A stretch of DNA of 64,000 bases from Blasia pusilla (lineage: Eukaryota). The translations under genes were made by a program, and so were the position numbers. The stretch is taken from assembly GCA_050084515.1 (NCBI GenBank), contig CM114271.1, positions 2,294,001-2,358,000 on the forward strand, written 5' to 3'. Positions 1 through 64,000 of the stretch are shown here, one piece after another (positions within the stretch are counted from its first letter, which is position 1; the number at the start of each line of letters is the position of its first letter). The notes below the pieces were generated by a model. That model searched no databases. It was not told the DNA's origin and saw nothing but the letters and a program-made list of their open reading frames with translations.

Positions 1-445
1 GTTAGGGCGATTTCTTCCATGGGCACTCTGGTTCTTGGGTGCGCTTGAAAGTTGAAACCCTTCCGTGCCTCGGGATGCAGTGCGGGTGGATTGCAGCTGC
101 CCAGTCGCGTGCTGGACAGACGGTCGTCTCCAGAGAACGTGGGAGAAGACTGCAGTGTTGTTGTTGAATTTGATGGCAGGGTAGAGACGCGTTTGTCCGT
201 TTGCTGTCTCCTCCCCACAGCTCACATCCCGCGTAGGGAATGATGTGGAGTTGCGGGCGTGTGGGGCATGGGATGGCGCAGTGGCGCACCGAAGGAGCTA
301 GACACGACGAGAACAATGAACGCGAAGAGTGAGTTCCGAATGGGATGGGTTAAAAGATATTGTATTGATATCCCAGTCACAAAAAATACACATCGAATTT
401 TTGCGTAGAATGTCCTACGACTAAAATGCCTGCAATCCGGTGAGG

Positions 446-1135
446 TCAGGTGACGACCTCTGCCATTCTCTTCAAGTCGGCTTCACTCAACCTCTGATGC
501 ATCAATTGCGCATCACCGTTCGGTGGCGTCAGTAGTGGAACCTCATCTTGGTCATTCTTGCCGCTTGAATGATCATGGCCATTTTCAGTTTCAGAGCCAG
601 TGGGATCTTCAGCTGAAGGCGTGACTGTCGTCACCTGAAGACCCTCGGGCAGCAAACAATTGCAAAACCTACCTATCCTCGCAAGCCTGTTCACCCAGCC
701 AGGAATGTCCTTGCCAGTTAACCTACAGCATATATCATTCGAGAAGTGGTTGCAGTTCTTTGAAATCAGATGGTAAGTGTCTCCGTTATACTGGTCGGCG
801 CAGGCCTCCATGAACTTATGGCATTCCTCGTGTGTCATGTCCGTAGTCCCTAACAAGACGCTACTGCGAAAAGTAAATCCTGGACAATGGCGCGGATCGA
901 CTTCAAATACTCCGCTGGTAGGGAAGTCGTGCGCACCGAAAGCATACTCCACATCATGCACTTCAATTCCCGAGTGGAAAATCCCGAGCCCAAACCAATA
1001 GCAATAGTCATTCATCGGCGTCAGATCGTAGACATTGAGATAGATGGGCACGCGAGTTTTGCCACTGCTTGGGGAGGAGCCCGACGCCGGGACAACAGCA
1101 CTTCCTCGCATTCTCTCCAGTCGAGTGTTTGTCAT
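446..1135 (-). CDS. DeSI/PPPDE-family deSUMOylating isopeptidase-like protein, single coding exon
   Basis: 229-aa ORF with the PPPDE motifs IYLNVYDL, GIFHSGIEVH (catalytic His) and YHLISKNCNHFS (catalytic Cys), plus IPGWVNRLARIG. The true start may be the second Met (MRGS). Confidence 0.93.
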   Translation of the reverse strand: MTNTRLERMRGSAVVPASGSSPSSGKTRVPIYLNVYDLTPMNDYCYWFGLGIFHSGIEVHDVEYAFGAHDFPTSGVFEVDPRHCPGFTFRSSVLLGTTDMTHEECHKFMEACADQYNGDTYHLISKNCNHFSNDICCRLTGKDIPGWVNRLARIGRFCNCLLPEGLQVTTVTPSAEDPTGSETENGHDHSSGKNDQDEVPLLTPPNGDAQLMHQRLSEADLKRMAEVVT

Positions 1136-1454
1136 TACCGACCGTCGATTGCTGCGCGGACTCCGACCAACAACTCAACTCACGCTGCAACCGCACAATT
1201 CCAGTCATCCAGGTAGGGCTCACAGATTCACATCACACAATCAGTCAACCCAAGAAGCCTGTCTGATTCCATACTCGATTCCCACACCCTCATCGTTCAG
1301 GCCTCTCCACCGCCTCGACTATCGTTCCAACCCTCCTCACGTTACAGGAGACCAATTCAGCCCATCCAGGTGCGAGCACTCTAGGATTTTGCAGAGTCAA
1401 CCTACCCGAACAAGCTGTCCCTCTCCGATTACCCTCCCACTATCACCATCACAA

Positions 1455-2021
1455 CCATCGTCGTCGTCGTCGTCGCTCACCTCCGCCTCAAGCCTCGCGA
1501 TCTCCCACGCGACTCGATTTCTTCCTCCGTCGTCCGTCCCTGCGCGTCCTCTTAACTCGTTTCCTCCATGTGCGAGATCTCCTCGCCTCCTGCTTCACTT
1601 GGCTTCCTTTCTGATGCACTCCTTCCTCCTCCTCCCGCGCTCCTGGTTTCGCCTCCGCCGCTCTACCTGCCCACCCGCGCACTTCGTTCCGCTTCTCCCC
1701 TCCCGCGCACTTCGCTTCGACTCTTCCGCTCTCCTTCTGCGCACTCCGCTTCGACTCTTCCGCTCCTCCTCCTCCTCCCCTCCCGCGCGCGCCTTCCCTT
1801 CGATTCTTTCGCTCCCCTCCTGCCCTCTTCGCTCCAATCCTCCGCTCCTCTGCGCTTCCGCGCTCTTCGCTTCGATACTCCTGCTCCCCTCCCCTCCCCT
1901 CCCCTCCTCTCCTCTCCTCTCCTGCGCACTCCACTTCGATTCTGCTTCTGCGCGATCCGTTTCGCTTCGTTTCTCAGACTCGCGCTGCTGCTGATCTTCC
2001 TTCGCGCTCGCTCTCGCCCTC

Positions 2022-2061
<40 letters not shown>

Positions 2062-2160
2062 CACCAATCGCGACGCGAAGATGACAGGGAGAGGTATGCA
2101 GAGGACAGGGCGTGAGAGAGAGAGAGAGAGAGAGCGAGAGAGGGAGGGGGAGTCGTAGGA
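1455..2160. repeat. Low-complexity CT-rich tract with degenerate repeats and (GA)n microsatellites, probably the DeSI 5' UTR/promoter
   Basis: A recurrent gcactYcgcttcgaYtcttccgctc-like motif at about 1700-1945. (GA)n runs at about 2029-2058 and 2115-2141. Confidence 0.7.
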
Positions 2161-3329
2161 GGGAGGGGGGACTTCCTCTGTTGAGTACGATGACGACTGG
2201 GCTCGCTGTCTCCAGCTGGGAAGGACACCGATGCAATCTGTGCTCTGGACTTATGCATCCTCTCGTCCCTCTGACCCCCGCCCGCGCGTGGTACGCATCC
2301 TCCTCTGGTTTGGCAGGGTTGACCTGGGATTAACTCGGGATGCCTGTCGCTTCACTTAACTTGGAAGACACGGTAATTGCGCAAGCACCGGCTAAACTAA
2401 CGAGTTTCCGCAGGTAACCGGTAAATTTTGACCGGTTTGGGGCCTCTCCGAAGAAGGGGAAGAAATTCACAAGTGTGCGGCCAAAAGTTATTAAGAAGGT
2501 GTAAGAGAGATAGGTGGAAAAAACACACCTTGAGATGATGTATTGTAAATCTAGAAGTAGAAAGGAAATGATTAAAGTGGTGTAGAGTAGTTAGTAGTAA
2601 GTGAGTTTGAAAAGGGATAAAACATCATGTGCACTTAGAAAGTTATGGATGGTATATTTCAGGTGATATTGGGGAAAATGTTGACATGGATGACCTACAA
2701 GTGAAGAGTGTTGTAATAGAAAATGACTTTGGAGTAACCTTAGTAGTCATTCTAGTTTGAAAGCAAAATGCTGAATGGAATTTTGTGGACAGCCTAAATG
2801 TTTGGAGTGTTGTGTAATGTATGAATATTACCTTAGATGGATATATTCATTGCAGGCATGGACAATGATACTGAAGTGAGTTTGAATGAACGTGACATGT
2901 GCTTGGGGCAGGGGTAAGTGCAAAATTTTTAGTGGAGTTATAATGGTGAGTAGATGAATGCTTTGAAGACTATTTGTGTTGTATGTGTGGCTGTCATAGG
3001 TTGCGGTGAAGAAGAAATAGATTTTTGGGTGGATTTTAAAAACAGATATCATGTTATTTTTGGAATACATAATGGAAGGAACAATAAAGCATGAAATAGT
3101 AAGTTGGTTTACATAGAACTGAAGTGAGTGAAAAGTAGGCAGATCAATAGATAAAGATGAAATAGGAGATATACATGCTTATAAAGTATAGAGTACTTGT
3201 AGAGGTCTGCTCATACATAGAAAGTACTCTAATAAATTATATTAGTCGTATACCAACACAAGAATAAAAGTTCTTACAAAGTTATAGTGGGATAGAAGTA
3301 TTGTCTATCGAAAAGCAATAGCATTGCTT

Positions 3330-3843
3330 TGTCACGTCTTTTAGGATAGATCGGTGAGATCTAATAGAACGCCTTCATGAGTAGTGGAGGACACGCCTAG
3401 TAGGTCAAGGGTGACCTGTTGAGGCCCTTGGAAACCTGAGATAGCAGGTTTCCCCTTCGTTTCGGCTCATTTGGAGCCATATTGAGGAACTTACTATTTT
3501 AGGTAAGTACCATTTTGAGTATATGATCGACTTACTATTTTTGGTAAGTGGCCCTTGACTTCCTACATCAGGTCAAGAGCCAAGGAGGTGACTTGGGAGC
3601 ATAGGTTACCATGGAGAGAGCTTGGGAGAAGGGAGGGGTATACCTCAAGGAGAGAGAGCTTGAGAGCTCATTCTCTCTTTGTTGAACCTCTTGGCATGAG
3701 GCGGCGGAGCTATGGTACCTTGCCTTGTGAGTGTAACCCAAGCCTCTCATTAGGAGAGTGGGTTTGGGTTGACATGAGAGAGAGTCCACACCTTTGAGAG
3801 CTATGGTGTGAGATGGTGGAGAGAGAGATTGGATCTTACTTTA
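3330..3843 (+). repeat. E1 repeat A1 (514 bp)
   Basis: Direct repeat of 11155-11668, about 15 substitutions by eye. TATA-like GTATAC at about 3638-3643. Confidence 0.95.
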
Positions 3844-3858
3844 CAAAGAGAGAATGAG
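3843..3858 (+). promoter_or_regulatory. E1 putative self-priming site at the PBS position
   Basis: ACAAAGAGAGAATGAG is the exact reverse complement of 3667-3682 (CTCATTCTCTCTTTGT) inside repeat A. No TGG-starting tRNA PBS is present. Confidence 0.7.
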
Positions 3859-5435
3859 AGAATGAGAGAGTGAGAGAGCTTCATGGGGGAGCTCGCTCGT
3901 CACTCGCTTTTTTTGCAGGTTGGGGACCGTGTTCCCCGTTCAGCGGCTCATGGGAGTGCTCACCGGAGCAAGGGCTGGTTTCATTATTCTTTGCATTTGC
4001 CGATTTTTCGTGTGGAAGAGTGGCGCGCGGAAGCGCTGCCCAATTTCTGATAGGGATTGAGTATGGGGACAGGTTGCCCCATGCTGGTGCTCTCGAGAGC
4101 ACCATGTAGCTTGCTGATTTGTATTTTTACAGATGTTACATTTTGTTGGGAGAAATCAGCGGAGCGCTGCGAATTTTTTGTGTAGGAGAAAGAGACATTG
4201 GGCTTTACGACAGTCCCGTCAGTTTTACTGAAATTTTTGATTCTAAATATTTTTGATGCTGGCAAGATCGTGAAATTTGTGCACGTTGTGCAAGAAAAAT
4301 AGTGCACAATTTGGAGTTGTCCATTGAGCAAAAAGTTATGGTCAATCTTGTAAAGCTGCCATTGCTAGGCGATTTTTAGGTTAAATCGTGCAAATCCTAA
4401 ATTCGCCACACTCCCAAATCGTCGCCATCATAGTCACCGTCAACGGTCGACGGTCAACCGTCACCGTCATCAGTCGGCCGTCACCATCAGCGGTCAACCG
4501 TCATTGTCAACGGTCAACCGTCCATTGTCCTCCCTTTGGGTGCCATTGCCGCCATTACGGAGTGGAGGGTCTTCCACGGCGTTCGTTGATTCCTTGACTT
4601 GCGTTGCCACCACGTACTTTGTTTTGGCCGCCACCGTCATCGCATTTCTTCATCAACCAATGAAGGAGATGACCTCCGGTTATGGTGTTTGAGTTTTGAT
4701 TTCATGCTGCTATGTTGTGATTGGTAGCCGCTCGGCGGACGATCGAGTATCGTGCCGTGACGCCGTGAGCCGTAAGCCGCAACGCCGCGCCGATTGCCCA
4801 CCGCCCGTGCCGCTCGTGGCCGCACCGCACCGTCTCAATCGCGGAGCCGCACCGTCATTGTGGAGCAGAGTGTGGGATTATTATTGATTGAGGAGGGTAT
4901 GCCGCCGAGTGCCGCATCCCACCATCGAGGGCCGTGCCGTTCGTAGCCGTTCCGTGCCGCCTGCAACGCCGCACCGTTCCGCTGGGACCGCATTATCTAT
5001 CGAGGAGTTTTGAGCAGCATCAGTATGGGAGGAGTATGACTTGCTGATTGGAGGAGTTGTCTCCACGATCGAGTTGGGGTCGAGATTCGCAGTTGTTGAG
5101 GAGCGACATCGACATGTGTTCAGGTTACCCATTCTGGTCCTTTACCCTGCACGTGTGAGGGATTCTGGGATTTATTTGGGGATATTGGGTGTGTGGATGC
5201 TGAGAGCATCATTTATATATGTGGTTTAGGGGACATAGACCTGTGTGGGATGTCCGGAGTGAAGGGTAGGTTGTCGATGAGATGATAGCCTGGTCGATTT
5301 GCCGCACCACGCCGCGTGTTGCCGCACGTTACACGTCTCGGGGAGAGAGAGTGTAGATCGAGTGCCGCATGTTTGGGATGAGTGATTGAGGGATTCCTCA
5401 CGAGGTTCAGAGTGATCAGGTGAGAGGGGCACGAG

Positions 5436-6153
5436 GGTCATCACGGAGTCCGTTCGGGACTTTGAGAGGCGAGGTGGTGAACCCGAGAGTAGCTCTAGAG
5501 GTTTTACGCGGAGTGGCGCGAGGTTCCGAGGGTCTCCACGTGAGGGACCACCTCGACCTCCTTCTGTGTCATCGTCAGACGAGGGGGAGGTTGTAGAGGA
5601 GTTTGTGAGCACATCGCCACACGTTGTGAGTGGTCCTACCAGTTGGGCATACGAGATGGACGACCGGGGTAGAGGACATCGTAGGTTTACAGGTGCAGTA
5701 GGCACGATTGAGTTGCACGATTTTATAGCAGAGTTTAGGAGTTGGTGCGACTCCCAACGTGCCAGGAACTCTAGAGAGTTCAACCCATTTACAGCATGGA
5801 ACGGTATGTTCCAACATTTAGAGGGGGCGCCCATGGACGATTACCATGAGTTCTCTCGGAGAAATGCATGTGAGATCGAGGCGTGGAGGCTCTACTATGA
5901 CCCACATTATGTGTCATGGACGGAGCCGTTCCCAGATGAGGAGGAGGAGTCAGGAGAGGCTACTGCCTCTTCTACTAGTGACGTTTTAGGAGGAGTCACT
6001 CGCACGGGAGCAATTGCACCGTCTAGTCGGGTTCGTCCCAGGTTCAACCCTGTGGTTGAGTTCTTTGCTGAGTTGAGGGCGAGCTACCAGGGGGTACGGA
6101 CGGAGAAGTTGTGGAGCATCCACGACTTCCAGAGGCGCCCGGGTGAGAGTGCC
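5436..6153 (+). pseudogene. E1 gag-like region, C-terminally deleted
   Basis: RRFTGAVGTIELHDFIAEFRSWCD...LEGAPMDDYHEF aligns with the E2 gag fragments RRYSGAVGTIELEDFM and LEGPPMDDYHEF. Assigned as gag from its position upstream of pol. Confidence 0.7.
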
Positions 6154-6439
6154 ATCACTTGGCCTAGTGATTTGATTGAGGGACATGTCCATGCAGAGGA
6201 TACTCCCGTTCCTGACATTTCTATGGAGAGGAGTGTTATGGTAGCTGCATCATTCCGTGGAGGAGAGGTGTGTGGGGCTCGGACCGAGGAGCTTCAACGA
6301 TTCCCCGATGAGCACGCAGGCACCATGGCATGGAGCGCGGCGTTTGCACAGGCGTGATGGGTCTGAGGAACCCGAGGTAGCAGGGAGTGCTACGATGACA
6401 CCCTTGGATACCACACCCATTGTGTGGTGTACCCTGGAG

Positions 6440-7360
6440 GAGGGTATTCGAGTGTTAGATCTCTTTGGAGGGATTAGCACCGGGTTAGGTGCTGTTTTGC
6501 AGGCATGAGTGAAGAAATCTGGCCAGCACTGTATGTGGAGAGTGATGATGTTGCAGGGCGCGTCTCACTACGACATGTGGCGCAATTACGCCCACGTTTT
6601 CCCGACTTATTATGCGTCCGCGTCTGAGGATACCGAGTTCCCTACCGAGGATATTTTTTGTTGGGGCGCAGGACTTAGAGCGGTAGGGACCATTGATTTG
6701 GTCATTTCCGGTTGGCCATGTTAGGGCCAATCGAGTCGGACGAGGCAAAGCGGCGGGTTGGCGACACTCGGTCCAGGTTGTTTTGGGAGATGTTGAGGGT
6801 CTTACGGCAGTTGCAAGAGCACCAGTCTCGTTCTCTAGCCTTCATTCTCGAGAATGTGCCGATCTTAGGAGACTCCAAGTCACGGGTCGTGACGAGTGCT
6901 CATCAGGTGCGTGCCTGGATCGGCCCAGCAGTGTTCTTGGATGCGGCGAGGGTAGGTTCTAGAGCCCATCGCCCGCGTCTATGGTGGACAAACTTGGTGC
7001 CCCATGCGTTGTTATGGAGGGCGTATGCGAGAGTGGAGCGCCCCTCCCCTTTGTTAGTGGATTCCATTCTGGATCCAGGTCGTCGATCACAGGCAGTGAG
7101 GCACGATGATCGACCACCGCTGATTGTGGTCAACAGGGTAGGCAGGTCGCGGGCAGCCTTGCCCACGTTTGTGAGTTTTCCCGCTTCCTATGCATACAAG
7201 GAGGCCGGTCCTGGCTTGGTTTGGGATGACCAGGTTCAGCGGTTGGTGGAGCCCAACGCCGACGAGAGAGAGCGAGCGATGGGATTTCCCACAGGAGTGA
7301 CGGCAGTACCATCAGTGTAAGAGGCATCACGACGCCATGTCTTGGGTCAGGCGATGGACT
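6440..7360 (+). pseudogene. E1 DNMT3-like C5 cytosine DNA methyltransferase domain (frameshifted)
   Basis: Motif I VLDLFGGISTG, motif IV DLVISGWPC (next codon TAG where E2 has Gln), motif VI FILENV, motif VIII AHRPRLWWTN, motifs IX/X ERERAMGFP...VLGQAMD. Confidence 0.9.
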
Positions 7361-7849
7361 GGCGCTTGACATGGATCCTCGGCTTGGGAGTGGTGAGCAA
7401 CGCGTCATATGAGATCGCGACATATCACAACGGTTGCGTTGGTGAGCCCCATGCCTACCGAGACGGTGGAGGCAGTGGCTGGGGGCGAGACCCGAGGAGA
7501 TCTACGCACCAGGGGAGATCGGGAGAGACACCCTTGGACTTCTTGGGATGTTTTGAAGGTACGCAAGGAGATGATAGCCACAGCATCGAGCGTGGTTTCG
7601 GGCACTGCACGTGGAGGAGATCAGAGTTTGCAGTTGGCTGCAGGAGAGCGGCCGAGTGTTGTTGTTCAAGAGGGGTTGCACCATAGCAACCACCGATACC
7701 GCGCCGGAGAGTCCCTCGTAGTCACGATGGAGACTTGGGAGCCGATATGGGCCCTAAGTTGACAGGGGAGGAGAGCGGCGCCGAATACATCGTTCCTCGA
7801 AGTTATAGGAGCGCTGCGTTTAGCATGGAGGATTTGGGTACGTTGAAGG

Positions 7850-9160
7850 GACCGGGGATCCGCATTGAGTTGTCGAGTGATATGCCGATCTTCCGACGAC
7901 CCTACAGGTCTGATGATATGGAGAGGGCTCTGATTCAGAGTAGGAGCCAGGACTTGGTCGGAGCAGGACTAGTGGAGATGTCGCATGGGGAGTATGCATC
8001 TGCCACTATCATGCCCGCCAAGAAGGATGTGCATGGCAACTGGACGGATAGGCGGATGTGTGGGGATTACCGACCTATCAATCGGCAAACGAAGTCCGAT
8101 AGGTATGCCATGCCCACCCCTGAGGAGATCTTTGATGCGATTGGTAACGCAAAGGTCTTGATTCATTGATTTCGAGCCGGATACCATCACCGCCTATCGA
8201 TTGGAGGACAGGCAGAAGACGGCATTTTGGGGCATCGATCCTCACGGGAAGGATTGTTTGTACCAGTGGTGGTTCTTACCATTTGGGTTAAAGAACGCCA
8301 CGGCTGAGTTTCAGAGGGTCATGGATAGGATCTTGGCTGGTCTGGATTTTGCTAGGTGTTATATTGATGACATTGTAGTCTTTAGCGCCACGGTTGAGGA
8401 GCATGAGCAACATCTAGAGGAGGTGTTTTGACGATTGCAATTACATGGGCTGAAGCTACATCCAGGCAAGTGCAAGTTCTTCTATGACCAGATTGAGTAC
8501 TTGGGTCATACGATATACCCAAGGGGGCCTTGGTGTTCAGAGCGAAGGAAGAGGCTATCTCACGCATTCCACGCCCTACAGATGTGAGCCGTGTTCGCGC
8601 ATTCATGGGATTGGCGAACTTCTATCGGCGATACGTCAAGGGATTCAGTTCGATTGCGAAGCCGCTGACCTTGCTGACCAAGGTGGATCACGAGTGGCAC
8701 TGGGGGAATGAGCAGGAGCGAGCATTTCGATTGCTCAGGGGATAGGTTGGCGTCCGCACCCATCTTGAGGAGACCGATCAGGGGGCGTCCTTTCCAGTTG
8801 CACACATATAGGAGCATGTTGGGGCTTGGAGCGGTGCTCACCCACCATGATGATGAGGGTAGAGAGTTCGTGGTGGCTTCCGCTAGCCGCTCGAACAACG
8901 CTGCAGAGGCGAAGTACAACTTGTATGAGGGTGAGTGCTTGGCTGCGGTGTGGGTTGTCGCGCATTTCAGGTGTTACTTATTCGGAAACCCCTTTACCAT
9001 CATCACTGATCATCAACCACTGAAGTGGTTGATGGAGTCCGACAAGCTTACAGGGAAGCTTGCGAGATGGGCTCTGTTGTTGCAGGAGTATGATTTTCAG
9101 GTGGTACATAGACCTGGGACGCTCAACCAGGATGCAGATGGGTTGAGTCGTAACCCATGC
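7850..9160 (+). pseudogene. E1 reverse transcriptase and RNase H (Ty3/Gypsy type, frameshifted)
   Basis: RMCGDYRPIN, KTAFW, LPFGLKNA, CYIDDIVV, FMGLANFYRRYV; RNaseH GLGAVL, YEGECLA, IITDHQPLKWL, LARWALLLQEYDF, NQDADGLSR. Confidence 0.95.
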
Positions 9161-9529
9161 CTGAGTCAGCGAGATGCGACTGGAGCTCGATGGCATGGAG
9201 AGAGTGATGAGTAGTCGGTGCCAGGATAGCACGCGTCAGCCTATTTAGGCATGTTGGCTATGGAGAGCCAGAGTGTGGAGACTTCGATGGCGAGGTCTAG
9301 TGGAGAGTCCTTGGATCCCGAGGCCAGTGAGGACACGACAAGTGGCCGACATATTCATGATGATGGAGTATTCTTAGAGTACCTTCGTACTGGCAGCCTT
9401 GCAAGCACCATGGATACTAGAGAGCGGGATCGGATCCTACAGCGGGCCAGACGGTTCCGTTGGGAGGGGACACATATTTTGAGGGTTTGGGAGGATGGCA
9501 GAGTACGCTTAGTGCCGCATCCTTCACAG

Positions 9530-10600
9530 AGAGCACGACTAGTGCAGCATGCCCACAAGGAGTTGGGTCACTTTGGGGTGAAGCGGACGTATAGCTTGCT
9601 CCACATTCAGTATTGGTGGCGAGGCATGCAGAATGACGTTCAGCAATTTGTTGCCAGGTGCATGGTGTGTGATCGGGTCCGAGCATCGTTCAATGCTCCG
9701 ACTCCACAGTTGCATCCATTACCGATCATGGGCTTAGGGTATAGATGGATTTTGGATTTTGCAGGACCTTTGCCCTTGACGGAGCGTCACAGTCGTTATG
9801 TGTTGGTGATGGTCGAGCACTTCTCAAAGTGGATCGAGTTGGTTGCATTGCGACAAAGCGAGTGAGGGAGTAGCTTATGCCTTCCTTGACAGAGTCTTTG
9901 AGTCATTATGGCGCACCGGCGGAGTGTGTTGAGACCAGGGTACCGAAGTTTCGCGGTGAGTTCCAGGCCTTGTGTGATCGGGGGGCGATTCGACCACCGC
10001 CACGACGCGAGATCATCCTGAGGCGGATGGATTAGCGGAGATAGTTGTGCAGACGGTGAAGAGGGTTTACGCAAGTATGGCTTGCGAGAGAGGTCACCTA
10101 GGAGATTGGGACTTCAGTTGCCATGGTTGGCGATGGGATCTGATTCAGCGAGCACGCATCCTTAGCGTCTTTTTCACCGTATTTGCTACTTTATGGCGAG
10201 CCGATTTACTGCGGCCATTCGTCGAGATCTTTGGTGAGGTTTGAACCTTGATGACCAGATGTATGGGTGCGAGCATGTTCTCGAGGGCTGAGTTATTTCG
10301 AGAGTGATGCCCATGGCGTTCGAGAACTTGGCGATTGCACAAAGATCGGATACGTTGAGATATGCGACTATTCGTGGTGGTGGTTATCGACCAACTATCC
10401 GGAGGTTTCATCAAGGAGATTATGTCTACTTGCGCAGACGGCACCAACGGCGTTGGATGTGATCGCAGGCGCACTATCCGAGAGTGCGTGACATTTTGCC
10501 ATCGGGTGTTCTCTTCTTGTTGGAGGGACGCGATGGTATGGTATGGAAGGACCATGTGCGTAATTGTGCGCCATGTCACCTTCCTAACATTGATGGTACT
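9530..10600 (+). pseudogene. E1 DDE integrase (frameshifted)
   Basis: HHCC zinc finger (HAHKELGHFG...CMVCDR), core WILDFAGPLP and YVLVMVEHFSKW. The downstream core is broken by indels but is collinear with the E2 integrase. Confidence 0.9.
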
Positions 10601-10641
10601 GAAGAGATCCGAGCTTAGCGATAGTTCATGCGGGCTTGCGT

Positions 10642-10782
10642 TGTATGTTGTGTAGTTACGCCGTGTAGTGCGCCACGATGCTAGTCTATGATGGGTGTTC
10701 GAGAGGATGGCATATGGCATGTTTGACGCCACCTCTCACTAGGGTTCCTCAGGGACAATGGATGTGTCCCAGATGTACATAG
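10642..10782 (+). pseudogene. E1 PHD finger at the integrase C-terminus
   Basis: CMLC...MLVYDGCSRGWHMACLTPPLTRVPQGQWMCPRCT-stop; C4HC3 pattern with one Cys mutated to Tyr. Confidence 0.88.
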
Positions 10783-10993
10783 AGAAGGTAGTTCTACATT
10801 CCGACTTGTATCTGTGACATGGATGACAAGGAGGCGACTAACGATGGGGCCACATGAGCATCCGGTTTTCTTGCTCTTAGCGTCGAATCGAAAAAAAAGA
10901 AAGCAAATAATTCTATTATTATTAATAGAATTTTCTGCTTTCTTTTTTTACGATGTATGTCATGGTAGGTAGGGATAGATGGCTATCTGGAGT

Positions 10994-11024
10994 TAGAGGG
11001 ACCTAACCACCAGCTAGGGGGGCG
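10994..11024 (+). promoter_or_regulatory. E1 conserved polypurine-tract-like element immediately before B1
   Basis: TAGAGGGACCTAACCACCAGCTAGGGGGGCG, 29/31 identical to the E2 motif at 28477-28507 (-). Confidence 0.65.
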
Positions 11025-11796
11025 ATTGGAGATATTTTGGTACTTCTTGTCTCGTTGTTTGGATGCCATGAGTTAGCATGGGATCATGCGTGTTTGTGTG
11101 TGTGTTCGGTGACAGCGATGTATGTTGTGTAGCGATGTGTATGCGCACGACAGCTGTCACGTCTTTTAGGATAGATCGGTGAGATCTAATAGAGCACCTT
11201 CATGAGTAGTGGAGGACACGCCCAGTAGGTCGAGGGTGACCTGCTGAGGCCCTTAGAAACCTGAGATAGCAGGTTTCCCCTTCGTTACGGCTCATTTGGA
11301 GCCATATTGAGGAACTTACTATTTTAGGTAAGTACCATTTTGAGTATATGATCGACTTACTATTTTTGGTAAGTGGCCCTTGACCTCCTACATCAGGTGA
11401 AGAGCCAAGGAGGTGACTTGGGAGAATAGGTTACCATGAAGAGAGCTTGGGAGAAGGGAGGGGTATACCTCAAGGAGAGAGAGCTTGAGAGCTCATTCTC
11501 TCTTTGTTGAACCTCTTGGCATGAGGAGGCGGAGCTATGGTACCTTGCCTTGTGAGTGTAACCCAAGCCTCTCATTAGGAGAGTGGGTTTGGTTTGACAT
11601 GAGAGAGAGTGCACACCTTTGAGAGCTATGGTGTGAGATGGAGGAGAGAGAGATTGGATCTTACTTTAATTGGAGATATTTTGGTACTTCTTGTCTCATT
11701 GTTTGGATGCCATGAGTTAGCATGGGATCATGCGTGTTTGTGTGTGTGTTCGGTGACAGCGATGTATGTTGTGTAGCAATGTGTATGCGCACGACA
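11025..11796 (+). repeat. E1 right-end repeat block B1-GC-A2-B2
   Basis: B1 11025-11152 and B2 11669-11796 are both 128 bp with 2 differences seen. Junction CACGACA-GC-TGTCACG at 11146-11161. A2 is 11155-11668. Confidence 0.95.
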
Positions 11797-13944
11797 GCTT
11801 ACATAAAAATGCAACTCCCCTATGGTGTACTCTATGGAAACGTCTACTCTAAAGTGTAAATCTAGAGCAAGGATGATATCTTTGTTGCCTTCCGCTGTAA
11901 GTCTAGTTTACTTTGCACTAAGTCTCTTGCATCTTCCAAGAATTCATTGAAGTACTAATTTGCCTCTACAATATTGTGCTTGTATTGTGCACTCTAAAGT
12001 GTAGATTCTTTGGATTCATCTGCAAGTATCAAAATTTTGCTCTTGAGTACATCCACATCTTATCTTAGATGTGCATTCTGATCTTGCAAATAGTCGATTC
12101 TTCTCAAGAGTCGTTGGTAAACCTACAGTGTGATGTTGGAAGCTGGAGTATGCTCTGAAGTAGATGGTGCAACAGGAGGTGGATGTAGAGGTTGAATTGC
12201 TGAAGTTGTCCTCTCGTTGTATGGCGGGTGATGTGTCGAGAGCCTTATCCGAACCTGGGAGTAGAAAGAAATTGAAGTGAGTCAAATCTGAAATTGAAGT
12301 GAGGTAAAGCAGGAATAATGAAATGGAAGAATGTAGACAAATAATTACATTGATATTGGAAACAAAAAATTATAAATAGAGTACATTGTGTGGGAAGTAA
12401 AATGTCTTGAAGAACATATCTTATTGCATGGAAGAAAATGGAACTATACATATGTTTGGATAGGTAAATGTAAGAAACAGTAGACAAGAAATGATCCATC
12501 AGACTTGAAAGTAGAAAATGTCATTGAGTGATGAAACAGAGGCAAAATTACAAATATAAGTAGGCATTGTATGCTTGAGTAGAAGTGTCCAATTGAGGTA
12601 GTGTTTCCAAAGAACAAGCAATTTATATGTTCAACTACATAAGTTGCTTAAGAAAATTTTGGAAATGTTGAAACTATTGATAGAGAGTGAAGAACACATG
12701 TTGCAAGTATTCTTATGGGCACACATTCAAAATCACAGTAAAGTTGGAAAATTGTTCATTGGTTGTACCACCTAAGAAAGTAAGCAAGGTATGTAGTTAG
12801 TTGGAGCAATGAATAACAAAGCTTGGAAACAAGAAGTGAATGAAATGCATACATTGCAAGATACAAGAAAGTAACTTACCAAAGTGATAAACTATGCGCA
12901 CTTTCTCTTCCCTAGAGAGCTTGCACTTGCGCTAGGTTGGAAAGTGTAGAGGTCAATAATGATATCAGGTAATGTGACCTCACTTTTGACATCTTGAAAG
13001 TCTGGGAGAATGGGAACTATGTGTGGCTCATCAGTCTGCTAGGCATTGAACTCACGGAACTCTCCATTTGAACAAGTTAACTTCATCTTGGAGATGAGAT
13101 GGCTTCCTTTGGTGCTAGTCAAGTCAATCAGCATAGAAATGGGCAAGTGAAATCCATGATGAAGCGTGTGTAATTGATCAAGTTTAATGCCAACGGAGGC
13201 TATATTGAACAGTCTATTCCCCTAAGAGCATGTTAGGGATGTTTCTTTGGCAAGTGTATCAAATGCCATTGGATAATATATGTGATGATAAAGGAAAAAA
13301 AAAGGACAATACATTCCCTTAAATTTTGGCCTATGGATTGCTCAAGTAATCTAAATAATTTTATGAAAAATTAAAGTTCTACTCTTTTTATCTATGACAT
13401 ATGTATTGCATATACAATCCAGTTCTATAAAGTTTTATTGGAACAATGGATGGTCTCCTTCCTTCATTTATTACCTATGCAATACACATAAAATCTAAGT
13501 AGTTCTAAGAAAAAGTAGACCATCTATTCTATTCCTTTGGGATTTACATATTGCATGCGCAATTTATGATCAATCTTACCAATAATTATGTGTCAAGTAG
13601 ATGATCAACTTCAAAGGAAATTATGTATGGCAGATTGAGAATTCCACTTCTCTTTAAAATTATTGTGTCTTTTGTTTAAAAAAGATGTATCATATGATTT
13701 GGTGCAAACATATGGTTTAAATTGTTCATGTAATATTTGAGAAAAATTTACCTTATGAAAAAATAACCACAGACCATCCGAGAGTATATGGAGAAAAAAA
13801 TTGATGACCAAAATTGAATGGGAAATATTTTTTAAGTTATTTTTTACAAAAAAATTAAAAATAGATGATGGTGAAAATGACATATAATACCTTAAAAAAT
13901 TCGATTAGATAGATCGATTGACTAATGGATAGGGCCATGCTAGT

Positions 13945-14075
13945 TGTCATGCACACACATTGCTCTCACCGAATACACACAAAATACCATACTAACTCAT
14001 GTCATCTAAACATCAAGACGATGGAGTATCAAAATATCTTTAATAAATCAAGATCTCTCACAATAGGCACATAAA

Positions 14076-14115
<40 letters not shown>

Positions 14116-14555
14116 AACCAAACCTACTCTCCTAATGAGAGGCTTGGATTACTCACAAGGTAAGGAGGACCATAAATCCACTGCCTCATACCAAAAGGTT
14201 CAACAAAGAGAGAATGAACTCCAAAGCTCTTTCTCCTTGGGTATACTCCCTTCTCTCTCCTAAGCTTTTTCCATGGTAACCTATGTTTGCATGTCACCTC
14301 CTTAGCTCTTGACCTATGGTAGGAGTCAAGAGAAAACTCCTAGAGTGAAAAGTCAAGTATGCTTATATTGACAATTTACTTGAAATAGTAAGTTTCTATA
14401 TATAGCTATAAATGAGCCCAAAAAAATGGAAAATCTGCTCTCTCTCAAGTTACCCGAGACCGTAATAAGTCATCCTCGACCTCCTCAGGCTATCTTCCAA
14501 TATCCTAGAAGGCACTATACGATAAACTCGTCAATCTATCCTAAAAGATGTGACA
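13945..14555 (-). mobile_element. Degenerate solo A+B unit related to E1
   Basis: Reverse-complement similarity to E1 B then A (e.g. actctcctaatgagaggcttgg, ggttcaacaaagagagaatga, ctatcctaaaagatgtgaca). Flanks are TAGT and TAGC (3/4 TSD). Confidence 0.85.
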
Positions 14556-15811
14556 TAGCATACATGCCCTTATACTGTGATTTAAAAAATGTTTTTTCTT
14601 TAGCTATTTTTAATTCATAAAAAATTTAGAAGAGTTTAAGATCAAAAACATTTTTCTTCGAGTTTTTCTTATACAAAATTACGTTAACCCAATTTTTTTC
14701 CTTAGGATGTTTATCCCCATGTTCTCAAACTATGACAAAAATTAAGCTTATCCCATCCTTTCTAAACACCATTCTTGATTTCTCTCAATTATCCTTACTC
14801 TTTCACTTCTTAAAAAAACACTACTTAAATACATACTAAAAATTTATCTTATAGTTGTATATTCACTCTCCCATACAATATATACGACTCACCTATTTAA
14901 GTTTTTAAATGCGTATATGTCGTATATGCACTCTTGAATAAAAAATGTATAGCCCTTCCCCTCATTTTTTAAATCCCCTTGGTTAGGTCCTTTCTCACTT
15001 TTGTCCCCCTCCCTCCAAAAACTTGACATGATTCCCAAAAGAGAACATTATCCCCTTGCAATTTCCATAAATCTACAAATTCTTATTTTTTAATTAAAGA
15101 AAGTAATTTTAAAACACAAATTGTAGCCTCTCTTGAAATGGAAGTTCGTGTGGTTATACTTATTGGTGTTGGGCTCCACCGATTATTACACTTAACCATC
15201 CTAAACTAAACCAAGACCACCCTCATATATGCATAAGAGGCGGGAAAACTCACCAACACGGGTGGATAATGCAACCCGTGGCATGTCAATCTGTGGAGCG
15301 CCTAACAAAGTAGCACATATCAAGGATATGACCATAGTCCCCCACGTGAATATGTGGAAAATTCCACATAATAGAATTTTTCCACAAAATACACGATATA
15401 GGGCAACCCGTCTTATAACAAATCCAAACAATCCCTCTATCTACAAGATGTAAATTTGGTCATCGAATCATCCGTCTTTCTCTAATGAAACTCAACAATT
15501 CTCCATTTATTCGAAGGAAAAATAACAATAACAATACTAACCCTTAAAATTTTTTTCCCTCCATCTTATCTATCCATATTTTATAATCCTTACGACCCAC
15601 GATACTCATTAATTTTTTTCTCATCATTTAGGCTGTCCTCCGTACGTGTTTATTAATTACTTTCTTTCCCCACCCCTCTTAAAGATCACACTTCTCATGG
15701 TCCATACGACACTCCAAATTTTGTTTCTCTCCATCTAGGCTATCCATGTGTTTTCACACATGTGTTCATTACGACCCTTACATAAACTTGTCATCTTTTC
15801 CTCGTCATCTT

Positions 15812-16426
15812 TGTCACATCTGAGTAGTCGATAGGCCGAGATCTATCGTGGATAGGGCGTAGGAGCCAGCGGACTATCTTGAGTGCAACTTTGTCTCACG
15901 GTGTCGGATGAGGTTGAGGATAGGTCCATTGTGTCAGGAATGTCGTTCCGCTAACTTTCATGTTGAGGTCTTTCACAATCGGATGACTTGTTGACCAGGT
16001 CACCCTCCCATGGTAACTTGTGCGCGCAGGTTACCAAGGGGAGGGTTATTTTTAGGGGAAGAGCCTTTTGGCTCTTCCCAACCCTATATAAGAGAGGAAG
16101 GTGGCTTTCCTAAGCCATCTTTCTCATGTTGGGCTGTTGGAGCACCTCTCTTGTATGTGTGTGAGATAGGACTTAGGTGCTAGCGTCCGGATTCTTTGAT
16201 AGATAGTGGACGAGGGCGCGCGCTCCTATGCGCGCCTCCCACCGTCCGCATGTCGCCGCCCGCCGCCTGCCCATCCACGACCGTCGCCGTTATGTGATCT
16301 CCATGTATATGTATGAGTTGATTTTTGTACATGTGTGGATCAACGTGTGTGTGAGGAAGATCGGTGTTGTGTGGTGTAGATGTGACCAGCAATGTATGTG
16401 GTGTAGCGATATGTATGCGCACGACA
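15812..16426 (+). mobile_element. Solo A+B unit of a third related family
   Basis: Starts TGTCACATC and ends GTGTAGCGATATGTATGCGCACGACA, nearly identical to the E1 B end. Perfect 4-bp TSD TCTT (15808-15811, 16427-16430). TATATAA at 16085-16091. Confidence 0.88.
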
Positions 16427-19400
16427 TCTTCACTATCCATGTGTCCATTAATTATTTTCTCGCCCCACCCCTCTCAAAGGGCCGCATTGGTTAACTAGTG
16501 CAGCGACCCCAGAAATAGGATGTAGTTTTATTAAATAAATAAAAAAATGAAAATGTATGTGTACATATAGATAGTAAAGAGACCCACAATATAATTTTTT
16601 TAAAAAAGTGTACTATAAAGGCATTGACACCTAATTTTGTGTAGAGTAGTCTTCAATACAAATGGAGAGACACAAGGAAAAATAGAAAAGAAACGAGACC
16701 AATTTTGTGGTTGTGCATAGTAGTCTTCAATCCAAATAGGGAGACACTATGTAGGCCTTCAATACAAACCATCGGGAAGACACTACGTAGGCATGGGAGA
16801 GTATAGCAATCTTTAAAATTATAGATGAGAGAAGAATAGTATATTCAACTATAGCTACCTTCAAAATTATGGAGGAGAGAAGAATAGCATATTCAACTCT
16901 TATTAGTATGTTCACCGATTAGTATAGTATATTCAACTCTTATACCATGCTGATAGATGAACACACTATACTAATCCAACGGGAATGTAATGCTTATTAT
17001 TAGGTTAACATAATTACATTAATGCCATTTGGGATGAGCATTTACATGAAGTCTTACATACGGATGCATACCAAGGATGCTAAAATACAAAGTAATTAAT
17101 ACAAACCTTTATAATAATAGGCACCAAACCATAAAAGGGATGGTGTAATGAAGACTAAGACTCGAACGTGTGGTAGACCACAAAGAGACATCAATACGAA
17201 TCCATGTGGCATTGGCAAGTGACCCCATAAACCTAATCCTAGAGATATATCCCGAATTTTATTGTTCCAAATCACTTTAGGGATTCGCCGGAGCACTACG
17301 GATAAAATATGTAGTTATGCACAACCACAACTTAAGGCCATTAAATCCGGCCGTAATTACTTTTTCTCCCACCCCTCTCCAAGGACGGTACATAACACGG
17401 TGCTCTTTTTCCCTAGCCATCTAGACTATCCACATGTGTCGTATGCACACACATGCGTTAATTATTCTCTTCTCCACTATTAGGGCGTGTCCCGTGACAC
17501 GCGCTAATATAGCCCGCCATAAAAGTGTTTACAACATATTCCCGTTCCTTTGCAGCCGAAGTGAGGAGTCGCATGAAGCTTACGCGCTGCGCTGTGTCAC
17601 TGACAGATCTGGTGCAAAGAGCGAGGCCTGACAGGGCGTTCCGTAAGAAGGTTCTCGTAACGAGAGATGCGGTGCTGCGCGGGCTCGAGCGGGAGGTTTG
17701 TGGGAGGAGCTTCGCGAGCGGAGGGGCGGATCCTCCTGCCGCACACAAGGTTTGCATCTGTGCTTTGCCCTGCATGGAATGGAGTGGAGTGGAGGGCTGT
17801 GGAATGCGCATTCGTGTTTCTTTTTCGTTTCTTGGCGATGAGAGTTTCCCGTTCTGCTGTGGAGGAGAGATTGAGGAGAGTTTTGACTTCTTTTGTGAGG
17901 TTTGTGAGGGCGCGCGGCTTTCGCGCGCGCTTGTGGAGAATTGAGGAGTGGTTGGGGTTGGTTTGTGAGGGTGGGAGTGTGATCGCTCGCGGAGAATTGA
18001 GAAGCGTCGGGATTGTTTCGCGAGGATGGTGTTCTACAGGGAAGAATTTGAGTGGAATGTGATGAGGTTGAATTCTGGGTTTGAATTGCGTGAAGTGTGA
18101 GTGGATCAGGTCTGCTGTTGTGGTGTTCGAGGTTTATCAAAAGCAGTGAGAGTTGAGAAATGAATGAGGTTGATGGATCTGATTTTTCCGCATGAATGTG
18201 GTGAGTAAGTGTATCTCGGATGAAAGTTCGTGCCTTTCAATTTGATTTTCCTGCTCGTGTGGGACGGGGCTGAGCTGGATCGACTGCCACCGCTCGCGGT
18301 TATCATGATTGATCCGACTCAAGCGTAACAGGGACGGGCTGAAGAATTGACGAGTGTTGGTGCGAAGTTGAGAATGAATCTATGAATAAAAATTCTGACA
18401 GAAGCAATCGAAGGGATCGGAGGCGTCGTAGTATGAAATTCACGAAATCTGGTGTCAAAATATGGAACCAGCTTTTCGTGTGAACATGCGATTTGTCAGC
18501 TGAGCACCGAAGCACTTGTGTAAAAGCATAGAAGATACTCGTGTCCGATTTCTGTTGCGACATTTTTCCGTTCGAGCTGAATTCCAATTCAAGAAGGGTA
18601 ATTTGGATCCAAATCAATTTATGGGACTAAAGTCGGTGAAGCTAAAGGTTGGCGCATGCATACGGTCGTTCCGGATTTTTGTGACACCAAGTAGACCTGC
18701 GTATCGCTGTCCCTCGTCACGACACAGGAAGTAAATCCGCAAAGTTTAATTGGATACCATTGCATCCGTTTGAAACAGCTGAGGGAATATCGTTGGTTAG
18801 TTTCTTTCCTCGAAGCCGTACCTGGTCAGGGGTGTACACTCGTCCGGGTGCTAAGCAGGTTGAGCTCGCAGACCTTCACTGTAGGGTTTACTGATCTGTT
18901 GTGCATGCGGGAAGAATCCGGCAATTCTCTTACTTTTCATACCTCGGAAACACTGTCTCCATTCCTGAAATTTAGAGGGCCAATGGTTTTACTCTTTCGT
19001 CTTCAGGAACGTTATGTGTGAAGTTTAGTGCTCGATTACTTGTAGCAGCCAATGTGTGAGCGAAGGAATTCCTAATTTCGGAGTAGGTTTGCAGCCTGCC
19101 GGTAAGTTTACAAATCTGCTAAAAAATTCGGTTAATTTGACTGACCTGTGCGGACCTTGCAGATTGATTGTGAAGTTATCCTCATGACTGGAAGATCAAT
19201 AGATAAACGAAGCCTTGGCCGAGCCATGGAGCCCTCCTGCCACCTGAGGTAAGGATTTATTTGATTATCTCCTGAAAAAAAGTCTCAGTTAAGCCTTGCT
19301 CGTAGTATAGCCTACTTTTGCTCGTAGTTGTAGTTGCACAGTATCGATTAACTGTCTTGATTAGTACTGGATGAATGCATTGGGATTGATTGTGAGGGCA

Positions 19401-19642
19401 TGGATTAGGGATCTTCCTGACTTCTCTCTCCAAACCTCCCTCCCCACCTGTTCTTTCCTCCCCATATCCTGCTTCTTGAGTCTGGAGACTCCTAGTTTTG
19501 TTTAGTGGATGGCATTCTGTTTCTTGAATCTTTCCAAAGCTTCCATGCAATATGGCAGTGAATAAAAATACCGTGCTCTATGTTTGGTCACAGACTTGAA
19601 GGTTGAAACGCATAAGTTCATCTCTCATCTATAGCTTCCGCA

Positions 19643-22600
19643 ATGTTGTGCCACAATATTCAGCTATGGAGGGCTATCCTAATCGGTAAAATTTCTGTAA
19701 TTGTGTTAGTATTTGTATTTATGCAGTAATTTGATCTGGAAATAGCAAGTAGCTTCTGTTACTTCCTTTCAGTGCAAGGATATCTGATTTGAAATACTTG
19801 TGTGGATGCAGTCCTGGCCCTAGTTTTGGTTTCTGTGGTCACTGCTGCGATAGCACCAATTTCAAACTGTTATGCACTTGATACAGACGACCATCTTTAT
19901 GATCTTGTATCCTACTCATGATGCTGCTCCAAATTCTAGCATTGCAGAGTTTGGTAGAAATCGCAAACTTTTCTAGAAATATTTGCATGAACTTTTTTAC
20001 TGTTAGGTTGATAATGTTTGCACCAAGATATTGATGTTGCTAGACAATTCTTATGTGGTAGATTACAATATGATTGCCAGACTTGTGGTAACTATGATAA
20101 GGCGTCTTCACATTTTGTTCTGGTCCTTGACGATGCACTTGCAGACGAGTTTCTGTGGCAAGGAGTTTGAGTTTGTGGCGGTACATCAGACTCATACTAT
20201 TCTGGCCTTCAATTTCAATTTCTCTTGATCTTGTGATTCCTCAAAAGTGAATTAATCGACCAAGTCAATTGTGGGGTGGCATTGTTCATTTGTGCTTTTT
20301 CCATTCCACTTTTCCTTTCTCATTTAATAGCATGCCTTATTTTCTCCTTCACTGGATGATTTGCTTACATCAAAAAGAAATCCAAGTGGCAGCTGTTTAG
20401 ATTTTGCAATTTTGCACTTTTACCCATGCAGGAGTCGTCGACGTATGTGCTTCGCTTCTGTAAGGATTTTCAGGAGAGAAGTCAATCGGTAAGATGGTTG
20501 AAGTGTCCTATTGTGGTTGTGGATGAGCTTACATGAGATACTTAGGGGTAATATGCCTGGAACTTGTGAAGAGTCGGCGAAAGTGACGTTTGCAGGAAGC
20601 CCAGAAAGGAAAGGATAATCTTGGGGCTTTTAAGAATGAACATCAAGATACGGCTTTCACTTTGTGTCTGGAACTGTAGTCTTTATCAAGAGTTGCTGTG
20701 TCTTGATTGTTGTTAGAAGATCTACGCACTTGCTTTATGCAGTAACTGGACCAACTCATAAGCTACATATGAAATATGAGAAATCAGAAGGCTGGATTGT
20801 GCTTCCTTTATCATGGAAGGAATCCATCTATCATCTATCAACTATCTGGATGGTGGCACTTGTCCATGGCTACAGGGTTATATAAGCTTTGGATCTTTTG
20901 AAGAAGGTTATCCTCTGAGTCCTACACCTCCAGGTTCTAACTTTGTACAGGTACAATAATGCTAATGATTTGTGTTCCCTCTTGGTACTGTGGTCCTCCA
21001 GGCAATCAACCTAGACTCAACTTCTTTTATCCCAGTGTCTTTCAGTCCAGTAGTCCTCTCATCACGCAGGGTTGTTCAAATAGTAGGTCCCTGTGCTCCA
21101 GAGATGTGCTCCTGAGATGTGGGATGGGTGTCAATCTTGCAGCCTCTCTCTTGACATGATTGATGTCATCTGAGCCTGATTGGTAGGATGTAACAATTGT
21201 AGGTATCCCGAATCATGTAGCTGACGATCTGCCACACAACGTTCTTAGTGGGCATGGAGGATATGTTAATATGGTCATGCACTAGGTACAGAGTCAGAAA
21301 GACTCTGTACCGTAATTGCAACTTCAAGTCACATTCATCGTAATGAAATGACCAGGAAAGCATCGTTGTTGGGAGGAGTGACTTAGTGTTGGCAAGTGCA
21401 GGAGTACAGACATGGTGATTTGAAAGCATGCGAGAACTATGGAAGTGAATTTGATGGTCGCAGTACACAGGTCTCCCTCTACTGTTTCTTCTACTCTCCA
21501 GGCCACTTTCTACTGGTTTCTTGCATTCCCAGTACTACTCTGCCTATGAGGGGATGCTCTGGACAAAGAGCATTCAATGTTTTTAATATTCCGAAGTGTT
21601 TTGTCTGGCAGGTCTCAGTCATCTGTGGAAAGTGTCCCAAACAGAATTCATGCAAAGGTAAGTGATAAGCTATCTCCCTTTTCTCCTATGAGGTGTACTC
21701 CTGTCTGTTTGGAAATGGGGTTGTAGACACATGATATCTTTCCTCCCTATAAAAGTTTGGTCGAGTGGAGAAATGAAACAACTCAGTATTTTTGTACATT
21801 GTAATCTCACCAGATCAGGTGTCCAGGTTGCAGGTCTTCTAAGTAGGGATGTAGGTACTTCATAATGTCAAATTATATGATCATTTAGGGTGCTTCATGT
21901 AGTTGTGCATTGGCATTGTTATCTAATCAGCTAGTGTAATTGTTCTGGTGTTGTGTAGATCCGGCAGGCTGCATTTGTAGTGTGTCACTTGACACCTCAA
22001 GCAATTCATGTGTGTAAGTTTTCTACTGATTTTCTTGCTAATCCATATCCATTTTGGTAGCTGTCTGCTTCATTGTCCATTCTGTGTAAGCTCTGTTTTA
22101 GTAGTCTCCAACTGTCTTGTCAATCTACCCTTAAATTGGAAGTGCCTGAACACGTTGCATTTTTTCTTTAATCATTTTCTTCGATTTTTATTTCCCTCTG
22201 CTTCTTTGTGATTTGAACAAGTTGACGAATTGTTGCAAGCAATATACTGGTAGAATCTAGATTACCATATAGACTGTGAACTTAGTGGCCAACATCGACG
22301 CTTTTACATCTTCGAAGATTTCTCAAAAGCTTTAGATATCTGTGAACTTTGCAGAGCCTCTGTGGTCCTGGCTATCTCTTGTCCGGAACGAGGTCCACGG
22401 GTTTTGAAGGGTTTTACCATTGGCTTCAGTCCTCGAGGCAAAGAAGTGGTACGTAGTTAAAAATCTGCTGCAATCTACAATTTTCATCATCTCTCATGTG
22501 AAACCTTCTGGCCCCTCCCATGGCTAGTGCTTTTTTGGTGCTAAAATGTTGGGCTTAAATGCTTAAGATTATCACTTGAACCAGTAATCATGTACAACTT

Positions 22601-25473
22601 TGCAAGTGTATTATGTTCCCATGAAAGAATGCAATCAGTGTAATACGTCATTGCTTGCTCCCGAGCATATTGCTTGGGACCCTGTATGAGATACCTCGGC
22701 ATATCTATAAACTGGACTTGATTCATGGGGTATTTCTTTATGAGAATGAGAGAGAAAGAGAATCACCTGCCAGTGTGCTAGAGGAGAAATCAGCAGCAGT
22801 TTGAGGTATTAGTGGTACGAAAATCAGTACCAAAAAGTTTCGTAATTATCTGCCAAGTGCCAATTAGCAGAGTAAATTTGCTGCTCCATAAATGAATAAC
22901 ATCTTCGTAAACATGAATCAAATCTTTGGTGAAGCCTACATTTGAGAGAAGCACAGATGTTGAATGCCTGCAAGCATTGGCCAGTTGGTCGTAATTCAAA
23001 TTTTGATATGCACTACTGAAAATAATGCTCGTAATAACATAATTTCTGGATATTTTGGATCACTGGTTGTGATTTTGACATGAGCTCTGAATGCTTGTAT
23101 CTTCAGGTTGAGAATGGGATAACACAGTGGGGATTTGAAAGTGATAAGCATGAAGATTACAGGCAAGAAGTTTTGAGTGCTAGTGTGTTGTGAATTTTTT
23201 TATCTCTGCCTCACAAAGTTATTGGACTGGTTTTCTCAAACGTGTAAAGGTTGGAATTGGTTCATCTAAACTCTTGAGAAGCAGACAAAGAATGATGTGC
23301 TGATAGAAACCTGTCAGAAGAAGCACCCATTGACTTCCTTGCTCTTGATTAGGATCTGCGATAGAGGGTGAGCATCTCCTGGACATCAGTTATGTGATAG
23401 GCTCGTGTATGAATCCATACAGCCTTGAGCAGTGGTTTGGTTTATTTTCCTTTCTTAATGAAGATGATTCGTCCTCTTTATTGCAGTTTTGAAACGACAC
23501 AATCAACTGTGTTCATGTACTTTTCTGCACCGAGTGGAGTGGCGAAGGCCATTGGAAAGCCGTCCTTCTCTGTAAGTGAACTGATTTAAGGTGATGCATT
23601 CACATTTCAAAGGGCTGTTTTGCATGCAAATCTTGACATTTGTTTCTCTCTTGATGATATATAAATACTTCCTTGGCGCCCTAGCTGATGTCTGTAATGG
23701 CTTCCAGGTAACCCCAGCAAATGGGCTGGAAGTATATCTTTTAGGGACTGCTGCTGGAGGAGAGGCTCCGACGACCTTGACTCCATCGATCCTGGAAATA
23801 GACTGGCGATGTATTCATTTCTAATTCTTATCTGTATTTGGTCTCTAACTATTAGTGAGAATTATCTGCAATGAACCATCGGAGAAATGTGTAGGTTCAG
23901 TGATTTATTGATGCCTCGGAATGTAGGACATGCTGCAGATTCAGATGAGATTTTCTAAACTTGGTTATTATGTTTGTAGGTGAGTCTGCAGGCAGATATC
24001 TTGTGACAATCACAGTTCCTGTTGAGGGATATGATCCAGTTGTTCTTTCTCTATTGAAGGAATGTGGTAAGTTCACTCGAAGCCTTGAGAGTGAATAGCA
24101 GTGCTGATCTAGACTTTTTTTGGGTTATAAAGACACAAATACCTGGTCGCATGATAAGCATTATGCTATAATCAGAACCCGTGGACAGATGGAGAAGTCC
24201 TGAATATGATTCAGGATGATTTGGAAGAAATTTACTGGTGCCGAAATATTTGAATTGTTTTATTTCTGTCGAGAACAGGAATCTTCAATATTCCCCACTT
24301 GCCCTCTCATGATGGATGTAGACGGATGATGGGTGATCATCTACAGTTGTTTTGAAGTAGAAGCAATGTTGATTAATACAATAGTATGTAGCTAATCTAT
24401 GATTGATTTCTGGAGATGCCTCTGCATGATTATCAAATTACTCAAAAACCACCGTTCATGTGTTGGGTTCTGAGGTTTGTTTCTTGAAAGCTTGTAGGGA
24501 ATATTTGTCTAATTTGTCATCCATGCAGAATCTAAGCAGTCGAAAGAGCAGAATGGTTCAAACGGCTGGGCAACATTTGGTATTTTTTCTTGCATGTGAG
24601 GTCCTATCCACTTTCCACTCTACTTGCTTATAGTTGAAATGATCCTGGAGATGTTTTAAATGGAATTGGAGAGTGGAGATCAAAGTTTGGGGACCAGAAG
24701 AGGCGAGTGAAGCTTGGTGGCAGATGCTGGAAACAGTGTGTTTGACCATTTTGATGTAGGTCAGCTAGGCCAAAATAGGGATGGAACAGGTTGAAACCAT
24801 AGTGGCAGTCATACCGGTGGAGTTTCCAACTTACAATATAAGATACTCTGTTTTACCTTAAGTCTGGGTTATACTTTTCTGTCCATTTTTGCAGCTTGAT
24901 GGTGATGATGACGACCTGCTGCTGTGCGGGTTTCCTCTACAGAACTCGGGTGGAGGAGAAGGTATTATTATTTGCAAATGTATGCAGTTGAGCTGTTAAT
25001 TGGCTGTAAGTTGATGTGTGGACTGATGTCAAGAGTGATTACCTAGCGAACTTCACAATTTTCGTTTACCAGAGTAAATCTGCTACTTACTAATGGCTGG
25101 CAACATCAGCTTCCTAAAGATGACATGGAATGTGTTTTGCAGCATGGCCTTGACGCGGTACCTGGCATTGGTTTTCTTGCAAGCTGTTTGGACCTGGTAA
25201 AACAATTACCCGGGAGGGAAATTCTGCATTGTGACAATGTTGGTTGGAAATGGTACTTTCTTCATTCATGTGCTGGTGCATAGAACATGGATAGTTGAGG
25301 CAATGACCTCCGAGAGATCTTTTTGTTGCTTACAGGTGAACAGAGACACAGGTGGTTATCGGAGACCAGATGAAGCAACCACAATTATTGGAGCCCGCCC
25401 CTTCAGAGATGGAGCCAGTACTGGCACTCGAACTGGACAGAGAGGTTCAGATGGAAATTATGGTGCTGTTTGA
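19643..25473 (+). CDS. Multi-exon gene for a conserved plant signal-peptide/single-TM protein (At4g36440-like, function unknown)
   Basis: GT-AG exons splice to MLCHNIQLWRAILIVLALVLVSVVTAAIAPISNCYALD...VLRFCKD...GDLKACE...VSVICGKC...GCICSV...GPRVLKGFTIGFSPR...APTTLTPSILEIDWRC...GWATFGIFSC...HGLDAVPG...GNYGAV-stop. Family recognised from memory, not by search. The 5' UTR probably begins at about 17.7-17.9 kb. Confidence 0.82.
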
Positions 25474-27895
25474 ATATTGTAACATTCTGTTTTCTTCTTC
25501 TTTGTAACAAACTTACGTCTGGGATTTCTTGGTTCGACAGCCTTGAAAGGGGCTTTATAGAGAACTTGTGCAATAGAATTTTGACCAGGAGCGAGCTCTG
25601 TTACTACTGGGATAGCTGATTGAAACAGTGCGCTCTGTGTGCCTCACGAACATTAGCTGTAGTGTTGGTAGATCCATATTGTTCAGTTTCTTGTAGCCCC
25701 AATGCCATATTTCGAAAGTCATGCTTGCTTAATTGTCAACGACCTCAGTGAAGGGCAGGATGGTGGCTATCTCCTGTATTAAATTTGTGTAACACAGCTG
25801 ATGGTTGGCCAAGGTGGCTTGAAAACAACCCATATGGTTTTCAATGCATGAAAAATCTCTTCAGAAGGTCGGCCAAAATTCCAAAAAGGACTTAGACTCG
25901 TCTAGGTCCTAGTTAAAGTTAAAGTTTCATTTCGAAGGCTCATTGAGTGCACTAATGGGGCAGATTGTGATATTAGCAAGAGGGGATATCATCTTGATTT
26001 GTCATAAGTTTAGGATTATCGTCTCCAAAGAATTTGGTTAAAATGCCCCTTCAGGAAAGCTAGTCCTTTGCTTCGTGATGGTAACTTAGTAAAGTTCACC
26101 TCTCTACTCCAAGTCGAGTGTTGTGTAACACTCGTAGTTGATTCCTTCGATATGAAGGAGCCTGAAAAACCATTTTTTAGACTTTTGGAAAACCATAATT
26201 TGCCTTTCCGTGGAGTTTTCCATCACAATAATGGATGTTAATACTCTAAAATGTCAATTGTTTTCTTCATTCAAATTTAATTGTATAGAATGGGAAAACA
26301 AATGAATAATGCTTTCTTTCAGGAAATTTTCCCATCTTCTAGACTACTTTTAGTACTTCATACGTGTAATCTTCAATGGCATTTGCCATCCAGATGTTTG
26401 TAGTAGACTATAGAAGTTTACTTCTTTTCCCTTCATAGAAAAATATTTTGAAGATAGGGAAAAAGTAATATATTCCCTATAACTTGTCTTGTCTTTTCTT
26501 TTCTTCAGCCAAATGGAATGAGGTTGAGGGAAAGTGAATGAATGAAGGTTTCCCCCCCCTTAATAATTCGATGAAACTTTTTCCCACATGGAACTTTTCT
26601 ACATTATTACTTGACTAGTAAATTTTTGGAAAAATGGAGAAAGATATAATATTGGGATTCAGCTGGAATAGGAGGATAAACTAAATCTTGGAATATTTTA
26701 GAAAATCTACATTAGGGCTCTTACAAGTTCACCATTTTTCTCTTCTTTCCATGTAGCCTTTCTGCGCCCCCTACAAAGAAGTTAGATATTTATTTTCGTC
26801 CTAACCCTCTCGGAGGGCTGCACATTGGATTGAGAATAAGGAGACTGGAAGATAAAATTTTCTCCTAATGAATGATTGGATTTGGGATGTTACATATTCC
26901 CATTCAACACGATTTCATTTCATCAATGATCTTGTAACACATGTCACCAAACAAAAACACTATATTGGTAGTAGTTTTGCCAAATTTGAATGCCTCCAAA
27001 GGGCCCATTTAATAACCATTTTTCAAATCCAAGTTTTTCATATGCTTTTATGGGTACTTAAAGTCCAGCACCTAAAACGATGCTTGCATTCCTAACGGTC
27101 CCAACTGTCCAATGGACCTCGTGCGAATCCCAAACCGAGATCCAACTAAATGAGTCGCAGGTTGGAATCCAATACGGACCTCCAAAATCCGCTCTATTGG
27201 ACTTGATTCGGATTTCGAATCCCAACGCTAAAATCCCGATGAATTTTGTACCCTTGGATCGTCCCGCGGCGCCCCAAAGTGAAGTTCGAGTCCCAAGCAC
27301 TCTTGGAGACCTTCCCTCTTATTAATATGTCTGGGGTTCTTCGTCCTCCCACCATCTTTGGGCCACTCTTTTTGGTCCTCAACCTAAATCTCCATACAGT
27401 CATTTCTAAGAACTTTCTCAACCTATGCTTATGTGTTTGCTAACATCTTAATGCGTTGGAACTAGATTCACATAAGCTTTCCAACGCCATCTTATTTGTC
27501 CCAAACACATCTTGGGACCAAAAGTTATGATCCAAAATACAGTCAAAACCCCAAACGCTAGTCACGTTCCAAATTTGGTTCTCACCTCTTTAGCAACCAC
27601 TCTTCCTAGACTCGACTCCTCTCAAGTCTTGGTTTACGTTTGGTTCAGGTTTCCTAGTTGCGACCATAAATGCATAAAACGCTAAACCTTGCTCGCTTCT
27701 CATCTCTTGTGTCTCTTGCGTCTCTTCTAAGAGATCACTCCAACGCGCAAATCATCCTAGCGTGAGCCTGCTAGAATTCTGATGTTCTGCTTGGTGCTCG
27801 TTTGGTTATGAGGGTCGCGACACCCAAGTTCCGCATCTTATCTCGATGGAAGTAAAGACACTAGAGGAAATCTTGGTTTTTATGCCTCTAATAAA

Positions 27896-28476
27896 TGTCG
27901 TGCGAATCCACATCGTCATACAACATACATTGCTGACATACCATACTCACATACATACATAACATAGACGAGAGCATCCACAAACACAAGTGTACCACAA
28001 CTGAAATCCGTGAAAGACCCACTGCCATAAAACACGTATAGAATCACATACAATCGAGCCAAACCCACTCCACGATGGGAGAATCTAGGTCGAAGCTTGG
28101 AAACACCATAGCCAAGAGCTCTACTCACTACCAAGGCTAACTCCCAAGCAATGAGGCTCAACTCAAAGAACTCGATTTGTTCTTTGAGTGCACTCCACCT
28201 ATATCCTCCAACCTAAGAGCGGGCCCTCTTTGGAAAAGTCACCTCAACCGAGTAACCTCCAACCCTATGTATGAAATCGCATCTCTACCTAGACACTGCG
28301 GCCCTACATAAGGTATGGCCTCTACTAGCACACTATACTCTACGACATAATCCGTATGGTCATGACAGCTGTCGTGCGAATCCACATCGTCATATAACAT
28401 ACATCGCTGACATACCATACTCACATACATACATAACATAGACGAGAGCATCCACAAACACAAGTGTACCACAACT
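27896..28476 (-). repeat. E2 terminal repeat block B1-GC-A2-B2
   Basis: 27896-28002 repeats at 28370-28476 (107 bp). 28003-28367 repeats at 37297-37660. Junction GACA-GC-TGTC at 28364-28373. Confidence 0.95.
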
Positions 28477-28648
28477 CGCCCCCCTAACTGGCGGTTAGGT
28501 CCCTCTAGCTTCCAGGTATCCCTATACATCTACTACATGCTATACACCTTCTTGGGTGCACGAATCAAAAGGCCGGGTGCTAGGTTGCCCCATCGTTAGT
28601 CGCACATCTATAATCCATATCATGCAAAGATCAAGTCATCTACCCCTC

Positions 28649-28789
28649 CTAAGTACATCGAGGACAAACCCACCTTCCAGTAGGAACAACATCCATACAT
28701 GGAGTCAAACACATCATGTGCCAACCCCTAGAACACCGATCACACACCAACATACGGGTTGCGTTACCAGCAGACCCACACAACATGCA
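28649..28789 (-). pseudogene. E2 PHD finger
   Basis: CMLCGSAGNATRMLVCDRCSRGWHMMCLTPCMDVVPTGRWVCPRCT-stop; intact C4HC3. Confidence 0.92.
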
Positions 28790-28829
28790 CCTCAAGCTAG
28801 CACGTATCATGGCTAAGCTTGGGTCAACA

Positions 28830-29900
28830 GTACCATCCACATTTGGAAGATGGCGCACAATTACGCACATGGTCCTTCCAAACAACTCCATCACGACCCT
28901 CCAACATGAGAACTCCAGAAGCTAACACCTCGCGCACTCGTAAAATAGTGCGCCCTGCTGTCACATCCAACGTTTTCGGTGCAATCTGCTGCAAAAAGAC
29001 ATATTCCCCCACATGGAACCTACGAATCGATGGTCGATAACCTCCACCCCGAATAGTTGCATACCACAACGTATCCCTGTGTTGAGCAATGGCAAGATTC
29101 TCAAAGGCTGTTGGCATAACTCTCCGAAAGAGCTCTGCCCGCTGAGAACACACTCTCATCCACATCTCTGGGTCATCAAGGTTCACCACCTCACTAGACC
29201 CCCGACGAATTGCTGTTGGCAAGTATGGATCTCGACCGTATAACAGAAAATAAGATGAGAAGGAAGCCAAGGATGCTTGGCGACTGAACCTATACCCCAT
29301 GGCTAACCATGGCAACTGAATATCCCAGTCTCCAAGATGCCCCTTTTGTAGGCCATACTTACGCAATGCCCTCTTCACCGTCTGAACCACACGCTCAGCC
29401 AAACCATCCGCCTCTGGATGATCTCAAGACGTGGTCCGATGATCAATCAACGCCTTGTCACACAAGACCTGAAACTCACCCTAAAACTATGTACCCTGGT
29501 CGGTCAGTACTTCAACCGATGCACCAAAATGACTAGCACTCTATCAAGAAACGCATACGCCGTTCCCTCACTTGCCTTGTCCGGTAATGCCACCAACTCA
29601 ATCCACTTGGAGAAGTGCTCCACCATCACCAACACATATCGATGATATCGTACAGTCAACGGTAACGGTCCCGCAAAGTCCACACTCCAACGGTAATCCA
29701 ACCCCATAATAGGCAAGGGGTGTAATTGTGGTGTAGGGGCATTGAATGATGCCCTCACCCGGTCACAAACCATACAACATGACACCAACTGCTGCACCTG
29801 AGTATGCATGCAACGCCACCAATGCTGACCAAGGAGTAAGCTATATGTACGCTTTACCCCAAAATGTCTCAACTCCTCATGGGCATGTCGCACAATGCGC
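28830..29900 (-). pseudogene. E2 DDE integrase
   Basis: HAHEELRHFG...CMVCDR, WSVDFAGPLP, YVLVMVEHFSKWIELVAL, TDQG, AERVVQTVKRAL, YFLLYGRDP. Confidence 0.92.
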
Positions 29901-30289
29901 TCTCTCTGAGCCAAATGCGGCACTACTCGTACTCTACCATCCTCCCACACACGGAGAATATGTGTTCCCTCCAATCGATACCTCTTAGCACGTTGAAGAA
30001 CACGGTCTCGCTCCTTGGCACTCACTATGCCTGGCACCCTACTGGTCCGTAGGAACTCCAACACCAACGCATCATCATGAATATCACGCTGATCCGTACC
30101 ACAATCTCCAACCTTAGGATCCGAAGGCTAGCCATCTACCCTCTGACTAGAGTAAGATATCATGTGGTCCTCCATACTAGAGTCCATCCCTAACCAACAT
30201 AAAAAGGCGAATGCATGCCAACCTGGCACCATCTCCTCATCATCCTCGCCATGCCATCTAGCCCAAGTTGTATCCTCTTGGCTAGTACA

Positions 30290-31520
30290 TGGGTTCCTAC
30301 TCAACCCATCAGCATCAAGGTTGGCAACTCCAGGTCTATGTACCACCTAGAAGTCATACTCCTGTAAGATAAGCGGCTGGTGATCAGTAACAAGGGTAAA
30401 CTGTGTGCCAAACAAGTAACACCTAAAGTGTGCCACAGCCCACACTACTGCCAAGCACTCTCCCTCATATGAACTATAGCGACTCCGCTGCATTATTCGA
30501 ACGACTTGCATAGGCCACCACAAACTCCATGTGCTCATCATCATGTTGTGTCAACACCGCTCCAAGTCCCAACCTACTCCAATCAGTGTGTAACTGAAAT
30601 GGGCGCCCTTTGATAGGTCTCCTCAAGATAGGCGCCGCCACCGACTGGGCCTTAAGCTCTACAAAAGCTCTCTCCTGATCATCTCCCCAATGCCACTCTT
30701 GATCTGATTTCAGCAATTGGTTCAAAGGCTTTGCTATAGCACTAAATCCCTTCACATACCTCCGATAGTAGTTCGCCAATCCCATGAATGCCCGAACTTT
30801 ACTCACATCTACCGGACGCGAAATAAGTGCAATAGCCTTCACCTTTGCTTGCTGAACTCCCAAACCACCTGGATAGATCACATGACCCAAGTACTCAACA
30901 TCCTCATGGAAGAACTTACACTTTCTAGGATGCAAACGTAGACCATGAGCTTTCAACCGCTCAAACACCATGTGCAAATGTATCTGATGCTCCTCCACCG
31001 TGTTACTGAACACCAAGATATCATCAATGTAACACCGAACAAAATCCAACCCTGCTAGGATCCTGTCCATCACTCTCTGAAACTCGGCATGTGCATTCTT
31101 CAATCCAAAGGGTAAGAATTTCCACTGGTACAAACAATCCTTGCCATGAGAGTTGACACCCCAAAATGCTATCTTGGCCTTGTCACTCTCCCGAATCGGC
31201 AATTGATGGTATCCTGCCCGAAGATCCAAAGTACTGAAAATATTTGCCTGTCCCACTACATCAAAGATCTCTTCAGGTGTAGGCATGGCATACCTATCGA
31301 CCTTGGTTTGCCAATTGATAGGACGATAATCTCCACACATCCGCCTATCCGTGTAGTTGCCATGCATATCCTTTTTAGCAGCATGCATGGGGTGGCGATG
31401 CATACTTTCCATGCGACAACTCCACTAATCCAGCCTCCAAAAGGTCCAACGTCCTACTCTGAATCAGGTCCCTCTCCATATCACTATATCGGTAGGGACG
31501 ACGGAAGATTGGCGTATCAC
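30290..31520 (-). pseudogene. E2 reverse transcriptase and RNase H
   Basis: ORF 30474-31412: RMCGDYRPIN, FSTLDLRAGYHQL, LPFGLKNA, CYIDDILV, LHTDWSRLGLGAVL; then YEGECLAVVWAV, TDHQPL, DADGLSR. Confidence 0.95.
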
Positions 31521-31974
31521 TAGCCAAATCAATCCGTATACCGGGTCCAACCAGAGAACCCAACTCCTTCATGCTAAAGGCAAAACAACTCCTATAAGCA
31601 CGTAGGAACTGTGTCAAGCGTCGTTTCTCACCTCCCGTAAGCTTGGGCCTAATTAATGGCTCCCAAGTCTCCTCCACTGGCACTTTGCCATTGGCTGCTA
31701 CGCAACCCCCTCACAAGATGGTACACCCTTAGCTACACCATCAGCTGAGCAAATAACTCCTCCACCAGCATGAGCAACCAACTCCACATGCCCAGCCATT
31801 ACATCCCATTTACTCCAAGGATGCAAAATACTACTCTCCTCGCCCCCAACCGATGCCTCTATCGTCCCGGTAGCCATCGAGCTTATTACAAGGGGTGGAA
31901 GACCCACAGACATAGTCCGAAGTCGACGCTGCTCGGCCATACCAAGACTCAAAATCCAAGTCAAACAATTCAGG

Positions 31975-32890
31975 TCCATGGCCTGACCCAACACATGACG
32001 TCGTGAAGCCTCGAAATGGAAGCAACATTTGTCACACCGAGAGCAAATCCCATCGACGCTCGCTCATCAGCGTTAGGCTCACCAACTGTCGCACATGAGA
32101 ATCCCATACAAGCCCGTGACCACCTTCCCTGTATGCATGTGACGAGGGAAAACTCACAAATGTGGGTAGTGCCATCCTAGGCTGGCCCACACGATTCACC
32201 ACTGCCATGGGTGACCGATCAATAACCCTCACTACCTGAGAAAGTCGCCCAGTATCCAAGATACTATCCACTGTAAGGCAAGGATCCCGCTGCACTGCAT
32301 CATATGATCGACGTAGAACCTCCCTAGGCAACAAGTTTGTCCACCACAAGAGTGGACGATGTGCACGCGAGCCAACTCGGGCTGCATCCAACAACACCGT
32401 TGGTCCAATCCAAGACCGCACCTCATGAACACTCGCCATCATCCGGGTCCGAGTGTCATCCAACAATGGAACATTCTCCAAAATGTAAGCTAGAGCACGT
32501 GCCTGATGAACCTGAAGATGTCGTAACACCCGTAACATCTCCCAAAACAATCGAGACCGAGGGTCGTGTAATCCCTCACCACGACCAACACGTGTATGAC
32601 CCTGACATGGCCATCCAGCAATCACCAAATCCACAGGACCAACCCTCTCAAGGTCCTGCGCCCCCAAGAATGCAATGTGTGATGGCAAAGCACGATGGTA
32701 CCCACGAATAGCTGATGGCGGCAACAACTCAAGATATCTCAGCATCAACTGACCAATATGTCGGGATGAGACTCTGTGGGCCGTCTCATCTTGCTCCACA
32801 TACACGTATCTCCAAGACAGAATACCGGCTTGCAACATCGACCAAACCAGGTGCTAATCCCACCAAAGAGATCTAACACACAGATGCCCT
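31975..32890 (-). pseudogene. E2 DNMT3-like C5 cytosine DNA methyltransferase domain
   Basis: VLDLFGGIST (I), YVYVEQD (II), DLVIAGWPCQG (IV, catalytic PC), YILENV (VI), LLDAARVGSRAHRPLLWWTNLLP (VIII), VLGQAMD (X). Most of it lies in the 268-aa ORF 32032-32838. Confidence 0.92.
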
Positions 32891-33179
32891 CGGCGGATCG
32901 CCATACAATGGGTGTAGTATCCAAAGGGGATAACCTAATGGACAGAAGTAGGAGTCCGTGGGGCCTCCTCTTCCTCGTGAGGTATAATGACCTCACACCA
33001 AGCCTCCTACACTAGGCGTCGCCTCTGCCGTAGTGCACCGCTTGAACTCCAAAGTGGCACATCCAACGATGAGGATGCCACTGCTGCAAAAATAGGGACC
33101 TCCTCTACCTCCTCATGCACAGGAGAATCCATAGCAAAAACATTACCCTCCAAAAATCTCCTGGCCAAGTGACTACTCC

Positions 33180-33737
33180 ACTAAAACCAACCACAGATGC
33201 TAACACTGTTGGGGAAGACCCTCCTGGTCGAGCCCCATAAATAAATCTCACAGGAACTTGGCTCATACGTCCATCCCCGGACTGCCAACCAGGTCTATAA
33301 GACGCTGTCTCACCCAAGTAATCCATCATCGAAAACCCATCGGGTACAAATCTCGCTCCTCCAACTAGTACATCATACGACTCGGCTGATGTGACTACCG
33401 CAGATACTCCCAACCGGGAGCTATCAATCGCATGATCTGGTCTCAATTGTACAGAAAACTTCTCCCGTTTCATGAATTGAGACCTATCATTGGCTCCTCC
33501 AAGTGATGTTTGAATCTGGAATGGGCAACGCTCGAGCTCTGACCTCCGAATACCCAAACCACTACATGCCGCCTTTCCCAACATCAAAGGTTGGGCAGCA
33601 GAGTCTAACAAGACTCTATCTGGTCTATACACCTGTCCTGTAGGACTCACCAATCGGAATATCCCACTCCGATTGTCCAACATACATACACCAGGTGTAA
33701 GCCTCTCACGATCAATGGTGGCCGGGTGGTAATGCAT
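33180..33737 (-). pseudogene. E2 aspartic protease-like domain
   Basis: RVLLDSAAQPLML (DSG-like active site) and YDVLVGG (C-terminal ILG-like motif), located between gag and the MTase. Confidence 0.75.
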
Positions 33738-34249
33738 CCATCTTCGCCGCCGCCGCTAAGTAGCATTGGTACTCAATGCTACACCTGACATAGAGGGTCG
33801 CTCCACCGCAACACCCTCATCCACCTCAGCACGTGTAGCATTAACACCCCCACGTTCACACAACTTGGTTGCTAGCTGAAATACATGAGCTAAGTCAACT
33901 CCTAAAGCCATCAGCTCCGTGGCCGAAAACAATGGGGATCCCAACACTGAAGTTGCCATCCGCAATACTGCACTAGATGTTGCATCCGTGTCTACTACAC
34001 GCGATGTAGATGCCCCAGTCCCCACTATCCGCTCAATAGGCTGCGTAGAAACCATGGATGGTGTCCTAAGCACCTCAGACAACAAGAATGACTGGGGAAG
34101 CCTATCCTGCCTCCTGCCCCCCCCCCCCCTTCTGTGGGTCCAACTCCACAGTAGCACCATGTGGCTCTGATGCTCGAGTGGCTCCTCTCAGAATCGCTGG
34201 TGATGCCTCAACTCAGGTATCTTTGCACTCGCCATATAAGAGAGATCAT

Positions 34250-35764
34250 CTCCTCCATAAGAGGTGGAAGCCCCTGCTCCCGAACCGATCTATCTTTGGA
34301 TACCCGACCATAGTAGCCAACTTCTGCTCCAACGGCTCAATCTCGGCGACCATAATCGACTCGTCGTAGTGGTAGGGGTGGCCACCGTAGGCTCTCCAAC
34401 CACTGGTCCACCTCTACCACCCCTACCACCTCTACCACCTCGGCCTCTCGGAGCTACTCCACCACGGCCGCGGCGTGATCTCAACTCGGATGAAGATCAA
34501 AGCAACGCTCTCGAGGATGGTCTGGTCTCCCGCAATGATCACACACTGAGTTGGGGCCGATCGAGGCCCATCCTCCAAAGTCCGTCTCCCATCCTCTTGG
34601 GGACAAAACTTCCTTACATGATCACCTCCACATGTCCAACATGATCCGCCCAGCAGCGGCAAAGCAAATGAAGGCAATGGTCTCTCGCAAGTGTCCCTCT
34701 AGGACTGGACCGAGGTCGAAGTGTACCCCCACGACTCCCACTACTACTACTACCACCACCACTACTACGAGACGTGAGGGACCGCCGCACACGAAGTAGT
34801 AGTTGTATCCCCATGAATGCCGATGTCACCACTCTCTCCTTCACCATGTTAAGCTCAATCTTCTCGTAAAGAGCAAACACATGGTCAATGTGGGTGAATC
34901 ATCACTCATAAGAGTAGCATCACGCACCTGCAGGCGCAACTCTCATCCAACATCCCATACCAAAACGGATGCTCGAGCCTGAGTCACACCTTGGGTAATG
35001 AAATCAAGCGCCGTGATACGAGTGTATGCCTCACGAAGACTCTCACCAGTCTTTCGCTCAAATTCTTGAAGACTTCTCAACTTCTCTGTCTTCACTCCTG
35101 ATAGTTCTTCTTCAACCTCTTGAAGAACTGCAGAATCGGGCTAACGATGGTGGGGCACTAGTACCTCCACTAGTACCCCCATTGGTACCTCCATGGGTAC
35201 CTCCATGGGTACCCCCACCCCACTCGGCTCGCACTCGTACCACTCAACGTCGGGATTTGGATGGCATAGTAGGAGCACTACTACCAATACCACCATGGGT
35301 GATAGACACATAGCCGGAGACCAATATTGTCTCCACGCCTCAATCTCGACAACATGGTCCTTCCTAAACTCATGGTAATCATCCATGGGTGGTCCCTCAA
35401 GTCTTTGAAACAACCCCTTCCAGGCCAAGAAGGGTGTAAACAACGTGGCGTTCCGCAACATCTGCATATCACACCACGTATCAAACTCCTACATGAAGTC
35501 CTCCAACTCAATGGTGCCCACTGCACCCGAGTATCGTCGTGGGCCCTTCATGGTCCCATATATCCCGTCCATGTCCCAAATCAATGGAGCTCCAACACTC
35601 GATAACAACGTAGAAGACTCGGTGTTTGGAGCACCCTCGTCCTCCTCTTCATCAACCGTCGGAAGTGGAAAAGGTAGCCGATACCTAAATCTGCTCCGTG
35701 TGAAACCACCACTGTCCGCACCACGGTCCCCAACCAGACCACCCGACAGCTCTGTGATGACCAA
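34250..35764 (-). pseudogene. E2 gag-like region with zinc knuckle
   Basis: Fragments homologous to E1 gag, a CWTCGGDHVRKFC knuckle at about 34600-34645 and an RGG-rich tract at about 34400-34480. Confidence 0.7.
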
Positions 35765-37284
35765 CGCCGATGCCGCACCACCACCAAATTATCACCACTA
35801 AGTAACCAAGTGACATCGATGTCGCTATACTATTCTAGCTCTACTAGCTATGGGTGTAGGCAACCTAACCTGTCATCACTACAAGAAGCATCCCACGGTC
35901 TATTGGTCATCACTCTAGCCTCACTACCGGTAGCACACAAGAGTAACACTGCTCTGGAAATCAGCTTCAACCCTAACAATGGGCGCGCAAGCAAGAAGCA
36001 ACGATGGAGGGGATCCAAACACAGGAAGTCCAACGACAACCCTCCAATCGCAAATGGAAATCAAGGTAACACAATCCACCAAACGTGGCGCCCCTTGAAT
36101 CCACAGAACCCACCACACAATTCTAACGCAATAGCTACTCCGCCGCGGGTCGATGACGTGCTAGTCCAACTTGCAGCACCTGAAAATATCACCTGCATGG
36201 AGAGGCTACACCATACTATGCGCTAGAGGTCCATCAACCAAAAACCTGAGATGCATAAAGCGCCTAACACCTCTCCGACCAACACCAAATGAGCTACAAC
36301 AGTGTGTACACTGGCATAGTTAAGAACTCAGCAATTAAGCGTCTTCCAAGCAGAATAGCCCAAAGATGGGTGACCAGTTATGCAACACTCAAATCACAAA
36401 TCCTGCAAAAAATGCCTCACGCCCAAGCAAGAAAGCTTGCTTGCTTGCTCATTGCTCCTTACTCCGCCTCTCACGCCCACTCACCCCGAGCTACCACGAG
36501 TTGCCTCAAAGCCTCAAAACGCCGAGAAATGCTCAAGACATGCCCCGTTCGCCACGCTTCGCCATGCTTCACCATGCTTCGCTATGGAGAGAGGCCCAAC
36601 CAGGGCGCCCCCAATGGGATAGGCGTCTCCAAAATGAACGAGTCACCACCCAACCAGCCCCTCCGATCCGTTGTCCACCATAGCCAGACCTTGAGCTAGT
36701 CTGCAAAATTTTGATCAGCAATTACTCCACAAATCCTCAACCAAAATTGAATCTGTTTCAACCAGAATTCAATTGACCACCATAACTATCTCTCCACAAA
36801 AAATCAGCTACAACCAAACTGTGTACTCTGAGCTAAAAATCAGACAAACTTGTTGTCCATATACCTCCAGAATCGCAAATCCAACAGCGCTTCCGCCCAG
36901 TTTCATGCACGCAGAAATCCGCAACGGTCCACACACTCGAGAAGATAGCTTCACATGAGATCAAAATACAAGTAGCAACAGGAACCTCTCACCCAATCTG
37001 GATGAAGTTCAACAGAGCTTCCGCACTCCAAGCTCTCCACATCAGAAAATCGTCGAACACGAACCAGAATCTTCAATCCTTGATAACTTCCAACTCCCTT
37101 GACGAAATCCGGGATCTAAAGCGTGTTGGAAAGATCTCAGCAAGGCGCTTCTTTCCCAACCAACCACGCACCAGATTCACACCTCCAACATAGGCCACAA
37201 GCCACGAACATCCATGGATGAGTACACAATCAGCCCTAACAAGATCCTACTGATCCACAATCAAAGCTACCATCGATCTACGTC

Positions 37285-37296
37285 AGTTCTTTGAGT
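37285..37296 (-). promoter_or_regulatory. E2 putative self-priming site at the PBS position
   Basis: Element-sense ACTCAAAGAACT directly after A1 is complementary to AGTTCTTTGAGT in repeat A (28161-28172 in A2, 12/12; 37456-37465 in A1, 10 bp). Confidence 0.65.
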
Positions 37297-37660
37297 GAAA
37301 TCCGTGAAAGACCTACTGTCATAAAACACGTATAGAATCACATACAATCGAGCCAAACCCACTCCACGATGGGAGAATCTAGGTGAAGCTTATGGAAACA
37401 CCATAGCCAAGAGCTCTACTCACTACCAAGGCTAACTCCCAACGCAACAGGCTCAACTCAAAGAATTGACTGTTCTTTGAGTGCACTCCACCTTATATCC
37501 TCCAACCTAAGAGCGGGCCCTCCTGGAAAAGTCACCCTCACTGAGTAACCCCCAACCCTATGTATGAAATCGCATCTCTACCTAGACACTGCGGCCCTAC
37601 ATAAGGTATGGCCTCTACTAGCACACTATACTCTACGACATAATCCGTATGGTCATGACA
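37297..37660 (-). repeat. E2 repeat A1 (364 bp)
   Basis: Direct repeat of 28003-28367 with small indels. Element-sense TATAA at about 37492-37496. Confidence 0.93.
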
Positions 37661-40303
37661 TAAATGACTAGCTTAAGTCATTGTTCATGGTAAATAACTG
37701 AGAATAACTCATGACCATTAGAGTCCTATAAATCAAGTCATTTATAGAAAATGACTAAGGTTACCCAATCGGTAAACGACTCTAGTCATTGATATATGTA
37801 TAATGTATCATGTGTGAAAGCCATGTCACGATGCCACCTTCACATATGACATGGCATGAAGATGATATTATAGTCACCAATGAATACCACCTGTATGAAA
37901 TGACTCAATCATAACTACACTTCCCATCTTATTACATGACATGGCATCTAAGTAGGATTTGAATATCAAATCACATGCGACCATTTGGCACCACGCGGGA
38001 AAGGATAGTGTCATGAAACAATCCAATGACATGTGTCAATAGATCGTCTCTAACGCTTGTAAAACATGGTAGAGATGACTCTATCATAAAGAATGATTGC
38101 ATGAGTTTTATTCAATAACTCATCAAATCATTAGATATGACTATATGAGTCATTTACTGGCTATGTAAGTCATTAAAAATTATTATAAGTAACTTGGTGT
38201 GACGAGGTGAGTCACTTTGAATGACTAGAGACATTGATTGTATTAGTCATGTATACGACTATATTAGTCATTTCTTAGCACTGCGTTCGACATTGTTGTG
38301 ATTGTATTAGTTAAATCAATGATTAGATCAGTCATATTATTAATGAATCGATACTGTTTTGACTTTACTAGTCATTTGCAGATGTTATTGGACTACATTA
38401 GTCATTGTAATCATTGAATGAGCCAAACATAAGGGAGTTGATGGATGTTCTTGTCTCAATATGATGAGATCCATGCAAGAGTTAAAAACATCAAGGTAAT
38501 TCTGACAGCATAAACAAGTCCCAATAGTGAAGATGAACTTCAATATAATCAGATCATTTTGTTCTTGATTACTAGAATAGTGAGGAATCATTGTAGATAA
38601 GGGTCACAATCTCTTCAATAGGGGAAATAGCAAAAAAGAATGAATGAAAAAAATGGACATAAGGTAAAAGAATGGCATGATATCATCATTGTGCCATCTC
38701 TAAATTCTCTGAAAGTTACTTAGAGCTCCTAATGAACAAACCTTTTTAGATTTAACTATGGCCAAATGATAAAAGTCCCTATTGCATCTCCAAGTGTGAG
38801 TTGAGTAGGTTCATTCATTGTGTTCGGATCCCATAGTTGGTGATCATGTTGCATTGTATTCTTTAGGTCCACCTTGACCAAACCGAGACCAATATCCTTC
38901 TCATGGACGGAAGACTACGGAGCCTATGCAAAAAGTAATCTTTGTTATAAGAAGTTAAAAAGAGATGAACTAGATGCCATCCAACTTGTTTTTACTCTTG
39001 GATACCAATTTAATAGATTAGGAGAGAGAAGTGAGTGAGTGAGGAGAGGGTTTAGGGTTTAGAGCAATATACTAGTGCAGCAATATGAGTAAAAGGGATG
39101 GCAATACGGCTACTTGAAGCCATGCCATGGCAATTGGTGTAACTAAGGTTTAATCAAGAGGATGAAGGTTTGGATCAAGAGGATTAACCTAAGGAGGTAT
39201 CTCATTCCCGACCTTTATGAAAAGGCGCAATTTCCCTAAAAATGCTTTTGTCCTCACTCTTACTACATAAGCCATTAAGTTTGAAATAAAGAAGTAAAGT
39301 TTCTTGGAAATCATATTTGTTTGGGAAAGTTTGAGTAATCATTGAAATTACAAGAAAACAAAAACCAATTGTCCACAATATAAGAACTCAATAGCAAAAA
39401 TTCTTTGGATAGAGAAGAGGAATAAACTTGGGAAAGAAAAGAGTCGAACCTTTTTTTAAGCACCATAGATCTCAACAACTATGAGGAAAACTCTAATTCC
39501 TTCACGAATTACCATCACTACTAAGAATCGAGCATTAATAGTAGATACTCTTTCACAAAGCTTTTGTCGGGCACGAAAGGAAGTCATTACACATAAACGC
39601 ATTATTTCTTAAAAGTATGTACATAACAAATAATTTTTGAAAATGAAGAAGATGTTATGTCATCATTATAACAACATAAAAAAACTATTAGAATCAAGTG
39701 AATTCAATTTATTAGATATACAAACCTAAGAAAAAAGAGGGGAAATAAAACAACATCATCCTAAGAAAGGAAAAACAAGAAACGAATTTTTTTTTAAATA
39801 TTTAAACAAACAAACTCAAAAAATTAGTCAATAATTTGAAACAAGTGGGACGAAGACTAGTGAGTGGTGGCGAGTGACGCTAAGCAATTAGGCTGGACAA
39901 ATCAACGCTAATACACGTTGTAATTACGATTGAGAGCAAGCAAAGTGGTGATTCGGGAGCCTTCACGTACTCCACTCTTTGAAGTGATTCAAAGAGTCGA
40001 GTGCGAGAAGGCGCTTATCTTTGAACCGGGAACACATGCTGATCCACAGAAGAATGAATAGCTAACAGGTTTGATGTCGAAGAATTGGCAGGTTAGAGTA
40101 CGTGATTGTGTGAGTCAGAGTTTCATTTCGAGGTTAGCATATGTGTTTGTATGAATAATAGTTCATTTTGAATCTTGCGGCGATTTCTTGACGTCTTCCG
40201 CTTCCTTCTTCGTGCGCAGAGAGCAAAGAATTGCGTGTGAAGGAATGCGTGCATCGACTGTGCGTTGGGCGTGGATGATTTCTGGCGCATCAGCACACAA
40301 GGG

Positions 40304-43300
40304 ATGTACGCCTCTGGGCCACAAGCGTCGGCAGCCGTTCCTCATGGGCAATTGTCTGGACAGTTTCATGGTCCTTCTTCTCGTCCTCCTCCGCCTGCTG
40401 ATTCGTCACGGCGGAGGTGGAAACTGAAGGAAGATCTGGACAGCCTCTTACAGAACATCGCTCTTTTGAAAGCAATGTGAGTACTGGTGCAGCCTCGTCC
40501 CATCCCCCGCTCCGGGGATGTACTGTGTTTCATTCGGGTTTCGTCGTTAGAGCGAGTCGATAAGATGCGCCGGACCCTGGAATCCTCTTGTATTAAACCA
40601 CAAGGAAGCGATTTGAGTGAAATAAATGTCCATGTCGCGTTCTAGTGAACCTCCTCATGATCCGTCGGTGCAGAGATGGAAACTGCGAGAAGACTTGAGC
40701 AGACTGTTTCGTTCTTTTTTGAAATTCATGTTGAAATCAATGTGACGAGTAGTGGTGTAGCCTGTCCGCTTCTTCCGCCACGCAGTTGTTTTGTGCTTTT
40801 TCGGCTTTAGTCGCTGGATTCAATAAGATGTGCCGGTCCTTCAAATCCTCTAGTATTAGTCCATCAGGAAGCGGTCTCAATGAAATATCTGTCCAACTCG
40901 CGTGTGTGCCTACAGAGGTGATGAATTGGAAGCAACGCAAGGACTGCGCGGGCTTGCTGTGGAGCTCAAAGATGTGGTGCAAGAATCCAAGACCTCTATC
41001 GACGAATCTGTCGAAGTCGAAGGTTTACCTGATGCTGATGTCGGGTCTTGCAATGAGTCACAAGAGCGTCTGCTGGAAACCGTACGAGAAAATGTCAATC
41101 GTTGGCCACAGTCAGTATCGTTGGCAATGCAGGCAGCTAAACAACTGGAAGAGGTAGTAAAACTGCAGTTACGCCCTTTTCAGGAAGTTTTGGATGGTAG
41201 TCCTGAGTCTGGAAAAGCAGCGAGTCTTGCTAAGCTTGCAATCCAAAGAAAGAAGCTTCTGCGTAATAGGAAGTGGAGAACGAGACAGAGACGACGTGTG
41301 GCTGAAGCCTTGGAGAAGGTATTTTTATCCCAATAAGCTCCTCGTCGTAGTTGTGGAAAATTCAGAGGAATATGTGATGCGTGAGAATTACGCCACAGTA
41401 TCAAATTCTAACTTCAGATATCCTAGAATCCAGGTTTTAGCTCTGGCCACACGCATTCACCGCTGAAACTCCGTATGTGGCTTCCCATTGTACAGCAAAG
41501 AGGGATGTATGAAGATGCAGACCGTCAAGCTGATGAGTGGAGAGCAAAGGAGATCGCAAAAGCAATAGCCAAGCGGAAGGTGGGTACTTATTTTCTGCTC
41601 GCTTTTGTCGTGAACATGCTCTTTCCACTGAATCACACTCATTGCTGCAGAGCAGCTTAAGAAAAGTGTCTCAAGAGATTTCCTAAACTCTTGTGTTATT
41701 ACTGGGGTTTCTTTGACCTCGTCGAGCTGACTTATCTTCTTGAAGTCCTTCCTGTTGTGTTTTGTTTTGAGCAATGTAGGTCCCATAGCAGACCAATTGT
41801 AGAGACAAATTGATAGCACCTGTGAATAGTTGTTTCTGTGGTTGTTTCACTCAATTTTGCAAGAACCTCATCACAGAGAGAAAAGCCTTCGCGTGTCAAG
41901 TCTGTTTAGTTTCACAACCCCTGGTTTATAAATTATGCAGATGGAAAAAATGAAGGAGCTGGCCGAGAAAAAAGCAAAGGAAGAGAAGTTCAGACGTCAG
42001 AAGGAGGTAAGTCTCAGTGATTGATTCTGCATATCTAAGGCAGATTCTGTTGACCGGATTTAGTATGCTGGCTGCTGCATATTTTGCTTTCTATATTCGC
42101 TGATTAACTTGAAAACTGCAGTAGATTGAGTGTTTGAGGTCGTTTTTATAAAGAAAAAAAGCAGATTGGAGGAGCCCTCGTCTTGGAAAACAATCACAGG
42201 ACAAAGCAGAAATACCGGGCCAGAAGCACTAAACTGTCTAGATTGTTAGCTCTAAACACCAGGCACCATTCAATTGAAGGTCTAGGACCTCTAATTGAAG
42301 AATCACTTACTGCCAGAACTTTCCACTGTAACATATACGTATGCGCCGTCTGAAGGGCTATGCCAACCTTCTGTTTCAGGTATTGTGTGCAACTGAATGG
42401 TGGAATGGATCAAATGGGTGGTTTAAGAGTGCTAGAATGCATGGAGTGATCGATTTTGTTTGTGGATGCATTAGATGGAAACTGTCGTTCTTGTGGAGAA
42501 GCTTCAAGAATTGCGGGCTCTTCGCATCTCCAAGTTGAAGAAACAAGGTTCAATATTTCTCAGCTCTAAGATATTGCACTTGTATCATTTTGTTGGATTT
42601 CTTTTTGGGGGTTTGGAGTGGTTAACTAGTGATTCAGCAAGCTTTAAGGACAAACACATACAAAATGTTGTGAGCCTTTCTCTCAGCAGGAACAGTTGGA
42701 AGGAGTAGCCTTAAGCTAGCTGTATTTGGAGGATTTATTATTGCTTTTCTTGGTGGTGTCCTGTTTATGTCTCTTTTGACAGGTCGCTTCTTCCCTGAAG
42801 AGGACGACGAATTTATGGAACGCGTAAGGGCAGCAGTTGCAGAGGAGGAACGTCAAGCTGCTGCCGCAGCAAATACTAGCGCTGCAGCTGCCGCCATACT
42901 GAATGCAGAAGAAGCTAGAAAGGCTGGCATTGGTATGGGCATTTCAGGTTCCAAGGCAGTAGGATTGGATAAACAAGAATCCCAAGCACCTACCTTGGCT
43001 GTGTCAGTAAAATCAGAAGAACAGAACCTTTCTGGAAACAATGCTGATAAACAATTGAAGACAGACACATCCAAGGTTGATAAGAGACCCACAAATGCTG
43101 ACTCGGAGAAAAAGTTCAGTGGCTTGCTTGAAGGATATGAAGGTCTGCCAGCCGAGTTTCAGCATTACTATTTGGGAAGCAGTTTCGACATAGGGACTCT
43201 GATTGAGGTATGGTTTTGTTTTCAAATGAGGTCAATAAGTTAGCTCTTGAGGAAACTGTTTTCTAGGGGATTTCTTTCAAATCATCCATTGGAAGTGGAG

Positions 43301-43739
43301 GGCAGCATAACTCTCCTCAGCAACATGGCTGAAAGAGGCCGACATTCTGTCCTCAGATTCAAGACTGGACTTGACACAGCTGTCATTTGTCTACAGGTCA
43401 GACAAGCTTGGGATGCTTTTATTATGCACGGAGGCAGGTTAGTGAAAGTTTAATCACGATGGCATGATAGGGTCATTGCTGAGTTCTGTCAGGTGTTCTG
43501 CAGTATTCTTGAAAGTTTTCAGTCATATTGACTTCCAGATGATCATGTGAAATTATTGGGAGAGAAAAATCTCAGACGATCTTGTCGTATTTGTTGCTGA
43601 GTAAGTTGTGTGCGTTCTTTGCCTTCTCAGTCGAATTCCCCAACACTGGGTTGATGCTCCACCACCTGCAGATTCTGTATGGGCTTCTTACATTGTGAAG
43701 CCTAAAACTAGAAGGCGGTATAGGCAGCTAAGGCAGTGA
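40304..43739 (+). CDS. SNRNP59: U11/U12 small nuclear ribonucleoprotein 59 kDa protein (PDCD7-like), multi-exon
   Basis: Spliced exons give RNRKWRTRQRRRVAE, ADRQADEWRAKEIAK, LVEKLQELRALRISKLKKQGRFFPEEDDEFMERVRAAVAEEERQA, LPAEFQHYYLGS, GTLIEVRQAWDAFI, GSRIPQHWVDAPPPADSVWASY. The start ATG at 40304 is inferred. Confidence 0.87.
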
Positions 43740-46700
43740 AAGTTCAAGACTACTGTCCAAGTACAGGTACATTCTCAATCATCCCTTGAAATTCAGCATG
43801 TTTTCATGGTTCTTTAGCCTTCAGATGTTAGAATTGGTGGCTCGCTCTAGTAAGCTCTCTTTATAGTTCTTTTCTTTCATGCTCTCCCTTATCTCTACAA
43901 GAGAAATACAGATGGCAAGGGATGTGAGTCGTAGTGAATATGTGAAGACTCTGTCTAATGTCAAGGATATGTGTTTCTTCTTGCAGTCATACTATTTTTC
44001 AAAATTATGAAGCTTGAGCAATGCCCCGTGCAGACCAGAAGCTAGTAAGTTTTGGAGGAATGCACAGGGTTGAAGATCTTTTACCAGCCACTTAATGAAA
44101 TTGGTGCAAAGAATCACTGCAGATGTGAAACTTCCATGGTCTGATTCCTGCCATTGTTTGAAGCAGAAGATCTGTTCCTTTCAAGTAGCACCACTTTATA
44201 CATGATTTTCTTGTGGTTTTCATTGTGGTGTTGCTATTTCTAGAATTTAACTCTTGATAAGTGACTGTGCAGGCGTTGGTATGTGTACTGTAGTCCACAT
44301 TTGAAATGTTCTTCATTTTGCTGCCCACAGGAAGGAGGGTACACTATATGGACAACATCCATTAAGATTTTCCTGAGAGGAGGATATTTTTGTAAAAGAG
44401 GGAAGTAAAAGAGGTGCAAATGTTTGTGGTTACTGTTCTCTGTGGTTAAAAGATGCAGGGGTGTGACTAAATTGTTCCAGTGAAAGATGCTCATAATGAG
44501 CTGCAAGTAGTCTGCTGCAGTAATATTCTTCAAGGGAGCTGAGCCAGCAACGAAAGGAAAATCTACATATAAAAAGGTGTTCCTTTAAGTTGTGTGCATA
44601 ATTGCAAAAAGATGGATTAATGGGGAAGTCAGTTGAGAGGCATAATTACTGCTAACGATATTCTGATGGTCAGTACAATCTGATCCAAGTGTTTAAGTAC
44701 GAAGTTTCTATCTTTCTGGATATGAATCCTCAGAATTGGTCTGACAACTAATGGATTTGTCTATTCCATCTTCTTCAAGTAGTTAGTTGGTCCAGGTGGA
44801 TTTGTTATTTTCCTTTCAACACCATCCTGAAACATGCCCATTCGCCTTATTGACTTTTGTATCTGAAAGGAGATACCAAGGACAGGAATAGTGACCCAAA
44901 GTTTTCTCATGCAGAGGTGAAGTAATAGAGCTGATGCTTTGGGCCATGAATGCAATGTTACTCCAGGAAATGTGGGACATGTGGGTTTCCATCACCTTTC
45001 CTCCAGAACATGGAATATGCAATTTGTTTGAAATATTGTGTGGGTGATCAGTCTTGGAGCTGCATCTCCTTTGTAAGAGCAGGGTCGCATTACAGCCCAC
45101 TTGACTACTCCCCTGATGTCATGGAGGACTTGTGATCATCTGGGATCCAGCCCATGACCTATTCTAGCACATTGCAGAGCTGCTACAACATGTTATACTA
45201 GGAGCAAGCCGAATGGACCAGAGACTGAAGGACAGTTTCTAAGCTGGAAGATTTCAGACGGAGAAGGGTGGGGTAGTAATTCCAATAATAGTGGAATTGG
45301 GATGTAAAGGCTCTCTTTGGAAGCATGGATATGGTAAAGAGAGTGTAGGCAGCTAGAAATTTCGGTGAGAAGTTGATGGTTTGGTTGCACACATCCTGTC
45401 CTTGTCCAACAGTAGTGTATTGGTGGTGGTCACGGATTTTGATTATTGGTTTATTTGGAATACATGAACTTTTCATTTAGACTGTTGCCATTAACACACC
45501 TGACCTAAAAGGCAAAATAATTGTTTTATTTTATAGCCACTCACAAGTTGCTTGCATTTGCACTTTGTTAAACGTTCAGGTCCTAATCTATATTATTAAG
45601 ATAGGATAGCTTCTTGATTAGCAAGAGTCACTTTGATATACACATGATAGTGGAGTGAGAAGAACGAGTTTTCATAACACAAATAAATAAATAAAATATG
45701 TAGGGGTAGGAAGACTATTCCCATGGTCAGTAATTCTGCGCAAAGCAGGGGCTCTTCATCAGCGTATTGTCATTTTGTGCCACCCTTTCATCAATCCTTC
45801 ATCCCCATTATGAAAGAGGTGCATCCAAATCGTTTACTCAACAATTCATGTTATGACCCCTTACACGGAAAAGCACTTGGTGAATACAAAATTGTTATGA
45901 TCAGGAATAATTTGGGATTTGTTAACACAGCGATGAGAAATGAAAATATGCCGCTTGCCAAACCACAAAACCTGAATCTCCTTACCCCATTTACACTAGT
46001 AAAATCATGATTGTTTGTCTTTGTTTCTCTCAGGTTAAGTTTTCTCACTCGTCTAAAGAGGAGCATTTAATCTCGTTGCCAGGAAACTTTATTATTTGAC
46101 ATCATCATTTGACTTAAACTATCTTATTCCAAACAAAAGAAGTACACCAAATTTGGTTTCACAATAAATACCTTTTGTGAAGAATCCAACCATGAGAGGA
46201 TGTCTTATATTTGCATGCCACAAAGTAAGGTTAAAAATGCATTTTAGCTCTAAAAGTGGACCGTGCATGCGCACTCTCGGTTTATTAGTTTAAGTTCTTT
46301 CCACATGGTACATTGTTGGTATTTCATAGTCGAGATCCGTAAATTTGGATTTTGAACCGATTTTCATACATTTCTTGCCCTTTTTCCTTATCAACTTTAA
46401 GGGAAACAGACATTTCTGATTTCAAGGAGCTACAATTATTCCTACTCCGGGATCTCCCTTATCATTTTATCAATCTACTTGCCCTCAATAATGAACAATC
46501 GCTACATGCATTTGGAAGGCTTCCTTTAGTCCATCTACGGCATTTAATTTGAAATTGTAGCTGATGTCAAATCTAATTTTGTCTCCCAACTCCCTCCTTC
46601 ATTTTTTTTACACTATTTCACCTCCATACATTATTAGTACGGGAGTAAAGCCTCACGCTTACTCAAACGGGGATGAATAACCACTCCCCTATTTTTTTAG

Positions 46701-49700
46701 TGGTTATTCATTGTGGTCCAATCTCACTCACACAAACAAGAAGAGTTTTATTTTTATTCTACATGAAATTTTGACGTAATATTACGAATTAACTAACTCA
46801 ATTTCAAATATATAAACTCTAAAATATAAAATCGTAAGATGAATATGCACGAGAGAATAAAATATCAATACAAAATCGAATTAGTATGAAGGCACTAATT
46901 CGACTTTTTTAATATTCACCGACAAACCTTAAATAAAGACCGGTTACCGGTTCTTGTCGTACGCGTGACCGTGACCAGCCGGATTGGAACTTTCCATCGC
47001 CTCCTCATTTGGTGGCGGCCTCGCACATAGTCACAGCTTCCGGCGGCAACTGGTGTTCCGTCCGAAGTTCCCGTCGCCTCCACATTGGCGGTGACCTCCC
47101 CAGTGTCCCGCCAAGCTCAGCGACGGCACGCACGCACATCCGACGCAGCCAGGGTCCAATGGAAGGTGATGGATGGATCCCATGGGAGAACTACCCGCGA
47201 GGAGCGGGAGGTGTCCGGACCGTGGAGGTCCACGTGTTTGTCGCCGGCCCTCATCATGAGATCCTGGTACACGGATAGCATGCCACGTGTCGTTACTAGT
47301 CCAATCAATAAGTATATAGCGCTCCCCTTATTGCGTATTATGCCGTCAAGACCTCCGCCACGTGCCCCGTAAGAAACAGAGTCTAATCAACGGATTACTT
47401 CCGTTATTCCGTCCGTCTATGATCGACTGAGTTGGATAACTTGGTTCCATCGCGCGTCCGGTAGAACACGTTGTAGTTGGTATTTTCTAGAAATATATAT
47501 TTATATTCTGAAATATTCTGAGACATCTATATAATACTATTCTAAAACATATTAGGTAATCTAGTGTTAATCTAATAAGATAGGAATAAGATAACACTCT
47601 TTGCCATTGAACTATTCATAAAAAAATTTATAAATATTATGAAATATAGTTATATTATTATTTGAGGAGCATTTTTCAAATGGAGACAATTAAATATTCA
47701 CCACATATCATTTTAAGGTAGGGAATGTATGATGTGTGGCATAACAAGAACACGGGTCCTAACTTGTACAATAATATTCTAAAACATATTAGGTATTAGT
47801 GTATTAATCTAGTAAGATAAGAATAAGATAACACTCTTGTAATGTCGTTGGATTATTCGAAAATAAAGTTGTAAAAAATTTGCATGGTCTTTCCTATCCC
47901 CCTCCAATGTGTACTCTCCCCTCATCGAAACTCCCTCCTCTTCTTTGCTTAACTTAACTACTTCCCTTAAAATTACACATGTTAACATCGCACAAATTCA
48001 TGTGTAAACTCTAAACCCTAAACTCCTCTTCTCTTGATAATTTAGAATTTAGAACATGATGGATTGTTGAAACATGTTTCCAGTTTTGTCAGGTATTGCA
48101 TAGAATGCGATATCATTTTATAGCCCATATATTATATTGATGATTTGTTGTTTGTGCCATTGTAGTGGATTATGGATGGAAATGAAAAGCCCTAAAGTGT
48201 GGAAAGATAATGCTAATCCATTGGACACACTTTGAATTTCTAAAGTTTAATATCCAAAAAGTTGATGTGAAAATAACCAAGATAGACTTCCACTTAATAA
48301 TTAATGAAATTCTAACTTCTCTTTGAAAAAAATAATTTTCCCTTTTTGATTGGGGAAAAAAGGATTTATCATTCTTTTTCTCAACCACCATCTCTTGATT
48401 AAAAAAAGAAGATAACTTTGTTTAATCCTGAAATATTTCCCAAAATAATATTTAAAATTTCCTCCCAACCTAGCCTGAATTTTTTAGTAAAGAAATAAAA
48501 ATCACATTCAAATCTTTAAGAATAATTCTTATCCCACCTTTCTTAAGTACTTTGTCTTCTTTTCCCTAAATAACAGTGAATTTTCCACTCCAAACTAAAA
48601 TTGGAAATTGGAAATTTTACTTTTTTTTTGCTCAAACCTTAAAATTTACATTTTTTAAATGGGAAATTACAATGAAGATGAGGAGACCATGAAATTTAAT
48701 TAATTTAAATAATTTTTTTAAATTAAAAAAATCTAATGACTAAAATATCTTTCCCATTGGACTTTTAACTAAATATAAGGTAAATTAAAAAAGTGTGTCA
48801 AGAGACTTGACACACTCAAAAGATCTTTCATTCATAGCTTTTCACAGTGAGCTAGTGCAAATAATAGAACGATTCAAAGCTAATAGAATCAATCAAAATG
48901 AATGATTATTACATCTAAGAGGAGTTTTTAAAGCATCTCTTAGTACCTATTTCATGATTTTAAGAGGATGGAAGTTACTACAACATTGGTTTTTAATGCT
49001 TAGATGACAAATGTCTAAAAAAATTTTTAAAAAAGTGTCTTTCACTTCATACTATAGATTATTTGACGAGATTTTATTTACATGAATATGCATGTTTCTA
49101 GAAGTGTGATTTTTTTTGGAATATCTCCTTTCTTTCTATTTTGAAATTTTATGTGGTTAAATTAAACTTATGTGATGGAAGCCTTTTCTGATTAAAGCGT
49201 CTCTTTTTCTAATTTTGGGACATTTTTGTAGAAATGTTAAGATTGTTGTAGATGATTTGGATATTTTTATCTACATTTTGCAGAGTGGGAAGACGAGACC
49301 TTGTTGGGAGTGCCTTTAGTGCCCAAAAAATCCAACTTTAATAGTTTTTTCTAGAAATCCCTTCCTCTCGCTTTGTTGCCTTGGAGAGAGATCTATTTTC
49401 TATGTGGACTTTTATCCAAAAAAGGATAATCCGAAGACCTAATCTCATATCTTCGACTTGGCCCATTTTTTATTTTTTCTTTGGTGGTATATTTATTTTT
49501 ACTCGTACTTATCAAAATACCAAGGACTTTGGAAGCATTTCCCAAGGAATTTCTTATTTCCCTTCATCATATTCAGTAATTTTCACATTAAAATAAAGTG
49601 TCTCGAATTTTCTTGTTGTAAAGCTTTGCACATAAAGTAAATATGTTTGGCTCTCGATATAATAGGAGTTTAGTCACTCTATAATGGTGTCAATAAGTTG

Positions 49701-52700
49701 GTGTATGGGTGCTATTGGTTAGATACATGTGTTATGCACCGTTATCCATTTCAAATTCCATTCATAGGCTATTTCTTCAAAATTTTGCACAAGGGACAAA
49801 ATTTTATTTTACTCTTAAAAGAATTTATTCATCCACATTCAAAATCAACTTAAAAACACAAAAAATAAGAAAATAATGGAAACATTATTATCTAGAGGAC
49901 TTTCAAAAGAAAAAAAGTGTACCAATTGTACACCCAAAAACTTAAGCATTGAAGAATTGAGAGAGAGAGAGAGAGAGAGAGATTAAACCTTGCATCCATG
50001 GCCTCATGAATCTCTATGACCAAATAGACAAATCAATGTCCTTTGTGGGACACTTCTATGCTTGAGTCTTCTTTAACAAATTCATCATGATTGAAGCTAT
50101 ACATACAACTTATATTCAATACCCTTATTTCTTAAATATAATGGGAATAACATTATTTTATGCATAAATATCATCACAAAACATAAATCATTGTCTCATA
50201 CATACAAACATACAAACATATAGGCACTTACTAACTAACTAAACTTATAAGACACTATCGAAAATCATGGAATGAAAACACGATGTTCCATGCATCACTA
50301 AATCAGAAATTGATCCAAAATTTCCCTTGAAATAAAGAATCCATGTCTAAATATATCGATATTTTTTATAGTACCTTGCCCTAGCCTATGCTTGGAAGCT
50401 TTGACTCTAAAAGGATGAGCCTCTCCCAGCTTCTCCTTGGAATAAACCCCTTTCCAAGCCCCTAAGGCCCCAAAAGGTTGACTAATGCACATTGGTCACC
50501 CCAACATACACAGCACATTACTATCTAATCAAGAACCTCCAAAAAAACTCCAAGAAGGTTTTGAGAAGTCCTCAAAAAGATGAATTGTAACCATAGGCCT
50601 TGAAGGGAGGCTAGTAGGTCATTCATGGCCTCTCCATCCCTAACTACATGCATAACCATATGTCGAGACGCATTATCTACTCTCACTCGACTACGACTAC
50701 CATGAAAACATCCACCATAGCAAACAAAGAAAATGCAAGAAAAAAAATAGACTTTGAATAAATAAGACAATCCCCTCCCCAAAGTAATGAATCAATATGG
50801 ACATATGATTTAGAAGATTAACTTTAAATGGTTGTCACCCTTTGATTGAACACTTAGAATCTCTATTTGAAAACCATAGTTACATCAAATTATTCAAGGG
50901 GAAGGTGATGATTCTGAAGGGAATGGTGAGCACATATTTTGAAGAAAGTATCAAAAAACACTTCTATTGCAAAAGAAATAAACCCATTGGTTGCATATCT
51001 CACATCATCTTATGCCAGAACAAATTTTTTTATCAAAAGGTATCAATGCACGAGTTTGAATTACCTCCCATAATTAAATGTCAAGTATCATTTTAAATCA
51101 ATTGTAAGCAATCTTATTGGCTCTGAAGGCGAGCGACCCTATTGGCTGAAAGTGCCAAGTGTCAACAAGAGAAGAGTTTGAAAAATGAAGGGACACTCTC
51201 CAATAATCAAATCATATTTTCCAATACTCTCTACAAGACTATCCCAATCTTTGATTTATAGATGTTAGAATCTCTTAGGGCTCCACCCTAATGAAAGTTG
51301 AGTAGCTCAAAAAGTGATGTTGTTATTAATTGGAAATAATTCATCAATGCAAACCAGCTAGTTTCCCATCAAAAAATTGCTATCCGAGGGTGCGATAAGG
51401 ACACCGCTCCACTCCTACATCCAATAGCTTTGGATGGAAATTCCCTCACACACCCAAAATTGGTGAAAGACACAATGCCCTAAGCATACGGCTCTTAAGC
51501 TTCATCTCACTATTGTCTTGAGAGGCCAATCTCCCAAATCGTTCATGATTTGCATCAGGCTACATCCTCATATACTCAAACACAAATCTACAATTGAATC
51601 TAAATCATTAAGTGTACCAAAATATCTTATCCAAACTAGATATATTTTTCAATTACTCCCAGTGGACAAGGTTGTAACTAGTTCATAGAAAAGGTCCTAA
51701 CTAGTTAATCCTTTTGTGGCTTTAGGGGTCGATTCCATGCGCAATAGGTCGCGGCACCCCTAGAGGTTAGTGAAAAAAATATTGCTCAAAAATTTTGCGC
51801 ATAAGAAATATCCACAATCGTAGCAACCTTACTAATCCGCCAAACATCATTATGTTCTCTATCGGAAAACAGAAAAATGTATGTAGAAGTTCATCCCACG
51901 ACCATAAAAGGCGTCCATGGAATCATCCCCTTAGGGCCAAATCTCATGTAGACCAAAAATTGACGACCGTAGAAGGTTGCCAATTTTTGTCCACCTAAAA
52001 CTTTTGGGCGTAGACTTGGCCCAACATCCTGGAAACTTGGTTATAACCAAAAATAGTTATTAGAGGGCGTGTATTTTGTCGTATTATCCGTTGGTAAAAT
52101 GTTTTGGATGTACAAATGTGGGTCTCCGCGACTTGTACTCTTGTCCCTATCCCTATACTCTTGTCCATGAGATAGGACTCTTAGTATTCTTGTAATTTTG
52201 TCCCTAACCCTATACTCTTGTCCATGGGATAGGGCTCTTAGTATTCTTTTGAAAGTTTCTATTGTTCCTTCTCTTTAGGGGTTTATACTAAAAGAAATTA
52301 AAAGGTGATGGTCTAAGACAAACGCATAGAGTGGCGTAAAGTAGAGGTGTGGGTTGGGGTGGGGGTACGTGAGTCTCAGTGGCGGTTCGAATGGAGCGAC
52401 CCATTCGCGATTGATTCGCCATTCCAAAAGACGCGCGCTATCATGGCGGCCTGCGCCGCACGCACAGCAAGCACGTGATGCATGTTTCGTTGCGACTCTC
52501 CGACGTCGCGACTCGCGAGTGCTGCGCGAGTTCTCACTGTTTCACACTATCGCCCCTCTTTGTTTTTGTTGCGAGGCTGCGACTCTCTTGACCGGACCGC
52601 AGTTGACCGGAGGTCAGTTGAAGGAAGGACAAGCCTCGAGGTTCGCGAAATCCGGATATTTCTGGCGGTACCGTCGCTGGATACCTCTGGAGTCTGGAGG

Positions 52701-54301
52701 GACTAGAGTGGTCGCGTCACTCTGCGGCGCTCTACTAGGGAAACGGAAGGTTCTTATATTCTTCCCAACGTCCTTAGGTCTAGGACGGCATCTAGAGAAA
52801 GAATCAGCGACGATTCTCCCGTTCGTCCGTCCGTCCGTCCGCATTCCGCACGTACGGAGACCGATTTCCGATTCACTTGTCCCGTTCGATTGACCCTGTA
52901 ACCATTGCTACTACCGTCCAATTCCTAACCTCGACTTCTACGGTAGAGCCGTAACCCCTACTGTGGTAAGGCTACGGGAAGATTGACTGTCCGAGTAGAG
53001 CTACGGAGGAGAGTCGTCGTTAGTCGTAAAAGACTTTAGGTTCGCTTCCGGTAAAGTTTGACCTGTGCACAGACCTACCTACCTGACTGTGTCTGCGCTA
53101 GTCTAGCAGAGCAGGCCGCCTCCTCCTCCGCTAGATTTGCTGACCAACCGCTTTCCCGTCAATATATAGAGGCGCATAGACATTGCGACGGGAGTCACGG
53201 GAATGGTTTGTTTCGAGGGCATATAGTTTTAATGGGTTTTTCCAATTATTTTTTTAATTTAATTGATTTTTTTGCAATTCTAGATTTTTAATCAACATCC
53301 CATATTTCAGCTCTTTGGTTTCAAATTATCTTTTGGCCTTAGAAATTTTCATTTATTTCTCACTCTTCATTAAAAATAATACTCAGTCCACTATTAGTAG
53401 TCTTTTCCTACATAACGACTTCCCTTCCCCCCAAGATTCAAACAAGATCTCTTTCCTTCCTCTAAATTTTACACCTATCAAAGTGTCAAACCTCGAAGGA
53501 TAATTAAGAATCAAAATAGTAAGTGTGTTATTATTTTGTTTTATTGGACATGTCATGTTAACTAAAATAAAATGGAATTTTACTAAGTTTTCTTGACAAG
53601 ATGTGCATTTAATGGGCTTTTCTAGATGTTTACTACCAACTTTTTGGAATTTTGAAAAGGTCTTTTTCGATCTGTTGTCTTAAAGTAATTTTTGGATTTA
53701 GAAATCTAAGATTTTAACACTCTTACTAAACTATTAGGATATATCAATTATCTCCCTCTTCCAATACTTTCATAATTTTAAAAAAAAAAAGAAAAAGAAA
53801 TAATAGAATTTGTGTTGTTGCAAGGAGGATGTTGGCTACTTCCAATGGAGAATGGAGTCACTCTTAGGGCTTCAAAGAGAGTAGCTATGCAAGTATTCCA
53901 TGGGACTACATTTATGGATGCAAGTTAAAGTTTACGGTTATTGAAATTCCCTATTATTCCTTAAGAGGCCCTTTATAAACTCAACATACTTGAGAGGCCT
54001 TTAACTGCTTGACCAAGTCAAAATAATACATTGAATTAGTTGGACCGATGAATTTGTAAGAGAACTTTGTGCACCATAGAAGTATTTTTGGAATTTTCTT
54101 AGGTGTGTAGTGGTGATAAGTCAAGTGAGAGACATAGGTTTTGGCACAAAGTCTTCTATTGATTTGTTCATGCATGTGAGGGGGCCTATGAAACATAGCT
54201 ATCTCATAGAGGGCCACTCAAGCAATTATTTATGCGAAGAATGCCAGATCTTGTTACTTAGAGCTAGCCCATAACACATTTAGCTATGTGGATATGGAGA
54301 G

Positions 54302-54658
54302 TGACATGTGCATACACATCGCTACATAATCCATGTCATTGGTCACATTCACACCACACAACACCGATCTTCCCAACACACGCGTAGATCCACATCCATA
54401 CAAGAATAAACTCATATGTGACCACACAACACAATCAGAGTAAATATGGCTAACACGACTAACTCCACTCTCGGATCTTCATTGGCATATCGAGCCACAT
54501 CCACCCTTCATTATGAGGGATAAAAAAACCACCTAGTTGAAAAAAAAGCAAAAGAAGGGCAAATACTGTCAGAAACGACACTTTTCCCAAACAACCCATT
54601 GACCCTCTATGTCATCGCTATAGTATAACTCTACTTGTCGGCTAATTAAGATGTGACA
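54302..54658 (-). mobile_element. Short degenerate solo unit related to the 15812-16426 family
   Basis: 54302-54416 is the reverse complement of the B end of the 15812-16426 unit (caccacacaacaccgatcttcc). The other end reads TGTCACATCT in element sense. Perfect 4-bp TSD AGAG (54298-54301, 54659-54662). Confidence 0.8.
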
Positions 54659-56839
54659 AGAGTCTTGGCATCTTCCTTAGTTCTATAGGTGTCAAGAGCT
54701 AAAATTCTTTGTAAAGCCCACAAATAGAAACTAAGAACTTTCCACTTGCTTGAAAACTAGTTAAAAGAAATTCCTATTTAATCTTGGGAATTTTTTAATG
54801 AAAAAATAAAAATAAAAATAAAGCAATTAAATTGTAGAAACTCCACTTTGGACATAGATTTGGTCCAAAACAAAGTTGGGTTGATCTTAACACCTATTTC
54901 CTATTGGAAGATCACTATCAATTTATCAAAGCTCATATTATATGTTTTGTCACAAGTTTATTACCATCGAGGCTTGCATCTACTAGCATCGAAGTCAATT
55001 ATTAGAAATTCAGAAATTTGGTCCATTTGAAAAAAGAAAAAACTTGGTCCATATGAAAAACAAAAAACCTTGGGAAAATTACGATAGGAAAACCATATAT
55101 CCTTTCTTCCTTTTTTTAAACAAGTAAAATCATCTATGTAATCTTCAAGATCTACAATTCTTTAACAAAAAAAACCTAAGCATCAACCATATTCTACTTC
55201 TGCAAATGATCCTTGTCTCATGTATTGGGCTTTCCTCATGAATAATTAGCTAAGCTATCTTCTAATTAATTAAGATGTAGATTTTTAAAAAATTGAGCTC
55301 AAATATTATGGTTGAATTTGAATGGTCAACAATTATTGGATTGGTACTCTCCATGCCCATACCATCAAGCAATAGGAGGGATGAAAACAAAGACGATATG
55401 AGTCATAGGGCTTGGGAATATTTGTTTGACTATTCCAATTTTCCTCTAGTGAAAAATCTTGTATGTCATTTTCCAAGATTTTTCACCAGAGGAAAATTGG
55501 AAATAAACCAAAGTTTCTCAATACTTCCAATAGTGGTTATTTTCTAAATTAAAAAAAAACCAACATTGGAAGTATTGAGAAACTTTATGAGTTGCTTCAA
55601 AAAAATTTAGAAATTAAATCAAACAATTTTACAAAAAATAAACTCTTGATAATTGTAATAATAATCTCAAGCTTTTTTTAATGCATGATCATTTTCTGAA
55701 AAATTTTATGAGTAAGCATGTAGAAGTAATATACATTCTCCCACCTTATGTCTTCATGTTAGCCTTTTTATTTTATAAAATTATGTACATTTTTCATGTG
55801 ATGCGTCCATAGATTATCCATGTCTTACTTATTTGACCCCTTTAGTGAGCTTTGACACCCTCCTACTACCATGTCTCAATGTTAGCGAGAATGTTTGGCA
55901 CTATGTGGATATTTTTGGATTTAATGAGTCTAGTTCTATACCAGTGCTTTTCATGGAGCTTTTTGACACCCCCTTATTAATTGGCATCAAGCTTGGTAGG
56001 AATTTGCACTAATCCATGGACATTTATGACTCTCATTAATCTAATCCCTTCTAAACGCCCTTTATGGAGTTTTTGCACCATATATCAATGCATCTCAACT
56101 TGACAAGAATGTGTAGATGTGTAGCGTCACCTCAAACCCATTTTTGGAGCATAAGATGCATTAACACCATGTATAAATGCGTCTCAAGCTTTGTGATAAT
56201 GTTTGGACGTTTCTTGCTCTCATAAGTGTAGTTTCACCTCAAAACCCTTTATGGACATGTCTTGACTCTTGAACTACGCAAGAATGGAAGGCGTTGTGTG
56301 GATGTTTATGGCTCTAAAGAGTGTGGTAAGATGAAGTTAGTTACAACTCCATTGCATCAAGGTTGAAATTTTTGAAAAATCTCCAATTTTTCTATATTGT
56401 GTCATGTGATGATGTCATGAGCCCGTCAATGGTCATGTGGTAAAATGTGTGAGCATGTTATTGATTTGGGCTATATTTGGGGGAAAGGCTTTTTTGACTC
56501 TTCTTAAGGGTATATGAAGAGAGGAGATAACTTTCAAAAGCCATATTTCTTATGTTGAGCCTTTGCAACATGAGAAATATATAGGAGTTAGAGTATTAGG
56601 GTTCAAATTCCCCCATGACGAGGGGTGAATGTGACTTGACGATCATATGTACTTTCAAGAATGTAGTTGGCTGTTTGCGCAAAATTTATACTTCTACTTG
56701 TGTGTGTCTTGGTATACATACGTGTGCATTTTCTATGAGTACAAATCTTCTCACACATTGGAAAGATTCATGATGTTTGTTGTATGTGCGTGAACTATGA
56801 TCTAGCTTGTGTAGTGAATGCGGACAATAAAATGCGTGT

Positions 56840-58310
56840 GGAGCTTTGACATACATACCCCTTTCAATGCATCTCAAGCTTGACAGGAAATGACCATCAT
56901 CAAAGGCAACACATCCCCCCTTCTTCATATAAACTTGTCTCAACCTTGGCAAGATATGACTATTACCAAAGCTGTTTTTGGAGCTTTGACACTGCCTATC
57001 ATCGCATCTCAAACTTGGCAAGAAATGGCCATCATCAAAGCGCATAGAGAGCTTTGACACCCCTTATCAACCCATCTCCAACTTGGCAAGAAATGACCAT
57101 CATCAAACCGCATAAGGAGCTTTGACACCCCCTATCAATGCATCTCCAACTTGGCTAGAAATGGCCATCATCAAAATGCATAAGGAGCGTTGATATCCCC
57201 TATCAACCCATCTCCAACTTGGATAGAAATGGCAATCATCAAAACGCATTAGGAGCTTTGACACCCCCTATCCCCCATCTCCAACTTGGCAAGAAATGGC
57301 CATCATCAAAACGCATTAGGAGCATTGACACCCCCTATCAACCCATCTCCAACTAAGCAAGAAATGACCGTCATCAAAACACATAAAGAGCTTTGGCTAG
57401 AAATGGCCATCATCAAAACACATGAGGAGCTTTGACACTCCCTATTCCCCCATCTCCAACTCGACAAGAAATGACCATTACCAAAACGCATAAGGAGCTT
57501 TGGCAAGAAATGGCCATCATCAAAACGCATAAGGAGCTTTGACACCCACCCCCCATCAACCCATCTTCAACTAAACAAGAAATGACCATCATCAAAACAC
57601 ATAAAGAGCTTTGGCAAGAAATGATCATCATCAAAACACGTGAGGAGCTTTGACACGCCCTATTCCCCCATCTCCAACTCGACAAGAAATGACCATCACC
57701 AAAACTCATAAAGAACTTTGGTAAGAAATGGCCATCATCAAAACCCATAAGGAGCACCCACCCATGAACCCATCTCCAACTCGGCAAGAAATGACCATCA
57801 CCAAAATGCATAAGGAGCTTTGGCAAGAAATGGCCATCACAAAAATGCATAAGGAGCTTTGGCAAGAAATGGCCATCACAAAAATGCATAAGGAGCTTTG
57901 GCAAGAAATGGCCATCATCAAAACACATAAGGAGCTTTGATACCCACCCATGAACCCATCTCCAACTCCGCAAGAAATGACCATCACCAAATGCATAAGG
58001 AGCTTTGGCAAGAAATGGCCATCATCAAAACACATAAGGAGCTTTGACACCCACCCATGAACCCATCTCCAACTCGGCAAGAAATGACCATCACCAAAAT
58101 GCATAAGGAGCTTTGGCAAGAAATGGCCATCACAAAAATGCATAAGGAGCTTTGGCAAGAAGTGGCCATCACAAAAATGCATAAGGAGCTTTGGCAAGAA
58201 ATGGCCATCATCAAAACGCATAAGGAGGTTTGACACCCCCCGTCAACCCATCTCCAACTAAGCAACAAATGACCATCATCAAAGCGCAAACGGAGCTTTG
58301 ACACCCCCGA
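56840..58310. repeat. Minisatellite array with interleaved ~39-bp and ~66-bp units
   Basis: The core GGAGCTTTG(acacccc...catctccaactYg)GCAAGAAATG(G/A)CCATCATCAAAAC(G/A)CATAA is repeated many times. Decayed copies extend left to about 55830. Confidence 0.92.
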
Positions 58311-58671
58311 AAAGCATTAGCCATTTTCAAACCCTCTCGTTTATGGCTCCCTGTCAACGCGTCCGCAGCGTCGCAGAAACGTGCGGCGCTGGAGACGCTT
58401 CCGGCTCTCCCGAGTCATTGAGTCCATTGCAGTGCAGTGATTGAGTGCATGAACGGACGCCAGAGCAGAGGATTGGGAACTAAAAGCTCCTTCCGGTGCA
58501 GACGCGCAGAGACTGCAGATTTCTTCGTGCGATTGGTTTTGTTCGCTTCTCTGGTGCTCGCGGCGGAGCACGCTCTTCGTGGACCGGTAGAGTAGACGAG
58601 AGTTGCGAGCGGAGAAGCGGAAGAAGAAGAGAAGAGAAGAGGGAGAGAGAGTGAGAGGAAAATCGGAAGCT

Positions 58672-61600
58672 ATGAGGTCGCGCGTGGCATCATCTGTGAT
58701 TCGGGCCTTCCGTGGTGCCGCGTCTTCGCGGGCAGCGGCTTCGACTCTTTCCGGAGGTGAGATGTTTCGCTTGTGCGGCCGTCGCTTGGCGGGCGTGTGT
58801 TTGACGATCCGTGTGCGGGTTTATTGCATCAGGATTTCAGCGAATTGTGTGGAGAAGATGCAGCTGGATATCGTTGTTTGGATGGGAAATACTGAGCCGA
58901 TGATAGTGGTGTAGGCGGAGTGGTGGATGGCTGTTTGGTCTGATTTTAGATCTGGACGAGTCTATGTCGTAGACGAGGTGTGGTTTTGGATTATGCCATA
59001 AGGCAGAAAGCAGCTGCGACTGCAACTCGCGGGATCTGCTTACTGGATCCGTGAGGTGTGACTCGCTCCGTCGTGTTTTCAGATTTGCCAGCAGCTAATG
59101 GCCCGAGGCGTCTGAGCACGAGTGTAGAAATTGTGAAGCCGGAGAAGCATGCTCACTCCCTTTCGCATTTCGTGTGATACGTCGGTTGTTCGATCTGTGT
59201 CGATGCAATTATCTGCCCTCCTGTACCGAAAAAGGAAAAGAGAGGAGAAACGAAAGCAGTAGATGGAGAGTCTGATGTGAGCTCGTAACCAGTCCCTTTT
59301 TTGCGAGGTTTCGACTCGCATGGTGAGTCTAAGTGTCCTCGTCGCTGGCAGTTTGAAGGCCATTGGAGGGTCCTCTTAGATTAAACTGCTTCGTGTTCGC
59401 AAGTCGCCCCGCACTCACTAAACCTGCTGTTTCAACTGGAAAATCTACGAGCTAGTTGTTAGTAACTTGAGCGTCAACTGTGCAGTCTTAATCGAGCGAA
59501 TAAAACGCTTGTAGTTCGATTATTGTAGTTCTGTCTCACATGTTTCTCTCGAAGAAAGATAGCAAATAGACTCCGAGCAGAAGACGATGTGCCGATGCAT
59601 GTCGATGCACTCTACTTTCCTTACTTACAGACGCACTATCCGATGGATTGAACTTCTATTCTTGAGACTCTAGCGCATGTGGTGCTCCTGAATGTCACAT
59701 GACGGTGTGAGCGCTAGTGCGACTTCTTCCGAGAGCGACCGTGCTATAGGATCCCCCAAAAGGAGATTTGGCGCATCAGCCCTTGTGCCATTATTATGAG
59801 GCACATGGCCAGTTTCATGGATCGAGCAGTTTCTTTTCTGTCCTTTCTCGTTCTCAATGTCCTCGTGTGAATGGGAAGGATCGGATCAGTCTCTATTTCA
59901 ATTCGCTCCACCATTCCTACTGAGAAGGAATCCTGTACAGAATGTACCATTCTTACCATACTTTTAGAGGCATTCGCCTTTACGTCTCTTCACGTGCCCC
60001 GCGCAGTGCCGCACCTGAAATCCGACCTTTGCAAATTGAAGTAGGCCATGAGTACCACTATCGTACTGATCTCGCACGATTGTTGTAAAAAGAGGGAGAG
60101 AGAGAGAGAGCGAACAGACATGTTTTGCGAGCGGTTAGATCTTGCCAACCCTATCATTTGCAGAGCTCTAAAAAATTGGACAACGAATTGCGTTTTTTCT
60201 CTCAGATGAGAGAGCACTTATCAGGCAACTGTTGAGCTTTGATCTGGAAGACTGATTTTCTGTAATTTGGTGCAGATGGAAGAGCAATTATGTCGGCTGC
60301 CGCCTGCAGGCACTCCGGAGTGGCACCTGCGGTTGCTATGGGTAGATCAGGATCTACCAAATTTGGAAGCTGGATCGCTGCTGCTGCATTTTTACCTGCA
60401 ACCGGTTGGTCTCCACCATTTCTTCATTTCCAACCGAACCATGCTGCCACTCCACCCTCAATTTTTTTGTTACTGGCTATGTGTGCTCGGTGCTTTGCAC
60501 ATACCCTCAACGATTTTCAAGTTCTTGTCTCAACATCTCAATTTCGCCTGCCTGATCTGCCTGTTAAGATACCACTCTTCAACATTTCAGGCTTCAACCA
60601 GCCAAGAACGCGCCGTTCTATTTTATTTATATGTTAATTGATAGATGGATAAGTAGGTGACTTCACGTTTGGTTTCTCAGGATTTCCTAATGGGATAATA
60701 GCGAAACATGCAGGACCTGTTCAATTATTTTTACAAATTCTTTTCAAATATGCCGATCTGCATTTTTCAACAGACATCAACACTTGAGGCTTTTACAAGT
60801 CCAGAACATAGCTAGTGTAATATTATAGATAGATGGAGTGAAATCTTGGGGTCTCTGTTAGGATAAGAGCATAACTTGCTGGACAAGTCTAATCCTACTA
60901 ATTCTTTATGGAGTAGTAGTATGAAGGACTAATGTTCCATTTTGGACCATTGCAGTCTACACCTTTCAGGATCAAGAACTTTCGGCCGCTGAGGTACTTC
61001 TAACACGAACTCACTTTTTTCCCGCTCTAAAGAAGTTGGAGTCGATGGGATGATGAAATTCACTATTGGTTTATAGTTTGATCGAGAGGTGCAATCGATT
61101 TATCTTAGCATGCTCACAATCGAGTGGTGGTCTTTATGTTTCATCTTACAGATTGAGCGCACATTCATCGCAATCAAGCCAGATGGTGTGCAACGAGGCC
61201 TGGTATTTTGTGCCTCACTTGTGCTATTGCCATTTTTGCTTTCTATTCAGTAGCGTTATGATGTAAAAATTCAAAGGACGTTAACATCCAGAGAATGATG
61301 CAAGAATTTGATCTTGTGCAGATCTCTGAGATCATTGCTAAGTTCGAGAAGAAGGGCTACAAGCTGGTTGGAGTGAAGTTGGTGCAGCCAACAAAGGAAT
61401 TTGCAGAGAAGCACTACGATGACCTTAAGGGACGTCCTTTCTTCAACGGTTTAACTGACTTTCTCAGCTCTGGCCCAGTTGTTGCAATGGTGAGTGTGAC
61501 TTTGTGGTGGTTAAAAACTACCTAGGGTAAATGTCCTCTCCCTGCAAGTAGATTACGGTAATGATGATGCTTGATTTATGAGGAGTTCCTCACCTAGACT

Positions 61601-62844
61601 AGATCGTGGAAAGAACATACTAAAGTACTAAAAAATGTGGAATGTTTCCCAGCACAAGGGATACAGCCATATCCTGCCTGCACTGGTCACCTATCACAGA
61701 AGCAAGCTTGAAAATGTCATTCAAATCAGTGCACTGATTTAGTCGTGTCCGTCACACGGATGGAGCACACACACTGCACTCTGGCTCGAGGGTGCTTTTC
61801 ACTAAGGAGACCACTCCTTACATAGTACTTCTCACTAATGATCAAGATAGACGGCACTCATGAAATAGAGCCTGCCTCAGAATCGAGCAACTGGATAGCA
61901 GGATAAAACTGTCAGTCTACTAGCATTTGTCTCAGAAATTAATGGCAGAGAAGAGAGATGAGAGTAGCGTTCAGGATTTGGTGTGACAAGCTTGGGCAAG
62001 AATTGTAGTGTATCGTGGGTAACTCTTGATTTACCTGCAAGACGGAACTGAGTTCCAAGTTCTTCAATGCAATGCGCGGAGACTAACCCACCTGCCAGCT
62101 TTTGGCACTGATGACAGTGGTTGAGGTCTAACTTCCTCCCTGATGAATGTAGTTGTGACCTATTCTTTCAGTTAGAAAACCAAAGGTTTCACTGGAGTTA
62201 GTTTGTTGAAAGTGGTCGATGTAAAAGTGCGCCTGTAGTAGTCTTGAGACATCAACATAAAGAAGCAAGTGATTCATAGTATGCTTTTTGGCATAAAGGA
62301 AATCAATCTTTGCAAGCAACCTCCAAAGTTGAATAGCTGATTTCTCCACTATTCCACTCGTAAAGTATTGGAAGCCTCTTACACTGTCACGTTCATTGGA
62401 ACTCTTGTAGGTTTGGGAAGGTCAAGGTGTTATTAAATACGGGCGGAAGTTTATCGGGGCAACTGCTCCCCTGGCATCAGAGCCCGGAACAATCCGAGGG
62501 GATTATGCAATTTCAGTTGGAAGGTACTTGTGATTTGATTCGCATGTGCATCGGTCGATGGTTCAACTCCTACCAGACTTCCACCTGCCTCTGTTTCTTA
62601 CACTTTGATTAGAGCTTTTGCATAGCATTCCTTGTTTTCAAGTGGGGCTTGATTTTGTGCTAGTGAGCTACTGTGGTGACATGCCTTCACTTTCGTGAAA
62701 CTAACTGAGATATTTGCCCAATGCAGGAACATCATTCATGGTAGTGATGGACCAGAAACTGCAAAGGATGAAATCAACCTATGGTTCAAGCCAGAGGAGA
62801 TCCTCTCTTACAAAAAGGAGACTGACAAATGGCTATATGAGTAG
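58672..62844 (+). CDS. NDPK3: Nucleoside diphosphate kinase, organellar (NDPK3/III type), 7 coding exons
   Basis: Transit-like N-terminus [15 protein letters not shown]. Exons [32 protein letters not shown]...[27 protein letters not shown]...PGTIRGD and NIIHGSD (catalytic His)...KWLYE-stop. Confidence 0.93.
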
Positions 62845-64000
62845 AGTTCAGTTATCCTTCTCTGGGTGCCAGAATTTTGGGCAGCTGCCTTCTGGTATAT
62901 CCAGAAATTGATTACCAAGCTTGAGTCGTGAGAGATACTACTAAGTGGTGATCTCTCCATCTTTTCCCGCGGTATTTCACCAAAATGTTCTGTACCTACT
63001 TTGAGACAGACTCATCTTATCATTTCCTGATAAGTTTTGCTGGCAGCAGTCTTCCACCTGACAGCGCATCGTGGTTAGTCTTAATAGTGAACATGGTGCG
63101 AAGTCTCGGAGGGAAGTCTAAGGCTTCGTTTCAATAATGAGAAGATTTTCTCTGTAACTCTGTTCGTGCCAGCTAACCCAGTCACCACACAAGTGGTTTT
63201 GCTGAGATCTGGCTTGATAACGAGTTTCATTTTGTAGCTCTAAATTTCCTGAAAGTCAAGCAGACTATCAATCACTTTCTCATACCATCTGCATTTCAAA
63301 GTATCATTTTTACAGAGCAGTTTTCATGGGTGTGGAACATCCGGTGGCTTGAAATCCTGTGTTTGGTCAGAGTACAAAGACATGGACAGGACATGGTGCC
63401 CACTTTGTTGCCGGGGTGGGATAGAGTAAAAACGATTTTGATGTTGTCTTCAGGATTGAGAATTACCCTTAAGGTTCTTTTATCTGTCAGCAGTTTTACG
63501 ATCTTGTGGAAGCAAACAGGTGCACATAGGAATATCCATGGGATATCTTTTGTCAGCGGTCTGGTGCCCAAAACCATTCATTTTTTGTGGAGGAGATGTT
63601 TGGCAACGATCATAGTTCTGCAAATGATTATACTCTTTGCGGACATTCAAATCCGAAGAATCTTTCTCAGAACACTTCAGGAGCACAGTGCTCAAGACCG
63701 TGGTGGTTGTTACTTACAACGAGTTCGGAAGAGAACGTCGAGGTTAAATGTCGTACAGCATGCCCACCTCCAAGATCTGAGCATAAGGGATGTTCAAAGT
63801 TGACACCTCGGACCTACAATTAGTTTCCAGAAACCTGTATATTTTTCCTACGAAAATCCGTGTCGCAATCTTAGTAGCTCTACTCACGCGCAACTCACCT
63901 TTCCCCAACACAAATACAGGACCGTCAGCTCGGGCCTTATCCAGAACAGACACCTCCGAAGCTATAGCGTCGGCAGAAAGAGTGTCTCTCTCAAGTGACG

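Follow-up and report, generated by a model that had tools for sequence, protein, structure and literature searches.

Split direct repeats in Gypsy-DNMT3 retrotransposons of Blasia pusilla and a possible route to a permuted integrated copy

A 64,000-nucleotide stretch of Blasia pusilla DNA (contig CM114271.1, positions 2,294,001 to 2,358,000; the window) contains a retroelement, E1, that raises a simple question: how can an element with a DDE integrase come to lie between a single repeat, A, on its left and a block of the order B-A-B on its right?

Organization of the window elements

Repeat search, alignment, self-BLAST and direct reading agree on the split layout A1-interior-B1-GC-A2-B2 that a first-pass annotation had assigned to E1, and its termini, TGTC...GACA, and 4-bp TSD, GCTT, were confirmed by direct reading. 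The features of E1, all on the plus strand, are as follows.

3326-3329, plus: left TSD, GCTT (direct reading; identical four bases at 11797-11800)
3330-3843, plus: A1, 514 bp, first bases TGTCACG (repeat search, pairwise alignment, self-BLAST)
3843-3858, plus: putative self-priming PBS ACAAAGAGAGAATGAG at the A1 end (16-nt exact complement to 3667-3682)
5416-6357, plus: degenerate Gag-like frame (tblastn with L063 ORF1)
6416-7386, plus: C5 cytosine DNA methyltransferase region, frameshifted (tblastn, Pfam, ORF motifs)
7732-10779, plus: RT, RNase H, integrase (H2C2 zinc finger, DDE core) and C-terminal region, split among several frames
11025-11152, plus: B1, 128 bp, 3' end ...GCGCACGACA (repeat search, self-BLAST)
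11149-11158, plus: GACA-GC-TGTC, a perfect 10-bp palindrome spanning the B1/A2 joint, where integrase is proposed to cut
11153-11154, plus: GC spacer separating B1 from A2 (direct reading)
11155-11668, plus: A2, 514 bp (repeat search, pairwise alignment, self-BLAST)
11669-11796, plus: B2, 128 bp, adjoining the last base of A2, final bases GACA (direct reading, self-BLAST)
11797-11800, plus: right TSD, GCTT (direct reading)

The two A copies of E1 are 97.1% identical over 514 bp (pairwise alignment, self-BLAST) and the two B copies 98.4% identical over 128 bp; repeat search, self-BLAST and direct reading found no copy of B adjoining A1. Self-comparison of the window by BLAST returned the split layout for a second element, E2, as well, and a solo unit related to E1 lies between the two.

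27892-37664, minus: E2, of the same lineage and layout as E1, TSDs included
37664-37661 and 27895-27892, minus: TSD, TTTA
37660-37296, minus: A1
37296-37286, minus: putative PBS
32853-32032, minus: methyltransferase
31424-30474, minus: RT/RNase H
30127-29504 and 29423-28824, minus: integrase
28852-28652, minus: PHD
28485-28479, minus: polypurine tract
28476-28370, minus: B1
28369-28368, minus: GC spacer
28367-28002, minus: A2
28001-27896, minus: B2
13945-14555, minus: solo A-B unit, 76% identical to the A of E1, TGTC...GACA, flanks GCTA/ACTA (three of four bases agree)

No BLAST match links A of E1 to A of E2, so the common layout was not copied from one rearrangement; the claim that it recurs in E2 with a different A thus stands.

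The gene order of the lineage, gag-PR-C5 DNA methyltransferase-RT-RNaseH-H2C2/DDE integrase-PHD, is that of Ty3/Gypsy. Pfam identified RT, RNase H, integrase H2C2 and rve domains in the coding part and no tyrosine recombinase domain there, in line with the first-pass annotation, from which two further domains were absent: the C5 DNA methyltransferase, in the protease/RT interval, and a PHD finger 3' of the integrase. Both E1 and E2 are disrupted by frameshifts and stops. In E1, the region 7732-10779 was delimited by Pfam (RVT_1, RT_RNaseH, RT_RNaseH_2, Integrase_H2C2) and by tblastn to ORF2 of L063, a metagenome relative with an intact integrase of the DDE type (Pfam rve, H2C2). The Pfam match of E1 to PF00145 is weak, but methyltransferase motif stretches are discernible in its ORFs, and the region is 46% identical to that of L063 over 235 aa. 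Residues 67-257 of L063 ORF1 align to 5653-6135 of E1 (tblastn), while residues 258-928 were unmatched in E1, where only ~280 bp precede the methyltransferase match, and tblastn found no protease-like stretch; E1 would seem to be without the gag C-terminus and protease. The methyltransferases of L063 and a second relative, L064, are only 45-46% identical to that of E2, and the best named relatives of the enzyme, in keeping with a bryophyte host, are those of Sphagnum, Calypogeia, Marchantia and Riccia. In its RT-IN, L063 is 44-46% identical to chlorophyte RT-IN-PHD proteins and 47% identical to a K. nitens protein bearing PF00145, which makes E1 and E2 relatives of the KnitGypsy-Dnmt3 family. 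Judged from these sequences, E1 and E2 are old broken copies in the streptophyte Gypsy-DNMT3 lineage of Ty3/Gypsy retrotransposons.

Ends, joints and priming signals across copies

The full layout recurs in L013, L041, L073 and L075 and the joint in L004, L063 and L064; the layout is therefore a property of the lineage, as had been proposed, and extends to metagenome relatives as distant as L063 and L064. Left ends were scored in E1, E2 and 19 further sites, the distinct ones among 23 loci; in all 21, host flank lies directly 5' of TGTCA, and in none is B upstream of A, as it would be in a conventional A+B left LTR. All four complete copies have perfect 4-bp TSDs (E1 GCTT, E2 TTTA, L013 TCTC, L041 AAGG). 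At the right end, 10 cases have B-nn-A, compared with 11 metagenome contigs with distinct flanks that run from polypurine tract through B into flank, without A2-B2. The metagenome contigs as a whole were assembled from short reads of a repeat present in many copies, and some may be mosaics. Five of the 11 include the left end, four with perfect 4-bp TSDs (TGTG, TACA, TGTT, TACA) and one matching in three of four bases, so that TSDs are perfect in 8 of 9 copies having both ends. If the 11 contigs without A2-B2 are real, many insertions would be A-interior-B.

The B1-A2 joint is highly conserved. Of the 10 distinct right ends, nine have GACAnnTGTC intact (nn is GC in five, AT in two, GT in one and AC in one), the tenth (L034/L036) having a 27-nt microhomology deletion at the B-nn-A joint, and CA.GACA..TGTCA.G is invariant in nine aligned joints. 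Integrase-type ends, TGTC... and ...GACA, stand back to back inside B-nn-A, where they form the palindrome GACA-nn-TGTC. The A|B joint varies among copies: it is precise in E1, E2 and L075 and differs by one base in L041 and L073. In L013 it holds 17 nt of filler and the final 3 nt of the polypurine tract, and in L046/L047 it holds 9 nt from the primer-binding site and 5 nt more. An E1-family joint in DNA contigs from runs X1 and X3 reads A end, 9 nt of PBS, B start (3852 to 11669), but is weak, with one contig per run and a shorter side of just 23 nt. Aberrant two-LTR circle joints of retroviruses carry primer-site and polypurine remnants.

The candidate priming signals lie beside A1 and B1. 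In E1, the polypurine tract AGGGGGG followed by CG (11016-11024, plus strand) abuts B1 with its final base; a block ...GGACCTAACC.CCAG.TAGGGGGGCG in this region is common to E1 and E2, and a CTA-preceded G-run ends 2-4 nt 5' of B in all nine loci with the joint, including L063 and L064. Plus-strand priming is probably set up at this conserved tract, directly 5' of B. A1 of E1 has a TATA-like sequence, TATAC, at 3639-3643; the complementary stretch 3667-3682, 28 nt downstream, forms a closing helix with the A1/interior border in MFE and centroid folds from a hand-picked start. E2-type elements have another sequence at the PBS position (ACTCAAAGAAC...), which is also complementary to their own A (up to 17 nt, compared with 16 nt in E1), indicating that it is the pairing, rather than the sequence, that is conserved. 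Of 25 rows compared by a script that disallowed mismatches, 13 have an exact complement of 10-17 nt that begins at the last base of A and has its partner in A 26-31 nt past the TATA, and three have one of 11-13 nt slightly farther along; in the other nine, which are old copies, the exact complement is only 6-8 nt. RNA read starts showed no pile-up within A. The complementarity suggests that minus-strand priming is set up directly 3' of A, by Tf1-like self-priming.

A possible origin of the permuted copy

How, then, might this arrangement arise? On balance, and with some reserve, we favor a cut by integrase at the internal palindrome, leaving a permuted integrated copy of the Gypsy-DNMT3 element; the transcription start, cDNA ends and cleavage site are placed as we infer them from the DNA. 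The repeat made by reverse transcription would be a B-nn-A LTR, different from the repeat at the insertion borders, and the linear cDNA would be [B-nn-A]-interior-[B-nn-A]. Integrase would cut one internal palindrome after each CA, generating both processed ends at once, and these would be inserted at a target cut staggered by 4 bp. The actual tips of the cDNA (A end = U5, B start = U3) would be joined together, either earlier, in a two-LTR circle, or later, by host end joining, and A|B would be the end-joined U5|U3. With the cut internal and the tips joined, the integrated copy would be circularly permuted with respect to the cDNA: A-interior-B-nn-A|B is a circular permutation of a normal provirus, and one palindrome would be left intact for the next round. 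Published accounts describe palindromic LTR-LTR joints as cleavable by retroviral integrases (PMC1905944, PMC1180852, PMC4372172). The unusual integration route suggested at first pass is supported as an interpretation. A two-LTR circle, being symmetric, ought to open at one palindrome as readily as at the other, so that mirrored copies, A-B-nn-A-interior-B, would be expected too; there are none, against six with a left end and a right B-nn-A (E1, E2, L013, L041, L004, L034), and the model therefore requires a bias or fast secondary loss, which is a guess.

In tyrosine-recombinase elements the split-repeat layout is thought to serve end repair. Reverse transcription itself could build a linear A-interior-B-nn-A-B, with template switches at the B1-A2 joint rebuilding the ends, as proposed for PAT/Ngaro, and the DDE integrase would then act on ordinary blunt termini, with neither circle nor internal cut. 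The layout is described for tyrosine-recombinase elements (PMC5890265), TGTC...GACA termini and 4-bp TSDs fit a normal integrase substrate, and the lack of mirrored copies (0 versus 6) follows naturally. We nevertheless regard this as unlikely: the polypurine tract precedes B1, not A2, and the primer site is 3' of A1, with nothing primer-like after B, so that neither end of such a molecule coincides with a priming site. In addition, the primer-site and polypurine remnants at A2|B2 in some copies indicate a joint of cDNA tips, not a copied stretch.

Somewhat more doubtful is the possibility that integration usually yields A-interior-B, whether the substrate is a one-LTR circle or a linear cDNA in which both palindromes are cut, with full copies rarer and the sole replicating form. 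The 11 contigs lacking A2-B2, with four perfect TSDs among the five with a left end, speak in its favor. However, L033 (A-interior-B) and L073 (B1-AT-A2-B2) have a common flank, with 0.37% divergence over 4 kb, and differ in layout, which points to a B1 x B2 deletion or to assembly collapse of the B-A-B loop as the source of the short form. E1 and E2, both taken from a genome assembly, have the full layout, and a short copy, being without 3' R, could presumably not be copied further.

Split direct repeats are given as a hallmark of tyrosine-recombinase retrotransposons (PMC5890265), and such a recombinase, supplied in trans by host DIRS-like elements, might insert circular cDNA with the Gypsy integrase uninvolved. 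This is very improbable, given that the intact L063 lacks both a Phage_integrase domain and a spare ORF of at least 170 aa, that its own integrase is intact and many relatives retain RT-IN-PHD architectures, and that TSDs are perfect in 8 of 9 copies, with TG...CA-type termini. Finally, E1 might be a conventional element, with an A+B LTR at each end, that was rearranged once or misassembled; in favor of this is the zero depth of the E1 flanks in the DNA runs examined, which lent the locus no independent support. This reading is rejected, because the layout recurs in E2 (with its unrelated A) and the joint or full layout in the seven loci listed above, a conventional left LTR is found at none of the 21 left ends, and the layout is published for K. 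nitens (PMC5890265).

Comparison with known systems

The architecture had been taken to be undescribed, and on this point, which affects novelty alone, the earlier reading must be corrected: Klebsormidium KnitGypsy-Dnmt3 was reported to combine DIRS-like repeats with Gypsy domains, its repeats being "the same as that of a DIRS retrotransposon" (de Mendoza et al. 2018, PMC5890265, Fig. 4c legend), and a "streptophyte Gypsy-DNMT3" is named again in bioRxiv 10.64898/2026.05.21.726589. Like E1 and E2, KnitGypsy-Dnmt3 encodes the Gypsy domains and, within the polyprotein, a C5 DNA methyltransferase, and its repeats are alike by the published description (PMC5890265). That description, in which the split layout was printed once before, gives no TSD, palindrome, priming sites, joint analysis, mechanism or explanation of origin, whereas E1 and E2 are described here with TSD, joint and priming sites; we found no published mechanism for a split-repeat Gypsy layout. 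What is new is the polypurine tract before B1, the self-priming complementarity, the invariant GACA-nn-TGTC palindrome and the variable A2|B2 joint.

PAT, Ngaro and TOC1, of the DIRS order, share the A1-interior-B1-A2-B2 layout, and in them as in E1/E2 the integrated copy has the order expected if a circle containing two B-A units had been opened at one of its B|A joints. In contrast to these elements, E1 and E2 have a DDE integrase and no tyrosine recombinase, a 4-bp TSD, TGTC...GACA termini, Ty3/Gypsy-type RT and RNase H, and a methyltransferase of the C5 and not the Dam-like kind. Tf1/sushi elements (the Tcn1 clade in plants) are described as likewise having no tRNA-type primer site and a site directly past U5 that is complementary near the predicted transcript 5' end (Neumann et al. 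2019, PMC6317226), but they have ordinary LTRs and a chromodomain, whereas in E1 and E2 the LTR is permuted and the integrase is followed by a PHD finger. Gypsy-7a_cRei of Chlamydomonas reinhardtii, likewise a Gypsy element encoding a PHD finger, is active; it has no reported methyltransferase and an asymmetry of 8 bp, compared with 107-128 bp in the window elements (Craig et al. 2022, PMC9940879, Fig. 6A); its relation to the split layout is only a lead.

A parallel to the favored internal cut is cleavage of retroviral two-LTR circles, in which, as described, a DDE enzyme cuts and inserts back-to-back inverted ends a few bases apart (PMC1905944, PMC1180852, PMC4372172). In retroviruses such cleavage lies off the main route and acts on a dead-end product, whereas the palindrome of E1 and E2, with its 2-bp spacer, is built in and seemingly a regular substrate. 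Comparable back-to-back inverted ends occur in the abutted-end circle joints of bacterial insertion sequences of the IS3/IS30 type.

Split repeats in E1, E2 and related loci

The two Gypsy-type elements of the window, E1 (plus strand) and E2 (minus strand), are bounded by a long repeat (copies A1 and A2) and a short repeat (copies B1 and B2) that are divided unequally between the two ends. For E1, the first-pass annotation had proposed the order A1-interior-B1-GC-A2-B2 with TGTC...GACA termini and a GCTT target-site duplication (TSD), and this arrangement was reproduced by repeat search, alignment, self-BLAST and direct reading of the sequence.

Repeat features of E1 and E2, with the evidence for E1
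3326-3329, left TSD of E1, GCTT (direct reading)
3330-3843, plus strand, A1 of E1 (repeat search, alignment, self-BLAST of the window)
11025-11152, plus strand, B1 of E1 (repeat search, self-BLAST, direct reading)
11153-11154, GC spacer of E1 (direct reading)
11155-11668, plus strand, A2 of E1 (repeat search, alignment, self-BLAST)
11669-11796, plus strand, B2 of E1 (self-BLAST, direct reading)
11797-11800, right TSD of E1, GCTT (direct reading)
37660-37296, minus strand, A1 of E2, preceded by TSD TTTA and followed by the interior
28476-28370, minus strand, B1 of E2, followed by the spacer GC
28367-28002, minus strand, A2 of E2
28001-27896, minus strand, B2 of E2, followed by TSD TTTA

E1 begins with TGTC and ends with GACA; its A copies are 97.1% identical over 514 bp and its B copies 98.4% identical over 128 bp. 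The further claim that E2 has the same layout with a different A repeat also held: its TSD is TTTA, and BLAST gave no match between the A repeats of the two elements while self-BLAST of the window shows their pol regions to be ~74-75% identical, indicating that the layout is not one copied rearrangement.

To collect further copies, we used an alignment of 16 methyltransferase sequences of the kind these elements encode to scan metagenome contigs; 204 stretches matched, 85 of them encode a relative, and 80 loci (L-numbers) were kept. The A and B units taken from five elements served as queries against all 80 loci and the window, and the 41 loci of at least 7 kb were self-compared. The complete split layout with both flanks is present in L013 (TSD TCTC) and L041 (TSD AAGG); L073 and L075 contain the right end B-nn-A-B, where nn is the 2-bp spacer, and in L004, L063, L064 and L034/L036 the unit B-nn-A reaches the contig end. 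Left ends occur in 23 loci, which represent 19 distinct sites when shared flanks (L040/41, L042/43, L050/51, L033/72) are collapsed, or 21 sites with E1 and E2. At every one of these 21 sites host flank abuts TGTCA and B is not upstream, and a conventional A+B left LTR was found at none of the 80 metagenome loci and nowhere in the window. The two complete colinear border LTRs of Ty3/Gypsy elements are therefore absent: the left border is A alone (21/21), and the right border is B-nn-A-B in all six cases where the sequence suffices. The Ty3/Gypsy trait of TG...CA termini with a 4-5 bp TSD is present, as TGTC...GACA with 4-bp TSDs that are perfect in 4/4 full copies, in line with the earlier annotation. 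L059 and L066, in which B lacks a preceding polypurine tract, were left out of these counts, and from L046/L047, whose right part is rearranged (half of A and an inverted A piece), only the local A|B joint was used. The split layout is thus confirmed as a property of the lineage and not a one-off.

Other readings of the borders were ruled out. A conventional LTR made of A+B is excluded by the absence of B at every left end and by a polypurine tract that does not precede A2; an A...A element with B2 as target DNA, by a left flank unlike the sequence preceding B1; and a TSD that includes the GC, by E2, which has the same GC but the TSD TTTA.

Eleven contigs with distinct flanks show a short form (A-interior-B), in which the polypurine tract and B run directly into flank without A2-B2. 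Both ends are present in five of them, with perfect 4-bp TSDs in four and 3/4 matching bases in the other. We set these contigs aside as evidence on the integration product, because L033 (short form) has the same flank as L073 (full right end) and yet a different layout, so that a mosaic or a collapsed loop is possible. Their common flanks, compared 1 kb away from the element, diverge by 0.37% over 4 kb, and the pair reflects either a B1 x B2 deletion in one lineage or short-read mosaics of paralogues that skip the B-A-B loop. The interiors (5780-13482 of L033 and 5-7718 of L073) differ by 8.4%, with 578 transitions versus 67 transversions (ratio 8.6); for what looks like the same site, this would mean either very fast methylation-driven C-to-T decay inside the element or, again, paralogue mosaics.

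The window also holds further pieces of the repeats. A solo A-B unit at 13945-14555 (minus strand) is 76% identical to A of E1, has the ends TGTC...GACA and is flanked by GCTA/ACTA (3/4 bases matching); it may have arisen by A1 x A2 recombination or by direct insertion of an A|B piece. B-like ends at 16312-16426 (plus strand) and 54289-54416 (minus strand), which finish in ...GCGCACGACA followed by flank, match B of E1 and one another at ~80-85% identity; neither a polypurine tract nor a coding part lies nearby. Against a window background that is AT-rich (29-40% GC), positions 1-2330 are GC-rich (55%) and show strong negative GC skew, both strands carrying long open frames that overlap, and 56839-58308 is a tandem array with nested periods of ~39, 68 and 110 bp and units 78-95% identical by self-BLAST. 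GC skew over each element is strong and strand-specific, the sense strand being G-rich: positive over E1 and negative over E2.

Coding content, expression and relatives

E1 and E2 are both disrupted by frameshifts and stops, and their pieces match the Pfam domains RVT_1, RT_RNaseH, RT_RNaseH_2, Integrase_H2C2 and rve. The full coding plan is seen in an intact relative, the 9317-bp metagenome locus L063, whose two ORFs are parted by one in-frame stop.

Coding features of L063 and methyltransferase regions
976-5082 of L063, ORF1: gag with two CCHC knuckles, aspartic protease stretch, methyltransferase
5086-8226 of L063, ORF2: RT, RNase H, H2C2, rve, PHD
3700-5082 of L063, methyltransferase region
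6416-7386 of the window, methyltransferase region of E1
32853-32032 of the window, minus strand, methyltransferase region of E2

Pfam matches in L063 are Asp_protease_2 (under its cut-off), RVT_1, RT_RNaseH, RT_RNaseH_2, Integrase_H2C2 and rve. L063 thus has the Ty3/Gypsy polyprotein order of protease, RT, RNase H and integrase with H2C2 and a DDE (rve) core, and pieces of the same domains lie in E1 and E2, which substantiates the Gypsy RT-RNaseH-DDE integrase content first read from the sequence. The reported lack of a recognisable tyrosine recombinase stands as well. Neither L063 ORF has a match to PF00589 (Phage_integrase) at E <= 0.01, and the locus has no further ORF of at least 170 aa, leaving no room for a tyrosine recombinase; the scanned pieces of E1 and E2 likewise gave no Pfam match to one. 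Residues 258-928 of L063 ORF1 have no matching stretch in E1; the gag end and the protease therefore appear to be lost from this copy.

The first-pass annotation left two domains unmentioned. PF00145, a C5 cytosine methyltransferase, sits between protease and RT and matches L063 ORF1, E2 and, weakly, E1; its motifs (GWPCQG, ENVP) seem intact in L063 and partly so in E2. A PHD finger follows the integrase in E2 (28852-28652, minus strand) and in L063 ORF2 (residues 990-1034; Pfam E 4e-10, 3e-10), at the place where chromoviruses have a chromodomain, and is probably a chromatin reader for targeting. A lineage that carries its own DNA methyltransferase and such a reader bears on the relation between mobile elements and host silencing.

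We compared 3000-12100 with two runs of DNA contigs of 60-130 nt (X1, X3) and two of RNA raw reads (X22, X23). The flanks of E1 have zero depth in these runs, so that the E1 locus is known from the assembly alone; the element family is very abundant in the DNA runs. RNA reads of 95-99% likeness span the whole element, with the first mate mostly on the minus strand. Relatives of E1 are therefore transcribed, and with a conventional stranded library the transcripts would be sense. No pile-up of read starts or ends inside A is listed among the RNA reads. At 10884-10952, 67 bases are skipped, with CGAGA in their place, in RNA reads (26 of X22, 80 of X23) and in DNA contigs, indicating that E1 has an AT-rich insertion relative to the expressed copies; the gap does not speak for splicing. 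The B variant of 16312-16426 and 54289-54416 is present in X23 RNA reads (as a loose end before 11113), and a subfamily that has this variant is therefore expressed.

At E <= 0.001 the E2 methyltransferase has 135 relatives, the best named ones being from bryophytes (Sphagnum, Calypogeia, Marchantia, Riccia; 60-76% identity); among green lineages, the enzyme has relatives in bryophytes, Klebsormidium and Closterium. L063 ORF2 matches RT-IN-PHD proteins of Klebsormidium nitens and Closterium species (some of both with PF00145), of bryophytes and of the chlorophytes Haematococcus and Tetrabaena. Judging from these matches, the window probably comes from a bryophyte. The K. nitens protein KFL_009030040 (PF00145, RVT_1, rve) is 47% identical to it over 88% of its length in a pairwise comparison.

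The idea that the architecture was undescribed did not survive: in the accessible text of de Mendoza et al. 2018 (PMC5890265), the K. nitens family KnitGypsy-Dnmt3 is stated to combine a DIRS-like repeat arrangement with Gypsy domains. The main text of that paper contains no TSD or joint analysis of the family that we could find, and its supplements may bear on novelty. A 2026 preprint (bioRxiv 10.64898/2026.05.21.726589) names, in its accessible part, "streptophytes (Gypsy-DNMT3)", and the accessible text of the plant LTR survey of Neumann et al. 2019 (PMC6317226) contains neither the word "methyltransferase" nor "PHD". In the literature searched, we found no published account of how a DDE-integrase element acquires a split layout.

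Priming sites and the two repeat joints

A G-run block (CTAGGGGGG, then 2-4 bases) directly precedes B1 in 9/9 loci with the joint, among them L063 and L064, whose methyltransferases are only 45-46% identical to that of E2. Its place and look suggest a polypurine tract, which would lie before B and not before A2.

There is no tRNA-type primer site directly after A1. From the last base of A onward, the bases are the reverse complement of an A-internal stretch that starts 26-31 nt past TATA. In E1, 16 nt (3843-3858) pair with 3667-3682, and TATAC is at 3639; the complement is 10 nt long in E2 and up to 17 nt in L040, L041 and L048. An exact complement of at least 10 nt stands at the A/interior border in 13/25 rows of the comparison, and one of 11-13 nt slightly further on, in the same long duplex, in 3/25; the remaining 9/25, old copies for which the script disallowed mismatches, have only 6-8 nt. 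E1 and the E2 type use different primer-site sequences, so it is the pairing that is conserved and not the sequence. In Tf1-like self-priming, the transcript loops so that its 5' end pairs with a site adjoining U5; the A-internal stretch of the E1/E2 lineage, complementary to the site after A and placed at a start predicted from TATA, would allow the same arrangement. The MFE and centroid structures predicted for the 5' RNA both contain the closing helix, which follows partly from the chosen start point. Among plant elements, self-priming is described for Tcn1 and TAR in the accessible text of PMC6317226.

Judged by their sequence, the putative primer site after A1 and the putative polypurine tract before B1 bracket B-nn-A and not the border repeats. 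With these two sites, the repeat unit of reverse transcription would be B-nn-A, with the first base of B as the beginning of plus-strand DNA and the last base of A as that of minus-strand DNA.

Within the right end, the B1-A2 and A2|B2 joints differ in behaviour. The B1-A2 joint is a palindrome, GACA-nn-TGTC, that is intact in 9/10 distinct right ends (nn is GC in 5, AT in 2, GT in 1 and AC in 1), the exception being L034/L036, where it was lost via a 27-nt microhomology deletion. CA.GACA..TGTCA.G is invariant in the alignment of the nine intact joints, and each half of the palindrome equals one end of the integrated element; at the insertion borders nn is missing, since TGTC and GACA directly adjoin the TSDs. 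In contrast, the A|B joint is scarred. In E1, E2 and L075, A runs through its last base straight into the base that follows the polypurine tract, with one base different in L041 and L073; L013 has a 17-nt filler plus the last three bases of the polypurine tract, and L046/L047 has nine primer-site bases plus five more. A joint of the E1 family running from 3852 to 11669 (end of A, nine primer-site bases, start of B) occurs in short DNA contigs from two runs, each of a different study, although its support is weak, with one contig per run and 23 nt on the shorter side. Leftovers of both primers at the A|B joint are as expected of joined cDNA tips.

Proposed integration through an internal palindrome and comparison with known systems

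In the textbook account, integration of LTR retrotransposons and retroviruses proceeds from the tips of linear cDNA, and circles are dead-end products. In these elements, a different route may apply. Transcription would start at the primer-site complement within A1, and ordinary reverse transcription would give linear [B-nn-A]-interior-[B-nn-A]. Integrase would then cut one internal palindrome after CA on each strand, the cuts lying 2 nt apart, leaving both ends processed with a 2-nt 5' overhang, and would insert these ends with a 4-bp stagger. The real cDNA tips (end of A, start of B) would be ligated to each other, either in a two-LTR circle formed before integration or through end joining by the host after it. 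Opening of the unit next to the primer site would yield A-interior-B-nn-A|B, the order observed. HIV-1 and foamy virus integrases can cut such palindromes, according to the accessible text of PMC1905944, PMC1180852 and PMC4372172.

The out-of-register priming and integrase sites, together with the contrast between the joints, point to integration via an internal joint resembling a circle joint, to which we give roughly an even chance. The broader proposition, that a whole green-plant LTR lineage normally integrates by DDE-integrase cleavage of a built-in, circle-joint-like palindrome (in a two-LTR circle, or in linear cDNA with host joining of the tips), we hold more tentatively, a little short of evenly balanced. 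The main rival is that reverse transcription itself makes the whole permuted DNA, which would deliver the observed order at once; however, a joint with leftovers of both primers is not expected of a stretch copied faithfully from RNA.

One observation fits internal cleavage poorly. A symmetric circle should open at either palindrome, so that mirrored copies (A-B-nn-A-interior-B) are expected, and we found none versus six of the observed type in which the left end and the right B-nn-A are both visible (E1, E2, L013, L041, L004, L034). Our guess is that the left unit is cut first, having become double-stranded well ahead of the right; another guess is that mirrored copies collapse fast, by recombination between long A repeats only ~115-130 bp apart.

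If cleavage at the internal palindrome is the route, each insertion would be a circular permutation of the reverse-transcribed DNA, and the lineage would exemplify in nature the long-abandoned "circle junction" model for retroviral integration. It would also explain how a Gypsy element comes to have a layout hitherto tied to tyrosine recombinases. Because the offset of one B unit holds across a widespread plant and algal lineage, an alternative integration route becomes testable. In practice, LTR finders that assume two equal LTRs will miss or mis-annotate these elements in bryophyte and charophyte genomes.

By domain content and repeat layout, E1 and E2 fall in the known Gypsy-DNMT3 group; its unusual repeats have one earlier mention in print. 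E1, E2 and L063 share with KnitGypsy-Dnmt3 a C5 methyltransferase within the Gypsy polyprotein, and the E1/E2 lineage shares with it, as far as the accessible text of PMC5890265 describes the family, repeats arranged as in DIRS. What is new is the evidence that putative priming sites and integrase sites are offset from each other by one B unit, and that an invariant palindromic joint contrasts with a scarred A|B joint. The split direct repeats A1-interior-B1A2B2 are likewise those of the DIRS order (PAT/Ngaro-like). In contrast to L063, E1 and E2, however, the DIRS order has a tyrosine recombinase ORF, and it lacks the integrase-type TSD that the E1/E2 lineage shows as 4-bp duplications. Gypsy-7a_cRei of Chlamydomonas, a Gypsy element with a PHD finger and 86 new laboratory insertions (PMC9940879), has a left LTR shorter by 8 bp and may be a small-scale parallel to the offset. 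If the internal palindrome is indeed what integrase cuts, the layout would be convergent with that of tyrosine-recombinase elements, and the mechanism convergent with that of IS3/IS30-type bacterial elements.

Follow-up and report, generated by a model that had tools for sequence, protein, structure and literature searches.

A decayed DNMT3-like methyltransferase domain in split-repeat Ty3/Gypsy-type retrotransposons of Blasia pusilla

Retrotransposons that encode the very class of enzyme with which their hosts silence them are rare, and the purpose of such enzymes is unsettled. This question is raised by a locus in Blasia pusilla at which traces of a DNA methyltransferase (MTase) lie upstream of a reverse transcriptase (RT). 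The window analysed comprises 64,000 nucleotides (GenBank assembly GCA_050084515.1, contig CM114271.1, positions 2,294,001 to 2,358,000 of the forward strand) and contains two GC-rich blocks, both with retrotransposons, termed here E1 (plus strand) and E2 (minus strand). An earlier reading of the letters alone had placed a DNMT3-like domain at positions 6440-7360, within E1. What is this domain, how long have the elements carried it, and what might it do? Our analyses indicate that the region at 6449-7359 is very probably a decayed DNMT3-like C5 DNA MTase domain that represents a long-standing, selected component of a streptophyte lineage of Ty3/Gypsy-type elements.

The E1 element is a whole retrotransposon copy that spans 3330-11796 on the plus strand, with TGT...ACA ends that were read directly together with the flanks. 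Its repeats follow the order A1-internal-B1-A2-B2, as established by self-blastn: A1 (3330-3843) and A2 (11155-11668) are 97.1% identical over 514 bases, and B1 (11025-11155) and B2 (11669-11799) are 98.5% identical. A G-rich stretch located just before B1 is conserved in E2. The target-site duplication GCTT is present at 3326-3329 on the left and at 11797-11800 on the right. The first coding remnant, at 5671-6150, matches residues 9-170 of the Marchantia polymorpha protein P0003 in a tblastn search and corresponds to the N-terminal part of gag; this piece has no Pfam match, and is called gag by homology to P0003 only. No counterpart of P0003 residues 170-781, which include the C-terminal part of gag, the CCHC motif, and the protease, was found in E1 by tblastn, and the MTase domain follows directly after the gag stump with its linker retained. 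Farther downstream are RT and RNase H (7729-9214), identified by tblastn and alignments and interrupted by several breaks (Pfam RT_RNaseH, 3.9e-33 on 8678-9214), and an integrase (9230-10600) with an H2C2 zinc finger (Pfam Integrase_H2C2, 2.5e-17) and an aligned DDE core, whose C-terminal part is heavily frameshifted.

The E2 element belongs to a second family and is likewise present as a whole copy, at 27896-37660 on the minus strand. It has the same A-internal-B-A-B arrangement, in which the A repeats (37660-37296 and 28367-28002) are 94.6% identical and the B repeats (28476-28370 and 28002-27896) are 98.1% identical by blastn, and it is flanked by the target duplication TTTA. Its coding region is collinear with residues 1 to 1258 of P0003, covering gag, CCHC, protease, and MTase. 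The protease piece (33105-33755) has no Pfam match, and the protease is called by homology to P0003 only. The MTase domain lies at 31974-32882 (minus strand), as defined by alignment to P0003 and supported by AlphaFold2 and Foldseek analyses described below. It has suffered about four frameshift events and contains no stop codons, and a piece of 273 amino acids remains open at 32032-32853. RT, RNase H, and integrase occupy 28824-31672 on the same strand (Pfam RVT_1, 7.2e-30; Integrase_H2C2, 6.2e-12; rve, 9.7e-5).

Both elements start with TGTCA and end with GACA, and both encode RT, RNase H, and an integrase with H2C2 and DDE parts (Pfam RVT_1, RT_RNaseH, Integrase_H2C2, and rve). In each of them the MTase domain is intronless, is collinear with gag and RT, and is located upstream of RT. 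The Ty3/Gypsy gene set is complete in E2, where CCHC and protease are assigned by homology to P0003, whereas E1 is devoid of the CCHC and protease part. By gene content, therefore, E1 and E2 are Ty3/Gypsy-type elements despite their DIRS-like repeats. Identity as DIRS elements was considered and is out, as the integrase is of the H2C2 and rve type rather than a tyrosine recombinase, and as the 4-bp duplications GCTT and TTTA are present. These duplications, together with the DDE-type integrase, establish that E1 and E2 are true insertions. A DIRS element of Symbiodinium, SymbioDIRS-Dnmt3, also has a DNMT3-type domain within a retrotransposon polyprotein and split repeats, and its DNMT3 carried out de novo CG methylation in yeast, as reported in PMC5890265. 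That element differs from E1 and E2, however, in using a tyrosine recombinase, whereas the latter carry the H2C2 and DDE integrase and have target duplications.

The sequence-only reading had named five MTase motifs in E1, and all of them are present between 6449 and 7287 in the three-frame translation and in a frameshift-aware protein-to-DNA alignment to P0003. In order along the plus strand, the conserved stretches are RVLDLFGGISTG (6449-6484), VISGWPC (6701-6721), RSRLFWEM (6769-6792), AFILENVP (6838-6861), GSRAHRPRLWWTNL (6955-6996), ALPTFVSFP (7156-7182), ERERAMGF (7264-7287), and the motif-X-like RRHVLGQAMD (7330-7359). When X is written at each break, the E1 reading is 60% identical to a Calypogeia fissa protein across 379 residues (blastp, E 2.8e-137), and the E1 and E2 domains share 65% amino-acid identity over 297 aligned codons; because of these two matches, the E1 motifs are not a product of chance. 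The codon after the catalytic Pro-Cys is TAG in E1 (6722-6724), as had been pointed out, and CAG in E2 (32604-32602, minus strand). The damage goes beyond this one codon, since 6440-7360 also contains four frameshifts within the span 6506-6761 (near 6506, 6604, 6684, and 6761) and a second in-frame stop, TAA, at 7318-7320 between motifs IX and X. A further frameshift lies near 7402. The largest unbroken piece of E1 reaches 18.9 bits against Pfam PF00145, which is under the cut-off of 22, and the E2 ORF scores 35.9 bits against the same model. With four frameshifts and two stops in the domain and with the protease absent, the E1 copy is dead, and its MTase is a wreck without a function of its own. 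Indeed, both copies in the window are broken, and neither E1 nor E2 works in place.

Motifs I, IV (PCQ), VI (ENV), VIII, IX, and X occur in the canonical, unpermuted order in both elements. In an alignment of 25 relatives, the motif I glycines show little or no variation, and conservation is complete or at least 90% for the PCQ residues Cys (catalytic) and Gln, for Glu-Asn in ENV, and for His-Arg in motif VIII. E2 carries Leu at the nearly invariant Arg of motif VIII. In comparisons with solved structures, the single E2 piece finds DNMT3B, DNMT3C, and DNMT3A first (E 5e-8 to 3e-5). A profile built from the 25 relatives places DNMT3A/B/C at the top (29 sequences, E 5.5e-22 to 1.1e-17), with DRM (1.6e-13 to 2.7e-11), M.HaeIII (2.5e-8), and DNMT2 (2e-6) at lower ranks and DNMT1 absent at E <= 1e-3. 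AlphaFold2 predicts a structure for the E2 piece with a pLDDT of 82 and a pTM of 0.76, and all 34 of the matches listed by Foldseek for this model are DNMT3A/B/C (E 3e-8 to 7e-7, TM 0.37-0.57). The domain thus resembles the catalytic domains of animal DNMT3A, 3B, and 3C in motif order, in its SAAHRARYFWGNL-type motif VIII, and in its best profile and fold matches. It differs from them in being only about 18-27% identical, in having neither PWWP nor ADD, and in being encoded in a mobile element. A DNMT3-like assignment, which draws on best matches at this level of identity and on a predicted fold, is well supported short of proof.

Relatives of the MTase are numerous: a cut-off of E <= 1e-3 yields 1977 cluster representatives, and one of E <= 1e-10 yields 486. 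The closest match to the E2 domain is an unnamed protein at 78% identity. Close relatives with names come from Marchantia polymorpha (59-73%), M. paleacea, Riccia sorocarpa, Calypogeia fissa, and several Sphagnum species, and the nearest among them, from Marchantia, Calypogeia, and Sphagnum, are polyproteins encoded by retrotransposons. All named proteins that rank above E 1e-27 are from plants or green algae, and all those that were scanned or mapped are retrotransposon-borne. The polyprotein-like 'genes' of M. polymorpha (P0001-P0005), Calypogeia fissa, and Sphagnum are alike to E1 and E2 in element type and domain order, and their identity to the MTase is 59-78% for E2 and 54-61% for E1; they differ in bearing only generic database names. 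For example, M. polymorpha P0005 has the order MTase, RT, RNase H. We found no publication that treats these proteins as MTase-carrying retrotransposons and no main text that reports elements of this type from liverworts or mosses, although supplementary files may list them. Among more distant named relatives, Klebsormidium nitens P0055 (KFL_013780020) is arranged as CCHC, protease, and MTase and is 36% identical to the E2 domain (E 3e-36), and Closterium P0064 has CCHC followed by MTase. A related MTase is also found in Mesostigma, which likewise belongs to these more distant relatives.

Two trees of the MTase domain, both computed without an outgroup, were used to place the two Blasia sequences. 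For the FastTree analysis (147 rows), unnamed rows with an identity of 72% or more to a retained one were removed, which left 145 of 170 near-full domains, and for a quick IQ-TREE analysis 60 rows were hand-picked across all clades. Both trees place E1 and E2 in a bryophyte clade with a support of 100. Within this clade E1 is basal, Calypogeia is next, and E2, Sphagnum, and Marchantia form a group (support 96-97). Besides E1 and E2, the clade contains sequences carried by retrotransposons in four bryophyte genera, and its sister clades include the proteins of Klebsormidium and Closterium. Elements with the order RT-RNase H-MTase-integrase-PHD form a clade of their own (91 of the 147 rows, support 96; 16 of the 60 rows, support 94). 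Green-algal elements such as the Scenedesmus sp. 'pol' P0111 have a related MTase (33-41% identity), but it follows RNase H instead of preceding RT, and they belong to a separate clade. The nesting of Sphagnum among liverwort sequences, if true, would point to parallel lineages of great age or to transfer between mosses and liverworts.

These observations bear on where the domain came from. One alternative is that E1 and E2 each recently and independently captured a DNMT3 gene of the host. We found no point in support of such captures. In both elements the MTase sits at the same place in the polyprotein and shares its flanking linkers; the linker of about 60 residues before the MTase is the same in E1 and E2 as that after the protease in P0003. 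The two domains fall in the single clade described above together with retrotransposon-borne bryophyte sequences, and host-type proteins are missing from the named matches, with the solved DNMT3 enzymes reaching only E 5e-8. We consider recent host capture extremely improbable. The proposal that the MTase is ancestral to the two families rather than newly acquired is supported by its identical site upstream of RT, by the common linker, and by the one bryophyte clade.

The elements can also be compared with a published system. In the charophyte K. nitens, the Gypsy element KnitGypsy-Dnmt3 carries an intronless divergent Dnmt3 and, according to the legend of Figure 4c, DIRS-like repeats of the A-coding-B-A-B type (de Mendoza et al. 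2018, PMC5890265). E1 and E2 share the intronless DNMT3-like domain, the Gypsy-type element, and this repeat arrangement. The CCHC-protease-MTase order of K. nitens P0055 is also that of E2, although P0055 may not be one of the elements of PMC5890265. The Blasia elements differ in having a land-plant rather than a charophyte host, in showing only about 36% identity (to P0055), and in belonging to a separate clade. The target duplications and the TGT...ACA ends of E1 and E2, and the first frame of E2 that ends after the MTase, did not come up in the portions of PMC5890265 covered here. Gypsy-DNMT3 elements 'in streptophytes' are mentioned only in passing in PMC12344493 and in a preprint (bioRxiv 10.64898/2026.05.21.726589). 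Overall, E1 and E2 are bryophyte-type members of the published streptophyte Gypsy-DNMT3 kind and not a new kind of element.

Selection was tested between the two families. The sequence-only reading had suggested comparing dN/dS of the E1 and E2 MTase with that of RT, and this comparison was made with codon pairs taken from the frameshift-aware alignments, or from direct E2-to-E1 alignments for RT and integrase, with stops excluded. For the MTase (297 codons), dN is 0.29 and dS about 1.95, giving an omega of 0.15 (NG86; bootstrap 0.08-0.23), which is far from neutral. The corresponding values are dN 0.18, dS 1.42, and omega 0.12 for RT-RNase H (310 codons; bootstrap 0.07-0.19), dN 0.19, dS 3.04, and omega 0.06 for the N part of the integrase (206 codons; 0.04-0.15), and dN 0.17, dS 1.70, and omega 0.10 for its C part (186 codons; 0.04-0.16). 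Because dS is saturated, these absolute omega values are rough. The same holds for the contrast between about 0.15 for the MTase and about 0.10 for RT and integrase combined, for the LWL85 estimates (0.19 and 0.13, respectively), and for a maximum-likelihood estimate for the MTase, which is unstable (omega 0.04 at dS 5.5). Since pS is near saturation (0.64-0.74), the contrast in raw pN/pS (0.35 for the MTase versus 0.23 for RT and integrase) is the safer statement. The MTase is significantly less constrained than RT and integrase, as a gap of the observed size arose in 0 of 1000 permutations, and within it constraint is weaker in the half between motif I and PCQ (omega 0.22) than in the remainder (0.12). 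For KnitGypsy-Dnmt3 a Ka/Ks below 0.2 has been reported (PMC5890265), a range into which the E1-E2 values for the MTase also fall, with the reservation that dS is saturated in the latter.

Decay after insertion can explain only a small share of the MTase nucleotide difference of about 36% between E1 and E2, because the A repeats differ by no more than 2.9% within E1 and 5.4% within E2. The claim that the MTase has been kept under selection since the families split is supported, within the limits that a saturated dS sets on the omega of 0.15. A companion claim, that the coding parts of the two elements are more alike than their non-coding parts, holds for the most part. Coding regions are 67-71% identical, with a short stretch around motif I at 80%, and the A repeats and 5' leaders of E1 and E2 yield no matches by blastn (word size 7, E <= 1e-3). 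However, the B repeats and the stretch preceding them do align at 70-78%.

A domain may also stay open merely because something indispensable is encoded downstream of it. An MTase that shares its frame with downstream genes would be shielded from stops and frameshifts even as a neutral passenger ahead of RT. Such shielding would not account for the strong under-representation of replacement changes (pN 0.24 versus pS 0.69), nor for an identity of 45% at third positions versus 74% at first and second positions. Moreover, the argument is weak anyway, since RT appears to be read in another frame after a stop. In E2, a TAG at 31698-31700 (minus strand) closes the gag-protease-MTase frame about 90 codons past motif X, and the RT frame starts at 31710 in the -1 frame. 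The proteins P0001 and P0003 terminate at a position equivalent to the end of the E2 MTase frame, and the unnamed protein P0440 also ends soon after the MTase. As judged from these broken and predicted sequences, the MTase appears to form the last part of a gag-protease-MTase frame. A neutral passenger is thus very improbable, and a selected component of the element remains the reading that we favour.

Presumably, working members of this lineage would produce gag, protease, and MTase from a first frame, with the MTase as its last part, and RT, RNase H, and integrase from another. The protease might then free a catalytic domain of about 330-400 residues that stands alone, without PWWP or ADD, and this domain might methylate cytosines de novo using S-adenosylmethionine. 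Its most probable target would be the new DNA copy of the element itself or a fresh insertion, a choice that is pure conjecture on our part.

An active domain could instead work in trans, with the DNA of the host or competing elements as its target, for example by reshaping methylation near insertion sites. The retention of the catalytic motifs and the selection on the protein are compatible with this possibility, but neither tells which DNA is the target. If the MTase is indeed part of the gag-protease frame, it would also be produced in greater quantity than RT and integrase. On the other hand, the sequence offers no hint of a host target. Pfam searches revealed no PWWP or ADD domain in the window pieces or in P0001, P0003, P0005, P0055, and P0440, and no chromo or PHD reader domain in these five proteins. 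We regard action in trans as unlikely, though not as negligible.

The fold might also have been kept for another job, such as binding of DNA or RNA in targeting or packaging, or methylation of RNA, with no DNA methylation taking place. In favour of such a shift, the MTase changes at replacement sites at about 1.5 times the rate of RT and integrase, and the K. nitens domain produced no methylation in yeast, a result termed inconclusive by its authors (PMC5890265). Against it, the human DNMT3B control likewise failed in the same assay (PMC5890265). A binding module would have no need of the catalytic Cys, the Glu of ENV, and the Gly of motif I, and yet these residues are near-invariant in the 25 relatives. 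We regard a noncatalytic or RNA-directed role as improbable, and de novo DNA methylation as the more plausible activity of the intact enzyme.

Although the copies in the window are broken, other members of the E1 family can be observed in sequencing reads. Reads and contigs of two DNA runs (X1 and X2) and two RNA runs with the same species label were aligned to positions 6245-7420 at a likeness of at least 90%. No run contains more than a 0.34 share of the sampled words, and the runs may not include the exact E1 locus. DNA contigs covering this region number 2251 and 13178 pieces in the two runs, and the E1 family is accordingly high-copy. The RNA runs contribute 297 and 243 reads, which cover most of the domain at a depth of about 20-60. 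In almost all of these the first mate maps to the minus strand, which means that the MTase RNA is sense, provided that the library is stranded in the usual way. Because most RNA reads are only 90-95% like E1 (227 of 297 and 210 of 243, with 11 and 2 reads at least 99% alike), the RNA derives mainly from sister copies.

Many of the lesions in E1 are not shared by these sister copies. At the TAG of 6722-6724, a different letter accounts for 1780 of 2559 in the DNA depth of X1 and 679 of 1561 in that of X2, and for 10 of 19 and 7 of 12 of the RNA reads with a minus-strand first mate; given these shares, the TAG is neither universal nor clearly private to the E1 copy. The second stop (7318-7320) differs from E1 in 32 of 33 and 40 of 40 RNA reads, and most or nearly all RNA reads also differ from E1 at the frameshift places 6506, 6684, and 6761. 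The X1 DNA is similar, with most of its depth differing from E1 at the second stop and at 6506, 6684, and 6761. In the X2 DNA, the second stop has another letter in 0 of 216, and a length change at 6681 is seen in 405 of 40411 of the depth. The differences in sister-copy reads consist of length differences at or near 6647-6666, 6681, and 6762 and a one-letter difference at 6506. Sister copies are numerous and transcribed, and are mostly without the breaks of E1, with the proviso that the exact locus is possibly absent from these runs.

Three points emerge from this case. The Klebsormidium-type element has land-plant relatives, its MTase has been selected across a deep family split, and sister copies are transcribed. 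We tentatively suggest that bryophyte Gypsy elements are transcribed and selectively maintained and make their own DNMT3-like MTase at the end of the gag-protease frame, following a capture that predates land plants, although we are inclined to doubt this full scenario. If it is true, element-borne enzymes would contribute to de novo methylation in bryophytes beside the host DNMT3. Within the same reading of a capture before land plants, it is conceivable, but again doubtful, that the split-repeat lineage is common to Klebsormidium and Closterium. Bryophytes offer a workable place to test transposon-borne DNMT3 enzymes, and Marchantia has genetic tools.

The observed/expected ratio of CpG is 0.90 in E1, 0.67 in E2, and 0.45-0.65 in the AT-rich flanks, and provides no clear signal of methylation-driven decay in these three regions. 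Apart from the retrotransposons, the window carries a host gene for a DeSI/PPPDE peptidase at 446-1174 on the minus strand, none of whose matches is close, the best being to land plants at 53-76% identity.

E1 and E2 are two decayed Ty3/Gypsy-type retrotransposons that carry a DNMT3-like methyltransferase (MTase). In E2 the frame holding the MTase ends shortly past this domain (window 31698-31710, minus strand), as it does in the Marchantia polymorpha polyproteins P0001 and P0003 and in an unnamed relative, P0440. The RT frame of E2 begins in the −1 frame and overlaps the MTase-bearing frame by 13 bases (window 31698-31710, minus strand). This stop, together with the shifted RT frame, suggests that the MTase may be produced as part of the gag and protease product and not alongside RT and integrase. 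Motif VIII of E2 (window 32332-32373, minus strand) reads HRPLLWW, with Leu replacing a nearly invariant Arg, and its protease region (window 33105-33755, minus strand) carries DSA in place of the DSG of the Marchantia protein. In E1, residues 170-781 of P0003, which span the C-terminal part of gag, the CCHC motif and the protease, have no counterpart (window 5671-6357), and a single 313-codon open frame spans the junction. The loss may be peculiar to this copy or may mark a non-autonomous subfamily.

In a second, larger clade, represented by P0030, P0049, P0051, P0057 and P0111, a related MTase follows RNase H and precedes integrase, frequently with a C-terminal PHD finger; one member is the 'pol' of the green alga Scenedesmus (P0111). 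In both MTase trees, which have no outgroup, sequences from the moss Sphagnum fall together with Marchantia and E2, and the liverwort Calypogeia lies outside this group. The placement is at odds with the species phylogeny and suggests either transfer or parallel lineages of long standing.

E1 and E2 share a DIRS-like split-repeat layout (A-internal-B-A-B), yet they also show hallmarks of DDE integration: their ends are TGT...ACA, and each is flanked by a 4-bp target duplication. The end and repeat regions occupy window 3326-3843 and 10995-11800 in E1, and 27892-28506 and 37296-37664 in E2. The inner B1/A2 joint, ACA-GC-TGT, is identical in the two elements and resembles element ends joined through two additional bases. 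Directly before B1, both elements have a conserved G-rich stretch that resembles a purine tract. An inverted fragment at window 14169-14325 is 78-80% like one part of the E1 A repeat (3561-3716 and 11385-11541 in its two copies), and was probably left behind by a related element.

RNA reads from two runs of the same species label (X22 and X23), mainly from sister copies, were aligned to the E1 MTase region (window 6245-7420). The places where they differ from E1 are dominated by C>T and G>A (42/93 in X22, 48/97 in X23), with T>C and A>G together accounting for only 14 places in X22 and 13 in X23.

Elsewhere in the window, a host gene for a DeSI/PPPDE-type peptidase (446-1174, minus strand) retains an intact open frame of 242 codons and adjoins a GA-rich simple-sequence region at around 1500-2300. 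Long open frames at 57413-58242 (minus strand) consist of a repeated unit (...CDGHFLPKLLMHF...); the region is likely not a gene but a tandem repeat.

What the first reader, a model, noticed from the sequence alone, without database searches (positions are those of the whole stretch)
11146..11161. Internal palindromic attachment-like junction GACA-GC-TGTC: a circle-integration model
Seen: the element's right-end and left-end sequences are joined internally with a 2-bp GC spacer, forming the palindrome GACAGCTGTC, in both E1 (11149-11158) and E2 (28364-28373). The PPT-like motif precedes B1 and the primer site follows A1, so the replicative LTR is B-GC-A. The A2/B2 join has 0-1 bp overlap. Inference: reverse transcription would give (B-GC-A)-internal-(B-GC-A). 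End-to-end joining makes a two-LTR circle, and integrase cutting at the mid-LTR CA/GC/TG site, losing GC, yields exactly A-internal-B-GC-A-B with a TSD. Established: two-LTR circles are generally dead-end products for retroviral-type integrases, so this would be an unusual mechanism.
Basis: inference. Interest (0 to 1): 0.88.

Follow-up and report, generated by a model that had tools for sequence, protein, structure and literature searches.

The report
Retrotransposon that integrates from mid-LTR
This plant Gypsy-type jumping gene carries its two integrase landing signals head to head in the middle of its end repeat, so each new copy seems to be cut open internally while its true DNA ends are glued together, a route that is only a side path in retroviruses.

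Summary
Observation confirmed. E1 and E2 are dead copies of two abundant self-priming Ty3/Gypsy families (DNMT3-like methylase, RT, RNase H, DDE integrase, PHD) with layout A-internal-B-NN-A-B and 4-bp TSDs. The A|B join is remade at each insertion: join states do not follow the family tree, and 28 of 37 long joins hold primer-site or PPT remnants; one holds telomere repeats. So the reverse-transcribed LTR is B-GC-A, and integrase acts at the internal CA-NN-TG. The predicted mirror product A-B-GC-A-internal-B exists with a perfect TSD, but only once against 1,110 standard ends. A symmetric two-LTR-circle model therefore fails: the upstream site is chosen more than 99% of the time. The spacer is fixed in length, not sequence. 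Whether the ends join before (circle) or after integration cannot be told from sequence. The same layout, junction and self-primer occur in 5 full-length relatives in metagenome contigs. The layout was noted in one figure legend for Klebsormidium KnitGypsy-Dnmt3; I found no published mechanism.

The parts
3326..3329 (+). E1 left target-site copy GCTT
3330..3842 (+). E1 A1: starts TGTC (left att); holds a TATA-like box at 3635-3644 and the inferred transcription start and self-primer at 3667-3682
   Evidence: the start site is inferred
3843..3858 (+). E1 self-priming primer-binding site, exact complement of 3667-3682
5416..6150 (+). gag-like region (broken). An internal deletion of about 1.9 kb at about 6150 removes the protease region
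   Evidence: L132 against window; gag in copy L136, E=0.007
6350..7320 (+). DNMT3-like C5 cytosine methyltransferase domain (frameshifted)
7687..9211 (+). RT and RNase H (frameshifts and stops)
9230..10800 (+). H2C2 plus rve DDE integrase and C-terminal PHD finger (broken)
11012..11024 (+). E1 polypurine tract, abutting B1
11025..11152 (+). E1 B1 (128 bp, ends GACA)
11149..11158 (.). E1 head-to-head att site GACA-GC-TGTC, the uncut downstream-LTR copy
11155..11667 (+). E1 A2 (97% identical to A1)
11668..11668 (+). E1 A|B end-joining scar: one A, the first base of the primer site
11669..11796 (+). E1 B2 (ends GACA, right att)
11797..11800 (+). E1 right target-site copy GCTT
13945..14555 (-). 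E3, older solo A-B of the E1 lineage, target copies GCTA/ACTA
37297..37660 (-). E2 A1; target copy TTTA at 37661-37664; self-primer site 37286-37296
28490..37285 (-). E2 internal region: gag-like, protease-like, DNMT, RT, RNase H, integrase, PHD (broken by stops and frameshifts)
28477..28489 (-). E2 polypurine tract
28370..28476 (-). E2 B1 (107 bp)
28364..28373 (.). E2 head-to-head att site GACA-GC-TGTC
28003..28367 (-). E2 A2
27896..28002 (-). E2 B2; target copy TTTA at 27892-27895

Best explanation
A self-priming Ty3/Gypsy retrotransposon whose integrase attachment sites have moved from the LTR ends into U3, where they sit head to head as CA-NN-TG. (1) Inferred from complementarity: RNA starts inside A1, and its 5' end pairs with the site after A1 and primes minus-strand DNA. 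(2) Follows from standard LTR reverse transcription plus the positions of the PPT and primer site: the cDNA is (B-GC-A)-internal-(B-GC-A), and its ends carry no TG/CA. (3) Inferred: integrase makes one staggered cut after CA on each strand of the upstream LTR's palindrome. This gives two CA-3' ends with 2-nt 5' flaps, the geometry of processed retroviral ends, and it inserts them with a 4-bp stagger; the flaps are lost. (4) Shown by scars: the cDNA's true right end (A, often with primer remnants) and true left end (B, sometimes with PPT remnants) are end-joined, giving A-internal-B-GC-A-B. The upstream site is used more than 99% of the time (shown). My favoured reason (inferred) is timing: after second-strand transfer that LTR is double-stranded after about 0.6 kb of synthesis and the downstream one only after about 10 kb, so integrase commits to the first. 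The order of cut and join is open.
For: The layout is family-wide: 702 and 408 PPT-B-NN-A ends, and 2,964 generic junction matches against 33 for the control. 4-bp TSDs bound A1..B2 in 11 of 14 young copies perfectly and 3 of 14 with one mismatch; 6 of 20 fetched had no A1 start in range. DDE integrase with invariant D, D, E; no PF00589 tyrosine recombinase match in the genome. Palindromic target preference T-NN-[TSD]-NN-A. The join is not heritable: 14 changes against 14.6 shuffled, while B2 variants track the tree (1 against 17.4 and 4 against 14.9; same result on a pol tree). Of 37 joins with 3-32 nt inserts, 18 begin with 3 or more nt of the primer site, 10 end with 3 or more nt of the PPT and 9 are other, one a telomere-type repeat (7 rows classed from the print). 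An Illumina DNA run shows the same A, AC, ACA, ACAA ladder. The mirror product L345/L349 has TSD AAGT. The self-primer fold has z = -5.2. Precedent: foamy-virus integrase cuts palindromic junctions after CA on both strands (PMC1180852, passages).
Against: No cDNA, circle or integrase activity was observed; all evidence is from inserted copies. The more than 99% bias is unexplained by any tested feature. Sense RNA reads do cross the A2/B2 join (10, 6 and 3 reads in three runs, against depth of about 160-270 in mid-A). The trees are star-like, so the non-heritability test has limited power. Primer-site inserts in solo A-B copies could also arise by deletion; only those in full 3' ends (such as L066, L247, L248, L250, L255) are diagnostic. 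Two pairs of the 37 long joins look like duplicated loci. A-internal-B (5 of 49 PPT loci) and solos can also arise by recombination after insertion. No uncut (B-GC-A)-internal copy was seen among 69 A+primer-site loci, except a partial B in L071.
Confidence: 0.85

Rival explanations
1. Order variant 1: the cDNA ends are ligated first into a closed two-LTR circle, which is the obligatory substrate; integrase, already bound at the upstream site, then opens and inserts it.
For: Joins look like retroviral circle junctions, mostly exact (37 of 60 no insert, 17 one A). The mirror product exists. HIV 2-LTR circles can be cut by integrase and integrated (PMC4372172, passages).
Against: A finished circle has two identical sites, yet the mirror product is 1 against 1,110. 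Integrase would have to wait for ligation, which needs an extra control step (inference).
Confidence: 0.4
2. Order variant 2: integrase cuts the linear cDNA at the upstream site, holds both pieces and inserts them; the free A and B ends are then a chromosome break that the host repairs. No circle is needed.
For: It gives the same product and the same scars. Telomere-type filler (L342) and locally templated filler show a free A end in the nucleus. The upstream site lies only 107-180 bp from a DNA end in the linear form, which offers a reason for the bias.
Against: Every insertion would carry a double-strand break. No filler clearly copied from flanking host DNA was found in 33 long joins; the longest matches outside the join's own fillers were 7-8 nt, or element-derived.
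Confidence: 0.4
3. Reverse transcriptase itself makes the join by jumping from the A end to the B start over a shared A, with host repair only in a minority.
For: The primer site and B both begin with A in E1 and E2, giving 1-nt microhomology. End-to-end jumping by some RTs is recalled, not checked.
Against: Telomere-type and templated fillers need host enzymes. It does not explain the site bias.
Confidence: 0.12
4. PAT/Ngaro-type copying: the RNA runs through B2 and the ends are rebuilt from the internal B-A junction, so the A|B join is inherited.
For: Same A1-B1-A2-B2 layout (PMC4157794, passages); some read-through RNA.
Against: The join is not inherited and holds primer and PPT remnants. 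There is a DDE integrase, a 4-bp TSD and no recombinase match.
Confidence: 0.05
5. Artefact: nested or tandem insertion, or mis-assembly of ordinary LTR elements.
For: Young copies have many frameshifts, which could be assembly error or decay. Rearranged ends exist (L091, L092, L095, L348).
Against: More than 1,100 copies in two families; independent Illumina contigs show the joins; the same layout is in 5 full-length relatives from other samples.
Confidence: 0.01

Closest known systems
KnitGypsy-Dnmt3 of Klebsormidium nitens (de Mendoza et al. 2018, PMC5890265; section 9 and Fig. 4 legend read, passages, supplement text searched; figures not seen)
   Same: Gypsy domains with a Dnmt3-related methylase in Pol. 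The legend says the repeat structure is that of a DIRS element. K. nitens proteins are among the relatives of the RT-integrase stretch at 41-56% identity.
   Different: In what I read there is no att palindrome, TSD, self-primer, PHD, join scar or mechanism. No K. nitens protein was among the 35 hits of my DNMT search, which covered longer proteins only.
Tf1/Sushi and plant Tcn1 self-priming Ty3/Gypsy elements (Neumann et al. 2019, PMC6317226, passages)
   Same: Self-priming instead of a tRNA primer; DDE integrase; non-seed-plant hosts.
   Different: They have ordinary paired LTRs and a chromodomain; here there is a PHD finger, a DNMT and permuted ends. That survey required paired LTRs, so it would miss this layout.
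Retroviral two-LTR circle cleavage (foamy virus PMC1180852; HIV-1 PMC4372172; passages; Panganiban and Temin 1984 seen only as a cited title)
   Same: Integrase cuts a palindromic head-to-head att site after CA on both strands.
   Different: There the palindrome is created by the end join and is a side path. Here it is encoded inside the LTR, the end join is a separate non-att site, and the route is the main one.
PAT, Ngaro and VIPER split-direct-repeat retrotransposons (PMC4157794, passages)
   Same: A1-ORFs-B1-A2-B2 layout.
   Different: They use a tyrosine recombinase. This element has a Ty3-type RT and integrase, a PPT, a primer site and a 4-bp TSD.

Membership tests
Ty3/Gypsy LTR retrotransposon | Pol order PR-RT-RNase H-integrase | tested here: met
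   best solved-structure match is Ty3 Gag-Pol, E=2e-58. The protease is read from the motif only (no Pfam hit) and is deleted in E1
Ty3/Gypsy LTR retrotransposon | DDE integrase with H2C2 domain | tested here: met
   spacing is D,D(34)E, one shorter than the recalled D,D(35)E
Ty3/Gypsy LTR retrotransposon | TG...CA ends and 4-6 bp TSD | tested here: met
   11 of 14 perfect, 3 of 14 one mismatch
Ty3/Gypsy LTR retrotransposon | Primer site and PPT | tested here: met
   (self-primer)
Ty3/Gypsy LTR retrotransposon | Two complete LTRs at the ends of the inserted copy | tested here: not met
   met only by the inferred cDNA. It is therefore a Ty3/Gypsy by proteins with a non-canonical inserted form
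Streptophyte Gypsy-DNMT3 (KnitGypsy-Dnmt3 type) | Dnmt3-related domain in Pol | tested here: met
   best structure matches are DNMT3A/3B
Streptophyte Gypsy-DNMT3 (KnitGypsy-Dnmt3 type) | DIRS-type A-B-A-B repeats with Gypsy domains | tested here: met
Streptophyte Gypsy-DNMT3 (KnitGypsy-Dnmt3 type) | One clade with KnitGypsy-Dnmt3 in an RT tree | not tested
   only similarity ranks; the KnitGypsy sequence was not identified
Tcn1 chromovirus | Chromodomain after integrase | tested here: not met
   PHD (PF00628) instead
Tcn1 chromovirus | Self-priming | tested here: met
   (by complementarity)
PAT/Ngaro (DIRS order) | Split direct repeats | tested here: met
PAT/Ngaro (DIRS order) | Tyrosine recombinase | tested here: not met
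   none in the Pfam scans of element frames or in the genome search for PF00589 (absence not proven)
Two-LTR-circle integration pathway | A closed circle exists and precedes integration | not testable with these tools
   no extrachromosomal DNA data
Two-LTR-circle integration pathway | Both att sites used alike | tested here: not met
   1 mirror product against 1,110 standard ends

The most novel reading that the evidence does not exclude
An old streptophyte-wide clade of Gypsy retrotransposons, from Klebsormidium to liverworts and mosses, uses an end-joined two-LTR circle as its obligatory integration substrate. It would be a natural, main-route realisation of the circle model that was dropped for retroviruses, and it would have converged on the PAT/Ngaro layout with a DDE integrase. 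In the boldest form (about 0.1), the element's own DNMT3 marks one att site and so sets which one is cut.
Probability: 0.4. Interest if true: 0.92.

Novelty: new variant of a known kind. Interest (0 to 1): 0.8.

Why it matters
LTR elements are thought to need exact cDNA ends, because the ends are the integrase substrate. This lineage separates the two: sloppy ends with leftover primer are simply joined, and integrase works on an internal head-to-head site. That would make a retroviral side reaction the main route, explain a layout noted but not explained in Klebsormidium, and show that the split-repeat layout arose with two unrelated integration enzymes. In practice, these families have more than 1,100 copies here and are likely missed or mis-bounded by tools that look for paired LTRs. 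Relatives in Marchantia polymorpha offer a genetic model.

Tried and rejected
Symmetric two-LTR circle: rejected by counts. Invariant GC spacer: rejected. Spacer variants as long-read error: rejected for G>A by Illumina reads. Special hypermutation of the spacer by the element's methylase: the spacer cytosines ranked first and third of about 400 C/G sites near the 3' end (9 and 5 of 27, against 3.7% for other CTG), but CTG sites in pol reach 30-44% and other AGCT sites are not raised, so I do not count it as evidence. Direct genome-wide count of B-NN-A-primer site: not obtained; replaced by the shorter pattern and by 69 sampled loci. Filler copied from flanking host DNA: not found. RNA start and end sites: no pile-ups; the fall in depth over the last 120 bp of A fits polyadenylation in A, but an edge effect is not excluded. 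No RNA holder was listed in the index; raw RNA runs of the same species label were used instead. L171 (A running into internal sequence at a contig end) was set aside as a probable collapsed assembly. L331 was dropped (fetched on the wrong side). Of 55 metagenome loci with at least 500 bp after the gene, 5 showed both repeat pairs and 14 more only the B pair; the rest showed no such repeats and were not resolved. Literature searches that found no mechanism for this layout. The library lacks most subscription papers and Repbase reports, and figures and bioRxiv supplements could not be seen.

Full report
Observation. The palindrome GACAGCTGTC lies at 11149-11158 and 28364-28373 and nowhere else in the window; chance expectation is 0.06. 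Self-alignment and end inspection give E1 as GCTT|A1 3330-3842, internal, PPT, B1 11025-11152, GC, A2, one A, B2 to 11796|GCTT. E2 lies on the minus strand (37660 to 27896) with TSD TTTA, and a solo A-B, E3, lies at 14555 to 13945. Both long copies are broken by stops and frameshifts, and E1 lacks about 1.9 kb around the protease.

What it is. The frames encode a C5 methylase, RT, RNase H, an H2C2 plus rve integrase and a PHD finger. The best solved-structure matches are Ty3 Gag-Pol and foamy-virus integrase, and DNMT3A/3B for the methylase. The catalytic D, D and E are invariant in 30 relatives. No tyrosine recombinase of PF00589 was found in the genome (absence not proven). Named relatives come from Riccia, Calypogeia, Marchantia, Sphagnum, Closterium and Klebsormidium; with eight large chromosomes and one small one, the host is probably a liverwort (inference). 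The 16 nt after A1 are the exact complement of A 338-353, about 30 nt below a TATA-like box, and the region folds with z = -5.2. This is self-priming of the Tf1/Tcn1 kind (PMC6317226, passages; Tf1 detail recalled).

The layout is the rule. Exact patterns give 743 PPT-B starts, 811 A-primer-site joins, 1,043 A|B joins and 702 PPT-B-NN-A ends for the E1 family, and 408 such ends for the E2 family. A generic CA-NN-TG junction pattern gives 2,964 matches against 33 for its control, with palindromic sites counted twice; 22 of 23 sampled loci were PPT-B-NN-A ends of the two families and one was chance. Of 20 young copies followed upstream, 14 had the A1 start in range: 11 had a perfect 4-bp TSD and 3 one mismatch. 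In metagenome contigs, 5 full-length relatives with proteins 47-61% identical to the query show the same layout, a CACGACA-NN-TGTCATG-like junction and a self-primer; their TSDs are 3 perfect, 1 with one mismatch and 1 absent.

The A|B join is made anew each time. Among 60 distinct B-A-B ends the join had no insert in 37, one A in 17 and other forms in 6. On a tree built without the junction, join state needed 14 changes against 14.6 for shuffled labels, whereas variants read from B2 needed 1 against 17.4 and 4 against 14.9; a pol tree of 19 copies agreed. So B2 is recopied from the copy's own B1, and the join is not inherited. The trees are poorly resolved, which limits this test. The stronger evidence is the content of long joins. 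Of all 37 with 3-32 nt inserted, 18 begin with at least 3 nt of the primer site (up to the whole site and beyond), 10 end with at least 3 nt of the PPT, and 9 are other; one of these is AGGGTTTAGGGTTTAG, a plant telomere-type repeat (label recalled) in an otherwise standard 3' end. An Illumina DNA run shows the same A, AC, ACA, ACAA ladder. These are the marks expected when the right and left ends of a linear cDNA, with primers incompletely removed, are joined. They place the cDNA ends at the A end and the B start, so the reverse-transcribed LTR is B-GC-A.

The cut. A staggered cut after CA on both strands of CA-NN-TG gives two ends with a recessed CA-3' and a 2-nt 5' flap, the form of processed retroviral ends (established geometry; its use here is inferred). 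This explains why the spacer is fixed in length but free in sequence (GC 23, AC 19, GT 11 of 60), and why it is lost at the element ends. Foamy-virus integrase cuts its palindromic circle junction in this way (PMC1180852, passages), and HIV two-LTR circles can be linearised and integrated (PMC4372172, passages).

A pattern for join-B-NN-A gave 6 hits in the E1 family: 3 chance, 3 rearranged 3' ends, none the mirror product. In the E2 family it gave 4 hits: 2 chance, 1 tandem end and 1 true A-B-GC-A-primer site-internal-PPT-B with the perfect TSD AAGT (L345 and L349). Making that by recombination from a standard copy needs about four events at one locus (inference), so it is good evidence that a two-LTR intermediate with two usable sites exists. 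But it is 1 against 1,110, upper 95% bound about 0.5% (the patterns differ somewhat in strictness). Among 69 A-primer-site loci none had a whole B upstream with internal sequence downstream. A-internal-B made up 5 of 49 PPT loci, 2 with a confirmed perfect TSD and 3 with no left end in range; B1-by-B2 recombination explains these equally well. The symmetric circle therefore fails, and the model needs a rule that picks the upstream site. The simplest is timing in reverse transcription; nearness to the free left end and marking by the element's methylase are alternatives. None is tested.

RNA. Three raw RNA runs show sense transcription over the whole 3' end, mostly from copies 90-95% identical to the reference. 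Depth falls in the last part of A, and 10, 6 and 3 sense reads cross the insert-free join. Read-through thus exists but is minor, and the join is not inherited; starts and ends could not be mapped.

Comparison and novelty. De Mendoza et al. 2018 state in the legend of Fig. 4 that KnitGypsy-Dnmt3 has the repeat structure of a DIRS element with Gypsy domains. Earlier notes of this scan pointed me to that legend, and I read it myself; their own genomes I did not check. A 2026 preprint mentions streptophyte Gypsy-DNMT3 only as a methylase capture (passages). Ten searches showed no account of the internal att site, the join scars or the mechanism; figures, some supplements and subscription papers were not visible. 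By its proteins the element is a Ty3/Gypsy; by its inserted form it is not a canonical LTR element, and it is not a PAT/Ngaro member. It works like the retroviral circle-junction reaction, moved inside the LTR and made the main route.

Verdict. Observation confirmed; interpretation partly supported. Core mechanism 0.85; circle-first and cut-first about equally likely. New variant of a known kind; interest 0.8.

Noticed in passing
window 10881-10955: E1 alone carries an AT-rich hairpin insertion of about 67 bp just upstream of the PPT region; other copies lack it.
   Followed up: partly
window 16312-16439 (+) and 54289-54416 (-): Two 79%-identical 130-bp relics that end like B (one in GCGCACGACA); probably right ends of a further related family.
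   Followed up: no
L011, L304, L334 (also breaks in A at about 321-329 in L048, L286): 3 of 204 element ends lie at A position 325-328 of another copy, 10-13 bp above the inferred transcription start; a possible insertion hot spot in its own promoter.
   Followed up: partly
L065, L070, L084, L286 at the primer site: After the 16-nt primer site the sequence turns back into inverted A from position 353: fold-back or inversion products between the primer site and its complement.
   Followed up: partly
L044, L051, L055, L060 internal junction: Small insertions or replacements at the uncut att site, possibly repair footprints of a cut, or assembly errors.
   Followed up: no
L004/L129: A1/A2 and B1/B2 are identical, yet pol is diverged and broken and the spacer is GT; this suggests recent mobilisation of a decayed copy in trans.
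   Followed up: no
L071/L344: 55 bp of B plus a 2-bp spacer stand upstream of A1 and the primer site, with a decayed att; it may be an uncut cDNA left end. No 3' LTR was found in the next 10 kb.
   Followed up: partly
L140 integrase; alignment A1: The catalytic spacing is D,D(34)E across the lineage.
   Followed up: no
P0150: A Chromochloris (chlorophyte) protein with a similar methylase plus RNase H, integrase and PHD; the lineage may reach beyond streptophytes.
   Followed up: no
window 446-1171 (-): Host gene piece with a PPPDE peptidase domain (PF05903, E=2e-50).
   Followed up: no
window 56829-58308: Compound tandem array of 39/68/107-bp units.
   Followed up: no

Follow-up and report, generated by a model that had tools for sequence, protein, structure and literature searches.

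Split direct repeats are a feature of the DIRS-order tyrosine-recombinase elements such as PAT and Ngaro, retrotransposons which insert without target-site duplication. An internal joint of the two element ends is said, going back to Cappello in 1985, to be the hallmark of this order, and for DIRS, PAT and Ngaro a template-directed completion into a circle has been proposed. The same repeat plan was met in a Gypsy element, KnitGypsy-Dnmt3 of Klebsormidium nitens, for which the Fig. 4c legend of de Mendoza et al. (2018, PMC5890265) gives Gypsy domains together with DIRS-like repeats in the order A-coding-B-A-B, a structure called "the same as that of a DIRS retrotransposon". For this element, the main text of that article yielded neither a mechanism nor a duplication, a palindrome, a polypurine tract or a primer site, and its supplements may hold more (PMC5890265).

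The element analyzed here, E2, lies on the minus strand of a window of 64,000 nucleotides, the whole stretch of Blasia pusilla DNA that was studied. Repeat search and direct reading give, in the order of the minus strand, A1 (37660-37297, 364 nt), the coding region, B1 (28476-28370, 107 nt), a GC spacer (28369-28368), A2 (28367-28003, 365 nt) and B2 (28002-27896, 107 nt), the latter fused directly to the end of A2. When aligned, A1 and A2 agree at 351 positions and differ at 8, with 11 gap columns, so that 97.8% of aligned bases are identical, and B1 and B2 are identical at 105 of 107 positions. E2, and hence A1, starts with TGTCATG; CGCACGACA ends both the element and B1. Outside each end the minus strand reads TTTA, that is, TAAA on the plus strand, at 37661-37664 on the 5' side and 27892-27895 on the 3' side. 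The split-repeat plan with its GC spacer, TGTC/GACA ends and TAAA duplication, as well as the A/B lengths of 364/107 in E2 versus 514/128 in a second element, E1, had been put forward in a sequence-only reading, and all were found again. TG...CA termini with a short duplication are as in LTR retrotransposons, and a duplication of 4 bp is what a DDE integrase would be expected to leave. Two identical LTRs, one per end, are absent: the 5' end of E2 is A only and its 3' end is B-GC-A-B.

The coding region is that of a Gypsy element. Pfam matched RVT_1, RT_RNaseH_2, Integrase_H2C2, rve, PHD and DNA_methylase, and, together with tblastn, yields along the minus strand the pol order PR-DNMT-RT-RH-IN-PHD proposed before, the protease being weakly supported. 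Upstream, a gag fragment (34698-34432) displays on translation a CX2CX4HX4C zinc knuckle (CWTCGGDHVRKFC). The protease-like region (33255-34040), defined by homologue alignments, shares 52% identity with a homologue from Marchantia over its residues 6-242 and aligns with the protease part of homologue P0049 (E 0.007); homologue P0002 reached E 0.062 against Asp_protease_2 in Pfam, under the cut-off. The earlier view that E2 retains both knuckle and protease thus holds, yet the protease triplet is D-S-A instead of D-S/T-G, and Pfam detected neither of the two in the E2 fragments. Between the protease-like region and the reverse transcriptase, inside pol, sits a DNMT3-like C5 cytosine methyltransferase domain (32107-32919; PF00145, E 7e-9), interrupted by a frame change between motifs I and IV; the best solved structures for this fragment are DNMT3B and DNMT3A (E 5e-8). 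It is followed by the reverse transcriptase with the start of RNase H (30480-31415; RVT_1, E 7e-30; RT_RNaseH_2, E 7.5e-17), by an integrase in two frames comprising the H2C2 zinc-binding domain and the DDE core (28860-30127; Integrase_H2C2, E 6e-12; rve, E 1e-4; tblastn) and by a C-terminal PHD finger (28655-28852; PF00628, E 8e-10), all on the minus strand.

E2 is a Ty3/gypsy-type LTR retrotransposon, now dead, whose repeats have diverged by about 2%. Its pol frames run -2, -2, -3, -1, -3, -1, at least four frame changes, and relatives with unbroken reading frames are already present in public protein sets, so that E2, earlier taken as the best template for reconstruction, is not a good one. 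Judged by its domains, it probably belongs to the streptophyte clade whose pol encloses a DNMT3-like methyltransferase and whose integrase is followed by a PHD finger, of the KnitGypsy-Dnmt3 kind. KnitGypsy-Dnmt3 shares with E2 the Gypsy-type pol, the DNMT3-type domain in the polyprotein and the A-coding-B-A-B plan (as far as PMC5890265 describes them); the combination of Gypsy domains and DIRS-like repeats was published in 2018 and is therefore not new in E2. The host lineage is a different one: among the relatives listed, the E2 reverse transcriptase is closest to liverwort proteins (80-82% identity), whereas the K. nitens proteins, which may be KnitGypsy-Dnmt3 products, stand at 53% and 45%.

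One would also wonder whether E2 could be a tyrosine-recombinase element, either a true DIRS, PAT or Ngaro or a chimera using a recombinase encoded elsewhere. Like DIRS-order elements, E2 runs A1-ORFs-B1-A2-B2 and repeats its end-to-end joint internally, but the split direct repeats are all that speaks for this idea. E2 differs in its DDE integrase (rve), TG...CA ends, 2-nt CA/TG spacer and 4-bp duplication, the last found at 10 of 12 insertions of this kind, while site-specific recombination makes none. No tyrosine recombinase domain was detected in the 10 E2 fragments scanned with Pfam, and among the 120 relatives listed, no precomputed Pfam annotation includes PF00589. We thus regard this explanation as hardly credible.

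E1 (3330-11796, plus strand) has the same plan, with A1 at 3330-3843, B1 at 11025-11152, a GC spacer at 11153-11154, A2 at 11155-11668 and B2 at 11669-11796, A being 514 nt and B 128 nt long, and GCTT flanks it at both ends. It lacks about 1.9 kb spanning the knuckle and protease region. E2 had been presented as independent of E1, with an A that could not be aligned but a shared order, GC spacer, TGTC/GACA ends and duplication length. These shared features are confirmed, and alignment does fail for A, though for A alone. Independence is not supported: from DNMT to PHD the two DNAs are about 74-75% identical, and the B repeats and polypurine region align. Since coding DNA, B repeats and polypurine region are homologous, the layout was inherited by the two elements and is not convergent.

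The layout is more than a chance arrangement, for it returns, together with the 2-nt spacer and ends of TGTC/GACA type, in metagenome contigs that are unrelated. A strict self-BLAST screen recovered it in 10 of 52 loci of at least 7 kb, and further families were found beyond that screen. The 4-bp duplication is perfect at 10 of 12 complete insertions (E1, E2, L021, L028, L034, L048, L056, L066, L067 and L076) and imperfect at L078 (3/4 bases) and L062 (2/4). B is absent after A1 in E1, in E2 and in each of the 18 loci whose 5' side is visible, none of which shows the order A-B-GC-A-int-B. Eight loci terminate in int-B without A2-B2, and L021 is an A-int-B flanked by a perfect duplication; such copies may have lost sequence by deletion afterwards, or may represent a second primary product. 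In L010, which carries the internal palindrome described below, the search found no B2. A tree of 13 insertions is star-like and hence uninformative on inheritance.

These insertions also bear on an artefact, in which a high-copy repeat was mis-assembled or a solo A-B came to lie, nested or in tandem, beside A-int-B. The family is very abundant (226,212 contig pieces from run X1), so that reads do not fully settle mis-assembly at E2, and no single contig in the runs examined covers the whole element. One 137-nt contig crosses the junction of A1 and flank (37635-37771) with 0 differences, run X1 being possibly a source of the assembly; none of the contig pieces listed crosses that of B2 and flank. 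On the other hand, E1 and, in other assemblies, 13 distinct metagenome insertions show this order too, along with the 2-nt spacer and the 4-bp duplication outside, and a pair of separate insertions would create a 4-bp duplication rather than a fixed palindromic centre of 2 nt. An artefact is thus extremely improbable.

At the B1/A2 junction, direct reading reveals a 10-bp palindrome, GACA-GC-TGTC (28364-28373, minus strand), a putative integrase site. It is identical in E1, L014, L029 and L010, and at every B1/A2 junction read, a spacer of two nucleotides separates CA from TG. E1, E2, L010, L014 and L029 have GC as this spacer; of the 13 spacers in the main metagenome family, 12 consist of a purine followed by a pyrimidine and depart from GC by transitions only. 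At the A2/B2 joint, small indels were seen by eye in five of 13 distinct insertions (-2 three times, -1 and +1), and none at the polypurine tract/B1 border (13 insertions) or at the A1/primer-site border (8 insertions). The A2/B2 joint looks newly made in each insertion, to judge from these alignments. Its indels fall in an AT-rich, slippage-prone stretch, which weakens that reading.

Putative signals for reverse transcription adjoin A1 and B1. The polypurine tract AGTTAGGGGGGCG (28477-28489, minus strand), conserved with E1, adjoins the first base of B1; AGGGGGGCG stops exactly at this base in E2 and E1, inside a conserved block. The G-run occupies the same place in all 13 distinct insertions of the main metagenome family and likewise precedes B1 in L014, L029, L028, L041 and L061. 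Neither a purine tract before A2 nor a primer site after B was found in E2, E1 or the main metagenome family. Right after A1, a candidate primer-binding site (PBS), CTCAAAGAACT (37285-37295), is complementary to AGTTCTTTGAG within A, a putative self-primer site located in A2 at 28162-28172, 171 nt from the end of A. In A1 this site is degraded (37457-37465, 9 nt complementary to the PBS); transcription would start there, about 31 nt downstream of a TATA-like box (TATAAG, 37492-37497), all on the minus strand. In E2, the 11 nt shared with A2 at offset 0 were reached by 1 of 2000 shuffles and the 9 nt shared with A1 by 14 of 2000; in E1, 15 nt at offset 0 after A1 are complementary to the A site (0/2000). 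The complementarity is 15/15 in L034 and L067, 13/13 in L028, and 12-14 with A1 and 14 with A2 in L048, L056, L076 and L078. Because the sequences differ among the four families (E2, E1, the main metagenome family and L028), the pairing has been kept by change on both sides; all four have a TATA-like box 28-33 nt upstream of the self-primer site. In four of five leader RNA models, the first 14-15 nt are paired with the PBS in the minimum-energy fold, as against 0-1 of 200 with a shuffled PBS. The E2 leader, with its degraded 9-nt A1 site, did not fold onto the PBS. Tf1/sushi elements and plant Tcn1 similarly have no tRNA-type site after the 5' repeat and an inferred transcript start complementary to that place, but, as far as these accounts go, they possess ordinary identical LTRs and a chromodomain and lack split repeats, DNMT and PHD finger (PMC6317226, PMC5006619).

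The family is abundant and transcribed in the lineage of the source organism. Sense-strand RNA depth in two stranded runs, resolved to 339-bp bins, is 117 and 174 in the B1 bin, 37 and 43 in the A2 bin, and 0.95 and 1.27 in the bin holding B2 plus flank (27700-28038): RNA covers B1 and A2 and scarcely B2. As most reads are 90-99% alike to E2, they stem mostly from other copies. A pile of 21 molecule ends at window position 37500, position 161 of A and above the putative start, has no explanation in the model proposed below; true 3' ends there would conflict with it.

Could the LTR simply be A+B, the 5' LTR having lost its B, or RNA running through A2-B2 passing on the A/B joint? A2-B2 does have TG...CA ends and the duplication on one side. 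However, B is missing after A1 in every copy whose 5' side is visible, purine tract and primer site are not where such an LTR would place them, RNA hardly enters B2, and an identical loss in four families over deep time is implausible. We consider this very unlikely.

The odd layout points to insertion of the family from DNA whose ends have been joined and which is cut at the internal palindrome. We propose, as the probable pathway for E2-type elements, self-priming at A1, a plus-strand start before B1, an LTR made of B-GC-A, and end-joined cDNA opened at the 5' palindrome; the transcription start, poly(A) site, cDNA ends and circle are all predicted from anatomy. Transcription would start inside A, about 30 nt below the TATA-like box, and the first 11-15 nt of the RNA would pair with the bases that immediately follow A1 and there serve as primer for minus-strand DNA, Tf1-like. 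Plus-strand DNA would begin at the G-rich tract immediately before B1. Because the self-primer adjoins A1 and the polypurine tract adjoins B1, the resulting cDNA would have B-GC-A as its LTR, neither A nor A+B; A1 would then be the 3' part of U3 with R and U5, and B1 the 5' part of U3. The integrase sites would be the two halves of GACA-GC-TGTC inside the LTR, not the cDNA ends. Joining of the cDNA termini (the end of A and the start of B), either before cleavage as a 2-LTR circle or after integration, and opening at the 5' LTR palindrome would give A-PBS-int-PPT-B-GC-A/B, a permutation ending at the internal palindrome GACAGCTGTC, in which A2/B2 would be the joined termini. The most speculative step is the sole use of the 5' palindrome, to which the integrase may commit as the first one to be double-stranded. 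Two identical palindromes predict A-B-GC-A-int-B in half of the insertions, and it was seen in 0 of 18, so a simple circle model needs an added asymmetry that we can only guess.

A parallel can be drawn with retroviruses, whose integrases cut the palindromic LTR-LTR junction of 2-LTR circles (PMC1180852, PMC1905944). There too, the cognate integrase generates processed ends from a palindrome that two LTR ends form with their CA...TG, but that junction arises only by joining cDNA ends, in a pathway not known to be more than accessory. Unlike it, the E2-type palindrome would be built into every LTR and inherited through RNA, the joined cDNA ends being a separate site, A/B.

Another hypothesis is a completion in the manner of DIRS elements, starting from an RNA without both element ends, with B1-GC-A2 serving solely to template the end-to-end joint for an incomplete cDNA and the closed circle opened by the DDE integrase. 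The repeat plan equals that of the DIRS order according to de Mendoza et al. (PMC5890265), the internal joint is present, and a circle cut at the palindrome would likewise yield the ends. Yet this completion requires RNA reaching into B2, where depth is about 1 versus 117-174 on B1. It leaves no role for the G-run at the start of B1 or the PBS at the end of A1, kept in four families, and shares the two-palindrome problem. We hold it to be unlikely.

New here are the G-rich polypurine tract at B1, not A2, and the self-primer complementarity next to A1 in four families; the permuted-insertion scheme, with RNA on B1 and A2 but barely B2, would be new as well. That Gypsy domains occur together with DIRS-like repeats was published in 2018, but as a single legend sentence without mechanism (PMC5890265, as far as its main text goes). 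Polypurine tract, self-primer, CA-GC-TG palindrome, duplications and near-RNA-free B2 turn it into a concrete, testable replication scheme. One could tentatively extend this to the whole DNMT3/PHD gypsy clade, a generalization to which we give somewhat less than an even chance: all would have a permuted B-GC-A LTR and an integrase acting on the built-in GACAGCTGTC, and every insertion would pass through joined cDNA termini, in a 2-LTR circle or equivalent.

Whether joined cDNA can be productive has long been debated for retroviruses. If our scheme is right, these elements would be a natural case of a DDE integrase acting on an internal palindrome, with joined cDNA productive and not a dead end; if its extension to the clade is true, end-joined cDNA would be an obligatory integration intermediate for a DDE-integrase retroelement and would connect it in mechanism with DIRS, PAT and Ngaro elements and their "internal circle junction". 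The scheme may also explain the origin of split direct repeats generally. Finally, the range of DNMT3-carrying retrotransposons, described in a charophyte alga, is widened to include liverwort-like hosts as well as relatives in Closterium and Chara.

The repeat plan of E2, the minus-strand element at 27896-37660, was checked by a repeat search over 26500-39000 followed by direct reading of the minus strand. The search returned the A pair as four co-linear blocks spaced by 9293-9295 nt and the B pair at a spacing of 474 nt. Read on the minus strand, the 5' flank ends in ...TCATTTA and is followed by A1 (37660-37297; TGTCATGACC...GGATTTC(A)), by the coding region, by ...TTAGGGGGGCG, by B1 (28476-28370; AGTTGTGG...CGCACGACA), by a GC spacer, by A2 (28367-28003), which again opens with TGTCATGACC, and by B2 (28002-27896), which closes with ...CGCACGACA before the 3' flank TTTATTAG... 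The target-site duplication is exact (TTTA on the minus strand, TAAA on the plus strand). The alignment of A1 with A2 has 11 gap columns and 97.8% identity among its aligned bases, and B1 matches B2 at 105 of 107 positions. The repeat plan, the GC spacer and the 4-bp duplication are thus as the sequence-only reading had described them, with correct borders. Its plus-strand relative E1 (3330-11796) follows the same plan: A measures 514 nt and B 128 nt, the spacer is again GC, and GCTT is duplicated at the target site. The sequence flanking E2 at 37665-38335 is AT-rich and dense in short motifs of the AGTCAT/ATGACT type, and an imperfect 37-nt repeat occurs in it at 38235 and 38299; this flank may be what is left of another repeat into which E2 inserted.

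On the minus strand of E2, Pfam matches were obtained for DNA_methylase (E-value 7e-9), RVT_1 (7e-30), RT_RNaseH_2 (7.5e-17), Integrase_H2C2 (6e-12), rve (1e-4) and PHD (8e-10), and the nearest solved structures to the methylase fragment are DNMT3B and DNMT3A (E 5e-8). A tyrosine-recombinase mechanism is excluded by these encoded domains together with the target-site duplications. The claim that E2 retains a protease and a zinc knuckle stands in part: a CX2CX4HX4C knuckle is seen in the translated frame 34698-34432, and a protease-like stretch with D-S-A is 52% identical to a Marchantia homologue and aligns weakly (E 0.007) with the protease part of protein P0049, but the Pfam scan of the E2 fragments returned no protease or zinc-knuckle family, even at E 5. 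Both assignments are based on a motif, one homologue and one weak alignment. With unbroken relatives as tblastn queries, the pol of E2 was found spread over frames -2, -2, -3, -1, -3 and -1, and this copy is dead. The same queries located only E1 and E2 in the window. E2 had been taken for a family independent of E1; the two are instead homologous, their DNA being 74-75% identical from DNMT to PHD, and E1 lacks about 1.9 kb that carry the knuckle and the protease in E2.

Using the E2 RT fragment as query, we obtained 785 longer proteins at E ≤1e-20. The top matches come from Calypogeia fissa (80%) and Marchantia polymorpha (82%, DNMT plus RT), and further ones from Klebsormidium nitens (53%), Closterium and Chara; among the matches listed, PF00145 and PF00628 stand alongside RT and integrase in many relatives. 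A liverwort-like streptophyte is therefore the probable source of the window. An element of this kind, KnitGypsy-Dnmt3, was reported from K. nitens by de Mendoza et al. 2018 (PMC5890265), whose Fig. 4 legend gives it Gypsy domains together with DIRS-like A-coding-B-A-B repeats, so the kind to which E2 belongs was already known. No duplication, primer site or mechanism for KnitGypsy-Dnmt3 was found in the main text of that paper, and searches of the literature for a mechanism already described turned up no other paper.

In both E2 and E1 the polypurine tract, AGGGGGGCG, stops at the first base of B1 and not of A2, within a block conserved between the two elements (TAGAGGGACCTAACCnCCAGnTAGGGGGGCGA). 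The sequence directly 3' of A1 is in both cases complementary to a site within A. The partners in E2 are CTCAAAGAACT and, 171 nt before A ends, AGTTCTTTGAG; they pair over 11 nt, a score matched by 1 of 2000 shuffles. Those in E1 are CAAAGAGAGAATGAG and, 177 nt before A ends, CTCATTCTCTCTTTG, with 15 nt paired (0 of 2000 shuffles). A TATA-like box lies 28-32 nt upstream of this self-primer site in both elements. Leaders were modelled for members of several families, and in four of the five the minimum-energy fold pairs the first 14-15 nt with the primer site, the exception being the mutated A1 of E2 itself; such pairing was reached in 0-1 of 200 shuffled controls. Finally, the B1/A2 junction GACA-GC-TGTC (GACAGCTGTC) is a perfect 10-bp palindrome, whose halves are the outermost ends of the inserted element.

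Ten unbroken relatives were aligned, and a scan of metagenome contigs with this alignment yielded 80 loci. Of the 52 loci that are at least 7 kb long, 10 showed the complete A1...B1-A2-B2 plan in a strict self-BLAST screen. When the A and B repeats of a single family served as probes, the order POL-B-A-B was seen in 19 loci, which represent 13 distinct insertions according to their flanks. A mis-assembly is unlikely, given that the plan recurs in E1 and in independent assemblies. In the main metagenome family, all 13 insertions have the G-run adjoining B1, and all show the B terminus CA(C/T)GA(C/T)A, exactly 2 nt, and then an A opening with T(G/A)TCATG. Like features are present in L014 and L029, which are near E2, and in L028, L041 and L061; L010 shares them partly, having a G-run, a 57-nt B-like stretch and GACA-GC-TGTC, with no B2 detected after A2, and it stays unclassified. 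The target-site duplication is perfect in L021, L028, L034, L048, L056, L066, L067 and L076 and imperfect in L078 (3/4) and L062 (2/4).

Self-primer pairing recurs with new sequences across families. AATTCTAGAAAAACT and AGTTTTTCTAGAATT are complementary at 15 of 15 positions in L034 and L067, as are AATCACCAAAAGT and ACTTTTGGTGATT at 13 of 13 in L028. L048, L056, L076 and L078 score 12-14 with A1 and 14 with A2, and scores are lower in L062 (10) and L066 (11). The TATA box is found 32 nt upstream of the self-primer site in the main family (TATAAAAGG) and about 33 nt upstream in L028 (ATATAAT).

We dropped the idea of a 2-nt spacer free to vary in a lineage-specific manner, as the star-like tree of the 13 insertions carries no spacer signal (7 changes, for a shuffle mean of 7.1). 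Twelve of the 13 spacers depart from GC by transitions only, and we read GC as the ancestral spacer and the variants as decay. More generally, differences between copies, in the main family and in the reads, are mostly transitions (GACA to GATA, TGTC to TATC, spacer GC to AC, GT or AT); this excess fits deamination of methylated cytosine, and the family encodes a cytosine methyltransferase of its own. L014 and L029 share with E2 the B repeat, the polypurine tract and the junction GACA-GC-TGTCATGACC, and their B2 starts 1-6 nt later than their own B1.

One DNA run, X1, contains 54% of the sampled words, and two stranded raw-read RNA runs that carry its species label supply the RNA evidence; reads were placed at 90% likeness. 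In the DNA the E2 family is very abundant. In both RNA runs nearly all read pairs place their first mate on the plus strand, and with the usual type of library this corresponds to sense transcripts. At 90-99% likeness, most of the reads come from other copies, so that depth reflects the family and not this locus. RNA depth is 51/68 from the 3' portion of A1 through the primer site, 117/174 on the B1 bin, 37/43 on A2 and 0.95/1.27 on B2 plus flank. This fits transcripts that hold the polypurine tract, B1, GC and the 5' part of A2 without crossing the joint where A2 meets B2. If so, the A-B joint would have to be re-made as DNA in every cycle. In keeping with a joint made anew in DNA, reading by eye showed small indels at the A2-B2 joint in 5 of the 13 distinct insertions (three of -2, one of -1 and one of +1) and none at the border of the polypurine tract with B1 (13 read) or of A1 with the primer site (8 read). 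Slippage in the AT-rich joint is an alternative source of these indels; the joint states take 5 changes on the star-like tree, a number equalled in all 1000 shuffles. A conventional LTR made of A plus B is contradicted by the RNA depth, by the positions of the primer and the polypurine tract and by a 5' end from which B is always missing. DIRS-style completion is a possible variant, although it would require RNA over B2.

Some RNA reads join distant positions. One class (16 and 29 reads) links 29116 to 30124 across 9 intervening letters, and a second (6 and 7 reads) links 29034 to 35486; the borders of both are other than GT..AG in the sense direction, so these look like expressed, internally deleted members rather than splicing. 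A third class (3 and 6 reads) connects 37627 with 28048 and forms an A-A joint, of A position 320 with A position 34, in which the end of A, B and the palindrome are missing. At window position 37500, 21 RNA molecules of run X22 end exactly before the TATA-like box of A1, where adjacent depth is 100; this pile may be due to clipping in an indel-rich stretch or to real 3' ends. Elsewhere in the window, 56980-58335 holds a satellite-like array of up to 15 copies (64-93% identical to the reference), whose nested periods are near 39, 68 and 107 nt, and 47530-47838 holds two AT-rich 72-nt direct repeats, 237 nt apart and 88% identical.

From the positions of the polypurine tract, the primer site, the TATA-like box and the palindrome taken together, we propose that the end of A would be the start point of a self-primed minus strand and the start of B that of the plus strand, from which it follows that the reverse-transcribed LTR would be B-GC-A. 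The A2-B2 joint would then be a U5 end joined to a U3 start, and opening of this molecule at the palindrome in the 5' LTR would yield the inserted copy. Two identical palindromes are present in a free 2-LTR circle, and use of the other one would give A-B-GC-A-int-B, where int is the internal coding part; among the 18 loci whose 5' side is visible, none has B upstream of pol. One could speculate that it is the palindrome in the 5' LTR to which the integrase commits, this being the first to become duplex once plus-strand transfer has occurred. Joining of the outer cDNA ends may precede or follow strand transfer. Direct reverse-transcription routes to A-int-B-GC-A-B, among them RNA read-through into B2, palindrome priming and rolling circle on a 1-LTR circle, were reasoned through and dropped because they need primers absent from the sequence or produce only A-int-B. 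Eight loci (L021, L032, L046, L052, L054, L064, L071 and L073) end in a single B, with no A2-B2, and one of them, L021, is an A-int-B with a perfect 4-bp duplication, CCAA. These copies may be B1 x B2 deletions, products of annealing-type repair or a second primary product.

Altogether, E2 is a real, correctly delimited and dead member of an already known kind of element, and the contribution of this analysis is a specific and falsifiable proposal for the origin of its split repeats.

Follow-up and report, generated by a model that had tools for sequence, protein, structure and literature searches.

A DNMT3-type cytosine methyltransferase domain in two decayed Ty3/gypsy-type retroelements of Blasia pusilla

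Described systems and the two elements of the window

Cytosine methylation is the main route by which plants silence transposons, so it is paradoxical that a transposon family should itself carry a de novo methyltransferase. Retroelement-borne DNMT3 enzymes were described for Klebsormidium and for dinoflagellates in the article text of de Mendoza et al. 2018 (PMC5890265), and the wording of a later summary is "streptophytes (Gypsy-DNMT3)" (PMC12344493 / preprint 10.64898/2026.05.21.726589). The figure legends of PMC5890265 state an "A-coding region-B-A-B" layout for SymbioDIRS and give that of KnitGypsy as "the same as that of a DIRS". No copies from liverworts, mosses or chlorophytes are mentioned in the texts of PMC5890265, PMC12344493 and the preprint 10.64898/2026.05.21.726589, the supplements of which may have them.

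The window, i.e. the whole stretch of 64,000 nucleotides that was analysed, contains two elements, E2 and the diverged copy E1 (Table 1), whose DNA is 68-71% identical. Very probably both are dead insertions of a Ty3/gypsy-type LTR lineage carrying a DNMT3-type C5 methyltransferase, of the same kind as the Gypsy-DNMT3 element (KnitGypsy-Dnmt3) of the charophyte Klebsormidium, a shared descent that we infer from the architecture and the arrangement of the repeats. Each copy is dead, with a broken DNMT domain. To the published record the present analysis adds bryophyte copies, transcription in the window's host and a Gag/protease-linked coding upstream of a conserved stop. The likeliest job of the enzyme, and our tentative best guess, would be to methylate the element's double-stranded cDNA de novo, either before integration or as it takes place, which would leave the new copy pre-marked.

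Table 1. Features of elements E2 and E1 in window coordinates
Feature	Position	Strand	Basis or remark
E2, Ty3/gypsy-type element	37660-27896	-	
E2 5' target-site duplication TTTA	37661-37664	-	same 4 bases at other end, 27895-27892
E2 repeat A1, left terminal repeat, begins TGTCATG	37296-37660	-	94.6% identical to 28002-28367
E2 gag region, CCHC knuckle, several frames	34432-35731	-	ORF pieces resemble N-terminal part of Marchantia P0003
E2 aspartic protease region	33105-33755	-	ORF compared with Marchantia P0003
E2 DNMT3-type C5 cytosine methyltransferase domain, pseudogene	31929-32891	-	PF00145, piecewise tblastn, profile and fold relatives
E2 stop TAG closing gag-PR-DNMT frame, then CAG CCA	31698-31700	-	sequence read; position and context shared with E1
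E2 reverse transcriptase and RNase H	30304-31647	-	RVT_1 E 7e-30, RT_RNaseH_2 E 7.5e-17
E2 integrase, H2C2 zinc finger and DDE core	28851-30127	-	Integrase_H2C2 E 6e-12
E2 PHD finger, integrase C-terminus	28652-28825	-	PF00628 E 8.3e-10
E2 G-rich polypurine tract, directly upstream of B1	28477-28485	-	AGGGGGGCG
E2 repeat B1, ends CACGACA, then GC (2 bases), then A2	28370-28476	-	98.1% identical to 27896-28002
E2 repeat A2	28002-28367	-	pairs with A1
E2 repeat B2, right element end, ends CACGACA	27896-28002	-	then target-site duplication TTTA at 27895-27892
E1, second, diverged copy	3330-11796	+	
E1 repeat A1	3330-3843	+	
E1 DNMT	6440-7392	+	
E1 stop context TAG CAA CCA	7684-7686	+	RT from 7687, same frame
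E1 PHD	about 10606-10779	+	
E1 repeat B1	11025-11152	+	
E1 repeat A2	11155-11668	+	
E1 repeat B2	11669-11796	+	
E1 target-site duplication GCTT	3326-3329 and 11797-11800	+	

The CCHC knuckle of E2 reads CWTCGGDH and lies inside ORF 34432-34698, while the protease active-site triplet is DSA, against DSG in the relatives; the Pfam family Asp_protease gave no match in E2 and weak matches in relatives only. The rve match of the integrase (E 1e-4) fell below the Pfam cut-off. This integrase is 85.6% identical to Marchantia P0258 over 208 aa, the best value obtained, and none of the retrieved proteins was at least 90% identical to E1 or E2. In E1, repeats A1 and A2 are 97.1% identical. Pfam analysis of eight ORFs flanking the elements in the window returned no match. 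For ORF 42674-43243 an atlas search pointed to a mannosidase-like N-terminus with all scores below 0.9, which is a lead and not evidence.

The methyltransferase domain and its kinship

An earlier note on this DNA quoted five C5 methyltransferase motifs, all of which were found on the minus strand of E2, in canonical order and within the range it gave for the domain: EGICVLDLFGGIST at 32891-32850, DLVIAGWPCQG, YILENV and DAARVGSRAHRPLLWWTNL within 32841-32080 and LGQAMD within 32012-31929. The order of motifs I, IV (catalytic PC), VI (ENV), VIII, IX and X is canonical and unpermuted. Piecewise tblastn divided the E2 domain into four pieces over three frames; the reading frame switches near 32845, 32080 and 32012. 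In an alignment of 10 relatives the catalytic Cys, the E-N of ENV and the second R of RxR (motif VIII) are invariant; at this last position E2 has L, against R in 10/10 relatives. The position of the domain in a retroelement, between protease and RT, was confirmed by a protease-like ORF (33755-33105) on one side and by the RVT_1 match (E 7e-30) in ORF 31424-30474 on the other. Nor is the domain confined to one copy of the family, as E1 also carries it at 6440-7392, there too interrupted by shifts of frame and by stop codons, of which one follows the catalytic Cys codon immediately and another lies at 7318-7320.

The HMM search proposed in the note returned PF00145 at 32032-32853 (-) with an E value of 7.3e-9 and 35.9 bits against a cut-off of 22; an intact relative, L034, scored 51.1 bits. 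Of 2041 candidates in a homology search with the E2 domain, 35 proteins reached E <= 0.001, the best with 3e-117. Taken together, motifs, Pfam and homology indicate a match that is not due to chance.

The closest relatives among solved structures were sought with a profile of 10 family domains, which matched 57 sequences at E <= 1. DNMT3A (1.7e-23), DNMT3C (3.2e-21) and DNMT3B (1.5e-20) ranked first, followed by tobacco DRM (1e-12), DRM2 (1.1e-9), M.HhaI (1.8e-7) and DNMT2 (1.6e-4), and none of the 57 matches was a chain named DNMT1 or chromomethylase. An AlphaFold model of the Marchantia domain (pLDDT 79.7, pTM 0.82) was submitted to Foldseek, and the matches listed down to rank 50 were all DNMT3A/B/C, the best with an E value of 1.9e-15 (TM 0.63/0.74). 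The DNMT3-like identity assigned in the note was thus borne out by profile and by fold, and the ranking against solved structures places the domain apparently nearer to DNMT3 than to DRM, DNMT1, CMT, DNMT2 or bacterial enzymes. Among the matches listed in the homology and representative searches only retroelement copies occurred, and no host DNMT3, DRM, CMT or MET1. With the catalytic domains of animal DNMT3A/3B/3C, its best matches by profile and fold, the domain shares motifs I, IV (PC), VI (ENV), VIII (RxR), IX and X in the same order; it differs from them in an identity of only ~20%, in a longer VIII-IX spacing and in being embedded in a Gag-protease polyprotein. Pfam found neither PWWP nor ADD next to the domain in P0001, P0003, P0021, P0250 and L034 ORF1. 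Since some DNMT3s carry no identifiable companion domains, as stated in the text of PMC12344493, this lack does not exclude DNMT3 membership.

The same rankings bear on the substrate, since the domain might act in a DNMT2-like manner on RNA, either the element's genomic RNA or a primer tRNA, and not on DNA. Such a role was raised in the text of de Mendoza et al. 2018 (PMC5890265) for a DNMT carried by a LINE, which in yeast did not methylate DNA, and Gag-linked proteins would meet the genomic RNA inside the particle. However, DNMT2/tRNA methyltransferases matched ~19 orders of magnitude worse than DNMT3A and the fold matches listed were all DNMT3, so that an RNA substrate appears very improbable.

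Selection on the domain was evaluated on the clean in-frame stretches common to E1 and E2. Over 159 shared in-frame codons pN was 0.212 and pS 0.711, resulting in a pN/pS of 0.30 (bootstrap 0.23-0.39), a rough figure because pS is near saturation. The dN/dS check suggested in the note therefore returned a value that is not neutral between the two copies. By the same measure RT gave 0.25-0.36, integrase 0.22 and gag 0.41, and the comparison shows that purifying selection maintained the DNMT domain during the divergence of the E1 and E2 lineages. The domain might still be a passenger, derived from a piece of host DNMT3 that was picked up by chance and is functionless for the element, as the broken state of both window copies could suggest. 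Against this stand its occurrence in hundreds of diverged cluster representatives from green algae and bryophytes, the invariant catalytic Cys, ENV and RxR positions of the alignment and a pN/pS as low as that of RT and integrase, which bring this explanation close to refutation.

Decay is widespread, the domain lying in one open frame in only 6/79 metagenome loci. Three RNA runs from the host species placed 2123-2321 reads each on the element, of which 64-99 per run were at least 99% alike to E2 and the remainder 95-99% alike. Read depth was 25-56 across the DNMT bins (31712-32764) in the three runs and low, about 1-9, over gag, and first mates fell on the + strand about 10-100 times as often as on the - strand. 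Sense transcription in the host species is thereby shown for copies 95-99% like E2; the reads belong to sister copies and not demonstrably to E2. Small shares of E2 sequence words also turned up in air-metagenome runs and were left out of the evidence. The commonest differences in the read comparison were C>T and G>A. Both this bias and the small number of open copies would suit a self-limiting methyltransferase that marks its own copies for silencing, with less transposition and host damage and a longer persistence of the family, an idea put forward in the Discussion of de Mendoza et al. 2018 (PMC5890265). Yet decay and transition bias are usual in any methylated plant repeat, with no need for an element-borne enzyme, and sister copies are still transcribed, so that we consider self-limitation quite improbable.

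Coding arrangement, repeats and integration

The domain order of the element is gag (CCHC)-protease-DNMT, a stop, and RT-RNase H-integrase-PHD. The enzyme had been described in the earlier note simply as part of Pol, which has to be amended: it lies upstream of a conserved in-frame UAG/UAA and is therefore encoded with Gag and protease. ORFs 7321-7686 and 7687-8169 of E1 are in one frame with TAG CAA CCA between them, and the intact relative L034 shows a 1369-codon PR-DNMT frame, TAG CAG TTA and a 1047-codon RT-RH-IN-PHD frame, all in a single frame. Of 68 metagenome loci in which a stop was found, 23 have it 79-116 codons past the domain and followed by CAR YYN; it is TAA in eight of these 23, and most bryophyte-type loci read CAA CCC after it. 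A −1 frameshift between DNMT and RT was considered and rejected, as in E1 and L034 the frames are identical with one stop between them and the offset of E2 is a private break. In a sister group the domain follows RNase H, with Glu in place of the motif IV Pro; the position of the domain in the polyprotein is therefore not fixed.

Its conservation and its CAR-YYN context suggest that the in-frame UAG/UAA is a leaky stop. Readthrough would then yield Gag-PR-DNMT as the abundant product and the RT-IN-PHD extension as the rare one, and a methyltransferase fused to Gag would be packaged into the particle and freed by the protease.

The PHD finger of E2 found its best solved relatives in the PHD fingers of KMT2C, CHD4, DPF2/3, KMT2D and ATXR5, and as part of the integrase it probably directs insertion via histone-tail reading. 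This engagement of chromatin by the element could also favour an enzyme that acts on host chromatin, either at the insertion site or on wider host DNA, altering the host's treatment of the new copy or of nearby genes. An abundant Gag-PR-DNMT product might enter the nucleus in quantity, and effects on insertion-site chromatin were raised in the Discussion of de Mendoza et al. 2018 (PMC5890265). The PHD finger, however, is encoded beyond the stop codon, and most DNMT molecules would therefore be devoid of it; moreover, no sign of nuclear targeting was seen in the DNMT part. We thus regard action on host chromatin as unlikely.

The repeats of E1, E2 and five further loci (L045, L064, L062, L059 and L073) are arranged as A-internal-B-A-B, with element termini TGTCA...CGACA and 4-bp target-site duplications in 5/7 elements. 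The tract AGGGGGGCG precedes B1 in both E1 and E2, and a comparable G-run was read ahead of B1 in 5/5 further loci. A tRNA-type primer-binding site starting with TGG was not found directly after A1 in E1 or E2. An origin of B from tandem elements or from a long target duplication was discarded, as B copies the end and not the start of the internal region and recurs, 107-185 bases long, in seven elements beside 4-bp target-site duplications. The A/B joints observed in DNA run X1 were set aside as evidence, since the likeness of A1 to A2 and of B1 to B2 makes them ambiguous. The layout could arise from a circle with two B-A repeats that is opened at an internal ACA-NN-TGT junction.

Family range and comparison with known systems

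The family comprises 513 cluster representatives at E <= 1e-30. Named hosts of the relatives are the bryophytes Marchantia polymorpha, M. paleacea, Riccia, Calypogeia and Sphagnum, the zygnematophyte Closterium and the chlorophytes Haematococcus and Scenedesmus; many copies occur in the model liverwort Marchantia polymorpha. In the tree, E1 and E2 fall within a clade whose named rows are bryophytes only. The proposed extension of such elements to land plants was right in that liverworts and Sphagnum carry relatives, but the range exceeds land plants, and the reach to Closterium and chlorophytes therefore speaks for a family of old standing in the green lineage and against an innovation of land plants.

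A wider account, which we consider doubtful as a whole, would describe one ancient green-lineage retroelement that predates the chlorophyte/streptophyte split, is active in bryophytes and replicates via a circular, two-repeat junction opened by the DDE integrase at ACA-NN-TGT, its DNMT3-type enzyme, encoded ahead of a leaky stop, being produced in quantities like those of Gag, packaged, and methylating the new DNA before insertion. If this were true, a transposon would itself write the mark with which hosts combat transposons, and the case could be tested genetically in Marchantia. More generally, the function of the enzyme becomes testable in a tractable land plant, and gene counts for "DNMT3" in bryophyte genomes can have transposon copies among them.

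As regards the predicted readthrough, a leaky UAG with CAR-YYA context is of the tobamovirus type, and gammaretroviral gag-pol also uses readthrough. As in those systems, the in-frame stop of the present elements would separate a plentiful product encoded upstream from a replicase extension made less often. Set against the tobamovirus CAR-YYA, the contexts are TAG CAA CCA in E1, TAG CAG CCA in E2 and TAG CAG TTA in L034. Differences from the tobamovirus and gammaretroviral stops lie in the TAA of 8/23 loci, in the CAA CCC of most bryophyte-type loci and in the DNA methyltransferase of the upstream product. Chromoviruses are Ty3/gypsy elements with a chromodomain after the integrase, and likewise have a histone-reader module fused to the integrase C-terminus; here the reader is a PHD finger (E 8.3e-10), accompanied by a methyltransferase, which chromoviruses are not known to carry.

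SymbioDIRS-Dnmt3 of dinoflagellates, as presented in the text of PMC5890265, shares the DNMT3-type domain in a retroelement polyprotein and the A-coding-B-A-B repeats, but it possesses a tyrosine recombinase. The DIRS-like traits of a tyrosine recombinase and a missing target duplication were not found in the present elements, which have Integrase_H2C2 and rve together with 4-bp target duplications (5/7 elements). No Klebsormidium-named protein appeared among the homology matches listed. By the description in PMC5890265, KnitGypsy-Dnmt3 of Klebsormidium nitens has in common with the present elements the Ty3/gypsy pol set (RT, RNase H and DDE integrase), an unpermuted DNMT3-type domain in the polyprotein and the A-coding-B-A-B layout, the last observed in E1, E2 and the five further loci. 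Neither its order of domains nor an in-frame stop or a PHD finger is given in that article text. Purifying selection on the domain is reported there as a Ka/Ks below 0.2, compared with the pN/pS of 0.30 obtained here, and the hosts differ, being Klebsormidium nitens in the one case and bryophyte-type in the other, with liverworts and Sphagnum as the named relatives.

Methyltransferase domain, kinship and decay

The five C5-methyltransferase motifs that the earlier note had read in E2, the minus-strand member of the two Ty3/gypsy-type element copies in the window (E1 lies on the plus strand), were all found, and the Pfam profile PF00145 placed a C5 cytosine methylase at 32032-32853 of the minus strand (E 7.3e-9, 35.9 bits, cut-off 22). 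Kinship was assessed with a profile of ten aligned family domains (alignment A1), which was searched against all solved structures. DNMT3A (E 1.7e-23), DNMT3C (3.2e-21) and DNMT3B (1.5e-20) ranked first, followed by tobacco DRM (1e-12), Arabidopsis DRM2 (1.1e-9), M.HhaI (1.8e-7) and DNMT2 (1.6e-4), and none of the 57 matched sequences carried a DNMT1 or chromomethylase name. A fold search with the modelled Marchantia domain (pLDDT 79.7, pTM 0.82) returned DNMT3A/B/C exclusively among the matches listed to rank 50, the best having an E of 1.9e-15 and TM values of 0.63/0.74. The ranking against solved structures, by sequence and by fold, thus supports the proposed DNMT3-like nature of the domain.

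The E2 methyltransferase is legible only as four pieces in three frames. Its motif VIII shows L at the second R of RxR, a position occupied by R in 10 of 10 aligned relatives, and its protease triplet is DSA (DSG in Marchantia). In E1 the domain is interrupted by shifts of frame and by stop codons, of which one immediately follows the catalytic Cys codon and another occupies 7318-7320. As the DNA identity between E1 and E2 is only 68-71%, they represent two sublineages and not recent copies of each other. Neutral divergence between them, which the earlier note had regarded as one possible case against its reading, was not observed: over 159 clean in-frame DNMT codons pN/pS was 0.30 (pN 0.212, pS 0.711, bootstrap 0.23-0.39), and the true ratio is probably lower since pS is close to saturation. 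The corresponding values were 0.25-0.36 for RT, 0.22 for integrase and 0.41 for gag. The picture of a DNMT3-type, retroelement-borne enzyme that is under selection and occurs in land plants stood, but E1 and E2 themselves are dead.

Coordinates of the element features
Feature	Position	Strand	Remark
E2 element	37660-27896	minus	window self-comparison and reading of ends
E2 repeat A	37660-37296 and 28367-28002	minus	94.6% identical
E2 gag pieces with CCHC knuckle	about 35731-34432	minus	ORFs
E2 protease-like ORF	33755-33105	minus	upstream of methyltransferase
E2 motif EGICVLDLFGGIST	32891-32850	minus	E2 translation
E2 motifs DLVIAGWPCQG, YILENV, DAARVGSRAHRPLLWWTNL	within 32841-32080	minus	E2 translation
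E2 motif LGQAMD	within 32012-31929	minus	E2 translation
E2 stop	31700-31698	minus	TAG CAG CCA, then private frame break
E2 RT and RNase H		minus	downstream of methyltransferase; Pfam RVT_1 E 7e-30
E2 integrase		minus	after RNase H; Integrase_H2C2 E 6e-12, rve weak
E2 PHD finger	28825-28652	minus	Pfam E 8.3e-10
E2 repeat B	28476-28370 and 28002-27896	minus	98% identical
E1 element	3330-11796	plus	plan as in E2
E1 repeat A	3330-3843 and 11155-11668	plus	97.1% identical
E1 stop	7684-7686	plus	TAG, then CAA CCA
E1 PHD finger	about 10606-10779	plus	
E1 repeat B	11025-11152 and 11669-11796	plus	98.5% identical
Stop of metagenome locus L034	5083-5085		

Range of the family and its two architectures

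Homology searches with the E2 domain piece matched 35 proteins, and with the profile 513 cluster representatives scored E <= 1e-30, a number that rose to 2479 when the limit was E <= 1e-10. Sources included the liverworts Marchantia polymorpha (many copies), M. paleacea, Riccia sorocarpa and Calypogeia fissa, the mosses Sphagnum troendelagicum and S. fallax, and the algae Closterium NIES-53/54, Haematococcus lacustris and Scenedesmus PABB004; no row named Klebsormidium occurred among the matches listed. The suggested extension to land plants was thus borne out in liverworts and Sphagnum, but the family is not limited to them, having an ancient and broad distribution across the green lineage. 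Two family proteins (P0251, P0274) are filed publicly under bacterial bins (Minisyncoccia, Obscuribacterales) and carry eukaryotic retroelement domains; wrong binning of plant or algal DNA is the likeliest explanation.

A maximum-likelihood tree, built quickly from 44 hand-chosen domain rows (22 with names, 20 without and 2 taken from the window), separated a chlorophyte-type from a streptophyte-type clade, each with an SH-aLRT of 99%. E1 and E2 belonged to a clade of 26 rows (98%) in which all named members come from liverworts or Sphagnum, with E2 inside a 17-row subclade (95%). The host of the window is most plausibly a bryophyte. The three Sphagnum rows adjoin a Riccia row (99%) within a group of Marchantia-type liverwort rows, a placement at odds with the host phylogeny that reflects either the sorting of old sublineages or a transfer of the element between mosses and liverworts. 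The streptophyte-type order, gag-PR-DNMT-RT-RH-IN(-PHD), was found in Closterium P0250, Marchantia, L034 and the window, and the chlorophyte-type order, RT-RH-DNMT-IN-PHD, in Scenedesmus P0072, P0243 and P0030. In the chlorophyte-type proteins P0030, P0032 and P0034 motif IV reads GWECQ for GWPCQ, Glu replacing Pro with the catalytic Cys kept, and the Glu-type motif also occurs in 2 of 6 metagenome loci with an open domain.

A literature search retrieved no published account of bryophyte or chlorophyte copies, which supplements may list. The words Marchantia, liverwort and moss are absent from the available portion of de Mendoza et al. 2018 (PMC5890265), and the available portions of PMC12344493 and of the preprint 10.64898/2026.05.21.726589 mention streptophyte Gypsy-DNMT3 only by citing that work. 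PMC5784723, in its corresponding portion, lists five host DNA methyltransferases for Marchantia, none of them transposon-borne.

In-frame stop, role and expression

In E1 the frame holding the end of the DNMT region (7321-7686) and the RT frame (7687-8169) form one frame with TAG CAA CCA between them. The same region was analyzed in 80 metagenome loci; the match reached the domain end in 74, and a stop was seen in 68 of these. The first stop was located 79-116 codons past the domain, with CAR YYN after it, in 23 of these 68 loci (TAG in 15, TAA in 8), the copies being related rather than independent events, with six sequence variants. L034 is intact, with 1369 codons (protease, DNMT), TAG CAG TTA and 1047 codons (RT, RNase H, integrase, PHD) in one frame, and the Marchantia protein P0003, representing 18 member sequences, terminates at the position matching the stop. 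We infer that the conserved stop is a candidate leaky stop. The leaky-stop context of tobamoviruses is CAR-YYA, which the CAR YYN context of this family resembles.

The enzyme had been proposed as part of Pol; this calls for correction, as its coding region shares the stretch ahead of the stop with Gag and protease. A leaky stop would place it on the abundant Gag-protease product and not on the rarer RT-integrase extension. Its putative role may be methylation of the element's own cDNA, which we favour tentatively. Methylation of host or insertion-site chromatin appears rather unlikely, self-limitation of the element improbable, RNA methylation more doubtful still, and a passenger domain devoid of function very hard to credit; the remaining probability was assigned to none of these five options.

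Three RNA-seq raw-read runs, with the same species label as the best-matching DNA run, were mapped on 27500-38000. Each gave 2123-2321 mapped reads, 64-99 of them at least 99% alike and the rest 95-99%. Depth was 25-56 in the DNMT bins (31712-32764) and 40-100 from RT through integrase; gag had about 1-9, and the stretch 27851-28201 had 0.5-2.7. First mates were overwhelmingly plus-strand, which under the usual stranded library design indicates minus-strand RNA, sense to E2. Nearly all reads differ from E2 at many sites, and reads also diverge from it at 32012, 31381, 30372/3, 30479 and 28850; the RNA thus comes from sister copies and not demonstrably from E2. In 14-40 reads per run, 1007 bases at 29116-30124 were skipped and replaced by 9 other letters; the ends are not standard intron ends, and no contig of the DNA run shows the skip. 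These reads probably stem from a transcribed deletion derivative in which part of the integrase is missing.

Repeat layout and comparison with known elements

Along the minus strand E2 encodes gag, protease, methyltransferase, RT, RNase H, integrase and PHD finger. The two repeats of the element, A and B, are arranged as A-internal-B-A-B in seven elements (E1, E2, L045, L064, L062, L059 and L073). The termini are TGTCA at the start and CGACA at the end, a G-rich polypurine tract lies immediately 5' of B1, and at the internal junction B passes into A through ACA, two variable bases and TGT (window 11025-11796 and 27896-28476; five loci). A 4-bp target duplication was read in five of the seven, including GCTT at both flanks of E1 and TTTA at both flanks of E2, and was absent from L062 and L073. 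Such a layout would be expected if a head-to-tail joined form with two B-A repeats were opened at its internal B|A junction, and it looks like the outcome of a two-repeat circle opened at the internal site by a DDE integrase.

Self-comparison of the window also revealed a third, diverged repeat A copy at 13953-14560 on the minus strand (72-76% identical to E1 A), probably a solo repeat or the margin of a further decayed element. A short inverted pair (16312-16439 and 54289-54416, 79% identical over 131 bases) probably represents fragments of another repeat family, and a tandem-repeat block at 56830-58310, with periods of about 39, 68 and 107 bases, is unrelated to E1 and E2.

In the available portion of de Mendoza et al. 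2018 (PMC5890265), the repeats of the dinoflagellate element SymbioDIRS-Dnmt3 are described as 'A-coding region-B-A-B', and those of the Klebsormidium nitens element KnitGypsy-Dnmt3 as 'the same' as in a DIRS element, but with Gypsy domains. As far as these descriptions go, the A-internal-B-A-B layout is common to all three, and the window family has a DDE integrase. Together with the target duplications, this integrase gives direct evidence of Gypsy-type integration in the window family. The best solved relatives of its PHD finger are the PHD fingers of KMT2C, CHD4, DPF2/3, KMT2D and ATXR5. Chromoviruses bear a chromodomain at the integrase C-terminus, whereas here a PHD finger stands in its place.
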